Assembly (NCBI GenBank): GCA_907165135.1
Contig: OU015566.1
Location: 2,542,001 to 2,606,000, forward strand
Origin: Oikopleura dioica
Taxonomy: Eukaryota > Animalia > Chordata
Length of the DNA stretch: 64,000 bases
Direction: 5' to 3'
Part shown: piece by piece, positions 1 to 64,000 of the stretch
How the letters are laid out: the number at the start of each line of letters is the position of its first letter
Numbering within the stretch: position 1 is the stretch's first letter
Made by a program: the position numbers and the translations under genes
The notes under the pieces: generated by a model
What the model was told of the DNA's origin: nothing
Seen by the model: only the letters and a program-made list of their open reading frames with translations
The model's database searches: none

Positions 1-3000
1 ATTTCGCTATTTTCGTTCAAAAATGCATCTTCGTAGATTTTCAACCCTCCGTTGACTCTTGCGTCGATCGTTCCTTGCAGGAGCATTCCTGGAAAATTAA
101 TTCTAGAGCTAATCGAATTAACTGATCGAAGTTACCTAAGTGACCATTGTCGCCGTTTGAAGTGAGGATAGTTTTGACAGTTTTCTTGATTTCCTCGTTC
201 TTCGACCTTATCGCTTCAAGAGCGACTTCGATTGGTTGCCGGGTGATGGTGGTCACGTGACCGATTTTGACATGGGTTGAGACTCCAGGGAGGGAATCGA
301 CTGTGATGAAGGTTTTTTCCTCGACAGCGGCGTTTTCTGAAGAAATATTCAGGGTTTTTTTCTCGAAAAAAGATAATCTTACCGATTCCTGGTGATTTGG
401 AAAATTTCTTCCTGTGTTCAAATTGCCTCAATCCGTGGGCATCACCATGAAAGGGCTTTGCCTTGACAGGAAAAATCTGCACATGCATTTCTTGACTCTT
501 TTTGATCTCTTCGGAAATCAGGTCGGAGTTGAGGATCAATTTCGCATTCGGAAACCATTCAAGCACCGACTCTTGAAAATCCTCCAGTCTTTCTAATTCT
601 TCCCCTCTCGCGATCATCTGGACGTTTTGAAAGTTCTTGGGAAAACCATTTCCCCAAAAACCGAGGTAAAAGAAGGAATAGGCGGTTTCTGATTGAGGCG
701 CTCGGGCGATAAGGCCAGATCTTATTCGGAGAATATCTGCGATTTGGGCGGAATCCTCCAACTCGGAATAATATGACTCGAGAGCAGAGCAAAGCTGGAT
801 CGCTTTGGAGAATTCTTTCGCGTCCTCCATCATTGAAATCGTCTCTGCGATGAGTAGTTCCTTCACTTCCGGTTCTGTACTCGCCTCAGGGAACATTTTC
901 CTCGCCCAGTCTTCTGAAAATTTTTCGCCGGCGGCGCTCGTTTCTTCGAATTTCAAGGTTTCGTTTATTTTCGTCAAGCAGTTTGCCGCTTCGAGTCTCG
1001 CGTTCTGCCCGAGTTGCACATCATAAAGCTTGAATAGATAATCGCGGTAGAGGTCGACTCTCGAGCAGCGAAAGAAGAACTGCGCGAGATTGACGAGACC
1101 GGCGATTTGAGCGACTCGATTGTCACCACAGTCGCGGTAGTCGAGCAGCAGCTTCATTGCTCCAGTGAGGCGGGAGACGAATTTGTGACCTTCTGGGTGG
1201 TCGTTTATGTTCTTTTGCACCCACTCAGAAAGACTGAAATTTTTGTCAGATTTTTGAATGATATTTTTCGAAAAAAAATTCAAATTTTAATATTTTTATC
1301 AGAAAATTTCACAAATTTTAAGGGGGTAGAACTAGGTTTTTCGAAAATAGCCGATTCTAGACCGGCGCTCAAAGCCAGGAGAGCTTAGATTTTCAAATTC
1401 TCTCTTCGGCTGAAGAAAGAACTAACTTAGATCTAACAACATTTTTCTTGAAATTTTTTTTCGTCAACACATTTTGGCGTTAGAGAGCGAAACGTCAACC
1501 CATCTCTTCGAAAAAAGCAATTTTAGCGTATTTGCGTCCTCAAATTTCTCGAGTCACGTGACTAGCCAAATTTTTTAAATCTCATTTTAAGATAGTTTGA
1601 CTCTTTATCCAGCAACATTTTTGAGGAAATTGCGTAATCATAAGTAAAAGCAGGTTTTCCTTATTTAAAGCGCCTCCCGAAAATCACGGTTTTTCGAAAA
1701 ATCTAGTTCTACCCCCTTAAGGAAAATTTTAATGAAAAAAGCAGCAATTTTGACTAAAAAATTGGTCAAATTTTAAATTTAGACTAATTATTTTGTATTT
1801 TTTCTTACTTTTGCCGTTCTTTTCTCGGATCATAATTTTGTCTCTCTTTTCAAGTCAAATTTAGCTTTTGTTAAAATTAGCGCTGTTAAAAATATAGCGA
1901 GAGTGATATTGATCAAGTGGGAAAGATCCGGAGAATGGGCTCAGCCGGATCAGTAACACAAATCAATCGATTTCGCCGAATTCACGAAACAAACTCCAAA
2001 TCGATGGCACCTGCCACAGAGCTGACATTCCAAGCCTAATAAAATTATATTCTCAATATTGACCTTTATTGAATTTTCATTAAATTAAGCTGCTTTTTTC
2101 ATTTCTTCTCAAATCAAGATGCAATGAAAACACCTTCTTCAATAAATCTCTAGAATTGATGATTGTACTTACATTTGATTGACGAGCAGAACATACTTCA
2201 CATCTCCTTTTCCCTTCGAAAAGAGCCAAACGATGCTGTTGAGGAAGTCTCTCTCCAACTAAAAATAGAAGCATAAAATTTCAATTCTATCCAGCTGGGC
2301 AGGAAGAGAAAGCGTTTTCTACAGTGAAAGAGAGCCTCAGATAGAAAAACGCTCGCTTTGATAGAAAAACTCATTGTCTCAAGAAAAAGAGAAGCGCTTT
2401 CAAACACTTGAGACTCAATTTTAGAAAGGCGTTTTTTGGGCCACACGCCCAAAACTGCAAATTCCGAAATGATGAAAAAAAACTATAAGGATGGAAGCGA
2501 CCAATCAGATTTCCGGATTCGGTTCGTCAGCCAATCAGATTAAGGAAAAAAAAATTACAGAAAAAATCATTTTCAGTAGTTTTTTGTCGATTCTTACCGC
2601 TTGCTTTTTGTTTTCTTCAAAAATTAACAAAGTGACTCCCTTATTTTTGGTGTTATAATTTATTTTAAATATTCCAGTTAAATTTTTTTAAATATTCCAG
2701 TTAGAGCTCTTTTTCTCTAATTTTGCAGGAATACAAAAGTAAGCCCCAAGTCCGTATGTAATTAATTGGCGTAGTAAGAGCGCCAATTGTGGGATGATGA
2801 AATTAATTGCCCGACTAATGTCAACCCGCTTGAAAGCGGCGATGTTCCCTTGACCCCTATAAAAACCCTCAACTCGTCATAAAACCCTTCCAAAAGCTAA
2901 CTTTTAAATTTACCGTCGGCCGAGTTGGCTCTTTCGGCTGGAAGACAAATCAGATTTTCGTCAAGGGAAAATTGCCGGCTGCCACGTGACGTGTCCGATA

Positions 3001-6000
3001 TTTGCTAAGCAGGAGGTGATCTGTCAAAAGAACTGTCATTTACGAGCGGGTCAAGGTGTTTTTTTGTCGGTCACGGGGTTTGGAATAATTTTCCAAGAAA
3101 TTTTGCTTTTTATTAACCGCGTGGGACGAATTGTACATTCCAATGTAGTTTAAGACTTTGAAGAGCCCTAGTTCAAAAAGTACTAATCGTATGAATCTGA
3201 AAATTGAAATGCGCCTTTGCACATCCTTAATCTCTCGTTCTTTAAAATTTCAGCGAATTATCGCGCAACACCAGCGCTCTGCAGCGGATTAAGTCTGACC
3301 TACTTCGCGCTGCGCTCCTTTTCTCACTCGGAAGTCCGATTTCAATTGGGATTTTTTATTATTTTCAAAGTGAAAATATAGGTTTTCGATACTGGAGATT
3401 TCAAATTTTTAATAATATTCACAAAAAATCAATGCGAAATCAACTCAAACGGTCAAAACAAGAGCTACAAGTAATATGAGAATGAGGTTTGCAAACTGGA
3501 AAATGGAAATTTATGTTGAAATTATGAAAGCCTGTATTCGATTTAGTATTGTCTGAAAATTTGGCGAGAATCGAATGAGCGAGTCGCGAGTTATTCAAGT
3601 TTTCGCTTAAACTACAATGAAATGTACAATTCGTCCCGCGCTCATACGCGCGGATTCGTCCCACGCGGTTAACTATAGAATTTTGTCCCCAACAATTTTT
3701 ACCAAAATGTTAGCCATATTTTTGAACAAAATTTTGGCCCTTTTTTTGACCAAAACTTGGCCATGTTTTTTACCTTAATTTGGCCATGATTTTGACCAAA
3801 ATTTGGCGATGTTTTGAAGAAAATTTTGGCCATCTTTTTGACCAAAACTTGGCCATGTTTTTGACCAAAATTTTGGCCATTTTTTGACCAATCAGATTTT
3901 CGCATTTTATCGCTTTGCAAATTTTACCGCAATTCGTGTAATTAGTTGTCAAAAGCATCAGATTTTCTGTTCAATTTATTTATTGACACGACACCCTTAT
4001 TTCTTCGTCTTACCTTTGAGATATTTTCCTTTGAAACTTCTTCGGTCTCTTTGTCCGTCTTTATCAAATCCAAAATAATCCCCAGCGAGGTTTTTCTGAT
4101 ATCAGAAGGCGGGAGTACCCTTTCAAGGAGTAAACTTTTCAAGATTGAATGAAGCTTATTTTAAATCGGATCTGAGGATTTTTCGATTGAGCAGCTCTTG
4201 AGCTAAATATACAGTTTTCGCCCTCGGGCTCGAGCTATTTTTTGATTTCTGCTTTGGTCGTGGTTTTGAGTATAATTGACAAATTATAAAACCGAGAAGT
4301 TCAAGTTCAATTTTTCAGACTGGAAATCAAGGAAGATTTTTTCAAGATTTCTTTTTAAAGTTTATTTTTAAAAAATCACGCTTGAGCAATTCCGCGCAAT
4401 TTTCTTGCGTCGAGTGTTTAATCTTCCAGATGGTCGATTGTTTGAAATACTGGAAATTTTTCCTGACAAGTACACTTCAAATAATCGGGCAAAAAATCAA
4501 TTTGTTCGGTTTTTTTTCTTGGGCTATCATGAAATTTATCCAATTTTCTTTAAGAAAAGCTGATTTTCTTTGATCTCTGATTTTCGATCATAAAAGAAAA
4601 ATGGGTTTCAGAGGAATAACAAAAAATATCCAAGAATAAATTAAGGGTGTCACCATGTTAAAAAAATGAGGAAATTCAACCTTTCCTTGTTTCATAAATC
4701 TCTTCAATTGGACTCTTTCTTCCCTCCGCCAAATTCTCTTTAATTTCTTCCAAGATCTTCATTTTCTCTTCTTGATGTGTGTTGACATAAAGTCCTCAAT
4801 TAATCTCCCGGGCAACCTAGATTAATTAGCACACTTCCGCTCTTTATCAACTGTGCGCACCTTAATCAGCTGCTTTTCCCGCGCTCTTCCCTGTGCAAGA
4901 TCCATTTAGGATCATTCAATAAAGTGAGCTTGTATAAGTTGGACGACTTTTTCACCAGTTGAACCAAGAAATATATATACGCAAGAGCCAAGTATATCAC
5001 TGGCGACTGCACAGATAAAAAACCCAGAGACCTCCCCCGAACGAAGACTGAAAACTACATCAAGAGAACTCTCCAATTGTGCCGAATCCAGATCCTGTTG
5101 CTGAAACTTGTAAGTTAAAGTGTGAATCTTGGGAGTGGGAAGAAAGGCAATTTGGGAAAAGTGTTTTATCTTTTGGTGGACGCCTTTATTGGATCTTTGG
5201 ATTGCCTGGACTTCTTTATCGTTGCGATCTCACACGCGCTAGTGGTCTCCAACCGAGCCGCGCCGATTCCGAGCGCCGCATCGCCGCACGAGTGACTTCC
5301 TACCACGACGCCGGAAAAACTTCCTACTGCGCTACCGTAACTTGCGTTGTTCTCCTGCCACGCAGATACACATCTACTCAGTTACAGAAGTAGTCAACTA
5401 CACGCTGCGCTTTGATTTTGGTAACAAGCTCCCGCGTGGTTCCGCAAACACAAATCACGACTATCAACCTCGATCATCAGCAACCCGTTGAGTGATCACA
5501 ACGACGGTCGCACGTGTCGATTACCCGCAGAATTCCGCTACTCATTATCAGTCTCCTGCTGTTCTCGTTGCAATCAAACGAAGTATCCCGCAGAACTCTT
5601 CATTAGCAGCGTCCTGTCATTTCTGGAACCCGCTGAGCTGAGCTCGCACGCAAACTTTCTGCTGCGACTGACACCATTTCTCCCAGTCGAAACTTAAGGG
5701 TATCACTCGCTTACCCGAAAAAACGCTCGCTAGCTTGTCGATTCGTCGGACACTCATCTAAGCAAAAGCGCGCCTCTTCTAAAGTCAACATGGGCCTCAA
5801 ACCTGTTGCTGAACTCACTGTTGCCGAACTTCGAGCAGTCTGCAAACGACTCAAGTTGGACACGAAAGGCCTAAAGGCTGAATTACAACATACACTTCGG
5901 GCTCATGCTAAGAAAATTGGATATCGCCGAACGGACGATCTTAAAGACTTTGTTATCAATACAGATAACATCGATACTGAGAACCAGGATGCACCAGTAA

Positions 6001-9000
6001 CGACTGTCAGTAGCGCTGATCCTGCTCTATCACTGTCGCCCTCGATCATTCCAGTACCCACGACGGAGTTGCCATCGGTAACAAGTCCAGCGCCTGTTTC
6101 ATCATCGTCCTTTGCATTTCCGCAGCCTTGCTCAACGGTGCCGATCTCGACGACAAGTCTTGATTCAATGACTGCGTCCTCGATGTTTACTCCTCAGGAG
6201 AGCAATTCCAGAGCCGATTCGGTCTCCCGCATCCTTGGTGGATCTACTACTACTACATCGGCAGCATTTGGTGGTCAATATGGTCTTTTCGGAAATCGCC
6301 TAAATTCTGGATTAGCCTCGAATAGGAACGTGATTGGTCAATCAGCGCAATTTGCGAAAACTTCGCCTCCTCTGACGCCGCCGATGAATCAATTTGCAGT
6401 CAACTCTGCTGGTGCAAGCACTGGAAAAGCCAGAGACAACTTAAGAAAGGAAAGTTCCGACATCAAACTTGTTGTTTCGCGAGACCCGCAAGAGATCGAG
6501 AATCTGCTTGACCAAATTCTGAATTTGGGAAGTATCTACGAGTGGAGCGACGCGCAGCGCATGATCGTGCTTCGAACTAAGCTCAGCCCGCAAATTCAGC
6601 GAGAAATCGGAATTTCGGGTCTTGGAAACTTCGAAGATGCCGCGGAACGCCTCCGTAAAAGATTGGGATTCAGTCATCAGAAACTGACGCTGTTGATCGA
6701 AAAGCTCTCTCGTGGACGTCAAGAGACCGTGACTGCTGCCTTTTCGCGACTTATCAATCTTCTCTCTTCTGCTGGATCCGTTTTCCCAAATCTGCCCGAA
6801 GAAGCCAAGCAAACGGTGTTGCGCCAGGCACTGCGAAGAATCCTCCGCCCAAGCGAATTTCAGTCCTTCTATCTCGCTTGGATCGCCCAGCAGATGCCAA
6901 CCAATCTTTCCTCGGTGGCAGAAATCCTCAGCCTTCTTGAGGGAACTTTCGCTAGCCCAGCCGAAGCCGTGGATCTCGAGAATGACGAGTACGATTTGAA
7001 TGCAGCAAATCGCGAAATCGTCTGCCACATGTGCGGCGAAACTGGGCACGTGATGAGAAACTGTTCTTTGATGACTGGAATCAGGCAGATTTCAACAATC
7101 ACGTCGCGATTGGACCAGTTGGAAGCGATCGCAATAAAGCAAGACTCCTCTTTTGAGCGGCTTCTGAACAAAATAGAAATGATTGCTGAGAACCAGTCCG
7201 CTTACAACACGACGCAGCAGCAGCAGCAATCACAAGGCCAGAAGCAAGGACAAGGTGGGAGCAAGAATCATCGCAACACGAAGCCGCACTGTGAGGTGTG
7301 CCCACTTTTGCCAACTGGATACCCACCTCGTCATTTTAAACAGACGTGCCCAATGAAATCCCAGCATTGACTAGGCGGGGATTCTCCAGGCTCAGAAAGC
7401 CAAAAACTCGCCTGTCATGAAATCTCGCTGCCTTCCCTGCTTCCGAAAATCAGACTACAAATCCTCGACACTGAACTTCTTACTCTCGTTGATTCGGGAG
7501 CCAACTGCTCGATTATGGCCCAAGAACTCGCTGCTAAATTCCCTAACGCGCGCCGTGAGCCAGTGGAAGCGAGCATTGTCGTTGCGAATTCTGACAAGAT
7601 GCGCTGCAAGGAAAAGATCATTCTACCATTGTGCCTGAACGGAAGAGTTCGTTACCAGAGTTTCCTCATCGTCCCCGGCCTCAACCACGAATGTATCCTT
7701 GGAATGAACAGCTGGAAAGAATTGACGATCAACCGAGACACAGAAACGATCCAGATTGACGGAGAGACCTACGATATGGTTCAAACTGGCCGACACCTTG
7801 CACTAAACAATTTGGTCGCGGCTACCATTGGTCCTGAGTCCTTAACGCCAATCAGAGTGAAAGTTCCTGTCGGTGAAGACGAGCTCGAAGATGTGATCCT
7901 GGTTGAGCCTTCACCAGAGGGATTCTGCAAGGAACAAGGTATCGAGACTTGTGAAGCGATTTACAGTGCTGCGAAATGCCAAACAATCCTCGTATACAAC
8001 TCAACGAACGTGGCGCTTACCATTCCAGAGGGCGCGCAGGTGGCGACCGCTAGCCTCATGAAAAGAACGAAAGGGGGGCAGTATGAGTTCAATGAGCTGA
8101 TCAGTGTTTCAAGCAGTGAATTCGACCGTGAGTGGGAGGAGCATCAACGAAATCGCGAAATTCGACTTAAGGGTCCAGACCGCTATAAGTACAAGGAAGT
8201 GGAAATCGGCCCTGACCTCACGTTCGAAGAGAAGAAAGCAATGACGGAGAAGCTGGACAAGTATTGGAAGGTTTTCTCGACTGGACCGCAGGATCTCGGC
8301 ATGGCGAAGTCTCTGGCCTTCAGAATCCGACTGAAAGATGAGACAGCCCGAGTTTACGAGAAGCCTATTCCTGTGCGCCCTGGATGCAGAGAGAAGGCTA
8401 CAGTGGTCATCGAAAATTGGTGCAAGGCGGGCGTCGTCAAGAGGGGAGCGAGCGACTTTAACCTCCCTCTCTTTTTTGTGAAGAAGGGCAAAGACGACGT
8501 CCGCCCTGTATTAGACGCGAGGCGGCTCAACCAATTGACAGTCCCTACGCGTTGGCCGATCCCTTCCCTGAAAGAATTGATGTCCAAACTGTCGCGGGAC
8601 ATCTCCAAGACGAAAGGCAAGCTCTACGTGACTTCCGTCGATATCGCCTCCGCGTTTTCGCAGATAAGAACAGCCCCACAAGACATGCACAAGTGTGCGT
8701 TCTCCTTCCTTGGCCGACAGTACATCTGCCGACGCATGGCTTTTGGCCTGATGAATTCGCCCTCCGTCTTTGCTCACGTGATCGACCGACTCTGTTCGCA
8801 CATTCCTGGACTCTCTGTGCTTATGGACGATATCATTCTTGTTCATGGAGATTTTAAGGAGCATCTTTCGGCAGTTGACGAATTTTTGAAAATAATGCTC
8901 GAGAACGGTCTTCTGCTGAAAATCTCCAAAAGCCACTTCGGCGTCCGAGATTTCCAGTACTTGGGATTTCAGGTCAGCCACGACGGAATACGGCCTTTGG

Positions 9001-12000
9001 ATGACAAGCTTGACCCAATCCGATGTTTTCCGCGCCCAGGGAACCGAAAGCTTCTCAGGCGCTTTCTTGGGCTTTGCAACTTTTACTCCCACTTTGTCAA
9101 GGATGGCCATCGCTTGTTGTCTCCGCTGTTCAAGTTAGCTGCGCCTTCGAAAGAAAAGTTCGTGTGGAAATCCCAGCATGAAGAAGCCTTCTCCAGCTAC
9201 AAAGAAGCACTCGCTCAAGTCGTCTCCTTCAAGCACCGCGACGAGTCAATGGACCTCGTGATCGCAACTGATGCCAGCACAACCGGAATCGGCGCTTGTC
9301 TGTACCAGAGGGACGAAAATGGGCGGCTTTTTCCGTTGGGTTTCTATTCGCGCGCGCTGACTGATGGCGAGCGGAAGCTACCGTCCCGATATCTCGAACT
9401 ACTGGGATTGGTCTGCTCTTTGGAAAATTTCGAGTATGAAATTTACATGAGCCAAGTCTACGCGCTGACTGACCACAAGTCGCTGCAGTTAGTTCTGAAT
9501 GAACGTCGCCTCCGGCAAGATGTGCCAGTGCGTGTAACGAACCTGTACGCAAGGCTGAGTAGGTTCAGGGTTAAGGGAATAACGTATGTTCCCAATAACG
9601 AGCCTGTCATCGTCTCTAGCGACGCCTTATCGCGCGCATACGAAATCGCCAACGACGACGACCATGACGAATCCGATGGACACATCGATCGGGGATTTCT
9701 CAACAAGATCGAGCTGCGACCAAAGGGACCAGAAATCTTCGAAGTTCTTACGATGCAGACGCGTCGGGCGAAACGATTGGCGAAAGAGGAAGAAAAAGCA
9801 AAGGAAGAAGCCGGTCAAAAGGTCGTTATGATCAGCGGCGACGTGCCCTACAGAGCCTGCGACATCATCAGACTCCAAGAAATCGATCCAGTGCTGATAA
9901 GAATGCAGAAAAGAGGAGAAATTGCCACTGATGAGCAGGGTGTATGGGTTCTGTCACGCGACAAGGACATCATCACCCTTCCTGAGCAGCTTCACATCGA
10001 GATTGCCTCCTTCGTCCACTGCAAAATGGGTCATCCTGGAACACTTGCCCTTCAGAGGATCCTGAAACGGAAGTTCTTTATCAATGGCCTTCAACGGGTA
10101 TGCAATGAAGTCTGCAACGATTGCCACACCTGTTGGCGCACCAAGCCACGGCCAAAACTTAAGGCTCTCCACCCGCCTAGGCCGGAAGTAAGCACAAAGC
10201 CTTGGCAGAAATTGTATGTCGATTTGTCCGACTTCGGCTCAGTAGATATTCTTGGAAATCGGTTCTTCTTGGGAGTTATGGACGATTGCACGCGCTACCT
10301 TGTGGGAAGATGCCTACCGGATAAGAAGGCTGAGACGGTGGCATTTGCGTTGGCCGACGTTTTGCTGAGCAACAACGCGCAAGGGGCCATGCTCCGTTGC
10401 GACAATGGAAAAGAGTTTCGAAATGCCGTTTTCGATCGCGTCATGGAAGCCTTCAACATCCGCGTCGCCTACATCAGCCCTTTTCACGCTCAGAGCAACC
10501 GCATCGAAAGAAAATTTAGATCCTTGGGATTGAAGGCTCGACTGGCAAATGTCAGCCGCGATGACTGGAGCCGCCAAGTCTGCTTTGTCCTTCACACAAT
10601 CAACAATACGCCAACGGAAGCAATGAGCGGTTTAAGTCCCTCTGAAGCACTCACAGGGCGCCCTATGGAACTCCCGCTCTTTCACCTCCGGCCTGAGCCC
10701 GACAACAACGACGACCCCTTTCTCTGGAGTGGCTACATGTCTGGATGGCTGCGTCAAGTTGGCCAGTTTCTCGCCGGAAAGTACCAAGAACAAGCGGCAC
10801 ATCACGTCAAGCCGTTTCATGGAACCACGCTCGAAGTGGATCAGCGAGTCGCCTATTGGGCACCCATGCGGATCGGAAAGTGCAAGAAGTTACATGTCTC
10901 CTTCCGCAACACCGCCGTCATCACAAAGAAGCTCAGCCCTGATGTCTATGAGATCAGAGACGAATCAAGTGGGAGCGTTCTGAAAAGGAACATCCGTTTT
11001 CTGAGACCTTTGCCCTTGCCCAGTTCCAAATGATTTATTCTCCATGTACATACAGATGTTTTGCCGTGACTCAACGTTAACTCGCCGATTTTCAGACAGT
11101 GCACCTTTACGAAATGCTTTTCTTCACCCTTGCCGTCGCGCTGGTCCGATGCTCTGCCGAATCTACTGTGCTGAGCGGGGGAATTCTCCTCGAGGAGACT
11201 GGCAGACTCTTCCTGTCGCGACAACGCAGCCATCATCATATCATCATCAGTCGGCCCCTTCCGCTCGACGTCCTGAGAATGGAACCTGGAGTCGACGCCG
11301 GACAATGCGACGTCGACCGCTGCATCAAACACTACAAAGCCAACCGTTGGGACAGGAGGGAATGCACGGAAAACCTCGCCGATAAGCGAACTTTTGCCCT
11401 ACTGGATGTGATTGAACGGAAATTTCGATTGGAACTGCAGTCACTTAAAGCACAAGCAGCATATGCAAGATCTCACGAATCGCATCTGGGAAAAAGATTC
11501 GCCGGCGCTCCTGCTCTTGTTCTGGCAGCAGCCAACCTGGGTCTTAAATTGAAAAATACGAACGACATCGCCAAGCTTCGATCTGTATCTCTTCATCAAG
11601 GAAAGAACTTGGATAAACTCACACGAAACTTCGCGAAGCTCCAGAGCGCCGTCCAAGTCAATCTCAATGCAACACAGGACCAGCTTGCGAGAATCGACGA
11701 CGATATTTGCCGACTCAATAACCGGATGTTGGAAGCTCGATTCGAGGACTGGGCCCGGATCACCGTGGACAAATTCATGGAGGAGATGGATTATCAAGTC
11801 GCAAGTCTGGAGCAAGGATTGATTCCGAGCCGTGTGGAATGGAACAGACTCTTTACGTCTGCGTGTTGGGGATCATGCATTGCTCTGGAACCGGAAATGT
11901 GCGAGCGATACTGTGAGAACATGCTGAGAGAATTCCCACAGGAATTAAAGCCTGAACTCTACGGGCTGAACATCACTGAAAACTCTCTCGACATCCACAT

Positions 12001-15000
12001 CCAGCTCTCTTTCCCAGTCATCGAGTCCGCGCCAACACGACTGTATCATGCGAACTCCTTTGGAATCATCACAATGGACCCTTCAACTGACGAGAACTTC
12101 CTGATCGCCCCGGACATTGCCCCGTTTGCAACATTGATCCAGAACGAGTTTTACGAAGTTGACCGCTTTAGCTGTTTAAGCGCTCGCAAAAACATGATCT
12201 GCCGGCACTCAGCAATCTCAAGCGCTTCCTGTCTCCGCGATGTCCAGAATTGCAACATCCGGAGAACTGCTACAAAAGCAACCTGCTCATTCGCCTTCGA
12301 CAAGAATGGACTCATCGTTTACGCGGCAGAGAAAGCAATCCTGAGAAACAGAACAGTCTTGTCCGACATCGGATCGGCCCACGATACTTTCACTGGCTTC
12401 AAATATTTCCCTGAAACAAGCTTGGACCAGGAAGTCTTTTGTTCCGGATCGCAGCAGCTCATCAAGATCCCAAAAACAAGCATTGTGACGTCTGACAACA
12501 CCAAGATCGACTTCAGAGGTGCAAGGAACAACTTCACCTTCAGCGCCGTTGACCTTGACCACAACGACTTCGCTGATGACGTCGAGGACCGTCTCGATGA
12601 CTTGGAGGATGTGGTGGACGACAACTTCACTCGATCAAAATCCATATCTCTAATCTCCAACGGTATCCTTATTCTTTTTACTTTCTTAACCCTGACCCTC
12701 TTCACTTGCATGTTCTGCAGGCGAGTACGCGGACTTGACAAAGCGATTAATAAACATCTTCAACCACTTGTGTAAGCTAGCACCGTTAAGTTCACACCCA
12801 CGTCCAACTTCTTTTTTTTTTGATGGAGTCAAGCCACTTCGAGTCCTACCTCTGGAGAGCCTGGTTAACTAGTTATAAATAGAGTTTTTTTTTGTCCGAT
12901 TTTATTAAAGAGGGGGGCGGGAGAGACTTGGTTGACGGCAAGTCTGGCTCTGTATACGTAACGGTTGCAGAACGGACTTTCCTCGATACCACTTAGCACT
13001 CCTTATTTTTATCGCGGAAGCTAACTCCACGCTGACCGACCCATATGAGCGGCCTTTGGGTAAAGGCGGGGGTTAATTGCTCTGATCGGACACTAGGATT
13101 AGAAATTAGCCAGGTCTAGCGTTTTACAGTTCAACTTATGTATGTTGGATAAAGAATGTTAAGTAAATCGCTTGGTCAACCCTGTACTCCGCTTTGATTA
13201 TTGCAACCTTCAATATCATAATCACTTTTATCAATAGCTCTAGACATCTTATACTCAACCCACTTTTCCTTAAAATCTCTTTGTTCTTCTATTGTGTGTG
13301 TGTGTGTGCCTTTTCAACGATGCAAACTTCCTCGAACAATTCTTCAACGAGAAAACTACTCCTTATACAAGAAAACGACGAAATATTACTGTATCAAAGA
13401 AATCTGTTCTTCAACTTTTACTCTTATACTACCCTGTAAAACTTTACCGCTCGTGCCAGTCAAAATATATCCAGTCAATGTGTGTGTGTATTTCTTAACC
13501 CTTCTACAGCTCTAAAAAGCTGGGGGTGGGTGATGTGTGTTGACATAAAGTCCTCAATTAATCTCCCGGGCAACCTAGATTAATTAGCACACTTCCGCTC
13601 TTTATCAACTGTGCGCACCTTAATCAGCTGCTTTTCCCGCGCTCTTCCCTGTGCAAGATCCATTTAGGATCATTCAATAAAGTGAGCTTGTATAAGTTGG
13701 ACGACTTTTTCACCAGTTGAACCAAGAAATATATATACGCAAGAGCCAAGTATATCATTCTTTTCCTAAAAAAATTTTTCGTTACCGAAAAAATCCATCC
13801 TGTCTTTTAAATTGTCCAAATATTTATGTCTCTTATCAAAACCTGGCAGCGCGAAAAACGGCGAACTTTGAAGTTGAATTTTTAGTTTTTTCATTTTCGC
13901 CCTCAGGGCTGTGCTTTGAAATCTCTTGTCTAGCCGTGCACTTGTCATTTTAGAAAACAGCGTTTTCAAAAATTTATTTTAAAAATGTGAAAAAATAATG
14001 CGCTTCTCAAATTGAAAATGCGCAGCGGCGCTAGTAGTTGTGGCGCCCCGAAAATCAGAAATTGCTAAAAGCTCCCCAGCGGGGAGAAAAATTATAGGCC
14101 AGATGGTCAAGGCCAATTTTACGGGAGGTGAGGAGGAGAATCGAATAGGGTCATAAACGGAGGATTGATATGTCTACTCATAGGATTGAATTTGCACTTT
14201 TTGGTAAGGAAGCACCTTAGACTAGATTTTTCTAAAAAAAAGTGATACCCTTATCCAATTTTAACCATATTTAATTTGTTGATTTTTTATGACGAACACA
14301 GTTTTTTGAATTTAGAAATTTAAGGGTAAAGCCGTCTATTTTGGCCGAGTTTCAGAGTTATAACTTATAAGCATCCGAAATCGGCGAAATCGACGGCTAT
14401 ACCCTTAAATTTCTAAACCAAAAAAATTGAATTCGTCTAAAGAATCTAGAAATTAAATATGGTTAAAATCGAATAAGGGTATAACTTTTTTTAGAAAAAT
14501 AGAAAAATTTTTTTCAGAAAAAAAGCTAATTTTTATGAAAAATTTTGCATATCGGTCTTTGAAATCTATTAATAATAGAATAATTTCAGTAATTCTTACG
14601 TCCGTTATACTATTTAAAACTAGTAATTAATAAGTAATAAAGCATTCCTCAATCTCAAGGGTATCATCAACCTCCAAAAAATTTCACGCTCGGGCCCTAA
14701 ATTCGGTCATCTGGGTGATTATATGGCTCCCCATGCGATTTCCGGCGCTGATTATTGATGCAATCTGGGCTTGTGAACAAGGCCAGGAGGATAATAATCC
14801 CCCTTTGCCAAAAAAAGCTACAATACGCATTGCTTTTTTGTAACCGCCAAGTTTAAAGAAAAGAGATTAGATCACAGGCAATCCGCCAAGTAATTTGGCG
14901 ATTTCGCGCAACGCGGTTTTTTAATTTTTCTTTAAAAAAAAAGCAAAAAGCTTTATTTTAGGTAAACATACCAAGTTTCTCGGTGGAAATTTGCATCAAT

Positions 15001-17363
15001 TGTACAAAACAGCTTCTTATGTCGCCAAATTTCTTCATGACTTTTCGCTGTCTCTGCGCAGACCAAGATTCCATTTGAAAATCGGGGCCGAGACAGATTC
15101 TTGAGGACAGAACAATCGTTTGTTTCCACAAATCTGTGGTCATTTCTATTCGGCCCAACAATGACAGCAGGAAATTTCCTTTTCAGAAGTTTTTAAATGA
15201 ATCATCAAAGAAAATCGATGAAGTTATAGATAGGTCAGGGTGAATGTTCCTTAAAAATATATTTTTTAAATTCATTTTTTGGAAAAAATATTTTTTATTT
15301 AAGGGGTTAGAAACAGCTTTTTTCCGAAGAAGGCATTTTTTGACCGGTGCTCCAGACAAGAAAATCTTACATTTTCAAATTTTCTCTTTAGGTTTAGATA
15401 GATACCTCTTAGATCTAGGAGCATCTCCCTCGAAGTTTTTTAAGTCATCAATTTTTTGAGTAATCGGGCTCAGAATCAGCTCATCTCTCCGAAATTCTTG
15501 ATTTTCGCCAATTTCGCCAACACGAATATCTCGAGTCACCTGATAGTTAAGCGTATTTCATTCACAGTTATGTGAAACTCAACCCCTTTTCTTGGAAAAT
15601 TTATGAGGAATTTCCGTTAACATAAATATATCTTATGTTTTCTTTTATGGAGCTACGGTCCAAAATCGAGAAAGCTGTTTCTACCCCCTTTATTTATAAA
15701 AAAAATTTCTAAATTATTTTTTTTTCTTTTGAAAAAATATTTTTTTCACTAAAAATTTTCTTCTTAAAATTTTAAAAACTCTTTCCTAAACAATGACCAA
15801 ATATAAAAACCAATCTTCTTTCCTCATCATTTTCCATCGTTTCTTCGTATCCATCAAGCATCTTCCCGAGAATCCTAAAAACCTTGAAAAACAGGTGGTC
15901 CGAAACTAAAATCGCTAATGGCTTATTATTGATTCGTCTTTTTGAAAAAAAAAGATCCTCAAAGTTTATTGCTCTCGCTAATAACACCCATCATCGCCAT
16001 ATGTTCCCTTTTTATCTTCTTACCGAAAAAGAACCGGCAGAAACTCATCTTTCTTCTTGTCAGAATTCAGATTTGATCGATAAAAATGTTCAAAGGCCAC
16101 TTTTTCGCCGAGAATTCGCAAAATTGCTGTAATGACTTGAACGGGACTACTGGAAGCTGCGTTTTCTGATGAAGACAAAGAGGACTTATCGGCAGAAATG
16201 ATCAAGGGGACGAGGAGGGCGCAGCTGACCAAGGTGGTTTCCATTGAATTCGAGCTTGAATCGGAACTTGATCTTTTGGTGGGTAATTCAATTGTTAATT
16301 TACGGCCTTTTTGGCAACAGAAAAAGGGGTAAAAGCCATAAAAGAGACAAACACAATGATTTGGCCACTCAAGCCAATTTTGGGAGAGGCTTGCTCAAAT
16401 TTTCATCTTTTTTCGTGATGATGAATCCTGAAGAAAAAGAGTTTATTTCGCAAAAGGAGGCAAGAGTTGAGACGGAGAAATCTACTTTTTCAAAAAAATA
16501 TTGGCGTCTTTCACTTTTGGCCCTTTTTCTCCTTGGTTCAGTTTTCTATGGAGGTATTTATTGTTTAAAAGATGAACTAAGAAATTAAATGAGATTAATA
16601 ATTCTAGATGATTGTAAAATAATATCCGTTTAGGCTTCCAATTAGGACGTGCGAAAGCGCCTGAAAAGGAGGATGTGATTTCCGACTACCAAGAAGAATA
16701 CAATGAGGAATTTGGGCTACCAGATGCTGACTGGGAATTCATAACAAGCCGAGGAGGTCACAGAATGCTCGCCTCCTTACAAGATGACAACAAAGATGAT
16801 GAAAGCGCGGTTACTACCACCCTTTTTACCACAACCGTCATGAATTTCGACTGCGACGGAGACGCATTTAACCGGCAAGCCTTTTTCTGGCGCATGAGAA
16901 ATTGCGAATAACTGTCTCTTTTTAAGCGAAAATACCGACTGAACATTAAATTAAATTTTAATCCACTCCTAAGAATCTTCAATATCTTCCTGACAAGTTC
17001 GCAAATTTCCTCAAAGACTTTTGAATCGTTCCCTCTCTTCACAATCAATTCTTCCAACTTGACAATCAGCACCGACAGAATCGGCTTTCTTGTAGAAGAA
17101 TTGGCGAACTCTGTCGATTCTACCATCGATCTCATTGTGCTCAGTTGATCGATGAAAGAAGCAGATCTTGTGATTTTTCTCGAAAGGTCGTATTCTTTAG
17201 CGCGAATTCGTTCTGATCTCATCGCGCTAGAATTCGCAAAAAGCAGCGATTCGTCAAGCAAATCTTCCGAAGACTTGAATCTCTTTCTTCCTCCTTCCAA
17301 AGTGTCGTTTAAATTTCCCCAGCCGAAAATTCTCTTTTTACGCAGCTCTGATTTTTTCCCCAT
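1..17363 (-). CDS. DOCK1-5 (DOCK-A/B) family guanine nucleotide exchange factor, multi-exon; 3' end runs off the window start
   Basis: Minus-strand exon translations are collinear with the DOCK1 ARM region as I recall it: 17363-16935 (IDQLSTMRSMVESTEFANSSTRKPILSVLIVKLEELI ~ QKLYCLIEIVHSDLFTQHDCREILLPMMTDQL); 16250-16022 (VQVITAILR ~ FVACMTAILR); 15987-15780; 15161-14972 (DLWKQTIVL...QMESWSAQRQRKVMKKFGDIR ~ QLWNNYFHL...QLENFSSAKRAKILNKYGDMR); 4160-3960 (LERVLPPSDIRKTSLGIILDLI ~ [23 protein letters not shown]); then DHR-2 at <1240. Exon boundaries are approximate. Confidence 0.85.
216..1240 (-). CDS. DOCK DHR-2 (GEF) domain exons
   Basis: LLDYR...LYRDYLFKLYDVQLGQNARLEAANCL, FFYLGFWGNGFPKNFQNVQMIARGEELERLEDFQESVLEWFPNAK and HVQIFPVK match DOCK DHR-2 lobes A/B. 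The reading frame continues in the 41..421 ORF after a short intron. Confidence 0.9.
1322..1716. mobile_element. Non-autonomous TIR DNA transposon (MITE), TTAA target, Kolobok-like; family A
   Basis: TTAA at 1318-1321 and 1717-1720; TIR GGGGGTAGAACTAG / CTAGTTCTACCCCC; homologous copies at 15303 and 62901. RR..YY termini with a TTAA TSD are the Kolobok signature. Confidence 0.8.
3117..3668. mobile_element. MITE with TTAA TSD and CC-starting TIR (piggyBac-like)
   Basis: TTAA 3113-3116 + CCGCGTGGGACGAATTGTACATT...; right end TTCGTCCCACGCGG + TTAA 3669-3672; extra subterminal inverted copy at ~3607-3640. Confidence 0.75.
3685..3892. repeat. Minisatellite, ~22-23 bp unit (AAAATTTTGGCCATGTTTTTGACC-like), about 9 degenerate copies
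   Basis: Tandem periodicity read directly; it produces the repetitive spurious ORFs 3699..3920 and 3770..3958. Confidence 0.85.
4773..4999 (+). repeat. 5' LTR of element 1 (227 bp)
   Basis: Direct repeat of 13531-13757; TG..CA ends; AATAAA inside. Confidence 0.97.
5001..5015 (+). other. Primer-binding site of element 1 (TGGCGACTGCACAGA); cognate tRNA not identified
   Basis: TGG (complement of tRNA CCA) 1 nt after the LTR end. Confidence 0.65.
5790..7370 (+). CDS. gag: Gag (526 aa) with N-terminal SAP-like motif, CCHC zinc knuckle and a second Cys/His motif
   Basis: ELTVAELRAVCKRLKLDTKGLKAELQHTL (SAP-like); CHMCGETGHVMRNC (C-x2-C-x4-H-x4-C); CEVC...H...C at the C-terminus. Confidence 0.9.
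   Translation: MGLKPVAELTVAELRAVCKRLKLDTKGLKAELQHTLRAHAKKIGYRRTDDLKDFVINTDNIDTENQDAPVTTVSSADPALSLSPSIIPVPTTELPSVTSPAPVSSSSFAFPQPCSTVPISTTSLDSMTASSMFTPQESNSRADSVSRILGGSTTTTSAAFGGQYGLFGNRLNSGLASNRNVIGQSAQFAKTSPPLTPPMNQFAVNSAGASTGKARDNLRKESSDIKLVVSRDPQEIENLLDQILNLGSIYEWSDAQRMIVLRTKLSPQIQREIGISGLGNFEDAAERLRKRLGFSHQKLTLLIEKLSRGRQETVTAAFSRLINLLSSAGSVFPNLPEEAKQTVLRQALRRILRPSEFQSFYLAWIAQQMPTNLSSVAEILSLLEGTFASPAEAVDLENDEYDLNAANREIVCHMCGETGHVMRNCSLMTGIRQISTITSRLDQLEAIAIKQDSSFERLLNKIEMIAENQSAYNTTQQQQQSQGQKQGQGGSKNHRNTKPHCEVCPLLPTGYPPRHFKQTCPMKSQH
7371..11033 (+). CDS. pol: Pol (protease-RT-RNase H-integrase), in frame with gag after a single TGA
   Basis: LVDSGANCS (aspartic protease, upstream of the ORF-track start 7515); RPVLDARRLN, VDIASAFSQI, MAFGLMNSP, LMDD (RT); TDAS...TDH...DALSR (RNase H); H-x4-H...C-x2-C zinc finger, YVD, CDNG, IER (DDE integrase). 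Gypsy domain order. Confidence 0.95.
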   Translation, partial: LGGDSPGSESQKLACHEISLPSLLPKIRLQILDTELLTLVDSGANCSIMAQELAAKFPNARREPVEASIVVANSDKMRCKEKIILPLCLNGRVRYQSFLIVPGLNHECILGMNSWKELTINRDTETIQIDGETYDMVQTGRHLALNNLVAATIGPESLTPIRVKVPVGEDELEDVILVEPSPEGFCKEQGIETCEAIYSAAKCQTILVYNSTNVALTIPEGAQVATASLMKRTKGGQYEFNELISVSSSEFDREWEEHQRNREIRLKGPDRYKYKEVEIGPDLTFEEKKAMTEKLDKYWKVFSTGPQDLGMAKSLAFRIRLKDETARVYEKPIPVRPGCREKATVVIENWCKAGVVKRGASDFNLPLFFVKKGKDDVRPVLDARRLNQLTVPTRWPIPSLKELMSKLSRDISKTKGKLYVTSVDIASAFSQIRTAPQDMHKCAFSFLGRQYICRRMAFGLMNSPSVFAHVIDRLCSHIPGLSVLMDDIILVHGDFKEHLSAVDEFLKIMLENGLLLKISKSHFGVRDFQYLGFQVSHDGIRPLDDKLDPIRCFPRPGNRKLLRRFLGLCNFYSHFVKDGHRLLSPLFKLAAPSKEKFVWKSQHEEAFSSYKEALAQVVSFKHRDESMDLVIATDASTTGIGACLYQRDENGRLFPLGFYSRALTDGERKLPSRYLELLGLVCSLENFEYEIYMSQVYALTDHKSLQLVLNERRLRQDVPVRVTNLYARLSRFRVKGITYVPNNEPVIVSSDALSRAYEIANDDDHDESDGHIDRGFLNKIELRPKGPEIFEVLTMQTRRAKRLAKEEEKAKEEAGQKVVMISGDVPYRACDIIRLQEIDPVLIRMQKRGEIATDEQGVWVLSRDKDIITLPEQLHIEIASFVHCKMGHPGTLALQRILKRKFFINGLQRVCNEVCNDCHTCWRTKPRPKLKALHPPRPEVSTKPWQKLYVDLSDFGSVDILGNRFFLGVMDDCTRYLVGRCLPDKKAETVAFALADVLLSNNAQGAMLRCDNGKEFRNAVFDRVMEAFNIRVAYISPFHAQSNRIERKFRSLGLKARLANVSRDDWSRQVCFVLHTINNTPTEAMSGLSPSEALTGRPMELPLFHLRPEPDNNDDPFLWSGYMSGWLRQVGQFLAGKYQEQAAHHVKPFHGTTLEVDQRVAYWAPMRIGKCKKLHVSFRNTAVITKKLSPDVYEIRDESSGSVLKRNIRFLRPLPLPSSK
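11099..12775 (+). CDS. env: Env-like class I fusion glycoprotein (likely start Met 11114)
   Basis: Signal peptide MLFFTLAVALVRCSA; KR|FAGAPALVLAAANLGL cleavage and fusion peptide; heptad repeat; Cys-rich region; N-glycosylation sequons; C-terminal TM helix (GILILFTFLTLTLFTCMFC). Confidence 0.9.
   Translation: MHLYEMLFFTLAVALVRCSAESTVLSGGILLEETGRLFLSRQRSHHHIIISRPLPLDVLRMEPGVDAGQCDVDRCIKHYKANRWDRRECTENLADKRTFALLDVIERKFRLELQSLKAQAAYARSHESHLGKRFAGAPALVLAAANLGLKLKNTNDIAKLRSVSLHQGKNLDKLTRNFAKLQSAVQVNLNATQDQLARIDDDICRLNNRMLEARFEDWARITVDKFMEEMDYQVASLEQGLIPSRVEWNRLFTSACWGSCIALEPEMCERYCENMLREFPQELKPELYGLNITENSLDIHIQLSFPVIESAPTRLYHANSFGIITMDPSTDENFLIAPDIAPFATLIQNEFYEVDRFSCLSARKNMICRHSAISSASCLRDVQNCNIRRTATKATCSFAFDKNGLIVYAAEKAILRNRTVLSDIGSAHDTFTGFKYFPETSLDQEVFCSGSQQLIKIPKTSIVTSDNTKIDFRGARNNFTFSAVDLDHNDFADDVEDRLDDLEDVVDDNFTRSKSISLISNGILILFTFLTLTLFTCMFCRRVRGLDKAINKHLQPLV
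13514..13530 (+). other. Polypurine tract of element 1
   Basis: AAAAAGCTGGGGGTGGG immediately 5' of the 3' LTR. Confidence 0.85.
13531..13757 (+). repeat. 3' LTR of element 1
   Basis: Matches 4773-4999. Confidence 0.97.
14224..14500. repeat. ~280-bp imperfect palindrome (foldback / MITE remnant)
   Basis: Left arm TTTTTCTAAAAAAAAGTGATACCCTTATCCAATTTTAACCATATTTAATTT...TTAAGGGTAAAGCCGTC mirrors right arm GACGGCTATACCCTTAA...AAATTAAATATGGTTAAAATCGAATAAGGGTATAACTTTTTTTAGAAAAA. Confidence 0.8.
15303..15688. mobile_element. MITE family A, diverged copy in a DOCK intron
   Basis: TTAA-GGGGTTAGAAACAGCTTT ... AAAGCTGTTTCTACCCCC-TTTA; internal similarity to 1322-1716. Confidence 0.7.
16418..16911 (+). 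CDS. Small type II membrane protein nested antisense in a DOCK intron (2 exons)
   Basis: MMNPEEKEF...KYWRLSLLALFLLGSVFYG, then a GT-AG intron (~16554-16633), then GFQLGRAKAPEKEDVISDYQEEYNEEFGLPDADWEF...; lies between DOCK exons at 16250 and 16935. Confidence 0.55.
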
Positions 17364-17765
17364 GTTTTGCCAAAAACCAGAAAAAAATGCAGAAAATTTC
17401 CGAAAATTTCAAAAAGGCGCCAAATTTGAAGGATTAAATTGAACGCGTGGCGCTGATTGGATAATGCAGCTGTATTTGCCCCCGGGCGTTTTAAAGCGGA
17501 GTTAATTTATTTTATACAAAGCGTGATGAGCTGATTTATTTGTACAGTAATTGGCGATTGTTAATGGATTTTGAGATTCTGTGGTTATTTGAGAAAATCG
17601 TAAATCGTTCCAAATGCTAAAATTTAATATTTTTGAGAATGAAAAACTTAATTATTCTTACCAATATTAAATATCGAATAAGTGAATATCGAACATTTGA
17701 TCAGTAAGTATGAGTCACTTTTGAATGCTTAAAATTTTGCAAATTAAAATTTATAAAGTGGTATT

Positions 17766-18500
17766 TCAAGCTCTTTTCCTGAAATAATCATCAAATCTGA
17801 CCAAAACCGAGCTTAGCCCGAATTGAAGAAAAAGAAGAAAACACTGCAATCCCAGGCTCAAGAAAACAATCGCCCTTTTTCGAAATTTCATGAAAGGCAG
17901 AAGCAAAATTCCAGCTCCGAAGACCCAAAGTTCAATAATCATTTGGCTCTCCATTAGCACTAGAATTTCTTCGAATAACCAGGCGCAGTTGAAGCCGATG
18001 AGGGTAAAGAGAAGTCCGAGGATGAAAAAGTTGTTATAAGATGGAGCGGCTGGGACCGCAGTGGTTGGAGCAGGAGAGGATTGACGGGAAGAGGAATCTT
18101 CATGGACGACGGAGAGAACTCGTTTCGGAACCGGCCTGAACAAAAAGTTCTTACAGGCGATATTGCTTTCAGAAATTTTTACCTCGTTGGTTTTTCACGA
18201 ACATCTGTTTTTCTAGCTGATCCTGGGGATATTTTGCCATCATTTTTCTCTATCTCCACTTCTTGAATCCGACTTTTTATGCTCGCAAGGGCACTTGGCG
18301 ATGAAATATTTCTTGAAACTTTGATATTTTCCTGCTGAAAGAAGATCTGTCTTACCTTGTATGTCCCCTTGATTTTCTTCTTTTGGATTTCCATCAATAA
18401 CTGCTTCATTTTTCAAATCAGGATTCGAATTCCATTTCCTCAGCTCTTTTTCTTCCTTGTCTTTTCCTTTTTTGGTCAAAAATCTGATCGATTTCGGCAC
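17766..18500 (-). CDS. Orphan protein with low-complexity N-terminus and C-terminal transmembrane helices (multi-exon)
   Basis: ORF segments 18240-18500, 18179-18330 and 17766-18143 can be joined by GT-AG introns; hydrophobic FFILGLLFTLIGFNCAW and AIVFLSLGLQCFLLFLQFGL. Confidence 0.45.
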
Positions 18501-18752
18501 TTTCATCTCGAAGAAGAAAATATCAAATTGGCTTGGTTTCACACAAAGGTAAGAATCGGGAATTGAGAAGATCGAGAGCTGTTGGATTAAATTTCTGTTT
18601 AATCTGTCATTCTTCTGTTTCTGTTCTGACGAGTGATTATTCAAAACGCAAATATGTTACTAAGGCGTTTTCTTGGACAGATCTCTCTTGGACAGATCAT
18701 CTGAACTTGTTGCAATAACTGAAGGCTCTGCGCCTTAAATTTCATCGGTTAA

Positions 18753-19089
18753 GGACCCCCCCGTCAACGAATTTCCTCAAAAAATCGAAAATTTCAAAAC
18801 AACCATATTTTAGCTTCTCAGTGTGCCTGGAAGTTCAATTCATCATTAAAACTTGTTCAGAGCACTTTTTACCAATAAAAATCCAAAATTTTAGCAAAAT
18901 TGGGACTTTTTCGTCATATTTCGTCAAAAAGCCCAATTTTCAAACGCGATTTTGAGGGTGTTAGAGTCGAGATAGACCCCCAAAAAATGCAGCCTCAAAA
19001 TCGTTTTTTGACCCGAAGAATCCATTTCCGGGGTCAAAATTTTGAAATTCCGAAAATAGATTTTTCGAAAATTGTTGACGGGGGGGTCC
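18753..19089. mobile_element. MITE family D, TTAA target (Kolobok-like)
   Basis: TTAA-GGACCCCCCCGTCAAC ... GTTGACGGGGGGGTCC-TTAA; second copy at 42311-42654. Confidence 0.85.
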
Positions 19090-19251
19090 TTAAAGAATTA
19101 AAGACTCACAATGATTTTGAATTCGAAAAATTCAGAAAGAATAAATCGACAGAATTGCAGGATAATGCGTAATCTTTGGACTTGTGAAAGTCAAACAATT
19201 TCTTTTTAAATTTTTTTTCTGTATTTTACAGATCAAAATCGGATAGAGAAT

Positions 19252-19730
19252 ATGAGTCTCGAATTTTCTTTTGCAGAGCTAGCAATATTCGTGATTATCA
19301 TTTTTTCGATACCGTGCTGTTGCGCCTTTTTGTGGTGCTGGTGCTCAAATGAAAGAAATGAAAATGTAGAGAATCAAATGAATGAACCCGACAGTTACCA
19401 AGAAAGGTGTCAGTTCGGACCATACTCGTTTTAAGATTTTGAAAATGAAGAAAAACAGTTAGTCACCATTGAAAAGATGGATACATAAATCGATATCTGG
19501 ACAATCTCTCAATTAACTCAAACGATAGTTCTTCGAATTTTGACCAGTTTTTGGCCGTTGTTTCAATGCAATACGGTGGTTCTGTCGAAAACCCTGTCTT
19601 TTCGGAATCACGCGACCCTCCTCGTAAGATTGCTTTTACCTGTCATTTCTTTACTTTTGATAAAGAGTACGTGGACAACAACGAGGAGAACGATCCGCCT
19701 CCAGCATATGATGCGCTCTTCAAAGTTTAA
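19252..19730 (+). CDS. Small single-pass membrane protein with Cys-rich juxtamembrane segment and C-terminal PPxY motif (Shisa-like/WBP1-type architecture)
   Basis: LAIFVIIIFSIPCCCAFLWCWCS; two short GT-AG introns; ends EENDPPPAYDALFKV*. Confidence 0.55.
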
Positions 19731-19958
19731 TATTTCACTTTTTACGAGATCTGCGTTCGGACTGTTCATGTCATAAAACAATTTTCTAGGCTTGAATTTC
19801 AGTATAAAAGTCATCTGACGCCATATAAAATCTTTATTTCTTTTGACATTTTTATTTTATCCACACATTGTAGGAAATTTTCCGCTTTGACAAATTATTA
19901 AACTCAGCTGAATTTCCAAACGCTCCGGCGAATCTTTTCCCTTTGTAAAAAAGAGATA

Positions 19959-22900
19959 ATGGAGAGAAGCATACTTTACGGGTTGATAATCGTTGCCTTA
20001 TGTGAGGATCAAAAAGCCTGTACTTTTACTCAATACCCTGCTAGACAAGGAAATTTTCAACAAAATTTTCATGTTATCTAAAATTTTGAAATAATGAAAT
20101 CGAAAAAGACGGAAAATGCGTGGCTGCTCCTGTTGATGACCCTTACTACTGTATTAGTCCGTCAAACGGGACTCCAACATTGTATGGATCTGTGATGAAC
20201 AGAAAAGATTCAATAGCGCGAGTATTCAAAGATTACAAAGATATGCATAAAGGATTTACAGCGCAGAAGTATGATCTTGACCTTGAGACTTTTGGTATTG
20301 TTGCTCTTGTAGACGAACCAATCAAATACTGCACAAACAATCCGGCTCTCGGAAGTGAAAGCGGGCATTGCGAGGAGATTCAACCCAAGCAAATGACTAG
20401 TGATTTCTTTTATTTCGATGGGGGATCATTGAAGCTCAAAAATTATGTGGATATGAAGCTTTTGGGAGGCCCTCGACACATGATAAAACTCGGAACTTCT
20501 GGCGGATGCTTCGTTTACTACAAAGTTTTTATTTTTCCGTCGTTTGATTTGAACGTTGATATCTCTCTTGTCGATAAAACTCCAAACAACAGAATTTTGG
20601 AACATCTTGAGATGCCAACATCAAGTCTGATCAACAACGGGCTAAATCCTCTCTTTAAAATGGATATTTTTGACAACGTATTTTGCGCGATCCGAGATGA
20701 ATGCAGATTAGATAAGGGCGCGTGTCAGAATTATGACACAGATCTTAGCAAAAAAGTGGCTATTGATCTCTGGGATGTCATCTCATCTTCTATTCACTTT
20801 AAAAACGCAAGAATTGTCTCTGGCCCAAAAATTGAGCTTGCTAAAAATTCTAGCGAAGAAGCCGGTCTTGCAGAAATGGCTAAACGTTGGTACTTACAGG
20901 ATGAGTCTGGCAACTGGCTCAAAATCGCTCCACAATCACCGTTGTGCACGATAACTATCCAATTAGATTGGTACATGTACCAAGCGATTACTCTTATCGA
21001 TAATATCAATAAGCAAGAAACACTCTTCATCGAATATGTGAGCATTCAAGGGGCCTTTCAAAATGTTCTTTTAGCTGATGCCGATATTAGTTTTAACAGA
21101 AATTTCGATGGTAATCTGCTTGCGACTAGAAATCGTACATCTATCAGGTCCCTATTCTACGATGATGTCGAAATCCAAGATGTCGACGATTTGCCTGCTA
21201 TTTTTGTCATTGACCAAAGCTGTCAGTCATATTTTGATTGCGTTATCATCGACAAGCTTCTGATCAATCAGACTTTCGAAGCTTGTAAAGATGGAGAAGC
21301 CCTTCTTACCATGAATTCCGATCTTTTTGTTGTCGATGGCGATCGACAGATAAACAGCAGAAGTGTTCGATATGAGGTTCTTCAATCAAGAAGTTTTGAG
21401 CTTTTTGGCTCAGCTATTTCTTGCACCGCTGCTCTTTCCCCTGGCCAGCATGAATTTACAATGAAAGCTGTTCAAGATAACAGGATTGATAGAACTTCTT
21501 ACTTGACGGTCGCGGTAACTATTGCTGAGCCTGTTGTAAACTGGACTTCAATTGTCACTACTCCGGTAAAATCTGCCGAATTTGAAATACTTGGTTCTCC
21601 AAGCTTTGTGATGAATACTCAGGACCATTCGGCGTTTAAACTTGACATCAGCCCTCCAGCTGATGGCCAAGAAGTCATTCTTATATCAAAAACTCCTGGA
21701 TTTACTTTCACTGATAGGTTTGAGCTTCTTTACACTGGAAGAAGAAATTTTTTACTTTCAAACTCCATTGATTTGGTTGTTCAAATCTTACTCGTTGAAA
21801 ATGATGCAGTTATTGCTCGAGAAGATAGTTTTTCGCTGGGAATTTTCAACATAGAAGATAGGACTGCTACAACAACCGAGACGCCTAAAACTGACTCGTT
21901 TACAGCAGCGGAATATGCAACGGAAATGTTAAATGAATGTTCTACTCCAGCGATTACGTGTGGTAATGCTTTTTTGAAATAATGGTTGTTCTTAATTGAG
22001 TCTTTTAGAGCCTTGCGCACCCATCGAATGTTCTTCAACAGCCGCGACTTCTTCAGTAATGACTTCAATGGCTTCTTCAAAAGAGGATAAATCTCGAAAC
22101 TGTGATTTATTCAAAATATTAATGAGTTGTCTTGCAGCCTTGTTCTTCGTCACAACAATTGTTTTCATCATTTTATGGAGCAGAGCGAGGAACAGTGCCA
22201 ATGAGGTAGGTGAAGCAAGAATTTTCTAAAAATGAGCTTTTCGAGAAAATCGCGCCGATCGGAAAGCAAGTTCTCGAAATCAGCGAAAATGAGGACCAGG
22301 GAGAAAGCAAAAGTTTACCATCGGAATCGGAACTTACTGATTCTGAATCAATCAGTGATTCAGAGTATGCACAGCCGAAAATAGTTTGGGTTCCAGCTGA
22401 TACGAAGTAAGACTTCTTACATGATTTTCGGAATAAATTGATTTGTTTTAGACTTGAAGATCCTGTTTATCATACATTGGAAGACCATCAAGTCATTCTT
22501 AAAAATTTCATAAAACCGGGAAGAATTGTAAGTCACCGTGAGGTGCTCCTCAGGAAGAATGGTGAAACAAAACATGCATTTGCAGTCGTGCACGATATTG
22601 AGCTTGCTAGTCGAGATATGCTAAATGAAATCAACAGCAGAATTCAAATCGAGACACAAAGTATCTTATCTATCAAGAATAATAATATTAGGGGAATTTA
22701 GTTTCGAAAATGCGTCACGAAAATGTGCTGAGATATTACGGATCCTGGGTCGAGCTCGACAAGCTATATGTGGGCTACGAATTAGCAGAAAAGGGAAACT
22801 TAGACGAACATCTGCGACAATGCCTGCGTCCGGAAAATTCAGCGTCGAAGATTTCAAATAATCAAATAAAGGAGATCCTCTTCCAGATCGTTCAAGGCCT

Positions 22901-23434
22901 TGCGCATTTACATAGCCGTGAGATCATTCACGGAAATTTGCAAGGTAAAAGAAACAATATGTGTCCTCTTCGCTTACTTGTACTGTTACTAAGCGAGCGC
23001 GATATACCTGACACAAGAGAACATTCCTAAGATTGGCAAAGTATGCAACAATCAGATAGATTCAAACGATCGAAATTTCCGGCGATGGTGGGCACCTGAA
23101 CTTTTCGAAAATGACGGGAAACATTCATGCGAGGCCGATATATGGGCGCTTGGCGTTGTTATGTGGGAAGTGTGCTCCTTTGGCAAAACACCATACGATG
23201 ATGTCGAATTGGATCAACTCAGTCAATACGTCAAAGATAACAGGTAAATTTCAGAATTTTGAATATTTAAGAATGCCCACAAGACTAGACTTGCCGAATG
23301 GTGATTTTCCTGATGCCTGTACTTTCATGTCAAACTGTTGGATCATCGAACCTCGACTCCGGCCGGACGCTTCCCAGCTGATTGAACTGATGAGCGCTGA
23401 GCAAGAAGGCGACTTATACGAATTTCTTGTTTAA
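19959..23434 (+). CDS. Cadherin-repeat receptor tyrosine kinase-like protein with degenerate (pseudo)kinase domain; Ret/Cad96Ca-like architecture
   Basis: Signal exon MERSILYGLIIVALC (19959); GA-AG intron 20050-20108; 620-aa ectodomain exon with cadherin-like motifs (LADAD, EIQDVDDLPAIF, VVDGD); TM LMSCLAALFFVTTIVFIILW (~22120-22177); kinase fold MRHENVLRYYG, QIVQGLAHLHSREIIHGNL, RWWAPE, DIWALGVVMWEVCSFGKTPY, CWIIEPRLRP. Confidence 0.8.
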
Positions 23435-23666
23435 TAAAAATGCAAGACTTGAATCTATAAGAAATATACGATAATACTAGAAATAAATTCAAGATACAGC
23501 AACATTCTTTTGGTTGATAACAGTCATGTTCTTAGCTCGATTGAGCGAAAACGTATCTTGTAACAATAGATCTCATTAATAGCCAAAGCGTCATGCTCAT
23601 AAAAACGCAGCACATAAACTTCTTTGAGCGGGGTCATCACTCCAATTTCCTCTTTTCAAGAAAAAC

Positions 23667-24202
23667 ATGCGTTTTTTACTCTTTTTCGGGCTGACCGCTG
23701 CGCTCGAGGAAGATCAAGAGCGAGACAGAGAATGCCTGGACGATCTCAGTGCTCTGTATTTTTACGAAGAATACCACTGTGGCTACTATAAGAGAATAGA
23801 GACATGCGAAGACCAGAACCTGGCAATGGCCATCGCAATGGAATGTGACGAGAATCTTATTTTTGGACTTTCGAGATTCGGCGTTTCGGTTTTTTTCACG
23901 ACGCTTTCGATTTTTACAATTTTGTCAATTCACTGGAAATTTGAGCCGCCAATTCGTAAGTCTACTCCGAAGACAATGACTTTTTCAACAATATTCTCTT
24001 TTCAGAAAACAAGTTCTACAAAGCCGCCAGAATCATCTCCATCGTTTTTCTCATCATCAACATCATCTGCGCTTTCGTGGCCATGCGAAAAACTCCAATT
24101 CACGAGCGATGGGCTTCTGGAGTCGCCTCCGTTGTTTTTAACGCCTTGAATATCCTTCCTGTCGGAGTGATGTATTACATCCGCGCTTCTGGAAATATTT
24201 AA
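23667..24202 (+). CDS. Orphan membrane protein: signal peptide, small Cys-containing ectodomain, two C-terminal hydrophobic segments
   Basis: MRFLLFFGLTAA...; after an intron, ARIISIVFLIINIICAFVAMRK...GVASVVFNALNILPVGVMYYIRASGNI*. Confidence 0.5.
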
Positions 24203-24219
24203 ATAAATTAACGAAGAAC

Positions 24220-24961
24220 TCAATTCTTATTCTCTATATTTTCAGAGAGGGAAATTTCATCAACTTCGTGTTTCTTTCCTTCAAGTTCAGGTTCATTCAT
24301 TTCGGCCTTCTCCATTCCTTTCTCGATAATACCTTTTCGATACTCCCTTGATTTTGTGACCAAATTTGTTATGATCAAAACCAAGCAAAGAAATGCTTGC
24401 ACGAAATTGGCATAAGCAGCGACAAAAAATGGCAGTGCGTCATTTTTCATTGCACCCACGAGTGAATCTTTCGGAACTCTAAAGCGCAGGAATTATCAAA
24501 TCGATCATAATTTTTGATCTTACTTGTCAGAAGTTAGAAAATGGAAATGCAGTGCGCCAGCAACAATCGACAGCAACAGCTCAATAACCCCTTCCCAAAT
24601 CGACACACTAGAGTTTTGTCAATAATTCGCTTATTGTTAGAATAACTGTAAATATAACCGAATGAACTCATAAGCGCATAAAATGAAAAGTGTCTTGAAA
24701 TCGATTTCTCTTCTGAGTTCAATGAAAGGCAATTCTGGGAAGTAATCCAGCGACATACCTAAGACAACATAATCTAAGCTTGTTACAGCAGTAGCTGCTG
24801 CATTCAACAATCATAAGAGCGTTGAAAATTGTCGAGACAATTCCAATCAGAGCAACCACGATGCAGTAGAGGCGGTAAGTCAGCAGTGCTTCGGGAAGAA
24901 CAAGTGCATTTATCGCGAGTTGAATGAAAGAGGCTGAAATTTTCGATTTGAAGCAGGTCAT
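24220..24961 (-). CDS. Orphan multi-pass (probably 4-TM) membrane protein
   Basis: Hydrophobic segments in ORFs 24719..24961, 24534..24722 and 24220..24459 separated by short gaps consistent with introns. Confidence 0.45.
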
Positions 24962-25608
24962 TTTTGTCGCTTATTATACACCCTGAGTAGGGCCCGTCAA
25001 TTTTTATTGGACATATTTAGATAAATCGGCGAAAAATTGCCAAAAAAGACCAAAATAACCGTACTTACAAATTAAACAAAGGGCGAGAACAACAATGATA
25101 AATTTTTCTCTACACTTCATTTTTATAATTTATTATTGAATGAGGAAGTCACTGTTGAAAAACAAAACTTCCGTTCTGAAAATCTGATGACGGAACTCGT
25201 TTTCCACTAGCGCCATTTCTTCCAGCAGCGCGGAGGACTCGCACCACTTGCGCCTTTTTCACTTTGACTCCTCCGCCCCGCTTTTTCCTTTTTCTTCGCG
25301 GCGAAAGAGAAACTCGCTTTCGGAGAAAAACTGAAATGAAAAACAGCTGATTTTTCGAATTCTCAAATCGAGTAGGTAAAGAAAATTTTTAATGATAATC
25401 TTTTCGTTAAATAAATGAGAATTTGTTTTAATTATCATAAATTATGAATCGATAAATTGTGGAAAACTGTTATTTCTCCGACTTTTATCGGTGATGATTG
25501 AGTACTCTAATCATTATTCAAATAGCACATTCTAAAATTTTGTATCAATACAAAATTACCCGATAAGAAGCTTTAAAACTGCTTCAGCCTGTCGATTTTT
25601 GGAAGAAA

Positions 25609-28600
25609 ATGCCGCTGAAGAAAGTGAAAAGAAGTATTTCGAAGATTTTTTCGCGTTCTTCGACGAATTTGAAAGAAATCAAAGAACATCCGACAGAAGG
25701 GCTTGGAGCGAAAATACCTTCTTCGACTCTCTCGCCTTCTGAAGATTGCTCAGGTACGAATTCTCATCATTATTGTGGGAAAAATCGAGAAGCCGTTTGC
25801 GGCTTCGAGCGGAAAAGGGAAAAAGCCGCGTTTTTTGCCAAATATGCGGCTTTGAATAACTAGACACACCGCGGCTTATTCCTCGAAGCCGCGAGCTCTC
25901 GTTTTTCTTCGGAACTTTCGCCTATTAGCTAACTTCCTGTACTCTAGAACCTCCATTCTACTACAGTGGCTCCTCAACCCGTTCCCCTTCCACCTCGAGC
26001 CGCTCCTCATCAGAAGACTCGTCCTCTTCTTCTTCTACTCTCCGAGAAGAAGCGAAAGTAGTTTTGCGATCAAAAGAAAGACGCAGCCGCCCTCCGAGAC
26101 TCACTCATGCCATTTCAAAGGTATTTTCAAAGCGCAAATTAGAAACAGATTTATCTCGGCTAAATTGACAATCCGAGTCTCTGAAGAAAGAATTATTATT
26201 TTATCTCTTCTCTGAAATGAGTTTATTTGAAGAGAAATCATGTCTAAAGCAAAAGTTTTTGGTTTTTTTTCTTACTTTTTCAGAGATCAAATTGAGCCTC
26301 AATTTGAGTGATTGACTCCAAAAACTCGCTTAATCTATTTATTATTCAAAAACGAAGCAAAATAAAGATATGGGCATGGAAATCTTCGCTGGAGCCGAGT
26401 CAGGCTCCCGTATAAGCGTTTTTTAAAGACCTGACTCAGGATTTCAACACAGGTTGGTTGTCTAGCCTTTTTTTTGCTTCCTTTTTTGATTGATGACAAG
26501 ATTGAGCGCGTTTGTGGAGTCGATTCCCTTAAGATTAGAAAGAGACTTAGGAATAGGCGGCAAAACTATCTTAGATTTTCTATTCAGGAAAATATCAGCA
26601 AGCGGCTGTCGTTACCAGCAGATGTGCGCATTCCGCCGATTTACCTGACGATGCTGACGCCAGATTCTCCCATAAACTGGGAAAAGCCACTTTCTAGGTA
26701 AAATTAATTCGCAGAAAACATAAAGCATTCCAATCCCATTTTCAATTACTGCAAAAGCACTTGTCAATCCAGACTAATCCGCCTCGAATATTTATGACTG
26801 GCTTTCTTGTTTTATCTCGGATCATTACAGTGATTCGATTAAAGGAGCGGTTTTCTGTCTTTAATTTTTCATTAGCTTGGCTTGTTTTTTTCTTGTTGTG
26901 GCAAAATTAAATAGAAAAACAATTATTTTCAGGGTCGATCGAAGAAAGAGTCTAAATGAAATTGGCTTCGGAAAACTGGAAACATACAGAAAAGGCGTTG
27001 TTCTCGGCGAGGGAACTTATGCGGTCGTCTACAAGGGGACAAGTAGTCTTACTAGTATTGGGATCTTAGATTCGTTAGACTCCCTCGTCCCCTAAGGTCA
27101 CTTGCTTATCTAGATCGAGCTTTGCTCGGTCGCCGCCGTGTATTTCTCTCCATTCGGTAATTCACGCAGTTCGTGAATTAACCTCTATTTTACTCCAGCT
27201 CGAAATACAGACGTCAAAGATACTTTACTCGTTTTCTTCACTCGTCCAGATATAGAGAGCAGGCAAACTACGCTAGAAGTGGGAGATTCAGCAGAAGCTA
27301 GGATCCCTTCAGTGGTATCAGAGTAGTCCCGTTGGAGAAAAGATAAATTTTTCCGCCATCGACAACCGAAGTTTCGCAACTTGGACGCTGATTGGCCGTC
27401 AGCGGAGTCGAGGGGAACCGAATCACCAACCGCCACCGCGCCGCCGGAGAAACTCCACTCAGAGAATTTTCCGCACCACACCAACACCACCCCGAGCGAG
27501 CGCCACCGCACGAGCGCCACCACGACCCACGCGCCGAAAGTCGCGCCCACGCAACCACGCACGCACGCCGGGGAAAACCTAAAATACTGAGAAAAACATA
27601 ATTCTTTCGCCACTTTTCACCAAAAATCGAGAGAAGTTTACGAAGAATCGACCCTTGGACCAGACCTTGAAATTTCGACAATCGCTGGACAGAGAAATCG
27701 TCGGGCGTTTGCGCAAAAAGGCACCTCAGCTCATCATATTGCGACTTTTAGTCGCAGTATTTTCTGAGGGCCTGAAAGGTAATCCAAGGCCCATAAACCC
27801 TTACTGCCGATATATTTCGAGCTATGGCGGCGAACAAATCACTGCTAGAAACCGTCACCGAAATAAGAAGCATAAACGATCGAGTAAACTACCTCGAAGA
27901 ACAAGTGCGAAATGACGAATCACTAAAGCCAAGCCTAGAGCCCTTGATCACAGAAAGCAGAGTAAAATTAGAACAGCTCAGTACAACGCTTCTTACCTGC
28001 GAGCTCGATCAAGGAAAAGACTCTACGAATGCGACAATGAGAGAAGAAGCATGGGTGGCCACTACCTGGTCTCGTCACGTCCAAGACTTGCCGAAGCTGG
28101 ACGCCGCATGCAACACATCTTTCAACACCTTCTTGGGCAGAGCCGACATTTATCACCGCGCCTACGTCCGCGACAGACCTTCACGTGAACAGCCTTTCAT
28201 CGCAGCAGTGTACAGCCACTTCGACTTGAACATCGAACGCTCACTTGGAACCGAATTTCTGAATTGTCAAGACTGGAAATCGGCCAAGGCGCTGCTAGAG
28301 AAATCATTCGCCGCGAAGAGTCACTACTTACTGAAGCTAAGCGAAGTTTTCGACGTCGAATACGACCATTCGAAGCCGTTTGCACACTACACCGCCAACG
28401 TCTTGCAAAAGATGAACGAGGCGAAGCAAGCGACTTTGAACTCTTACCGACAAGAGAAGTCAGCCGACGCCGGGGTCGATGAAATATTCGACATATTCTC
28501 GACGATGATGCTGTACTTGAATCTTAGGAAAGAAGAACCAGACGTTTTCAACGCAATCCTTCCAAGCCTATCAAAAGTTTACGATATCAACGAACTCTGC

Positions 28601-31600
28601 CGTCTCGCCCAATCCACAAGACAGAATCGAGTTGACAGCGCGACCGTCTCCCAGCACTTCAACAGAAATAAGAACAAAAAGAAGAAGAATGCTAAGCGCG
28701 CCAGCACCGATTCTAAGGATGGGAAAGACGATAAACAACCAGAATCCAAGAAGATTAATACGACTAAGAACGTCGAAGATTTCCAACCATTCGATGTTCA
28801 CTTTTACACAGTGAAGAAGAAGCGACCAGGAAAGGCTTATTTCGCTTCGGCTACCATCATTACGGGCTCTAAAAGTTTTGACGTATCGATGGAAGTCGAC
28901 AGCGGAGCCGAGTCCTCCTGTCTGTCCGCTGCTTACGTTCCCGACAAATTTCTCCAGATGCTGAAGCCCTGCCCCTTCAAGGTCACCGGTTTCAGCCCAA
29001 ATATCCCCGCCGAGCAGCCGAGGGGTATCCTTCCCTGCCGCTTATCATTCAATGGTGGCCCTGCATTCTCCTTGAATCTCACCATCATGCCAGGCAGTAA
29101 ATACCCAAGTCTACTGGGCCGCGATATACTAGAGAATGCGATGACGGACAGCTTCACAGTCGACAATAAGAATCGTACTCTCTCATTTTGCTACAACGAA
29201 GCCTTCACACAAACTGAGACTCAAGTGGTGAAGCTGGACGGAGTGAAGCGGACCAAAATCAAGAAATACTTGACGACTAGATCAGCGGTCAAAGACAGCG
29301 ATCGGTCCCGCACTCAACCACCACGAGAAGTCCCAAAGCTGGACGCGCCGAACAAGAACGCAGCCAGGTGACCCATTCAGCTAGCGAAGCAAAAACTCGG
29401 AATAACCCTACCAGCAGACGCAGACCCGGGGCAAAAGAAGATGGTCGCCGAGCTGTGTTTGGAATTCGACGACAGATTCGGCTGCGACGGTCAAAAAATG
29501 GGTGAATTCCCGTTCGAGATCGAAATCCCGACTGATGGTACGAGTCGAAACATCAGTCAACACCCGATTCCGCAAGCTTTTCATGGTCAGGTCAGCGATC
29601 ACATCTCCGAACTGCTCGAAACGAAAATAATAGAAGAGATCAAAGACCAGAAAGGGTTTAACAGCCCGGTATTGCCTATTCCTAAGAAATCTGGGGAAAT
29701 GCGCTTCTGCATCAACTACAAAAACAGCCTGAACAAATGCCTCTCCGACAAATCCGACCCTTACCATCTCCCAAGCATGGAGGATACGATTGCGAACATT
29801 GGACCGGGCAATAAGTTTTTCGCCACAGTTGATCTACGAAGTGGATATTGGCAGTGCCCTGTAAAGAAAAGCGACAGGTACAAGACTTCCTTCCAGTGGG
29901 GTGGGAAATCTTACGCCTTCTGCAGACTACCATTCGGTTATCGATGCTCGGGGAATATATTCTCGCGCGTCGTAAACACAATTCTCGACTCAAGCCCCAC
30001 CAGGAAAAAGATGCTTTCTTATATCGATGACATAGTGTGTTTTGGGAAGACTTTCAGCTGCTATTACAACACTCTCCGAAACCTATTCATCGCGCTCCGC
30101 AAGTTTAACGCTAAACTCAAGGGCGAAAAGTGCTCTTTCCTACAATCCGAAGCTCACTTTTGGGCCGAATCATCAACGAAGATGGAATCAAACCGGACCC
30201 TGCGCAAGTCTCCGCTCTTCGTCAGATGAAACCCCCACGCTCCCAAAAGGAGTTAGCTTCATTAATCGGGTCATTGAATTGGATCCGAGGTTTTCTAGAA
30301 ACGAAAATGGGCGAAGCTATTTCATCCGGTTGCTTCTCGAGCAGAATGAAGCCCATAAACGATGTTCGAAATTCGGCGAACGAAACAAATTGTTTCAAGT
30401 GGACCAAAGAAGCGGATTTGGCGCTCAAGGAAATTCAACGACGACTCTCCGAGACTCCAGTCATAAGTTTTCCTAACTTTGACGAGTCTTTTCATCTCTA
30501 CACAGACGCGAGCCTGTACGCAGCGGGTGGCGTCCTGCTACAAGAGTATGGCGGGAGAGTGCACCTAGTAAGCGCGATTTCCCACACCTTCAACAAAGCT
30601 GAAAGAAAATGGAACACTTCAGAAAAGGAAATGTTTAGCATTGTCTGGTGCTGCGAGCGACTGGAAAAGCTCCTGAAAGGTAGATTCTTTCAGATTCACA
30701 CAGACCACCGATCTTTGATCTTCCTACACAAAAAGAAGTTCAAGAATTCTAAAATAAGCCGATGGCAAAGCCGATTGGAAGAATTCGATTTTCACATTGT
30801 CTACATCAAGGGATCAGAAAATCAATTCGCCGACTTTATGAGCCGCAGACCTGGCGAGGACGACAAATCACTTGGATACGACTCTGAGTTTCCCGTTGGT
30901 CGCGAGTACGAAATCGACAAGAATTCACCAGTACGTGTCTTCGTCCCTTTCTGGAACGAAAATCAGTTTCCGGAGAAAATCACTTTATCAGAGGTGAAGA
31001 TACATAAGGTAAACGTCAAGGCTATCGCGGCGCCAATGGAGATTCCGTTGGTGTCAGCGAATTATAATAACATTCTGGACTATCAAAGGGAGGACTCTGC
31101 TCTGAGTGCAATCATCACTTTTCTGGAATCTGGTAAGGAGCCACTGGACATAAAATCGCTGGTGAAGGACTCCGACCACCGACAATCGTCTCTACTCAAG
31201 ATGGAAAAAGCTCTGTTCCTGGATAACACTACCGGGTGCTTGATGTGTCAATTCAAATCTGGCGCGCGGGCGGTGGTACCGGAAGCGGTAAAAAGTCACT
31301 TTCTCTTTCTAGCTCACGACTTGTCCGGTCATCTGGGCGAGCCGCGGACTTTAGAGCGATTAGAGGACGTTTGGTGGCCTTCATTTCAAGACGATGTTTC
31401 TAACTACGTCCACAGCTGCGTCCCTTGCCTACGCAGAAAAGGATCTGCTGGAACTCGTACCAAACCGCCACTTGGAACCCTTCGTCGTGGAAAAACAGCT
31501 GGCGAATCGATTCAGATCGATTTCGCTTGTATGCCTCCCGCTGGCGGATTCAAGTATTATTTGGTGGTGGCGGACACTTTCTCTCGCTACACTTGGTGCA

Positions 31601-34600
31601 TTCCGACGCGGTCCGACACTGCTATCTGCGCTGCAAAAGCGCTCATCTACAAGGTCTTCCTTCCCATGGATTTCTTGCCGAAACATCTACACAGTGACAG
31701 AGGTACCCACTTCTGCGCAAGCGTGATTGACGAAATGTGTAAGCTTAACCAGATAAAACATACAATAAGTACCGCATTTCACCCTCAATCAAACGCTTTC
31801 GCAGAAAGAGCGAATCGGACTATCAAAAACAGTCTATTCTGCATGGTCAACTCATCTTCCGGTCGAAAAACTTGGGCCGACTGCGTTCCCCACGTGATGC
31901 GCGCGCTCAATAGTGTGAAAAACAAAAGCACGAAAATTTCACCGCGAGAAGTTTGGTTTGGCCGAAAAAGTACTTTCACCCACTCTACTGGCGCAGAAAT
32001 GACAGCGGAAACACCTCAGGTGTTTGGTCTCAATGTTGGAGCTTTAGCGAAATCGGCGGAAGCCATTGTGAAAACTGCGATGGAAGCTGCTGACCGAGCC
32101 ATGGAGCACAGGCTGAAAAACGAGCCTAAGCCGAGACCAATCCCCGCTGGCGCTGTCGTGTACATTAAGCGAGAAAACCTGACCGACGCTAAAAGCAAGA
32201 AGGAACGCTGGGTAGGTCCCCTGAAAGCCGTTTCGAGCAACGACTGGGTCGTCATGGTCGAAGATAAAAAAGGACAACGTGATTTCATCCATCGAGAACA
32301 CGTGGTTCACGCCGCAGAACGAAATCACGACTTACGCTGGATTGATTACTACGAGGCCGAGTACGTATTCCCACATTTAACCGAAATCGTTAAGTCGAAA
32401 GTCCCACAAAAATCGCCTGTTCCTACTTCCAAACCGATGGAAAAGTCCGGGTCGAAGTCGCATGGGGGGAGGAAATCTTCTCAGGTCGCGTCGACTCCGA
32501 TGGTTGCTATGGAAAAACCGCCAAGATCATCTCTATCACCTATTTTGGAAAGTAGACGCCGATTGGACATGGAAAATCTGGGAGATACAACCGCTACATC
32601 TATTTTGGACTCGTCGGTAGCTCCAGCCGAGCCGTCAGATCGCTGGTACTCTGGTGGTACTCTTTATGAAACTGCCGAGGACATGTCAGCTGATGCTACA
32701 GTGATTTCGGAGGTTGCTGCGCCCGACAATAGCCATATGTCAGTCGATAAACAAAATTCAACAGTAGTTGAGGGCTCAGCAACTGAAAACAGCAAGAAAA
32801 GAACCCGTCCAAAGTCTTCACCAGATCGTCAATACTCAGCCGGCGCCGATCCGAATGCGACTTTAACCGAAGTTGGAGCAGCTCATCTCCCGAAACATAC
32901 AAAACGAGCACACCGTGAAACGAGGCCCGTCGAACCTCTAAACATCGGCACAAACTCGGGTCAGTCATACGACTAAGCGCAAGTACTGCCCCACTCAGGT
33001 CCCCTATTCATCGACCGGGGCCTGAAAAGGTACGGAAATTATCACAGTTTACCGTCGCCGACGTATTTTGAGTTCTTCTACATGTGCAGCTACTCCTTCA
33101 TGTCATCACCGCTCGGACATCACGAAAACTTCGCATCTGATTCAAGCTTTTTCCCAAAAAGGGTTTTTAACGCGAATCAGACTGCCTCGACGTTTCGAAC
33201 CTGCCATGTTACTCATCTTACGCTTATACTCCTGCAAAAATCACACACTTTGGCCTTAGAGGACGTTTCAGTCTCATGGGGGTATTGGGATCTTAGATTC
33301 GTTAGACTCCCTCGTCCCCTAAGGTCACTTGCTTATCTAGATCGAGCTTTGCTCGGTCGCCGCCGTGTATTTCTCTCCATTCGGTAATTCACGCAGTTCG
33401 TGAATTAACCTCTATTTTACTCCAGCTCGAAATACAGACGTCAAAGATACTTTACTCGTTTTCTTCACTCGTCCAGATATAGAGAGCAGGCAAACTACGC
33501 TAGAAGTGGGAGATTCAGCAGAAGCTAGGATCCCTTCACTAGGTACAGGAAAACGCACGAAGGGAGTTAACCTGTTTTTTTAAGCCACAAAGTCGCTCTG
33601 AAAGAAATTCGGCTGGACGAAGAAGAAGGGTACTCCTGCACAACGATCAGGGAAATTTCACTTCTACGAGGACTGAAGCAAGCTAATATCATCACGCTTC
33701 ATGATATCGTCCATACGAAGAACATGATTACTCTAGGTTCGTTTCTCTTGGCCGAAGCTTGCGCAGAAAGAACCTGTTATAAATCGATTTTCAGTGTTCG
33801 AATACAGCGATTGCGACTTGAAGCTGTATATGGAGCACGTCAAAAGCGTCGACATGAACGATGTGCGAATCTTCCTGTTCCAAATGCTTCGTGGTCTAAG
33901 TACGCCTGTCTAGCCTCTTTATGTCTTATTTATTTGCCGATTTAGGTTATTGCCACGCGCGACGCATTTTGCACCGCGATTTGAAGCCGCAGAATCTTTT
34001 GATCAATTCGAAAGGAGAATTGAAACTGGCGGATTTTGGTCTCGCCAGAGCGAAGAGTATCCCGACGAAGACCTATTCCAACGAGGTCGTTACTTTGTGG
34101 TACCGCCCGCCGGATGTTCTTCTCGGAAGGTAAGAAGATCCTCCTCCTTTTCTTTTCTCTACGGTCAAATTAAGCGTCGAATACACAACTTCGATCGACA
34201 TGTGGGGCGTGGGATGTATTTACTACGAAATGGTCGCTGGTCGACCCTTGTTCCCCGGCAGTACTGCAGACGATCAATTGGAAAAGATATTCAAAGTTCT
34301 TGGCACTCCCACTGAAGATTCTTGGCCAGGTACTTCCTTTTCACCTCCCTTATTTCCAACATTTTCATTAAAAAAGGCATCATTTCGTCTGATCGAATCG
34401 AAGCAAAGGGCCTTGTTGGCTTCAAAACGCGCAAAAACGCAAGACATTATCCTGGCGAAGACCTTTCAACAATGGCGTCGAGATTAGACCTTCACGGCCG
34501 AAATCTTCTTCAGAAGTTTCTTTCTTATGAAACGACCAAGCGCATTGGCGCGAAAGCAGCAATGGATCACTCTTTTTTCAAGGTAAGGAATTCTTGGAAG

Positions 34601-34890
34601 CAAAATACTCCCAAAAAACAGTTTGAGGTGGTCAACCTGTTTAGAAAGCCTGAGTCAGGGCCGAAAGAGCTTTTCTCGTAACCACTTTGTGCCCTGACTC
34701 AGGTTTCCTACACGAGTACCGAGGTCAGCGTCAAGCTTTAATTCAGGTGCTGGGTAGCGAAGTGCGCCAACTGAAAGAAGACCAGCCAATTTTCAAAGCT
34801 CGTGGCATTCGGCTGCGCAACCCCGTTCCCGGCGAACGAAACAAATCCGCGAAGACGGCGGTTGATCGCCGCCGCTCCCACATTTTCTAG
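25609..34890 (+). CDS. CDK16: PCTAIRE-type cyclin-dependent kinase (CDK16/17/18 family), interrupted by LTR element 2
   Basis: [143 protein letters not shown]. The symbol denotes the family; exact orthology among CDK16/17/18 cannot be resolved. Confidence 0.92.
27056..27311 (+). repeat. 5' LTR of element 2 (256 bp; TA...CA ends)
   Basis: Direct repeat of 33283-33538. The boundary is ambiguous by 1 nt (alternative: TSD ACTA, ends GT..TC). Confidence 0.93.
27313..27323 (+). other. Primer-binding site, tRNA-iMet type
   Basis: TGGTATCAGAG, the classic initiator-Met PBS of LTR retrotransposons. Confidence 0.9.
27824..29371 (+). CDS. gag: Gag-protease ORF (515 aa) of element 2
   Basis: Basic stretch [12 protein letters not shown], no CCHC; aspartic protease [12 protein letters not shown]...LLGRDIL; ends in TGA in frame with RT. 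Confidence 0.88.
   Translation: MAANKSLLETVTEIRSINDRVNYLEEQVRNDESLKPSLEPLITESRVKLEQLSTTLLTCELDQGKDSTNATMREEAWVATTWSRHVQDLPKLDAACNTSFNTFLGRADIYHRAYVRDRPSREQPFIAAVYSHFDLNIERSLGTEFLNCQDWKSAKALLEKSFAAKSHYLLKLSEVFDVEYDHSKPFAHYTANVLQKMNEAKQATLNSYRQEKSADAGVDEIFDIFSTMMLYLNLRKEEPDVFNAILPSLSKVYDINELCRLAQSTRQNRVDSATVSQHFNRNKNKKKKNAKRASTDSKDGKDDKQPESKKINTTKNVEDFQPFDVHFYTVKKKRPGKAYFASATIITGSKSFDVSMEVDSGAESSCLSAAYVPDKFLQMLKPCPFKVTGFSPNIPAEQPRGILPCRLSFNGGPAFSLNLTIMPGSKYPSLLGRDILENAMTDSFTVDNKNRTLSFCYNEAFTQTETQVVKLDGVKRTKIKKYLTTRSAVKDSDRSRTQPPREVPKLDAPNKNAAR
29372..32976 (+). CDS. pol: RT-RNase H-integrase of element 2 (one apparent 1-nt frameshift at ~30160)
   Basis: [23 protein letters not shown]; [23 protein letters not shown]; H-x4-H..C-x2-C, QIDF, SDRGTHF, AERANR; GP motif then a ~200-aa S/T/P-rich tail. 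The frame changes at CACTTTTGGGCCG (HFLGR needs one more T). Confidence 0.92.
33283..33538 (+). repeat. 3' LTR of element 2
   Basis: Matches 27056-27311; preceded by a short G tract (CATGGGGG). Confidence 0.93.
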
Positions 34891-35229
34891 CAAAATTTCA
34901 ACGAAGATATCGCTTCTTGCCAAAAACAGAAATATCGTTCAAAAAAGCCCTTTCTTTACCTGTTTAGTTTTCATCTCGTGCCAAAATTCGAATCGTTCTT
35001 TTCTAGCAAAAGTTCTCAAAATATGCATGCAATATCATCTCGTCTCCGCTCTTCATTCAAACTCTTAAATTTCAGCAATTTCACGATTCTAGTTTTATTT
35101 AGAGTCAAAAACCCATATTCGTGGACTCAATAAAATATTATGCTCGTTTCTACAATAAATGTTAGTTTCTTTTCGATATTTTGAAAATTAAAATAATCCA
35201 TTTTCTTTTGAAGAAAAACGGAAAATCCG

Positions 35230-36641
35230 ATTTCTAGCGTGCTCGAAGAAAAAGATTATGTTTCGAAAGGTAAGAGAGATATTTCCTAAAATGTTCTTGT
35301 TTTTTTTCTTTCTTGTGTATTTCGTTTCGGAAGCTCGAGGCATCCGATTCTCGAAAACACCTTAATCTCGTTTTTCAGCGAAAAGCAAAAGACGCCACAA
35401 AACTGAGAGGGACAGACAAGCCGATCAAAGAGCAGAGTTTCGTGAAGAGGATTCAAATGGAAGTTCCCGCCGACGAGCCGCGATTGACCAAGGAAGAAAT
35501 GGACAGACGCAAAAATCGGGGTAAGAAATGAAAATCGCTAGTTTGGTCCAACTCGATTTAATTTTTGATTGTAAAGAAGTGGGCAAGAATCGCTTATAAG
35601 TATTCGCAAATTTTCTGTTTAGACCCGTATCCACAAGATCTGGATCATTTGGAACTATCGCTGCAGGATGCCTACGACGACAATCGCTACAATGAAAGAC
35701 TGGCGGCGGTGAAGCATGATCGAAAAGACCCGGATGCGGAAGATGATCTGATACCCGACTGCAGGGTCAGATACTTGTTTAGTTGGGTGGAGCGAAGAGA
35801 CGAGGAGGAATACTGCATTATTGGTAAAAGACTTCTTTGACGAGCGTTTTTATCGATTTCTAGAGCCGAAAACGAAACAGATCATTGAAAAAGCGGAAGA
35901 AATAATGAAGAATGAACCGCAAGAAGATCCCGATGTTCCTGTTCTTTTCACGCCATCAGCGAATGGTGGTAAAGGAAGAGCCAAGCCCTATCGGAAGACA
36001 CAAATGATCGAAGGTAAATGAACGAGTTGTCGCCGAGCCGAGGCACCTTTTGATAATGTTTGAGCAACTCTCCTTTCAGACAAAAACGGCGTGAATCTTC
36101 CCCTCGTCATGATCCAAGCACCAAACATCGAACGCTACGATAGCGGGCTCTACAACTACAGGCATAAGCGAATGGACCTGCTACCGAGCGAGTACACCTT
36201 GGCTGTATTTTTGTCGCTTCACTGCGAAACTAACAATGACAAAACACGAATGCTGACGCTGAATAGGGAATTCGAGGAAGACTACAACAACTACAGTAGC
36301 ATCCACGCGGTCATGGCGAGAAATAAACATCTTTACGATTGCTTGTACAAAACCAGCAACATTGGCGTGAAAAGACACAGTTTCAAGAACGGCGATTTAA
36401 CTATTGGTAAGCATTTGCATAGCCGGGTTTTTTGATGCATTTTTAAGGCGAAATCAAGATGAAAAACTGGATCGGAAAAGTCCTTGGCGATGACAACACA
36501 ATCCGCCAGCACCAAGAACAGTGCAAAATCCTTCGAGAAAGTCTGAAAAGAAGAGAGCCGGAAAACAACTATCGTATTCTTGTTGGAAACCGCGATTTAC
36601 TCGGAGCGGTAAACGAATTTCTAGTTGGCTCCTTTTCATAA
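35230..36641 (+). CDS. Uncharacterised multi-exon protein (~350-400 aa); family not recognised
   Basis: Consecutive ORFs 35313, 35565, 35821, 36091 and 36459 separated by short GT-AG introns, with protein-like composition. Start uncertain. Confidence 0.6.
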
Positions 36642-37016
36642 TGTTTAGTCGCAAAATCTGAACTGCCAGGAAACTTGGGAAAACGGCGGAATCGCCGGTG
36701 AAATGGGCCCTGGTCGCTTCAAAGAAACTGTCAATCTCGCTCCGGAGTTTGAAAAGCTCTTCCATGGCTACAGAGAGAGAGAACGCGAATTTCTCCGGAT
36801 GCGAACGACGAAATATGTTGAGCCTGGAAAGAGCCAACTTGGCGGTCTTCTCTGAGCGTTTTTTTAACTGTACAGTTTCCACTGCCAAGATATTTGTTCT
36901 TCACAAAAAAGTTAAAAGATTTTTCCAAGTATTCGATTTTTTTATTTTTTAAGCAGGTATTCTTTCAAGAAGCAACAGATGATGCCCAGTTTTGCTTCTT
37001 TTATAAAGAAAATTTT

Positions 37017-37913
37017 TCATTGTTCTTTTTCTGGAGTTTCTCCGGTAAACTTGACATCTGGATAAATGATTGAGACCTCGTTATCTTCTTCGTATCCGTC
37101 AGAGACTTGGACGGAAAAGCCGGCCTTTTGCACTACGTGATCGGATTGGAAATGGACGTCGACGAAAGACGAAGCGAAGGAGAATCGTGTTTCCTGAAAT
37201 AGACGATGAAAAGGACAAAAATACCCCAGTAGCGTCTTTACCGATTGAGTTCCAGTGAAGGCATATTGTTCTCCAGCGTCATCACGGAAAACGAGATTGT
37301 CCCAAAATTCTTCGATTTCAAAGGAAGTGAAGTCGAAAGTGAGTCCATCCGTTGAGGAGGAGAATCTGTTGGTGCACTGAGAATTTGAGTTGTAGTTACT
37401 CTCTGGATAATTCGATGATCTGAAGAAAAAGTGAATGAAAAAATAATTCATTTCATTTAAGAAAAAATACTCACTGAAAAGTTCCAGTGCCAGAAACAGA
37501 GTACTCGTTATCACCATCGCAGATTCCAACAATCAATGAATTAATCGATCCTTGATCAGAAAACTCAGTCGTGAAATTGTACGGGTTGTTACGGGGCCCC
37601 AAGCTGAATTTCTTTTTGAACAAATGCATGAAAATTTGACTTACTTATCCCGTGAAACAGCTGCTCCAATGCCTCCAAGGATAATCATAAAAACGAAGAA
37701 AATGCAAGGGCAGCAAATTACGCCGACGATGAAATAGGCGCATGAGTTGTCCGACTTTCTTTGCTGCATAACGACCGGCATTGGTTGCGGGGAGGGTGGG
37801 GGTTGGTAGTAAGCTAAATTGTGAATATTTGCGAAAATTTTGAATTAAAAAAAAATCTTACGTTGTTGAGGCGCATTTTGCTGAACATTCAAAATCATCG
37901 GAGGTTGCTGCAT
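37017..37913 (-). CDS. Type II membrane protein with a CUB domain
   Basis: TM AYFIVGVICCPCIFFVFMIILGGIGAAV; CUB motifs SSNYPESNYNSNSQC, TFDFTSFEIE..WDNL, HFQSDHVVQKAGF. Confidence 0.75.
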
Positions 37914-38280
37914 TTTGCTGGCTGAGCTATCAAACCGTTTTTTGTTGCTACGAGGCTCCTTTACTAACGAAAACTAATTTTACTGAAAAACAAACTTGCT
38001 TGGTAAGTATTGGTTCTAGAAAAAATGAATGAGACTGTATTACGATTGACTCAGTTCTGCAGGCCATTTTCTGTCTTTTGCGTAGAAGTTTAGTCCGGAA
38101 CATTTCATCTGCTTTTCAATTTATTTCAGTAAATATCCTTTATTATGAAATGAACAACAGTTATTTTTGGAAAATGAAGAAAGTCGGTGACAAATAGTAT
38201 TTTTGTACAGGAGCTGCGTACCAGTTAGATAAGAGCTGATGAAGAAATTTATGAATGAAGATAGTGTTTTCTCATTTTTT

Positions 38281-39210
38281 TCAAGCGCTATCGAGCTTGA
38301 TCTTTTTTGGTTTCGAGAGATCAAGGGGCTTTTCTTGCTCAGTCAGGTTTTCCGGCGACGAAAAATATTCAGAAGAAGTTGTGTCCGGCTCGATTTCTTC
38401 GATCGTCGCAGAGTTGGATTCTTCGTTGTTTGCGGAGCCAGTCATTTCGAGCAGCTGCTGGAGCGCTAAAAGAAAATGAATTTGGGCTGGCTTTCAGTTA
38501 ATTGAAGCTTACCAAGAAGAGTTTGGAGGTTCTGCAAGTTCTGTAGTCCCTCGGCTCCTTCTCCCATGCCAAGTTGATTTGCTAGGCTCAGGATTTCAGA
38601 AAGAGTTTCAGCCGGAACTCCTGAAGAGAAATATCAATAATAGATTGATTGAATTTTTTGTTTTTGTCTTTACGAACCTTGAGAAGTCGGTTCAATAGCT
38701 GGTAGAGCCTTTTTCTTCTCCGTTTTTGGTCGCTGTCTTTTGCGAGGTGTCTTGGCCGGAGAATCCGCCGGCTTTGGAGAAGCCGCTGTTTTTTCTGGCG
38801 AAAATCGATAACTAGCAAGAGTGAGGGAAGGTGGAGAAGGAAGGGTTTCGACTGTGGTGTCGACTTCGATTTCGGAGTGGTTGAAGTTTTCAGGAAATTG
38901 GACGAAGCGGTAGACAAACTTTTGACCGGAGACTTTTTGGATGATGTTCTGAATTGAAAGCTTGGGAAGACGAAAAAATCGTTGTTGATTTTTACCTTGT
39001 CGTAGTAATATCTCAGTGCCCGGGAAAGCTTGTCATAATTCATGTTATTCTTGTTTTTTCGCATTCCCCAAAGACGGGCGACTTCTTCCGACTGGTGCAG
39101 CTTGAATTCGCCCTCTTTTGAAGTCCAGCTGATCAGATCACGTGAGCTGGGTTCCATCAATAGCTCCAAAAGGAATTGCCAAAGAGTGATGTTCACGTCA
39201 AAACCTGAAC
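38281..39210 (-). CDS. ETS transcription factor, TCF subfamily (ELK1/ELK3/ELK4-like); 5' exon(s) uncertain
   Basis: [11 protein letters not shown]...[46 protein letters not shown]|[16 protein letters not shown]; last exon ends ...[17 protein letters not shown]. Confidence 0.85.
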
Positions 39211-41730
39211 AAAACAAAATGAAATTTAAGATTTTCGAGAATTTTTCGCTGTTTCGTAAATTTTCAAAATTATCAATAATACTTTTCTTCGGTGGAAAGA
39301 GTCAACCCTTATGCCATGTTAATAAGCTAGTAAAGAGACTGGAAAGAGCAGCAGTAATCCGAAATCAATGACTCCGGCGGGGAAGATGAATCGGCTTATA
39401 GGATCGCGGAAGTTGGCGTCCGTCTGTCTTCTCCTTTTTTGCTGCGAGAAAGAAATCGATCGGTCAAAGCTCTCGCCCCGGGCCAAAAGTCAAAGAGGTT
39501 GAAAATGAATCCATTTGGACCCGGCTTAATGTAGTCAGAAATAACGCGTTTTTGAGAAATCTGAGCCAAGAAATATACTAGATGGAAAATATACTATCTT
39601 GAAATCTGTCTCGAACGATAAACTAACAATCTTAGGCGTGTACTCCTCAAAATCATCAAAATCTTGATATGACAGACTTGAGAATCGTTGAAAATTCCTC
39701 CGGAAAAAAATTCCTTCCCAGCGGAACAAAATGATCGACAGAAGCGGAAGAAATTTTCCGGGGCGAGGAAATATTCAAATCTTATCAGATCTTTCTTTCA
39801 ATTAAATATTATCAAAAATATTTCAAAAAAGCAATTTTGTATTGTATCGTCTGCCACTTCCGCCATGCGTCAATCGCTTTCGAGTGATCCAGACTCGCGG
39901 CGGAAGTTGAGAGATCGTCGAAATTGACGAAATTGACGAGGAAGGCCACTTCCGCCACGCAAGCAGCATCCCGCCTGGCGGAAGACGCCTGATCCGGTCC
40001 CTGAGCTCAGGCCCACTTCCTTCTTCCCGAGAGAGCTTCTCAAGGGCAAAGATTACCAAGAGCTTGAGGAGAGGCAAATCGAATCCCGCGATGGAACGGA
40101 AGCCGATTCATTTAAAAACTCGCGATCTCCCGCTGCGAAGAGTCAAGAGCAAGAAAAGGCCAGGGTTATAAAGTCATCTCCTTTTCGAAAAAAGAAATCG
40201 CGTACACTGTGTATCCGCCATTATTACCGAGAAGGTGTTAGGATATCGATCGGAGCAGGAGCTAATGCATCAAGCCCGCGTCTCCGGGATCTATCGATGC
40301 AAGCGCGAATGGGAGGAAATTGAATTCAGATTTAAAGCGAGGCATATTTTTTATTGATGCATCAAAATTTATTCTTCTTTCAAAAAAATAATAATTAACT
40401 TCAAAAAAGGCATAATCTTAGTTAAAATCTGAAAAAAAATCTTTTTGTAAAAAAAAAATTTTTTTATCAAAAGTTCATTTGAAAAAGCCGCGTGCGGCTT
40501 TTGTTTGATTTTCTCTCAATAATTTTTACCTTTATTAGGAGATGAAGAAGAATCACTTTTGCTTTTCGGCTCTTTGGTTTTGATGACAACAATGTTATTA
40601 TCGCTGGCGTTTCCGGAGTCTTCCATTTTTCTGATCTATATTTTGCTGAAGAAAAAGGTTTAAAAATGCGGAGGAATATCGAATGTGCTTTTGATGGAAT
40701 GGCTTTTGGTCGTGCCGGGGGCTAGTGAGCGAGGCGACTTCCGTATGGCGCGAAAGGAAATCGATTCGCCTCGGGCCCCGAGGGAAATCGGCGGCCCCGG
40801 AGCAGCAAAAGCGGTAGTGCATTATACAGACAGTCTAGCTTGCGATTTACTGTATCATATTTCCAGGAAAAAGGGAGTAAATTGTTTCATAATGATTTTC
40901 GAAGAATTTCATATTGATGAATTTTATCGAAGAATGCTTGGATTATAAGTTAATGACACGCGGCTTTAATATTCAACTTGATCTGAAAGCCGTATTACAG
41001 AGTTTTTCACATAAAAATTATCATATTGAGATTTACCTGCAAAAAGCCGCGCGCGGCTATTTCATTTTCGATCGAATTTTCCTCTCAAGATTTTTGATCA
41101 AAATTCTTTAAAAAAAACCCAATGGAATAATTTTAAAAATCCCTCTAAAAATAAAAAAGCCGCATGCGGCTCAAATATTTACCGAATAATATATTTCATT
41201 TTCTTGAGCTTACCTAAAACCAAGAAGAAATTCCTTCAAAAGACGATTCTCTCTACGAAAACAAATTCGATATTCTGTGATTGCGGCCTGGCCCGTACAG
41301 GAAAAGGAGCCGGGATCTGTATCCCCTGGGATTTATTTTCGGAAAAGCTCTTTCACCGGAATGATCTGTTTTGTTCGATCTCGCGCGCCGCTCTAAAAAA
41401 GGAAACTCCTTCCAGCACAGGATACCCGCGCTTCGGCCATTTTTCTTTCAGAAAGATCCGGATCTCGCTTTTCTCACCCGTGACTATCGCATTTTTTCTC
41501 TCTTTCTGATTTCTTTAGCGCTATCGCATCGCGTGAAGCCGCTTGTTATCGCAAGAAATTGCTCTTTCGTGAATCAGCGGTAAATACAGTATTGTTGGTT
41601 TAAAAAATGCGACAGAAAACTTGATTTTTTGAGACGATTTTTCGATTCTTGATAAGTTTGACCAAAATTTTGGTCAAAAATTTTCGAACTTTTCGTCGAT
41701 TCTTGACCAAAATTTATCACCAAATCATCA

Positions 41731-43818
41731 TTAAGAACCAGTGAGACTCAAACTCCAGATTTGTCGATTTCCGCTTTGGATAATTTCTTCTTTGGATCTG
41801 TTTGATGGAGCGCTTTCGCGTCTCAAGCTCAAGGTCGAACGGAAATGCTCTGGCAAATAAGGTTCGCTTCCGATTTATTCATTTTCGTCCAAATAAAGAT
41901 GTACTCTTACAGAAAATCAGCATCTCAATTGATGATTCAAATTCTCGAACATAAAAAATTATAGAAATTCGAGGCTGAAAGATTTTTCGGAACTTGGCAG
42001 TTTATCATTCGGAACTTGAACTCCCAACGCTCTCAGGTAATTCCAGAACAACATTTCGTATCCTTCGGGCGCTTCTTCGCTTATCCAAAAGTCCAGTTCT
42101 CCGCCAGCGCAGTACATAATCAGCCGAGTGCAGAGGCAGCTCATCTCTGGCATGGGTTTCCGAACGGGTCGTTTGTAAACTCCTGTTTTGAAGAATTCGA
42201 CTCGAGCATCAAAGAGCCGATTCGCGAATTCGTAAAGCCATTTGTTAAGCGGTTTGAGAGCGTTTAATTTTTCAAGAACTAAAAATTATTTTTAAAAATT
42301 TTTTGTTTAAGGACCGCCCCCGTCAGCTCTTCTTTTCGAAAAATGATAATTTTTAAAAACACCATGTTTTTGGTTCTTCTTGCGTCCTCTGGTTAAACTT
42401 GCTTCAAAAACTTGATTAGAGGAATTTTTGACTAAGAAAATTCCATTTTCCTGTCAAAATTTGGGCAAATTCATCAATTTTTGGCGAAAAATCCAATTTT
42501 CAAATGCGATTTTAAGGGTGTGAGACTCGAGATAGACCCCCAAAAAGAAGCCTCGAAAATCGATTTTTTTACCCGTAGAATCCATTTCCGGGGTCAAAAT
42601 TTTAAAATTCCGAGATTTGATTTTTCGAAAAAAGCTGACGGGGGGGAGGGGTCCTTAAAAACCTGAATCAGACGCCTTTGGTTTTCGCCCGGTCAAATCT
42701 GCGGTCTTTCGAGCATGCGCCAACTTGATGTTTTCTCCAATATAATTTCTTAAGAAAAAATCATGATGAGAATCTAGCTTGATAAATTCCTACGATAAAA
42801 GCTTTTCGGAGTCTTCCATTTTCTCCAGAATTCCAAACCAGCCCATATTCTCAAGTCTGTCTGCAGCCAAATTCAGGGACCAAGTAGCATTCAGTCTCAT
42901 CAATTCCCGATCGCGGAAAATTTGATCCATTTTTTCCCGATCGTTTTTGTAAATTTTTCGCGTCGATGTTCTTTTAAATTGGATTTCGAAAACCTTGAAA
43001 TCAAGGAAGAAAAAACAAGCGTCTAAAATCCTTTCCCGTAGTAATCATCCGACATGAGTCCGTCAATCATCGACAAGCCGGCAAAACTGTCGATCCACAA
43101 GTGTGCAAAATCGACCATGACCTCTGGCTGCTCAAGAAACGTGTCGAAAGTGCTCTTCATGAATTTTACGTAGGTCGGTTGCTTGCTTTTTGCGACGGCA
43201 GGAATCGTCTTTTTGAAGTGATAATTCGACACTGACCTTAATTTTGATTTTTATTGACAATTTCATCAAAAAAGACATTCAGCCTTGACAAAAGGTCTGA
43301 TAAAAAATACACCCTTTTGGCCACGCCTTAGGCGTTTTTGGCCTTATTTTTAGTCCGTCGAAAAATCTACCTTTCAACTGGATCTCTTAACAAAATAATC
43401 GGCTCAACAGAGTCTTTTTCAAAAAGCTCAAAATATGACCAATCGTAGTGCAAATTTCCGATATATTTATCGTCCTCTCTGGTCGATAATTTCCTCACAA
43501 CAGGACCCAACGTTCTGTCCATAGATGTACCGCCACATTTTCCACAATCTAAAAAGTTTCAGGCATCGATGAGAGTCGAAAGACTTTACGTAAAAATCCA
43601 ATAGATTTGCTTCTGTCCCATTTTTTCAGCTGAAAATCTTCAATTTTTTCTTCCTCGAAAATTGCGTCCGAAATGATTTTCTCTTCTTCTCTCGAAATTC
43701 CGCTGGCTTTAATTCGAACGTCCAAAGTTTCTTGAGTCTCGCAGGAATAGAAAAGTAAGTAACAAAATGTTCCGAGAAAAATCGCAACGGCCAGAAATGC
43801 AGTTGTTGTTCTCATCAT
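41731..43818 (-). CDS. Golgi type II carbohydrate sulfotransferase (HS6ST/Gal3ST-like)
   Basis: Signal anchor TAFLAVAIFLGTFCYLLFY; 5'-PSB-like KCGGTS; HYDW; 3'-PB-like VSNYHF; LAADRLENMGWFGILEKMEDSEKLL; LNKWLYEFANRLFDAR. Confidence 0.7.
42311..42654. mobile_element. MITE family D, second copy (intronic)
   Basis: TTAA-GGACCGCCCCCGTCAGCT ... AGCTGACGGGGGGGAGGGGTCC-TTAA; internally similar to 18753-19089. Confidence 0.85.
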
Positions 43819-43924
43819 TTTCCTAGAAAAAACTGATAATTTTTCAATAATAACGCCTCGGACGAATAAAACCATCTGCATTCAACGTACGCGGAACGAG
43901 TAAGGCTCGTTAAAAAGCTTTTAA

Positions 43925-44413
43925 CCTTAGCCGGTCAAAGTGTCATTTTGACCCTACCGGCCTAATGCTCCGTGAGTGGTGCATCACCTGCGTATCTTCT
44001 TTAAAAATTCAATTCAAAGTCTACTGCGTTCATTTTTGGGTCCTTGGTTTGGGTTCGGGTTTGGGTTCGGATTTGGGTTTTGGTTTCAGCATCGGATAGA
44101 GTCCTCCAATTCGAAGAGAGAGACTGTTCGGCGAATTTTTCGGAAAAATATTGCTTACCGGCCAAAACACCATCAGAGGTGTCGGCGCTATTGTAGCAAT
44201 GCACCATACATGGTGCATGCAGTTATTCTCAAAATAAGCCTTTTTCCGAACCCTTACCCTAACAAAGGGTAGTCTATAGACTATAGGTAACCTAAGGGTA
44301 GCTAATCGATAAATATCCCTACAGTTTCTTCCGTTTTTCGAAAATCAAAATCACTTCGGTTAGAGACCCCTTTGATCCCTGTTCCATAGCTGGTGCACCC
44401 TGGCCGGCTAAGC
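43925..44413. mobile_element. MITE, TTAA target, CC-starting TIR (piggyBac-like)
   Basis: TTAA-CCTTAGCCGGTCA ... TGGCCGGCTAAGC-TTAA; internal GGTTTG/GGTTCG microrepeat and GGTGCA motifs. Confidence 0.65.
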
Positions 44414-45543
44414 TTAAAAAGATTTTTAGGCAAATAAAAAGATGGGCCCTTTTTTGAGTTATTTCCACAATAAATTTACGAATTTCATTTATCTTGTCGA
44501 GTTAGCCGCATCAATATCTCTTGGGTAAACTGGATCAGTTACATGTTTTGAATTTTCAAACTGTAATAGAAAATTAAGTTTTAGCGACAAAAACCTGTAA
44601 ATGAGATTTGATTTGATTTTTGCAAACTGAAGCGAGAGATTCTTAAAAGTTTATTTTAAAAGGGGGCAGATAAAGGGCAAATTCCCTTCATTATAAACAT
44701 ATTGCCAAAAATAATTTGCTCATGTCATATTTTTGTTGCAGAATAAATTTGAAATAATTAATAATGACAAGCTTATATAAAGACTAATCATGATCAATGC
44801 GTCAGGCCGTGAACAACGGGCTTACATTCACAGCCAAACTTGACGGTCGTTATCTCGAAGTGATTAAATTTGAAAAAGAAAAATGAGGCTCTTTTGAGAG
44901 AAAAATTATTGACCGTAAATTGTCAACTTCGAGAAAAATAAAAGGTAAGTTAATCCTCCTTCTTTATCTTCATCCATTCATTCTTCTTTTAGGAAAAAAC
45001 AAAAAGAAACGAGCAGAGAAAAATACTAACCGTAAGTTTTTTCAAGAAAAAGTTGAGAATATTATTAAATTGAAAACCGATAATACCGGTAGTTCAAAAA
45101 TCCAAACAACTTGTATCGAAAAATTTGTACATTTTACTAACGAAAATTCCTTTCCCATCGCCATTAAAATTGGCTTACCTCAGGTTAGTGATTATTGAAA
45201 TGTCAAATGCCGACGGGGATAATAAATAATGAAAAATCAAACAACCGCGTTTCGAAGTCAAATCTCTTTCGTGAAAACAGATTTTCTAGATTCCAATTGA
45301 GCTTGAAATATTTTTGCATTTACATTTCTCATTGACAAGAATCATCTTTGCACAAGAAAAATTAATATTGACTTTATGAATTAGCTCCGCAAGCGAAAAA
45401 GAAGCTCGAGAAAACGAAGAAAATAAAGAGAAAATGAATACTAAAGAAAAACGAAGCAAAATTGAAAATTATTCCGTTATTTTACTTTTTTAAGTTTTGG
45501 GAACTGGTTTGTTATAACTTATAACTTATAAGCAAGAAAATAA

Positions 45544-46692
45544 ATGTTTTACTATTTCGGAAACCAGAAGAAGGGCGCTGCTCGTGACATTTATTCTTTC
45601 GAAAATGAGTGCAATCAATCGATTGATCAGAATATTCCTCGGCTCGAAATGATGGAAGAACAAGAAATGACGGAAGAAGAAGAAATCATAGAAAATGACT
45701 TTGAGGATCTCGATAAGGAAGTCAAAAAACTTAAATCATGCAAGACATTTGAAGCGCTCCCGGAAAATTGGAAAACAAATGAATCTTGGGAGGTTGGTTT
45801 CATCGAAGCGCCGAAATGTCCAGAAAAAGAACTGATAATAATCGTCAACACTGCCCATAAAAATCGGGGAAATCGACTTCTTCTTCGCCGATATTTCGAA
45901 GGTTAAGCCCAACCCTAACCCCTTACCCTAACCCTAACCTAACGATGTTTTCGCGCTTTTTGATCCCCTTTTTTCTAGAGCTGGAGAAGAAGCAAATAAA
46001 TTTCGCGTATTTCTTCCTTCTCGGAAAATCAGAAACCCCGATAGAAAACGAAAACGACTGGATCATCGGCGACTTCGACGACACTTACGACAATCTCATT
46101 CTGAAAACGAAATCTTCTTATGAGTACTTTGAGCGATTCTGCGGCTCGGCAAAGTTTTATCTTTTGATTGACGACGATGTTGCTTTTTACCCTGCGAAAA
46201 TTATTGAGAAATTGGGAGAGGAAGGAGCAAAAGATACTATTTTAGGCAAAAGATGGAATAAAGCAAAAGGTACGGAAAATTTGAAATTTCAAATGAACAT
46301 TTCTACTTGAAAGCGCACAATCATCCCTGGCTGAAAGAAAAGGGAATAACAATTTCGGAAGATCAGTGGGCGAAGCAGTTCTGGCCGGACTACATTGCTG
46401 GTCCTTGCGCGTTCATGACAGCGGAGAGTGCGAGAAGCATGGCAAATGTTGCTCAAATGACAAAAAAGCTCTCACAATCCCTATTGAAGGAAATTGTTGA
46501 ATTCGAAAATTGAATTAGACTATTAGTGTTTATATAATTTTTTTCAACAACTGAAAAGACGTGGCTTTCAACGGAATCCTCCGAGAAAAAGCCTGCCTCG
46601 ACCTGAGAAATGAAGAAAATCTCTGTGTTCACTTAGAAGGAAACACGAAGAAGCTCGAAAATAGAATAAATGATGCAATTAAAAACATGTAA
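45544..46692 (+). CDS. GT31 beta-1,3-glycosyltransferase (galactosyl/GlcNAc transferase family); start uncertain
   Basis: IIVNTAHKNRGNRLLLR; DWIIGDFDDTYDNLILKT; YLLIDDDVAF (DxD); WPDYIAGPCAFMT; DVAFNGILR. Confidence 0.8.
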
Positions 46693-46735
46693 AAACGCAA
46701 CACTTTTTTTACAGAAATAAAAGATATCCGTCACT

Positions 46736-47095
46736 TTGAAAATTTTCATCTGGAGCGCCTATTTTCTCGCGAAATCTTGCGGAACGCGACCGTCAAAAAG
46801 CTTTGAAACGAATTTCATTCTCATAAATATGGGGGAGAACGAAAAAGATAGAAAATTAGAAAAAAAGAGAGTTGGTCTAAACGGCAAGAATATCAAGCAA
46901 GGAAAAAGAATGATTGATTCCAGAACTAAAGAAACAAACGCGACGCAAGCGCCGACAAACGAAGGAATCAAGAAAGAAAATAAAAGCGAACCGGATACTA
47001 CCAGTAATTGGCAAGAAAAGCGAAGTCGAAAAAAGGGTCTGGCTGTTGCTATTTTTGCTGGATTTGGTGTTTTTCTTGTTTATCTTTTCTTATGA
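46736..47095 (+). CDS. Possible small protein with C-terminal transmembrane anchor
   Basis: ORF ending KKGLAVAIFAGFGVFLVYLFL*; exon structure unclear. Confidence 0.35.
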   Translation: MKIFIWSAYFLAKSCGTRPSKSFETNFILINMGENEKDRKLEKKRVGLNGKNIKQGKRMIDSRTKETNATQAPTNEGIKKENKSEPDTTSNWQEKRSRKKGLAVAIFAGFGVFLVYLFL

Positions 47096-47113
47096 AAGTG
47101 ATTTGAATTAAAC

Positions 47114-47583
47114 CTGGGGTCGGCGGTCCATCTTTCAAAGATGGGTATGAATCATACCGTATGATGGGTGCTGGGAAAGATGGGAATGATGGGTAAACCC
47201 ATCTTTCCATAACCCATCATCTGATTCTGTAAGATGGGAAAGATGGGTCTCCCAAAGATGGGTAAGATGGGTTCAAATGATGGGTAAGATGGGTTTCACT
47301 CAGTTTTAAGATCGGATGTCTATCTTGTTATCTAAACCTGATGTACAGTTTTATTCTTCCATTGATAAATGATAATGATGATTTCCTGTTTCTGAAAACC
47401 CATCATTTCCTTCTCTGACACCCATAATTCCCATATTTGGAACTCATCTTCCCCACCTTTCGGTTACCCATCTTTCCCATCTTTGAAACCCATCTTTCCT
47501 ATCATTCCCATCTTACCCATCTTTCGGGAAAACCCATCTTTCCCTAACCCATCTTTGTTTGAAAGATGGGTCGCCGACCCCAG
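47114..47583. mobile_element. hAT-like MITE with 8-bp TSD AATTAAAC
   Basis: TIR CTGGGGTCGGCG / CGCCGACCCCAG; TSD 47106-47113 and 47584-47591; subterminal AGATGGG repeats that switch orientation mid-element. Confidence 0.9.
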
Positions 47584-47719
47584 AATTAAACATACCAGAA
47601 AATAACGTGATCATATAAGTTAGGTATATCTTATTACCGCGATTAGCATATCTGACTGACTGATTTATTATATTTTTATTCAAATCACGAAAAAGTATTC
47701 GAAAACATCAGAATTTACA

Positions 47720-50520
47720 ATGATCTTCGATTCTCGGAATCACCCTTTTCCGAGCTGAACTCTCTGCCCAAACTGACCATTCACCGCGAAGAAATTGGCC
47801 TGGACTGGCAGAAAAATCCCTGCAAACCGTCATCGATGATTTGCGATGCCGTGCCTCGCTGGATCCCCTTGACAGCAAGCGATAAAACGGCAACACAAGA
47901 GCAGTGCTCTTTTACACTTCGCGAATCCGATTCGACGGCAAATTCAGAAATATTACCATGATTAAGAATTGTCTGGGGCTAATGACTAATTTGCATGCAG
48001 GCACAATGGATTTGTAAGTGTCCTGCTTCAAGAATTTTGTTCATTAACGGATTTTAGAAAACAGGAAGCCCGTCAGATTTGCGGAACTTTGGATGCAAGT
48101 CTTCCTCGCCCGAAAACAAAGGACGATATTCTACAAATAAGTATTTTTTCATCAATTTTTTCGGAATAATATTTGCCGATTTTTAAAATAGTCAATTTCG
48201 CCATGCAAATTTTGCCAAATATTTTCGACCGACCTGAGTTCTCGGCTGGAGATACCGTCGCTTACTTGAACCGGCGAACGATGACGGACTACAGGTCAGG
48301 CTAGCGATCTTTTGAGGCCATCAAAGACACTTCTCGCGCTTTCCACTTCTTTGACTAGCATCAAAAAGCTTCGTGACGGCAAACAATATTGGCAAATTGG
48401 CGGACAGCGATGGCAACATCCTCGATAATTTCTCTTTCATCTCTCGCAACACTTTAGGAGAACTTGATCCAGAGTACTCTTATTTAACTGTCGATGTGAG
48501 AGACTCTCATGGAAATTGCGACCCTTACTGCGTTAAAATGGAGCCACGTTCTCTCTTCAAATGGTCAATCCAAAGTGTCGATCCTGAAAGAGGATTGTAC
48601 GCGACTCTTGGTGAGACCATTCATCTTTTTCTCCTTTTAATTTTAAGTTTGTTTCTACGAAAATGGGTTTGATTGGACAATAAGCCATCATGACAAGAAT
48701 ATAAGAGATGGTAAGCGAGAAGAGATACCAGTCATATTTTCAGTTAGGATGATTCAAAAACTTTTTTGGGGCCGGAAATCGTAAAAACTGCAAGTGCAGT
48801 TTTCTTCAGCTCGTCAAGACGAGTCGAATGATGGGTCTAACTCCTGATAATTCTAAGGATCGACCGGCTTACCGGCTGGTTTCCGAAAAATACGTTGTCA
48901 CCGGACGGTTTGTTCTAGAAGTGATAGACTAATGTTTGACACCGGAAAAAGTTCCTTAAAGTAAGTTCTCTTGCAGGGTAAAAGATGAGGGTTTTATCAA
49001 TACTCTGAAGAGAGTTATCACTAAAATACTATTTTTGGCAAAAATGGGACTAGAAATTAGGAACGTGCAGCAACAATAAAATTTTAGTAAAAATTTCTCT
49101 TTTTAGTGATAACTCTCTTAAGAGTATTGATAGAACCTTCATCTTTTACCCTGCAGAAGAACTGACTATAAGGAACAATATCCGGTGTCAAACATTAGTC
49201 TATCACTTCTAGAACGAAAACGGCCGGTGACAACGTATTTTCCGGTAACCAGCCGGTAAACCGGTCGATCCTTAGAATTATCAGGAGTTAGACCCATCAT
49301 TCGATTGGTCTCAACGAGCTGGAAAAAACTGCACTCTAGGGTCGGCACCGACCACGACTTTCCCAGGTCGGGTTGGTCGGTCCCCCAGAAATTGGGCGAA
49401 ATCTGTGGTCGCTTTGGTTGGTCGGGTCGCCTTAATTTTTGGTCGGTTTCTGGTCGGTCGGTGGTCGGTTTTGGTCCGGTCGGGTCGGTTTTATCCAACC
49501 AAACTATGATTCGCTTTTAGTTATTCACAAAAATAATACTCGAGTGGTGAAGAAAATGCGTAGGTGTCCGACCAAAAACCGACCAACCCGACCATAAACC
49601 GATCAAAATCCGACCAAAACCGACCATAAACCGACCATCGACCAACCAAACCCGACCACCGACCAAATAAAGGATAAAAATCTCAGGTTGGGTTGGTCGA
49701 TACCAAAATCAACCCGACCAAACACGACCAGGTCGGGTTTTGGTAGGTGGTCGGTGCCGACCCTAGACTGCACTCGCAGTTTTTTTCGATTTCGGGCCCC
49801 ACAAAAACTTTTTGAAATAATCTAGGATTTATTAAATTTATTGTTAAGATTTTACGTGGTATGAACCGAATATGTTTAACAATTTCTCGATCTTGCAAGC
49901 GTGGGATAGAAAAGGAAATGCTTGGGAAGAACTTGGCCAGAATGCAGCTTTCAGCACTTTGACGGTTTTTCAGGGCGTTAACAATCCATTTTATGGGATC
50001 GCGATGTAATTTTCAATCGAATGTTTAAAGAAAACATGTGTTTTTTAAGACGAGATTCAGAAGAGGCCTGCCAGCTTCTCGGAGGAAAATTGATAGAAAG
50101 CGACAAAGAGTTGCATTTCTTCATCAAAGCATTTCAAAGAGCGTTCGAGGACGAACAAGAGACACTAACTTACAACCAACTCGCCAATTTACGCATACCT
50201 CTCAAAATCGGCATACCTACTTTTCTAGGAAAAGCTTAAAATAATCCCCCTTTTCTCATTATTCAACGAAATTTTCGAGCTTGAACAGATATGCAACAAA
50301 ACTGCTCAGAAAGTGGGACAAAGGAACACAAAGAAACCCGATGCGGGTCTCGTGTTTTTGGTAAATTCTCAGAAAATTTAATATCAAAGCTCATTTTTCG
50401 AATTCAGATCCTTCCGAATATATCGATATTGATATCGTTCCAGTTTACAATCACGACGAATCTGGTGGCACAGTAGTTTCCACCCTCGACTTGAACTGGT
50501 TCAACTATCTTCAGGGTATT
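47720..50520 (+). CDS. C-type-lectin-like domain protein(s), fragmented by intronic repeats
   Basis: EARQICGTLDASLPRPKTKDDI and DSEEACQLLGGKLIESDKELHF resemble the CTLD N-terminal pattern; exons are short and could not be fully assembled. Confidence 0.45.
48753..49818. mobile_element. Foldback element with ~280-bp inverted arms; right arm split by a hAT MITE
   Basis: 48753-49030 is the near reverse complement of 49095-49335 plus 49775-49818; related sequence at ~57930-58215. Confidence 0.8.
49336..49766. mobile_element. hAT-like MITE with 8-bp TSD ACTGCACT
   Basis: TIR CTAGGGTCGGCACCGACCAC / GTGGTCGGTGCCGACCCTAG; TSD 49328-49335 and 49767-49774; CCGACC subterminal repeats. Confidence 0.9.
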
Positions 50521-50522
50521 AA

Positions 50523-51206
50523 GGGGTCCCCTCCCGGAATTTCAAAGCTTTATAACGGGTCTCTTTGTGGGATATTTAGATTTCTCGTGTTCTGAGGATC
50601 ATTTTGATATATTATGGTACCCCCTAACAAACATCCTAACCCGAAATTTTGGCCTTCAAAAATCGCAAAAATACATGTAAATTATACTTAGCGTAAAAAT
50701 CGTATTTTTTTCGACTTTTCAATGTCATCCAAAATAGACAAATAAGGGGTCTTTGGAAAGCTTAGAATCTACTGATTAAGAATATTATAACCGCAGAAGA
50801 ATTTTTGGCCGTAATTCGGCGCTAGAGGGCAATTTGAAGCTAAAAAACTGGCAAAAATGGGTTCGAAAAGTTTTTCTTAAGAAAATTTTTTACTGACATG
50901 ATGAATCATGCTAAAGCTGCGCTTGAATTTAGATGAGGGTACATTTTTCATATTGAAGAAGTTATCAGAGAACTTTGATACCTCAAAACAAAGTTATTCC
51001 CACCTTTATACCCCCTAAAACGCGTTTTTTTAGGAATTCGTCTTTTTCAAAGCAAAAATTGAGGATGTTTCACTTATCCAAAAGAGCTAAAGCTGCGCTA
51101 GAATTGTAATTAGGGGATAAGCTTTTATATGCGGATTGAATTTAAAAAATCCATAAGGGAAAACGAAAGTTATTTCAATGAAAAGTTGACGATTCCGGGG
51201 GATCCC
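50523..51206. mobile_element. MITE, TTAA target (Kolobok-like)
   Basis: TTAA-GGGGTCCCCTCCCGGAAT ... ATTCCGGGGGATCCC-TTAA; internal duplication of TAAAGCTGCGCT.GAATT. Confidence 0.7.
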
Positions 51207-51609
51207 TTAAAAGAAAAGAAAGAAAAATTTTTGGACAAATATATTTAGGTCGAAATCTCCTCCGACTCTTCAGGCCAAAATCTGCCGCCGTTGACCAAAT
51301 CTGCATTCAGAAATAAATTTGATCATATTTATTATATTAGTCGTTATTTATATAGAAATACCGCGATTGGCATTTCTGACTGACTGATTCTGATTTTCGA
51401 GTGAAATAGCTAATCAACCAATTAAAATTTGACTCTAGTGTCTCTTCTTTGAGAGTTCCGTCAAACCAGTGACGCCTACGCAATCTACGTTACAAATCTC
51501 CTATGTTTTTAGAGAATTTTTGGAGAATTGTAACGTCAATGTGCATCTTTCAAAAATCAGTCAGTCAGGACTGCCAATCGCGGTATATGTTATTTTTTTC
51601 AGAATATTT

Positions 51610-53718
51610 TTAGTAAGGATCTTTGAGTATTCCGTGAAAACAGACGATTTCTCCTCCATTTCCTTCCAATTTCGTCGGCGGAGGACATTTTTCGTTGCCG
51701 GAGTCTTTCACCCAAGCGTAGAAGCCTCTTCCATAGTAAGCCGCATAATTATCTCCAAAAAGGATCGACGCGTACCACATGTTCCCTTCCCCGAGGTCTC
51801 CAAACTGAATTCTCGCTTTCGCCATTTTTCCTTCTTTTCTGGCAGACTGATAGACAATCGTTCCATTGACACTCGCCCGAAGATAAATGCCCCGATGAAG
51901 CTTGTCAGTGTTAATGACTTTGATCATCGGGCAGCAGGATTTTCCAGTCACGTGGTTTTCAAAATAACGTTGATTTCTCGCAATTTTTTACCATCGGAGC
52001 AATTTCGGCAATCGCAGTCCCATCTTCGCGCGACACAGTGCCCTGCAGGGCTACAACATGACCCGTTTCGCATCAGCTCGATCGGCTCATCTAACTCGGG
52101 CCTGGCGAGTGTGGCATATTTCGGCCCCCTGAAAATTGGGGCTTCCAGACTGCTTGCATACCAATTCTTAAAGAAACAAGACGGCTGCGATCGAATTTTT
52201 GGGTTTTCTTTGCATTTGCTCGCGTATTTGAAGACACTGTCAAGCATGCACTCGTAGTCGAACTTAGCATAATGCAAAGTAATTCCACTGAGCAGTTTGC
52301 AAATCGGCGTGTTTTCTTCTATTGGAAACGCGAGAAAGCGCTCGTCGTGGAAAATTCGATGCTCTAAATCCATTTTCTTGAAGACGATTCCTTCAAAGAC
52401 GTCGTCGATGATTATGAACGGGATGAGCTGCATTTGACTCTGGAGCATGAATAGTGCTTTTCGGTTCAGAAATCCACCGGAGCCAGAAACCCACGCCGGA
52501 TACTTTGGATACGGCCACCTTTTTAAGGGTGTCAATTGACAATTGTCTTAATTTAAGGAGGGGGTCGACGAGAATCGGGATTTCCGTGACCAAAAATGCG
52601 GGAAAACCTGATTAGATAGGCAAAATCTGATTTTACTGGTGGATAGAATAGGGTTGTGAAAATCAGGCGGCGAAAACTAGAAAAATTTTTGGCCAGAAAA
52701 ATCGGTCAAAAATCTCGTCAAAGTAGGGCCATTTTCTCGAAAATGCACCATAAATTGTCAATTTCTTTACAATTTTGTTCATTTCGACCCCTAAATCTAA
52801 TTTTTATCAAATGATTTTAGACTCAACAAATTCGGGAGAATCTGTAGATTCCAAAAAATATAAGATTCATATCCTGACTATGTGTTTAAGCGAAATTACG
52901 ATCACCTTGAAAAAATTCTCGTCGACCCCCCCCCCTGAAAATTAGATATTCTCAAGGTTTTTATATTTTATAATTTTTTAATAATTATTTTTAAAAGTTT
53001 TTTATTATTTTATTATTATCACTTATAATTATATCATTATTATTTGATACCCTTAAATTTTGTCTCTGAACTCTTGTTTCTCAATCGTTGAGTCATATCC
53101 ACTGCCAAATTTCATTCCCCACATTGCCGCCTCATCCTCAGCGAGGTCCCATTTTTCCTCAAAAAACTCCAATATTTTCAGCGGGTTCAGAAAAGTGTCA
53201 TCATCGCCGCGATAGACAAATTTAACATTAGGTGCGTTTTGCGTCGTCCAAGAGAAGAACATTTGCTCCTTGACTGTCAAGTTCCAGTAGTTTTCCTTGA
53301 ACTCGCCGTACAAGATATCATCGTGGAGTTTTAGCTCTTCGAGGATTTCGTGATTTTCATCCATTTCTTTTTGCCCGAGAAGGAAGACAAACTTGACTTT
53401 GAATTTATGCTTGTATAAATTTGCGTTTCCGAAAGATCTTCTTATGGCATCTCGTCGTTGACGCTTGGTTGAAACTGTTTTGATGCCAAAAATAATCTCG
53501 ATTTCTTCGAGCGGCTCTTTCGGGGAATGAAGAATTTTGTAAGGAAGAATGTTCGTTTTTTGGGGGATGTAGGATCCGTTGTTGATAAAAAACTTCAGGT
53601 TCGTTTCATCTTTAGAGCTGTTTGTTCTTTTTTCTTGGAGGAAGATTCTCTGGCTTATAAGAATAAACACAATTAAAGAATAAATCAGAAGAAACCCAAA
53701 CTTTTTTTGGGCAATCAT
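51610..53718 (-). CDS. GT31 beta-1,3-glycosyltransferase (B3GNT/B3GALT-like) with Cys-rich C-terminal extension
   Basis: Signal anchor FGFLLIYSLIVFILI; FGIKT...RRDAIR; FVFLLG; DDILYGEFKENYWNLTVK; FVYRGDDDTF; YPKYPAWVSGSGGF; IDDVFEG. The ORF continues into CCSPAGHCVARRWDCDCRNCSD; linkage to the 51610..51951 ORF is inferred. Confidence 0.85.
52527..53052. mobile_element. TTAA MITE (GGGTRTCAA TIR) containing a nested TTAA MITE at 52557-52935
   Basis: Outer TTAA-GGGTGTCAA ... TTGATACCC-TTAA; inner TTAA-GGAGGGGGTCGACGAGAA ... TTCTCGTCGACCCCCCCCCC-TGAA; within the GT31 intron. Confidence 0.7.
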
Positions 53719-53874
53719 TTTTTTTCTTTTTTTACCGGCGCAGACGAGAATCGCCGGTTGTTTCTGCTGGTGCACTCGAAACCGCATGTAAAATATTGCG
53801 AGAAAGCTCTTCAAAATAGCACCCTTAGACCAAGAACATCCACAAGAATTTTTCGCTCAATACAAAAAAGAAAG

Positions 53875-55621
53875 ATGATAAGAGATAATTCTGTAAAATT
53901 GACTCTGATTCTGATTCTAACTTTTTTATTTTTCGCATTTTTGGGAAAAACATACTCGAAATTGTCGGTTTCGGAAATGAATCAGAAGCTTCAAGATAAA
54001 ATGAATTATTTACAAGAAAAAGAGAAAGGACAAGAATCGCCGCCAAACAACTTTACTTTTCAAAAAAATTGTTCTTCAAGGAATATTCCGAATTATGAGA
54101 AGAACACTGAAGCAGGGTTCTTACAGCTTAAAACAGCTTGCTTTTGAATTTTAATTCATGAGAACCCCCTATTAAAGGAAAGCGTATTCTTATACCAGTG
54201 CTTGTCTGGGGTCCGAACAATCAACTTCAAGGACTTCGAGAAGCAGTGTACATCGCCAAAGCTCTGAACCGTTCACTCGCTGTGCCCATATTCTATCCAA
54301 ACTGGAATCAATGGGAAAAACTGCCAACAGTTATCAACGCTTCTATGCGTGTCGACGTAGAAAGTCTCTCGAAAGTCGTCTCCTTAATTGATCCGGCAGA
54401 AGTTTCAACGCTTTGTGATGGAAAAATCGACGCTGTTTTTTATACAAGAAACGATGGCGATGGCCATGATGCAGTAAACATGGAGTATTACGGTCTGAAG
54501 TACGCGGAAGAGCATATCTATAGCGATCGTTTTTCAAGAGAAATGCCGTTTCGAGATGCAATCAACCGCACCCAAGTCGCTGAGTACTTTTCTTCTGATG
54601 TTAAATGCGCTCAATTACAATTTCCCTGGAGCACGATTCCTGCTGAAGAAATTTCGAAGCAAACTCAACTCAAAAGCAGACAAAGAAGTGGTGAATTCAA
54701 AGAACTGATAGAAATAATCAAGCACACAAGGAGGCCAGTGTTTATCAGAGAAGCGGCGAAAAAATTTTTGGAAATAAATGGAATTGAAAAAATTGCCGTG
54801 ATGCATTGGCGATATGATGATGTAAGAATTGATATCGAGAAAGAATAATAGAATGCGTTCAGAACGACTATATTCACAACAAAAACTGGCGAAGGCAAAT
54901 GGCCGAGGATTTTATTTTGGAGATAAGGGTTCGAAATCACCAAGACCAATTTGCCTACGTACCTTGATTTCAAAGAGGTAATCATTCGAGCCATCAAATA
55001 TCTCTAGAATCTCTGCTAGTGGTTAGGGTTAGGGACTGGGAACTCTAAAGGGGGGCGAAGCCCCCTTGTTTTGGCCTTAGGGGGGGGCGGGGGCGTGATT
55101 TCTCGAGTCTAGTTAATTTTGTCGAGAGATTTTTGAACCCTGATTGAGATGAAGTCTGAAGAAAAGTATCAAAAGAAATTCGGCACTGAGCTATCAAAAA
55201 CACTAAAATCGAAGAACCTAACAACAATCTACTTCGCCAGTCCTCCAGACGAAAAACCTCTTTTAGAAAAAATTGAGAAAGAATTAGATGGACAAAAAGT
55301 CGTAAGCGATCAACTACTTGTGGAATTTTTGCAAGAAGAGTTCAAAAATTGCGTTGAAATCAAGGAAGACTTTGGAGATATCATCTCGCTGATGGAACAA
55401 GAGCTTTGTTATTTGTCAACGCTTTTTGTTTATTCTTGTTTTAGCACGTGGAGGTACCAATGAAACATTCTTAGATCTTGCCTAACTGTTTCTTTCCTAG
55501 CGCGAATGTTTTACTTGAAAGACAAATCGACGGGTTCTTCGAGAACGAGACGAATGTCAAACTCATTGCAAGTGCTATTGGCAAAGAATACACTGGCCTT
55601 TGCTTTCCTGACAATCCTTGA
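53875..55621 (+). CDS. GDP-fucose protein O-fucosyltransferase-like enzyme (O-FucT family)
   Basis: Signal anchor LTLILILTFLFFAFLG; WGPNNQLQGLREAVYIAKALNRSLAVP; AVMHWRY; IYFASPPDE; SLMEQELCYLSTLFVYSCFSTWS, the typical O-FucT motif series. Confidence 0.8.
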
Positions 55622-56106
55622 AAATAAAAAATGAAAAAAGATGACGTTGTGAATTTTTATGGTTAGAAATTCTCTTGGGATAACCCGGGTACACACAATT
55701 TTCGAAATTTTTATTCCAGATTTATCCTTTTTCGTTTTTTTTGAAAAATGCCAAATCATTTTAAATTCTTGTTGTGATTTTTTGTGGCTTGGTCAATTCC
55801 AAAATATTTCTTTTGCCGATTTAACTAGAATCTGTATCATAAACCCGTATGGGACACAGGCTATGGCTTATTTTTTCAAATTTGCAGGAAAATATTTTAA
55901 TGCTAAATTTGCTCTTTATCTTTGAATTTACGCGAAGAAATACAATAACTCCCTTACTGAAAACACCCTAAAGAAACAAATATCATTTTTTTAAATATGC
56001 GAGATTGTTTTATTTTTTAAGATATCACCAGAAATAAGGAAAATAAGGAGTACAGAATCATTTTGCCGAGCCAATTTTTTCGTAAAATTATTCACAAAAT
56101 GAATAA

Positions 56107-57012
56107 TTATGAGAGAATAGGAAGAGAGAAGTCAAGATCGTAGCTGGATGTAGAAGAGAGTCCGTGTCGGTTGGTGAACCAGATGTCGTTGAATGTGGCA
56201 TCATTGCTTCCGTAAAGCGTCACAGTTGCCGAAACACCGCTGCCGTTGGGAATGGTGAATGAGAGTCCGTCGGAGTTACCAGCGAAGAATTGATTTGGCT
56301 TGTTAGCATCGGAGGTGGAGGCGTAAGCGGAAATTGAAGGGGCAAAGCAAGTTCTGCAGACGGAAGCGATCGAGCCCAGTCGTGGGATTCGGTTGTTGGT
56401 GTCGTGCATTTGATGGCACTGTGCGAGGTCTCTCAAAGCTGTGCCTCCTGTGATCGAGTTCTGTTGCTTGAGGTCCCAGCAAGCTTGAGCGTTCTTGCAG
56501 CCAGTGCAGATCTGGGTCAACTTACCAGCTTGATGACTTCGTCGGACTTCGAGGAAGCAAACCTCGCCATTTTCGCATGGCTGGTTGACCTCATCGTTTG
56601 TTTGACCAACAACGGCGCACTTTGCTGGGGTCATAACGTCGCACTTGATGCAGTGTTTAGTGATTCTGGAAGTGGTGGTGAAAGTCTGAGTGGTCGGCGA
56701 CGTAGTGGTGGCCTGCACAACTCCGAAGTATCGAGCCTCGTCTTTGTCTCGTCCGGCCTCGTCGGCAACAGCGGCATCAGCGTCAGCGGCGGCAGCGTCG
56801 GCGTCGTCGTAGTTGTACGCAGCAGAAAGAGAGTTGTAATCGCTGCCGTAGGCTGAGTCGTAGAAGGCTCCGCTATCGAATCCAGCGTAAGCACTGTCTC
56901 CGTAGTCGAAAGCAGAATCCCCGAAGGAGAAAGTTCGTGCATCATCTCCAGCTTCGGAAGCAGCAAAGTCCTGAGCGGAAGCGATGGCCAAAGTAGCAGC
57001 GAAAAGTTTCAT
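56107..57012 (-). CDS. Secreted oikosin-like protein (301 aa, intronless): acidic Tyr/Ala-rich N-terminus, Thr-rich linker, Cys-rich LU/three-finger-like domain
   Basis: Signal MKLFAATLAIASA; DSAY/DYG repeats; TTTSPTTQTFTTTS; CIKC..C..C..CFLEVRR..ICTGCK..AC..C..CRTC. Confidence 0.7.
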   Translation of the reverse strand: MKLFAATLAIASAQDFAASEAGDDARTFSFGDSAFDYGDSAYAGFDSGAFYDSAYGSDYNSLSAAYNYDDADAAAADADAAVADEAGRDKDEARYFGVVQATTTSPTTQTFTTTSRITKHCIKCDVMTPAKCAVVGQTNDEVNQPCENGEVCFLEVRRSHQAGKLTQICTGCKNAQACWDLKQQNSITGGTALRDLAQCHQMHDTNNRIPRLGSIASVCRTCFAPSISAYASTSDANKPNQFFAGNSDGLSFTIPNGSGVSATVTLYGSNDATFNDIWFTNRHGLSSTSSYDLDFSLPILS

Positions 57013-58759
57013 GATTCGTCGAGTTTTAAGTACAAATCAAAAGATTACTTATACTGAGACTCTTATAAGTTCTGATGAAAAAGACGACACTTTTTTCTTT
57101 TATAGGATAACGCTGCCACAATCATAAATAACAAGTCGTCAAAAAACTATGCCATCTCGATAAAGTGAAAATAGCGACGCTTTGTCTCTAAACAAATAAG
57201 CGGGGTTCTCCGCTTTGTGTTGGTGCTAAAAACTCGCAATGCCCAAGTACAGGCAGGTGTCAAGCTGTGCAAATAGGATGCAACGGGCCCACCGACACGC
57301 GCAACCTGCTGCGATGTCCTGCAGAGACTGGTCCTAGCACCAATTTCGAGCAACGCTCGGTTTGAGATGGCTTCAAAATCAGCAAGCTAAGCCGAGGATA
57401 AGCTCAAAAGTGAAGTTTTAAAAGAGTAAAAAATTGGAATTTCATAAAATAAATAACCTTGTAATTTACCTCGTAATTTTTTTTTTGTAGATTTTGATTC
57501 TGAGGCCGAAAATAATTTTATCTTACCAAAACTCACCTAAGCCTGCCCTAGACAAGAAAGTTCGGGTACAAATTGGTACTGTCTGCTCAAAATATAGTCC
57601 AGAAAAATGTGTCAAGGCAAAAAGAGCAGATTATAGATAGGCTATCTATTAGATAGCGATACCGTTTCTTATATTTTTATATTCTTGCCAACCGAGGCTC
57701 TCAGAAGTTGAGAGCATTTTGCAAGACCTGTTCGCCCCTGTTGGTAAACCCAGGCTGCGCATTATGAAACTCTGGGTTGGTAAATCTAGGTGACTGCATT
57801 CCACCTTGAGTCAGGATAAAAGAAATCTAATGCAAGTCGTTAGATACAAATTTCAGTCATCCTCATAAAAAAGCGTTTTTTGGAAGTTTTGATAATGATG
57901 ATTTAAGAAAACTTTGTCTGAGGCCGAAACACGCGAAAAATTAGCCAATTCTTCTGTTGGTCGAGTCGAATTAAATGATGAGTCTTACCTCTTAGGATTT
58001 TCTGGATAACCGACTTGTTTTCGGAAGAAATGTTTTTATTCTAGAAATGATAAACTGATGATCGACCCAGAAATTTTTCATCATAATATTTAGTCAGTTC
58101 TTCTCGAGGATGAAGGATGATGGTCGTATCAGTACATCAATGTACTTTAATTTAGGCTAATGATGACTAAAAATCAGGAACGTGCAGTAACATCAAAATA
58201 AATGTAAAATTTACTGTTTTTAGGGAAGCGGGCGGCCTCGTTCGCAAAGGCTATTTTGCGAATGGCTTTTGCAATTTACGAACGGCGTTCCCAAAATCGA
58301 ATAAATTTCGGTCAAAAATCGAGTTCTTCTTTATTTCAAAATGTGTCCTAGCGGTAGAGAAAGACTGCCCCTGCCAACTAAATGAGTTCTCTTCCTGATA
58401 ATGCGCGAAGAATGCGCATCCTCACGACGCAATTTCATTTCATTGCGAACGGTGTTCGCGAAATTTCGAACGGTAAACCGGTAATTTTTTGCGTAAAACG
58501 AAATTAAACAAATTTTTTGACTAGTCTCGACGAGCCTTAGAAACCTGCACTAGCTTTTTTTACGATTTTGTAAAAGCTGCAGAAATATGAATCATTTTCC
58601 AAGGGTCGAATCTGAAAAAATATTTTTGGAGGCAGCCGAGAGAAAATTACAAATGAGACTTGTTTTTTGGATAGATATTTCAACTTTAGCCAAAACGAGA
58701 AACAGAATTTGCTGTCTTTTAAGCAATTACATTCAATGCTTTTTCCATTCTCATTCTAA

Positions 58760-59700
58760 TTTGGAGGCTACGGAAGGTGAGTAGGGCATATATAGGCCAA
58801 GATTGAAAAAGATAACAGCTGCGCGCACTTGGATAGAGATCAATCGTTACCTGATGGTAAAGGGAACTGTAATCTACACTGTAAATCAGCCTCAGCAGGG
58901 CACTGAGTAGGGCATTCGCGAACAATATCCGTTTAGAGATGCAGAAATCCCTTCGAAATCCGACTTATCAAGAGCTAATCATTCCTAATGAAACTAGGTA
59001 AAATAACCTCCGATTGTAAAATTTCTGAGTTCTTTTCTTCAGGCTCTATTGCGTATGGATATCTCCAAGAAAATTGAAAGAATTTTCATTTAATGTTATT
59101 TTTTGTATTGGTTCGACAAACACCAAGGATCCAACATGGTCCATCGGTCGGTGAAGGCACCAAGCCGAGGCAGGGGGATGCAAGGTGACCACCCGCAGAG
59201 GCAGCACATCTGCCAAACTCGACGGTGACGAGGCTACTCTCAGTGATGGGCTGAGCAGATGTACAAAAAAAATGAGCGAGTTGAGCTGATAAATCATTTT
59301 AAGCTCAACACTCAGAGATATGGAAGACAAAAAAACATAATTCGCTAGAAATATCCTCAATAGGGTCAGAAGATTAAAAGTCAGAATTTGTACAATCGAA
59401 TCGATAATTGAAATTTCGACGAGGTTTTTTTTACCTTCGATGAACGTTTCATAATGAATTATTAGCTCTTGATAAGTCGGATTTCGAAGGGATTTTTGCA
59501 TCTCAAAACGGATATTTTCAGCGAATGCCCTGCTCGGTGCCCTGCTGTAGCAGATTTACAGTGTAGATTACAGTTCCCTTTAGTAAAGGGCCTTTACTAC
59601 CAGGTAACGATTGATCTCTATGCAAGTGCGCGCAGCTGTTATCTTTTTCAATCTTGGCCTATATACATGTATGCCCTACTCACCTTCCGCGTCCCCCTAA
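58760..59700. mobile_element. Long inverted-repeat (foldback) element, ~220-bp arms around a ~470-bp core
   Basis: 58770-58985 is the near reverse complement of 59458-59690 (GGAAGGTGAGTAGGGCAT...GACTTATCAAGAGCTAAT). TSD not resolved. Confidence 0.75.
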
Positions 59701-59976
59701 TTTGCGCTAGTATGCGACTCACAAAATGATACCTTATCTTATTTTGAATCCTTTATAAGTTATATTTGGTTATCAAGGACCTGCAAAATGTAAGAGACGA
59801 AAACGCAATCATATTTGTTGTAAGAAAAAAGAACACATCGTACTTTGGACACCAATTTATTTAACCAAATAAAGAAAACCTGCAAACCAGTTAACAATCG
59901 TTTCTGGTGGTTATCTTTTCTCCAAAATTTGTAAAATTATTTGACAGAGACAAGCAAGATAATAAAATTATCCAAA

Positions 59977-62821
59977 TTAATAAGTATTATTATCATCGAT
60001 CATGGCCCAGAACTTCCAGATGCTAGTTCCAGAAGCAGCATCAAGATCTTTCAATCTATCGGTGGTGTCCCAAACCCATTGTCCGTGGATTTCGTCACCA
60101 AAGAAGCAGTCAGGGAAGTCAGATCGGTCTGTTGAAGGACTTGATCCTCGTCGGCAGGTAAGGGAGATTGCAGCCCAAGTTCCTCCAGTAGTGGTGTCGA
60201 AAAGTGTCACTTCAGCGGCAGCATCGGTTCGCGAATTACCAGTATTGGCGGCATCCCACTGACTGAAAAGAAAAGTATTAAGAAGAAGCCCCTTTAAAAA
60301 AACTTATAATATAATTACTTACGTTGGTGCTGTCACAATGTTAAGGTAGCCGGAACTGCCAGAGACAGCAGCATCCATTTCAAGTTTATTTGGTCCAACA
60401 TAGCTGGCGGCAGTAACTGCAACACCGTTGATTGCGCTTGGTCGTTTGTCTTGAACCATAAGTTTGATGTTGAGAGTATCAGTGAGTGCTCCCAAGGCGA
60501 CATTGACAGCATAGTTTTGAGCTTGCGAGCTGACAACTCCTGGATGAGGCTCATCGATCCATGCTTCCGAGTTCCAAACCTTTATTTTCAAAGTTCAGAT
60601 CAATATATTTTTTATGAAAAAGAGAAGTTAAGAGACTAAGTCTTGCTAGTTATTCACCTGCTTGTGAAGAGGGTCGACACTGTCGAACCATGCCTCAGCA
60701 TCATAAGTATTACTGTTGATAGATGTTTTGTAATTCCAGTTCCATGTGCATCGTTTTGGATTATTTTGCGACCAGAGGCTGGTGTCTCCAGTAGGGTTGT
60801 AGTTTGCAGTGTAAGCATTAGCATTGAAAGCTTCTTCATCACCATCAGCACAATATTCGACATTGTTACCGACCTTAAACCGCCCGTTAAAAAAGATAGA
60901 TTTCAGCAATAAAAATTGACAATTAACCACAAAGTAAATTGGAAAAATTTTCAGAAAATAATAAAAAATTACCTGTCGGAGATTAAATCGGACGCAAGCG
61001 CCAACACCGTGGCGGTAATCCTGATGCCAACCTCCAACGATGACCATACGGTTGTCGTTGTTACCAACACCACTTTCAGCTGGCTTGTTGTGGGTACCAT
61101 CTTGGAAAGCTTCGGCGCCTTCAGCTCCTTTGTCTTCAGTCAAATGACCTCCTGCAAGTCCGCCCATGACATTGACATTGACCTTTCTCAAGTTTCTTGT
61201 GGCAGGTCCATAAATCATCTTAATTCATTATTGAATCAATTTGATTTTATGTAAGGAATATCATATAGATAAAAAATAAGAGGTATGAACTTACGTAGTC
61301 AGAGCGAGCACAAGTGATGAATGAGTAGAAGGCGGCCCATGCACCAGCGTTTGGCCATCTTCGGGTTCCACTTGTGTATGTGTTGAGATTTGTGCAACTG
61401 CCGGAACCAGCAGTGTTGTAATTGAAGCCGAAATTATCGTCCATAAGTTCGTTGTTCAAGGTCGTATCAGCATTGAGAGTTTTCGTGAAACCAAGAACGC
61501 TATTGGCTCGGCACGATGTGAGGCCATCAGCGTTTGGACCACGTTGAACGCCATCATTTTTATCGTAGCAGAGACCACATGATCCAACATCACCTCTAAG
61601 ACGCTTATCCCAAGCATCCATAAGGGCTTCCTTAGTGCCATAAGTGGGCGCAGCTCCACCGTTCCATGATCGGAGATTCTGTTGCTTATCATTTGGAGAA
61701 GGAACAGCGTTTCCGGTAGTTTCGCCATAGCCATGATCGTTGCTCTTCTGCATGTCAACAATGTTCCAGTGAGAAGCACACCAGGCGGTATCAAAGTGAA
61801 CAACAACATCGAAGTTGGATCCCATGTTGACTTTGTGTTGTCCAGAAGTTTTATCTCCAGGAGTTCCCTTCAACTGGCCGAAGTTCGTGTTTTGGTCGAA
61901 ACCTGGCCAGATGGTACCAAATTGAGCAGCAGTTGCAGCACCAGTAGTATCGTCGTATTTAAAGCCGACATCGTCACCAAACCATTCTTTGCCAGTGCCG
62001 CCTGCTCCACGGGCAGTTTCATCTTCACCAGCGACGTTGGCGTTAGCGATGTTATTCTTTCTGTTTGTCATGAACTCGGCAATATTGACAACTGAGAAGC
62101 AGTATGCAGTACCAGCATGGTAGCTCGCAGAATGAGTGGTGCCAGCGGAACCAGCAAAGTTACCGACAACAGCAGCATTCATTTCAGTCGAGAATGCTCG
62201 AAGAGATCCCCCAGCGACTCGAGCATTATTGACGTGAACACCAGCAACACTGACTTGGCGGATGAAATTCTTCTGAACAGGAACAAACAGTTTGCAAACT
62301 GCACCAAGATGAACTTCTCCAACAACTGGCTTGCCTCCCTCGGCAGCAGCGCCCTTATCTTCACCGGAGAAAGATCCTCTGGTAAGGGAGAGCATATTCC
62401 AACCATTACTAGCGTTCACATCGGCCGGATTAGTATTGGCTCCGAAATTTCCACCAGTAGCGAGTACTTGGTAGTTAGCAGCTCCGCTCGTCCAAAGACC
62501 AAGTTTATGAAGATTATCAGAGGTATCACCGGCCTTTGAATGGTACCAAGGGAAATGTCGCTGGAAACCGCAGCTTCCCCAGTCATTTTGAACAGTGCTT
62601 GTTCCTTTGTGGGACTCAGAAGCAGCGCCCGCGTTTGCTTCCCAAGCCTTGCAAGCATAAGACTCCTGTGGAACAAGAGTGGTTGCTGGATCAACCGGAG
62701 AAAATGGAGATTTTTCGCTCAAGACCTCAATACAAGTATCGTGAGGGACTCCAAAGTCGTCGTATGGGCAGCACGCATAGTCGGCTGCGGCGACAGACAA
62801 AACAGATGCTAATAACTTCAT
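59977..62821 (-). CDS. Large secreted oikosin-like protein (~900 aa, 5 exons)
   Basis: Signal MKLLASVLSVAAA followed by DYACCPYDDFG; Gly/Asn/Ala/Thr-rich with spaced Cys; exons 62821-61295, ~61230-60973, ~60880-60657, ~60580-60322 and ~60265-59977 joined by GT-AG introns. The oikosin (house protein) assignment is from recalled resemblance, not a search. Confidence 0.7.
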
Positions 62822-62900
62822 CCTTAATTATTTGATATCAGACGGTGAACTTTGATTAGAATCAAGGTCCGATCTTTCGTTAACGAAATTCATGCGTTAA

Positions 62901-63265
62901 GGGGGTAGAACTAGGTTTTTCGAAAATAGCCAATTCGAAACCGGCGCTCAAAGCCAGGCGAGCTAAGATATTCAAATTCTCTCTTAGGCTGTAGATCCAG
63001 CAAATGTAGATCTAGCAACATTTTTCTTAAAAATTTTTTTCGTCAATGGATTTTTGCGGAAAGGATCGAAACGTCAACGCATCTCTTCAAAAATTGCGAT
63101 TTTAGCCCATTCGCGTCCTCAAATTTCTAGATTCACGTGACGAGCCAAATTTTTTCTATTCCATTTTAAGATAGTTTAACCCTTTTTCTAGCAACATCTT
63201 ATTTTTTTCTTATTTGAAGTGGCTCTCGAAAATCACTTTTATTCGGAAAATCTAGTTCTATCCCC
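62901..63265. mobile_element. MITE family A copy
   Basis: TTAA-GGGGGTAGAACTAGGTTTTTCGAAAATAGCC ... CTAGTTCTATCCCC-TTAA; closely similar to 1322-1716. Confidence 0.85.
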
Positions 63266-64000
63266 TTAATGCATTAGATTTATATTTATGATTTGATATA
63301 ATGATTAATTTGGTATTTTTTAAAGCCGAGCCGTCTGAAAATTTAATATCATCATTAATTAGAATAAATAGAAATTTTGGTGTACAAAGCAATTTTAATA
63401 ATTTGGACTGATTTGCGTTCAAAAGCAAAAATTAATGCTTTCAGGCATCATGAATTTCGATATTATTTATGTTTTATATATTAAAAATTGACAAGCTTTA
63501 AATTTTTGATTTATCTTCAGATAAAAAATCTTCTACATTGATCAATAAATAAATTCTCTTGATCGGACCTCTCTCAGAATAAAAAGACTTACGTTCTGGT
63601 GAATGAACTAAATAGGCCCTATCCGATTCTTATATAGTAACAAGCATTTAAGAAGCCCTCCAATCAATAACTCTGGTTTTGAACCGCCCAACCGTAAGCT
63701 GTAGGGGAACTTCATTTTACCAATCACCATCTCTGGTCAGAGGCAGAGGAATATTTCAGAGGAAAATATTCTAGTGCTCCACCTGACCAATCACGATCAA
63801 TGGTCATTTTAACCAGAGATTTTTATTCGCGAGCACTGAGAATGGCGCAAAACCAGAGCTTTCTATTCGCACGCTCTCTAAATGTCGCAGGACCAGAAGT
63901 TCTAATTCGCTGAGAAGCACAAACTCAATAAAAAACTAACGGACAAATCAGAAGCTCTGGCCACGGTTAGCTACGACATCAGATTAGTGAGAATCACGTG

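Follow-up and report, generated by a model that had tools for sequence, protein, structure and literature searches.

Splice sites that arise from target duplications are already known from introners, whose acceptors can derive from the duplicated target, as described in the accessible parts of three studies (PMC11282704, PMC12130899, PMC3443670). In the same partial texts, LTR elements account for about 12% of the introners that were classified (PMC12130899), and Oikopleura is listed among the cases of intron gain by transposon insertion (PMC3443670). The env-bearing Tor elements of Oikopleura dioica form a second point of reference: according to the accessible text of PMC4402516, Tor insertions are hemizygous, occur in <5% of individuals and were not found as homozygotes, and an exonic Tor insertion with splicing rescue is not described in that text. 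The Env proteins of Tor3b and Tor4b are characterized there by an F-X-G motif, an N-[L/V]-G motif with aromatic flanking residues, seven conserved cysteines, a C-terminal membrane segment and a predicted furin site. Errantiviruses with F-type env occur in invertebrates including tunicates, and Tor4b is sister to tunicate F-type elements (PMC13524379, partial text).

In the window analyzed here (64,000 nt of O. dioica contig OU015566.1, to which all coordinates refer), an element of 8,985 bp lies antisense to a DOCK gene, with its insertion point 8 nt into an exon termed exon B. Our best reading is that of an ordinary recent hemizygous Tor insertion. No paper on this particular insertion was found in the main texts of the literature searched, which included few subscription papers.

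Host DOCK gene and the boundaries of exon B

The preliminary description of the window had proposed a DOCK host gene, and this is borne out by Ciona DOCK1 as the top match (E 6.5e-19) and by homology to the armadillo/DHR2 region of DOCK1-5, the mark of the DOCK GEF family; with exon A as the sole query, no candidate homologue was returned. Over 86 residues the gene shows 91% identity with O. dioica CBY07582.1, and by its sequence the window represents a diverged lineage of this species. All exons are on the minus strand. Exon A (14972..15178; 207 nt, phase 1) has boundaries orthologous to those in RNA, and its end at G|GT (14972), as previously indicated, is confirmed in the sequence. A conserved alternative 5′ exon (13843..13948), running from an ATG to a GT donor and in frame with exon B, lies upstream of the native acceptor by 77 nt, and its orthologous donor is used by three reads. 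The first 8 nt of exon B (13758..13765) stand behind the intact native acceptor AG (13767-13766) and are followed by a TGA at the LTR start, while the remainder (4686..4772) has a non-canonical GA donor (AG|GAA) at its end. Downstream lie exon C (4014..4119; 106 nt, starting in phase 2, placed by orthology to positions 2404-2509 of the O. dioica locus L001), exon D (2173..2258) and exon E (390..1233; 3′ end provisional).

The interrupted segment had been taken for a real exon, and it is retained both in CBY07582.1 (P0075) and in L001, to which exon B is identical at 82 of 91 nt and in the residues of 25 of 29 codons. In RNA run X13, from a second, insertion-free O. dioica lineage, 23 reads join exon A to the native acceptor and three come from the alternative donor, so that all 26 listed reads into exon B use this site, in agreement with the acceptor opening at 13765 that had been read from the window. 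These counts derive from X13 alone because X9 gave two reads and X12, with 16 reads on L001, lists no splice joint. An intronic status of the 4681-4772 segment, the alternative raised beforehand, is contradicted by this other-lineage RNA, in which the exon is included.

The boundaries originally proposed, a 96-nt phase-1/phase-1 exon with a GT donor at 4680, do not hold. L001 RNA contains a GA-AG intron after exon B (17 reads, 15 distinct starts), and the exon is therefore corrected to 91 nt, phase 1/phase 2, comprising window positions 13765-13762 and 4772-4686, with the next exon from 4119. Its donor fits the AG|GA-A context reported for GA-AG introns of O. dioica in the accessible portion of bioRxiv 10.1101/616565, and no difference from it was found. 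From the GT at 4680, the route via an acceptor at 4171 meets a TAA at 4163-4161 and that via 4119 shifts the frame. Treating exon B as an intron, with exon A joined to the 4171 acceptor, was rejected, as it would need read-through of the TAA and RNA includes the exon; the 4171 route had scored higher on the local DOCK profile (60.8 versus 56.4 bits; 61.7 versus 58.8), and the L001 counterpart of this stretch also contains a stop and differs in length. Skipping of exon B was likewise rejected, because the phase-1 end of exon A does not match the phase-2 start of exon C and the frame would shift.

Structure, coding content and empty alleles of the element

On the plus strand, the element is bounded by a 5′ LTR (4773..4999) and a 3′ LTR (13531..13757) of 227 bp each, both TG...CA and identical at 227/227 positions, with a purine-rich tract (about 13514-13530) just before the latter. 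Copies of TTCT flank it at 4769..4772 and 13758..13761, so the LTR pair and the target duplication stand as they were first described. Paired LTRs, TG...CA ends and a 4-5 bp duplication are characteristic of Ty3/gypsy elements, as is the order protease-RT-RNaseH-integrase found in pol (7371..11033; 1220 aa), in which the protease is below the Pfam cut-off (E 1.3e-4). The gag frame (5790..7370) encodes a SAP domain and a zinc knuckle below the Pfam cut-off, and ends at a TGA beyond which pol continues in the same frame. The identical LTRs and the open ORFs mark the insertion as recent. Among the matches listed, the pol homologue that ranks first, at 72% identity, is an unnamed ENA protein, and the best 120 Pol matches listed include no named Tor Pol. 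The O. dioica host is that of Tor elements, of which this is a probable member.

A third ORF (11114..12775; 553 aa) starts 80 nt past the pol stop. It has F-A-G at position 129 directly after KR, N-L-G at 141, 17 cysteines (counted without alignment to Tor Env), five N-glycosylation sequons and a C-terminal hydrophobic segment from about 509. The ORF has no match in Pfam, and its single-sequence structure model (pLDDT 35) is too low for use of the fold. In the Atlas its neighbors are Baculo_F, Fusion_gly and Gypsy env clusters, the first two at 0.96, with a recognition value of 1704 that falls in the weak range; these neighbors are a point of likeness to the F-type env errantiviruses. These motifs and neighbors suggest that the ORF is likely an F-type env, in line with the earlier view of an env-bearing element.

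As far as the accessible text of PMC4402516 allows comparison, the element resembles Tor3b and Tor4b in its O. dioica host, gag-pol-env order, near-identical LTRs, 4-bp duplication, open ORFs and apparent hemizygosity, and it resembles Tor4b in having a pol-env spacer, here measured between the stop of pol and the ATG of env. The F-X-G and N-L-G motifs, cysteines and likely C-terminal membrane segment of the third ORF recall the Tor3b/Tor4b Env proteins. Different from these proteins, the third ORF lacks a furin site of the form R-X-[K/R]-R, having only KR ahead of F-A-G, and its N-L-G is without flanking aromatic residues.

Five of the 24 listed sequencing runs were examined, two of DNA (X1 and X4, from eight runs containing the stretch) and three of RNA (X9, X12 and X13). 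Empty alleles are present in both DNA runs, which are of the window's lineage. A single unbroken contig crosses the empty site in X4 (depth 39.1), and in X1 the empty-allele contig (depth 112.3) meets a shared contig (depth 203.9) at the exact base where LTR end and empty allele converge. One DNA run looks heterozygous for the insertion, although a SNP at this single base could likewise account for the X1 branch; X1 may be the source sample of the window. The RNA reads on the window come from outside its lineage (60 of 63 reads in X12 and both reads in X9 are <90% alike), and no listed RNA run has the window's own sequence, a result that carries no weight regarding expression.

Competing splice sites and the fate of the insertion allele

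On the minus strand, the left TTCT copy supplies an AG (4772-4771) at the element junction, the rescue acceptor of the preliminary description. Its claim of an in-frame AG from the duplicated target at a cost of two residues is correct at the sequence level: splicing to 4770 would be in frame and drop Gly-Lys, the frame is open through exons C-E, and the DOCK profile score is 58.7 bits without these residues versus 58.8 bits. The empty allele carries this AG as well, 6 nt past its native acceptor, and could produce an identical 14972-4770 junction. Such an AG is not much more than chance would give, because a 4-bp duplication beside this LTR end creates one at 136 of 1,314 positions across five exons (10%). 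Within exon B alone the share is 23 of 87 (26%), and 14 such duplication-made in-frame AGs lose ≤4 codons. The native acceptor is unchanged in the carrier, with seven T in -12..-3 versus one T at the rescue AG, and runs into the in-frame TGA. Both the intact acceptor and this stop had been overlooked initially. The minus strand of the element has 635 AGs, among them 438 with more T than the rescue site and 16 T-rich YAG, as well as three AATAAA and 12 GT[AG]AG donor-like sites, and a donor-like GT lies 52 nt beyond the native acceptor, past a stop. The last 150 nt contain 14 AGs, of which only two are in frame and open, one of them the rescue AG; an in-frame GAG lies 24 nt upstream.

Similar to introners, the duplicated target here gives an AG adjoining the element end. 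Introners, in the accessible accounts, supply or co-opt a donor as well as an acceptor and their splicing has been demonstrated, whereas this element has an AG at its downstream end only and no donor at its upstream end; to take it out, splicing would have to use the old upstream donor and skip an intact acceptor, and would be imprecise (-6 nt). The element as a self-contained intron was rejected, as its ends have no in-frame donor-acceptor pair.

The insertion of this Tor-type env Ty3/gypsy element is probably a loss-of-function allele, persisting likely hemizygous beside an empty allele. In carrier transcripts, exon A or the alternative exon would mostly be joined to the native acceptor, with the reading Gly-Lys-Glu-stop; the transcripts would then terminate or be mis-spliced inside the element, leaving truncated or degraded RNA without the downstream exons. 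Any use of AG 4771 would be a minor by-product of the landing site rather than a selected feature, and the intact gene copy likely covers for the interrupted one. Survival of the allele requires no rescue, given the presence of empty alleles and the typically hemizygous, rare state of Tor insertions (PMC4402516, partial text). The loss-of-function reading has little import in itself, as it adds a further recent Tor insertion to a class reported as common overall and rare per site; the locus may nevertheless serve as a natural loss-of-function allele of an Oikopleura DOCK gene and as a clean test of acceptor choice, between an intact T-rich AG and, 9 kb from it, an AAG derived from the target, in a species whose splicing is unusually permissive. 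Exon definition could favor the AG beside the exon's own donor and purine-rich body, which would speak against loss of function. The lax acceptors, the near-unchanged profile score and the alternative SNP account of the X1 branch also count against it.

Rescue, partial or main, by skipping of the native acceptor and use of AG 4771 or the GAG upstream is a tentative and rather unlikely alternative. It would remove the whole 9-kb element within an intron of roughly 10.2 kb, yielding a protein that lacks Gly-Lys, and both the open frame and the practically unchanged profile score are consistent with it, as are the scarcity of in-frame open AGs near the junction and the introner precedent for target-derived acceptors (PMC11282704, partial text). 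Acceptors without a T tract are in use in this gene: four of its GA introns (two per lineage) end in AAAG, and the L001 GT intron before exon E ends in attaAG, near the atcaAG of the rescue site, which makes rescue through such lax acceptors plausible from sequence. Against it stand the stronger native acceptor, the many competing sites and the three poly(A)-like hexamers in between; moreover, 89 of 110 DOCK matches with the motif have the Gly that would be lost, and both O. dioica lineages retain Gly-Lys. The empty-site lineage lists no downstream AG acceptor at a threshold of three reads, a weak test because the closest AG in that lineage does not lie in frame. A detectable minor leak is improbable, and rescue as the main route distinctly more so; were the latter true, it would illustrate how a compact genome can tolerate large autonomous LTR elements in its exons. 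Similarly doubtful is a full-length 9-kb, endogenous retrovirus-like env element acting as a nascent, imprecise intron, with a lax Oikopleura spliceosome that skips the intact acceptor, the target AG as main site and near-normal DOCK minus two residues, which would offer a polymorphic, genotypable snapshot of an exon-boundary shift caused by an autonomous LTR element. Silencing before splicing, by heterochromatin on the element or by transcripts that run antisense into exon A from the 3′ LTR, would produce a null allele without any defined aberrant mRNA; the antisense orientation, a 3′ LTR aimed at exon A, and the transcription starts borne by Tor LTRs (PMC4402516, partial text) fit such a course, which we nonetheless consider very unlikely. 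An artefact of assembly through misjoining of repeat copies is hardly credible: among the contigs listed none holds both LTR and exon letters, but the exact 4-bp duplication with TG...CA ends and the X1 contig break at the predicted base, where depth passes from 112 to 204, argue for a genuine insertion.

The interrupted DOCK exon

The minus strand codes for a DOCK protein, in agreement with the preliminary description: all 73 matches carried DOCK domains (73/73), the best being Ciona DOCK1, and a profile-library search showed 91% identity over 86 residues between the host gene and an O. dioica protein (CBY07582.1, profile entry P0075). A metagenome scan with P0075 recovered the orthologous locus (L001) from a second O. 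dioica lineage, in which the exons are collinear with those of the window and the element is absent. O. dioica is reported to be a group of cryptic species (PMC11067885). DOCK-like similarity extended upstream to near 17147 (−), a weak match at about DOCK4 residue 808. Because no convincing SH3 or C2 match was found by tblastn from about 17400 upstream (−) among the matches listed, the gene may be shortened at its N-terminal end or may have diverged too far there.

The segment carrying the insertion is an exon (exon B). Between lineages, 82 of its 91 nt are identical and 25 of 29 residues are kept. RNA run X13 on L001 (87 reads in all), from the empty-site lineage rather than the window's, joined upstream exon A to the native acceptor in 23 reads from 21 starts and exon B to the next exon in 17 reads from 15 starts. 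The preliminary description would have been refuted had empty-site transcripts treated the segment as intronic; in this RNA of the other lineage, the segment is spliced in. RNA run X12 on L001 gave no splice joint among those listed (16 reads). Since the 17-read joint resolves to a GA-AG intron in the context AG|GAA, a context reported for such introns in O. dioica (10.1101/616565), exon B is 91 nt, runs from phase 1 to phase 2 and ends at 4686, and exon C starts at 4119. The 96-nt exon originally proposed, ending at the GT at 4680, has to be abandoned, as that donor leads to stops and the X13 reads give 91 nt. Skipping exon B gave a better profile score, yet was overturned by the X13 reads and the between-lineage conservation.

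The LTR element and its allelic state

An LTR element with a target-site duplication occupies 4773–13757 (+), as first described; its LTRs are identical (227/227) and TTCT flanks both sides. Its gag encodes a SAP domain and a weak zinc knuckle, and its pol (1220 aa) has domains in Ty3/gypsy order. The gag stop is a TGA at 7368–7370, and the same frame is open onward as pol. The element is likely Env-bearing, judging from a third ORF (553 aa) that has F-A-G preceded by KR, an N-L-G motif, 17 cysteines and five glycosylation sequons, and that carries a hydrophobic segment at its C-terminus. In the Atlas this ORF lies nearest to the clusters of Baculo_F and of paramyxovirus-type fusion proteins (0.96), where its recognition value falls in the weak range. 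We grade this part of the preliminary description as likely rather than proven because the ORF had no Pfam match, Atlas recognition was weak and the structure model was unusable. Compared by anatomy alone, the element resembles Tor3b/4b of O. dioica as presented in PMC4402516.

The allelic state was examined in two DNA runs, X1 and X4, both from the window's lineage. In X4, a single contig (depth 39.1) spans the empty site (L001 1835–1940), and loose letters in this run match the window's upstream intron. In X1, an empty-allele contig (depth 112.3) ends at 1874 and a second contig (depth 203.9) starts at 1845. Their 30-base overlap places a branch at 1844 (window 4774), where the LTR end and the empty allele first differ. 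From this we infer heterozygosity for the insertion in X1; a SNP at 1844 would look alike, no contig joining LTR and exon was among those listed, and the window may itself derive from the X1 sample. This picture fits the state of Tor insertions reported in PMC4402516, namely hemizygous, in <5% of individuals and with no homozygotes found.

Acceptor choice in the insertion allele

As sequence, the duplicated target does offer the in-frame AG proposed earlier (4772–4771), and its use would cost two residues, Gly-Lys. Such an AG is not rare: with the same LTR end and a 4-bp duplication at each exon position, one is expected at 136/1,314 positions across five exons (exon E counted to 390 only) and at 23/87 within exon B, and 14 of the in-frame AGs in this model cost ≤4 codons. 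The empty allele has the same AG, 6 nt past the native acceptor, so a 14972–4770 junction counts for rescue only if assigned to the insertion haplotype. The principle is also already known, since target duplications are reported to supply acceptors for introners, LTR-derived ones included (PMC11282704, PMC12130899, PMC3443670). Introners have splice sites at both ends, and this element does not; it would act like an imprecise introner if the rescue were true.

We consider it reasonably probable that the insertion is recent and hemizygous, that its transcripts would splice to the native acceptor and then stop, and that the allele is sheltered by the empty one. The native acceptor (13765) is untouched in the insertion allele and has seven T at −12 to −3, versus one at the rescue site; reading from it gives Gly-Lys-Glu-TGA. 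Some use of the duplicated AG, main-route rescue included, seems rather unlikely, and rescue as the main route improbable. AAG acceptors lacking a T tract are nevertheless already used in the DOCK gene (four GA introns end AAAG and one GT intron of L001 ends attaAG, the L001 junctions being read-supported), the two-residue deletion is neutral on the profile (58.7 vs 58.8 bits), and exon definition could favour the AG beside exon B's own donor. Against such use, besides the intact native acceptor, stand the 9 kb between the acceptors and the Gly to be lost. The 9 kb contain 3 AATAAA, 12 donor-like sites and 635 AGs, of which 438 have more T than the rescue site and 16 are T-rich YAG; the Gly is present in 89 of 110 distinct DOCK matches with the anchor motif (222 proteins examined).

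Other features of the gene and window

Inside the A–B intron, at 13948–13843 (−) (L001 about 1666–1771), lies a conserved alternative exon with an ATG, which 3 reads of X13 join in frame to exon B; a short DOCK isoform beginning at an internal start may result. Both GA-donor introns of the gene (window 15178 and 4119; L001 793 and 2404) end in AAAG with no T tract in both lineages (4/4), and the GT introns mostly end in a T-rich AG, with one exception at L001 exon E. GA introns reportedly have a distinct acceptor in the 2010 genome paper. Our observations hint at a coupling between donor type and acceptor type. A distinct acceptor for GA introns is also implied by PMC4402516.

A second Ty3/gypsy element at 27055–33538 (+), with an apparent target duplication of CTAG, has 257-bp LTRs that are 100% identical. 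Its pol is in two frames, split near 30115–30229, and its gag stop is a TGA in frame with pol. An uninterrupted ORF of 630 codons at 20090–21982 (+) had no Pfam match. Introns hold inverted repeats resembling MITEs as well as a high-copy repeat (14226–14500, 48793–49335, 58758–59702 and 1317–1720), one of them within the A–B intron. CUB, Ets and galactosyltransferase domains are encoded by neighbouring genes at 37020–37532, 38591–39301 and 51951–53856 (−).
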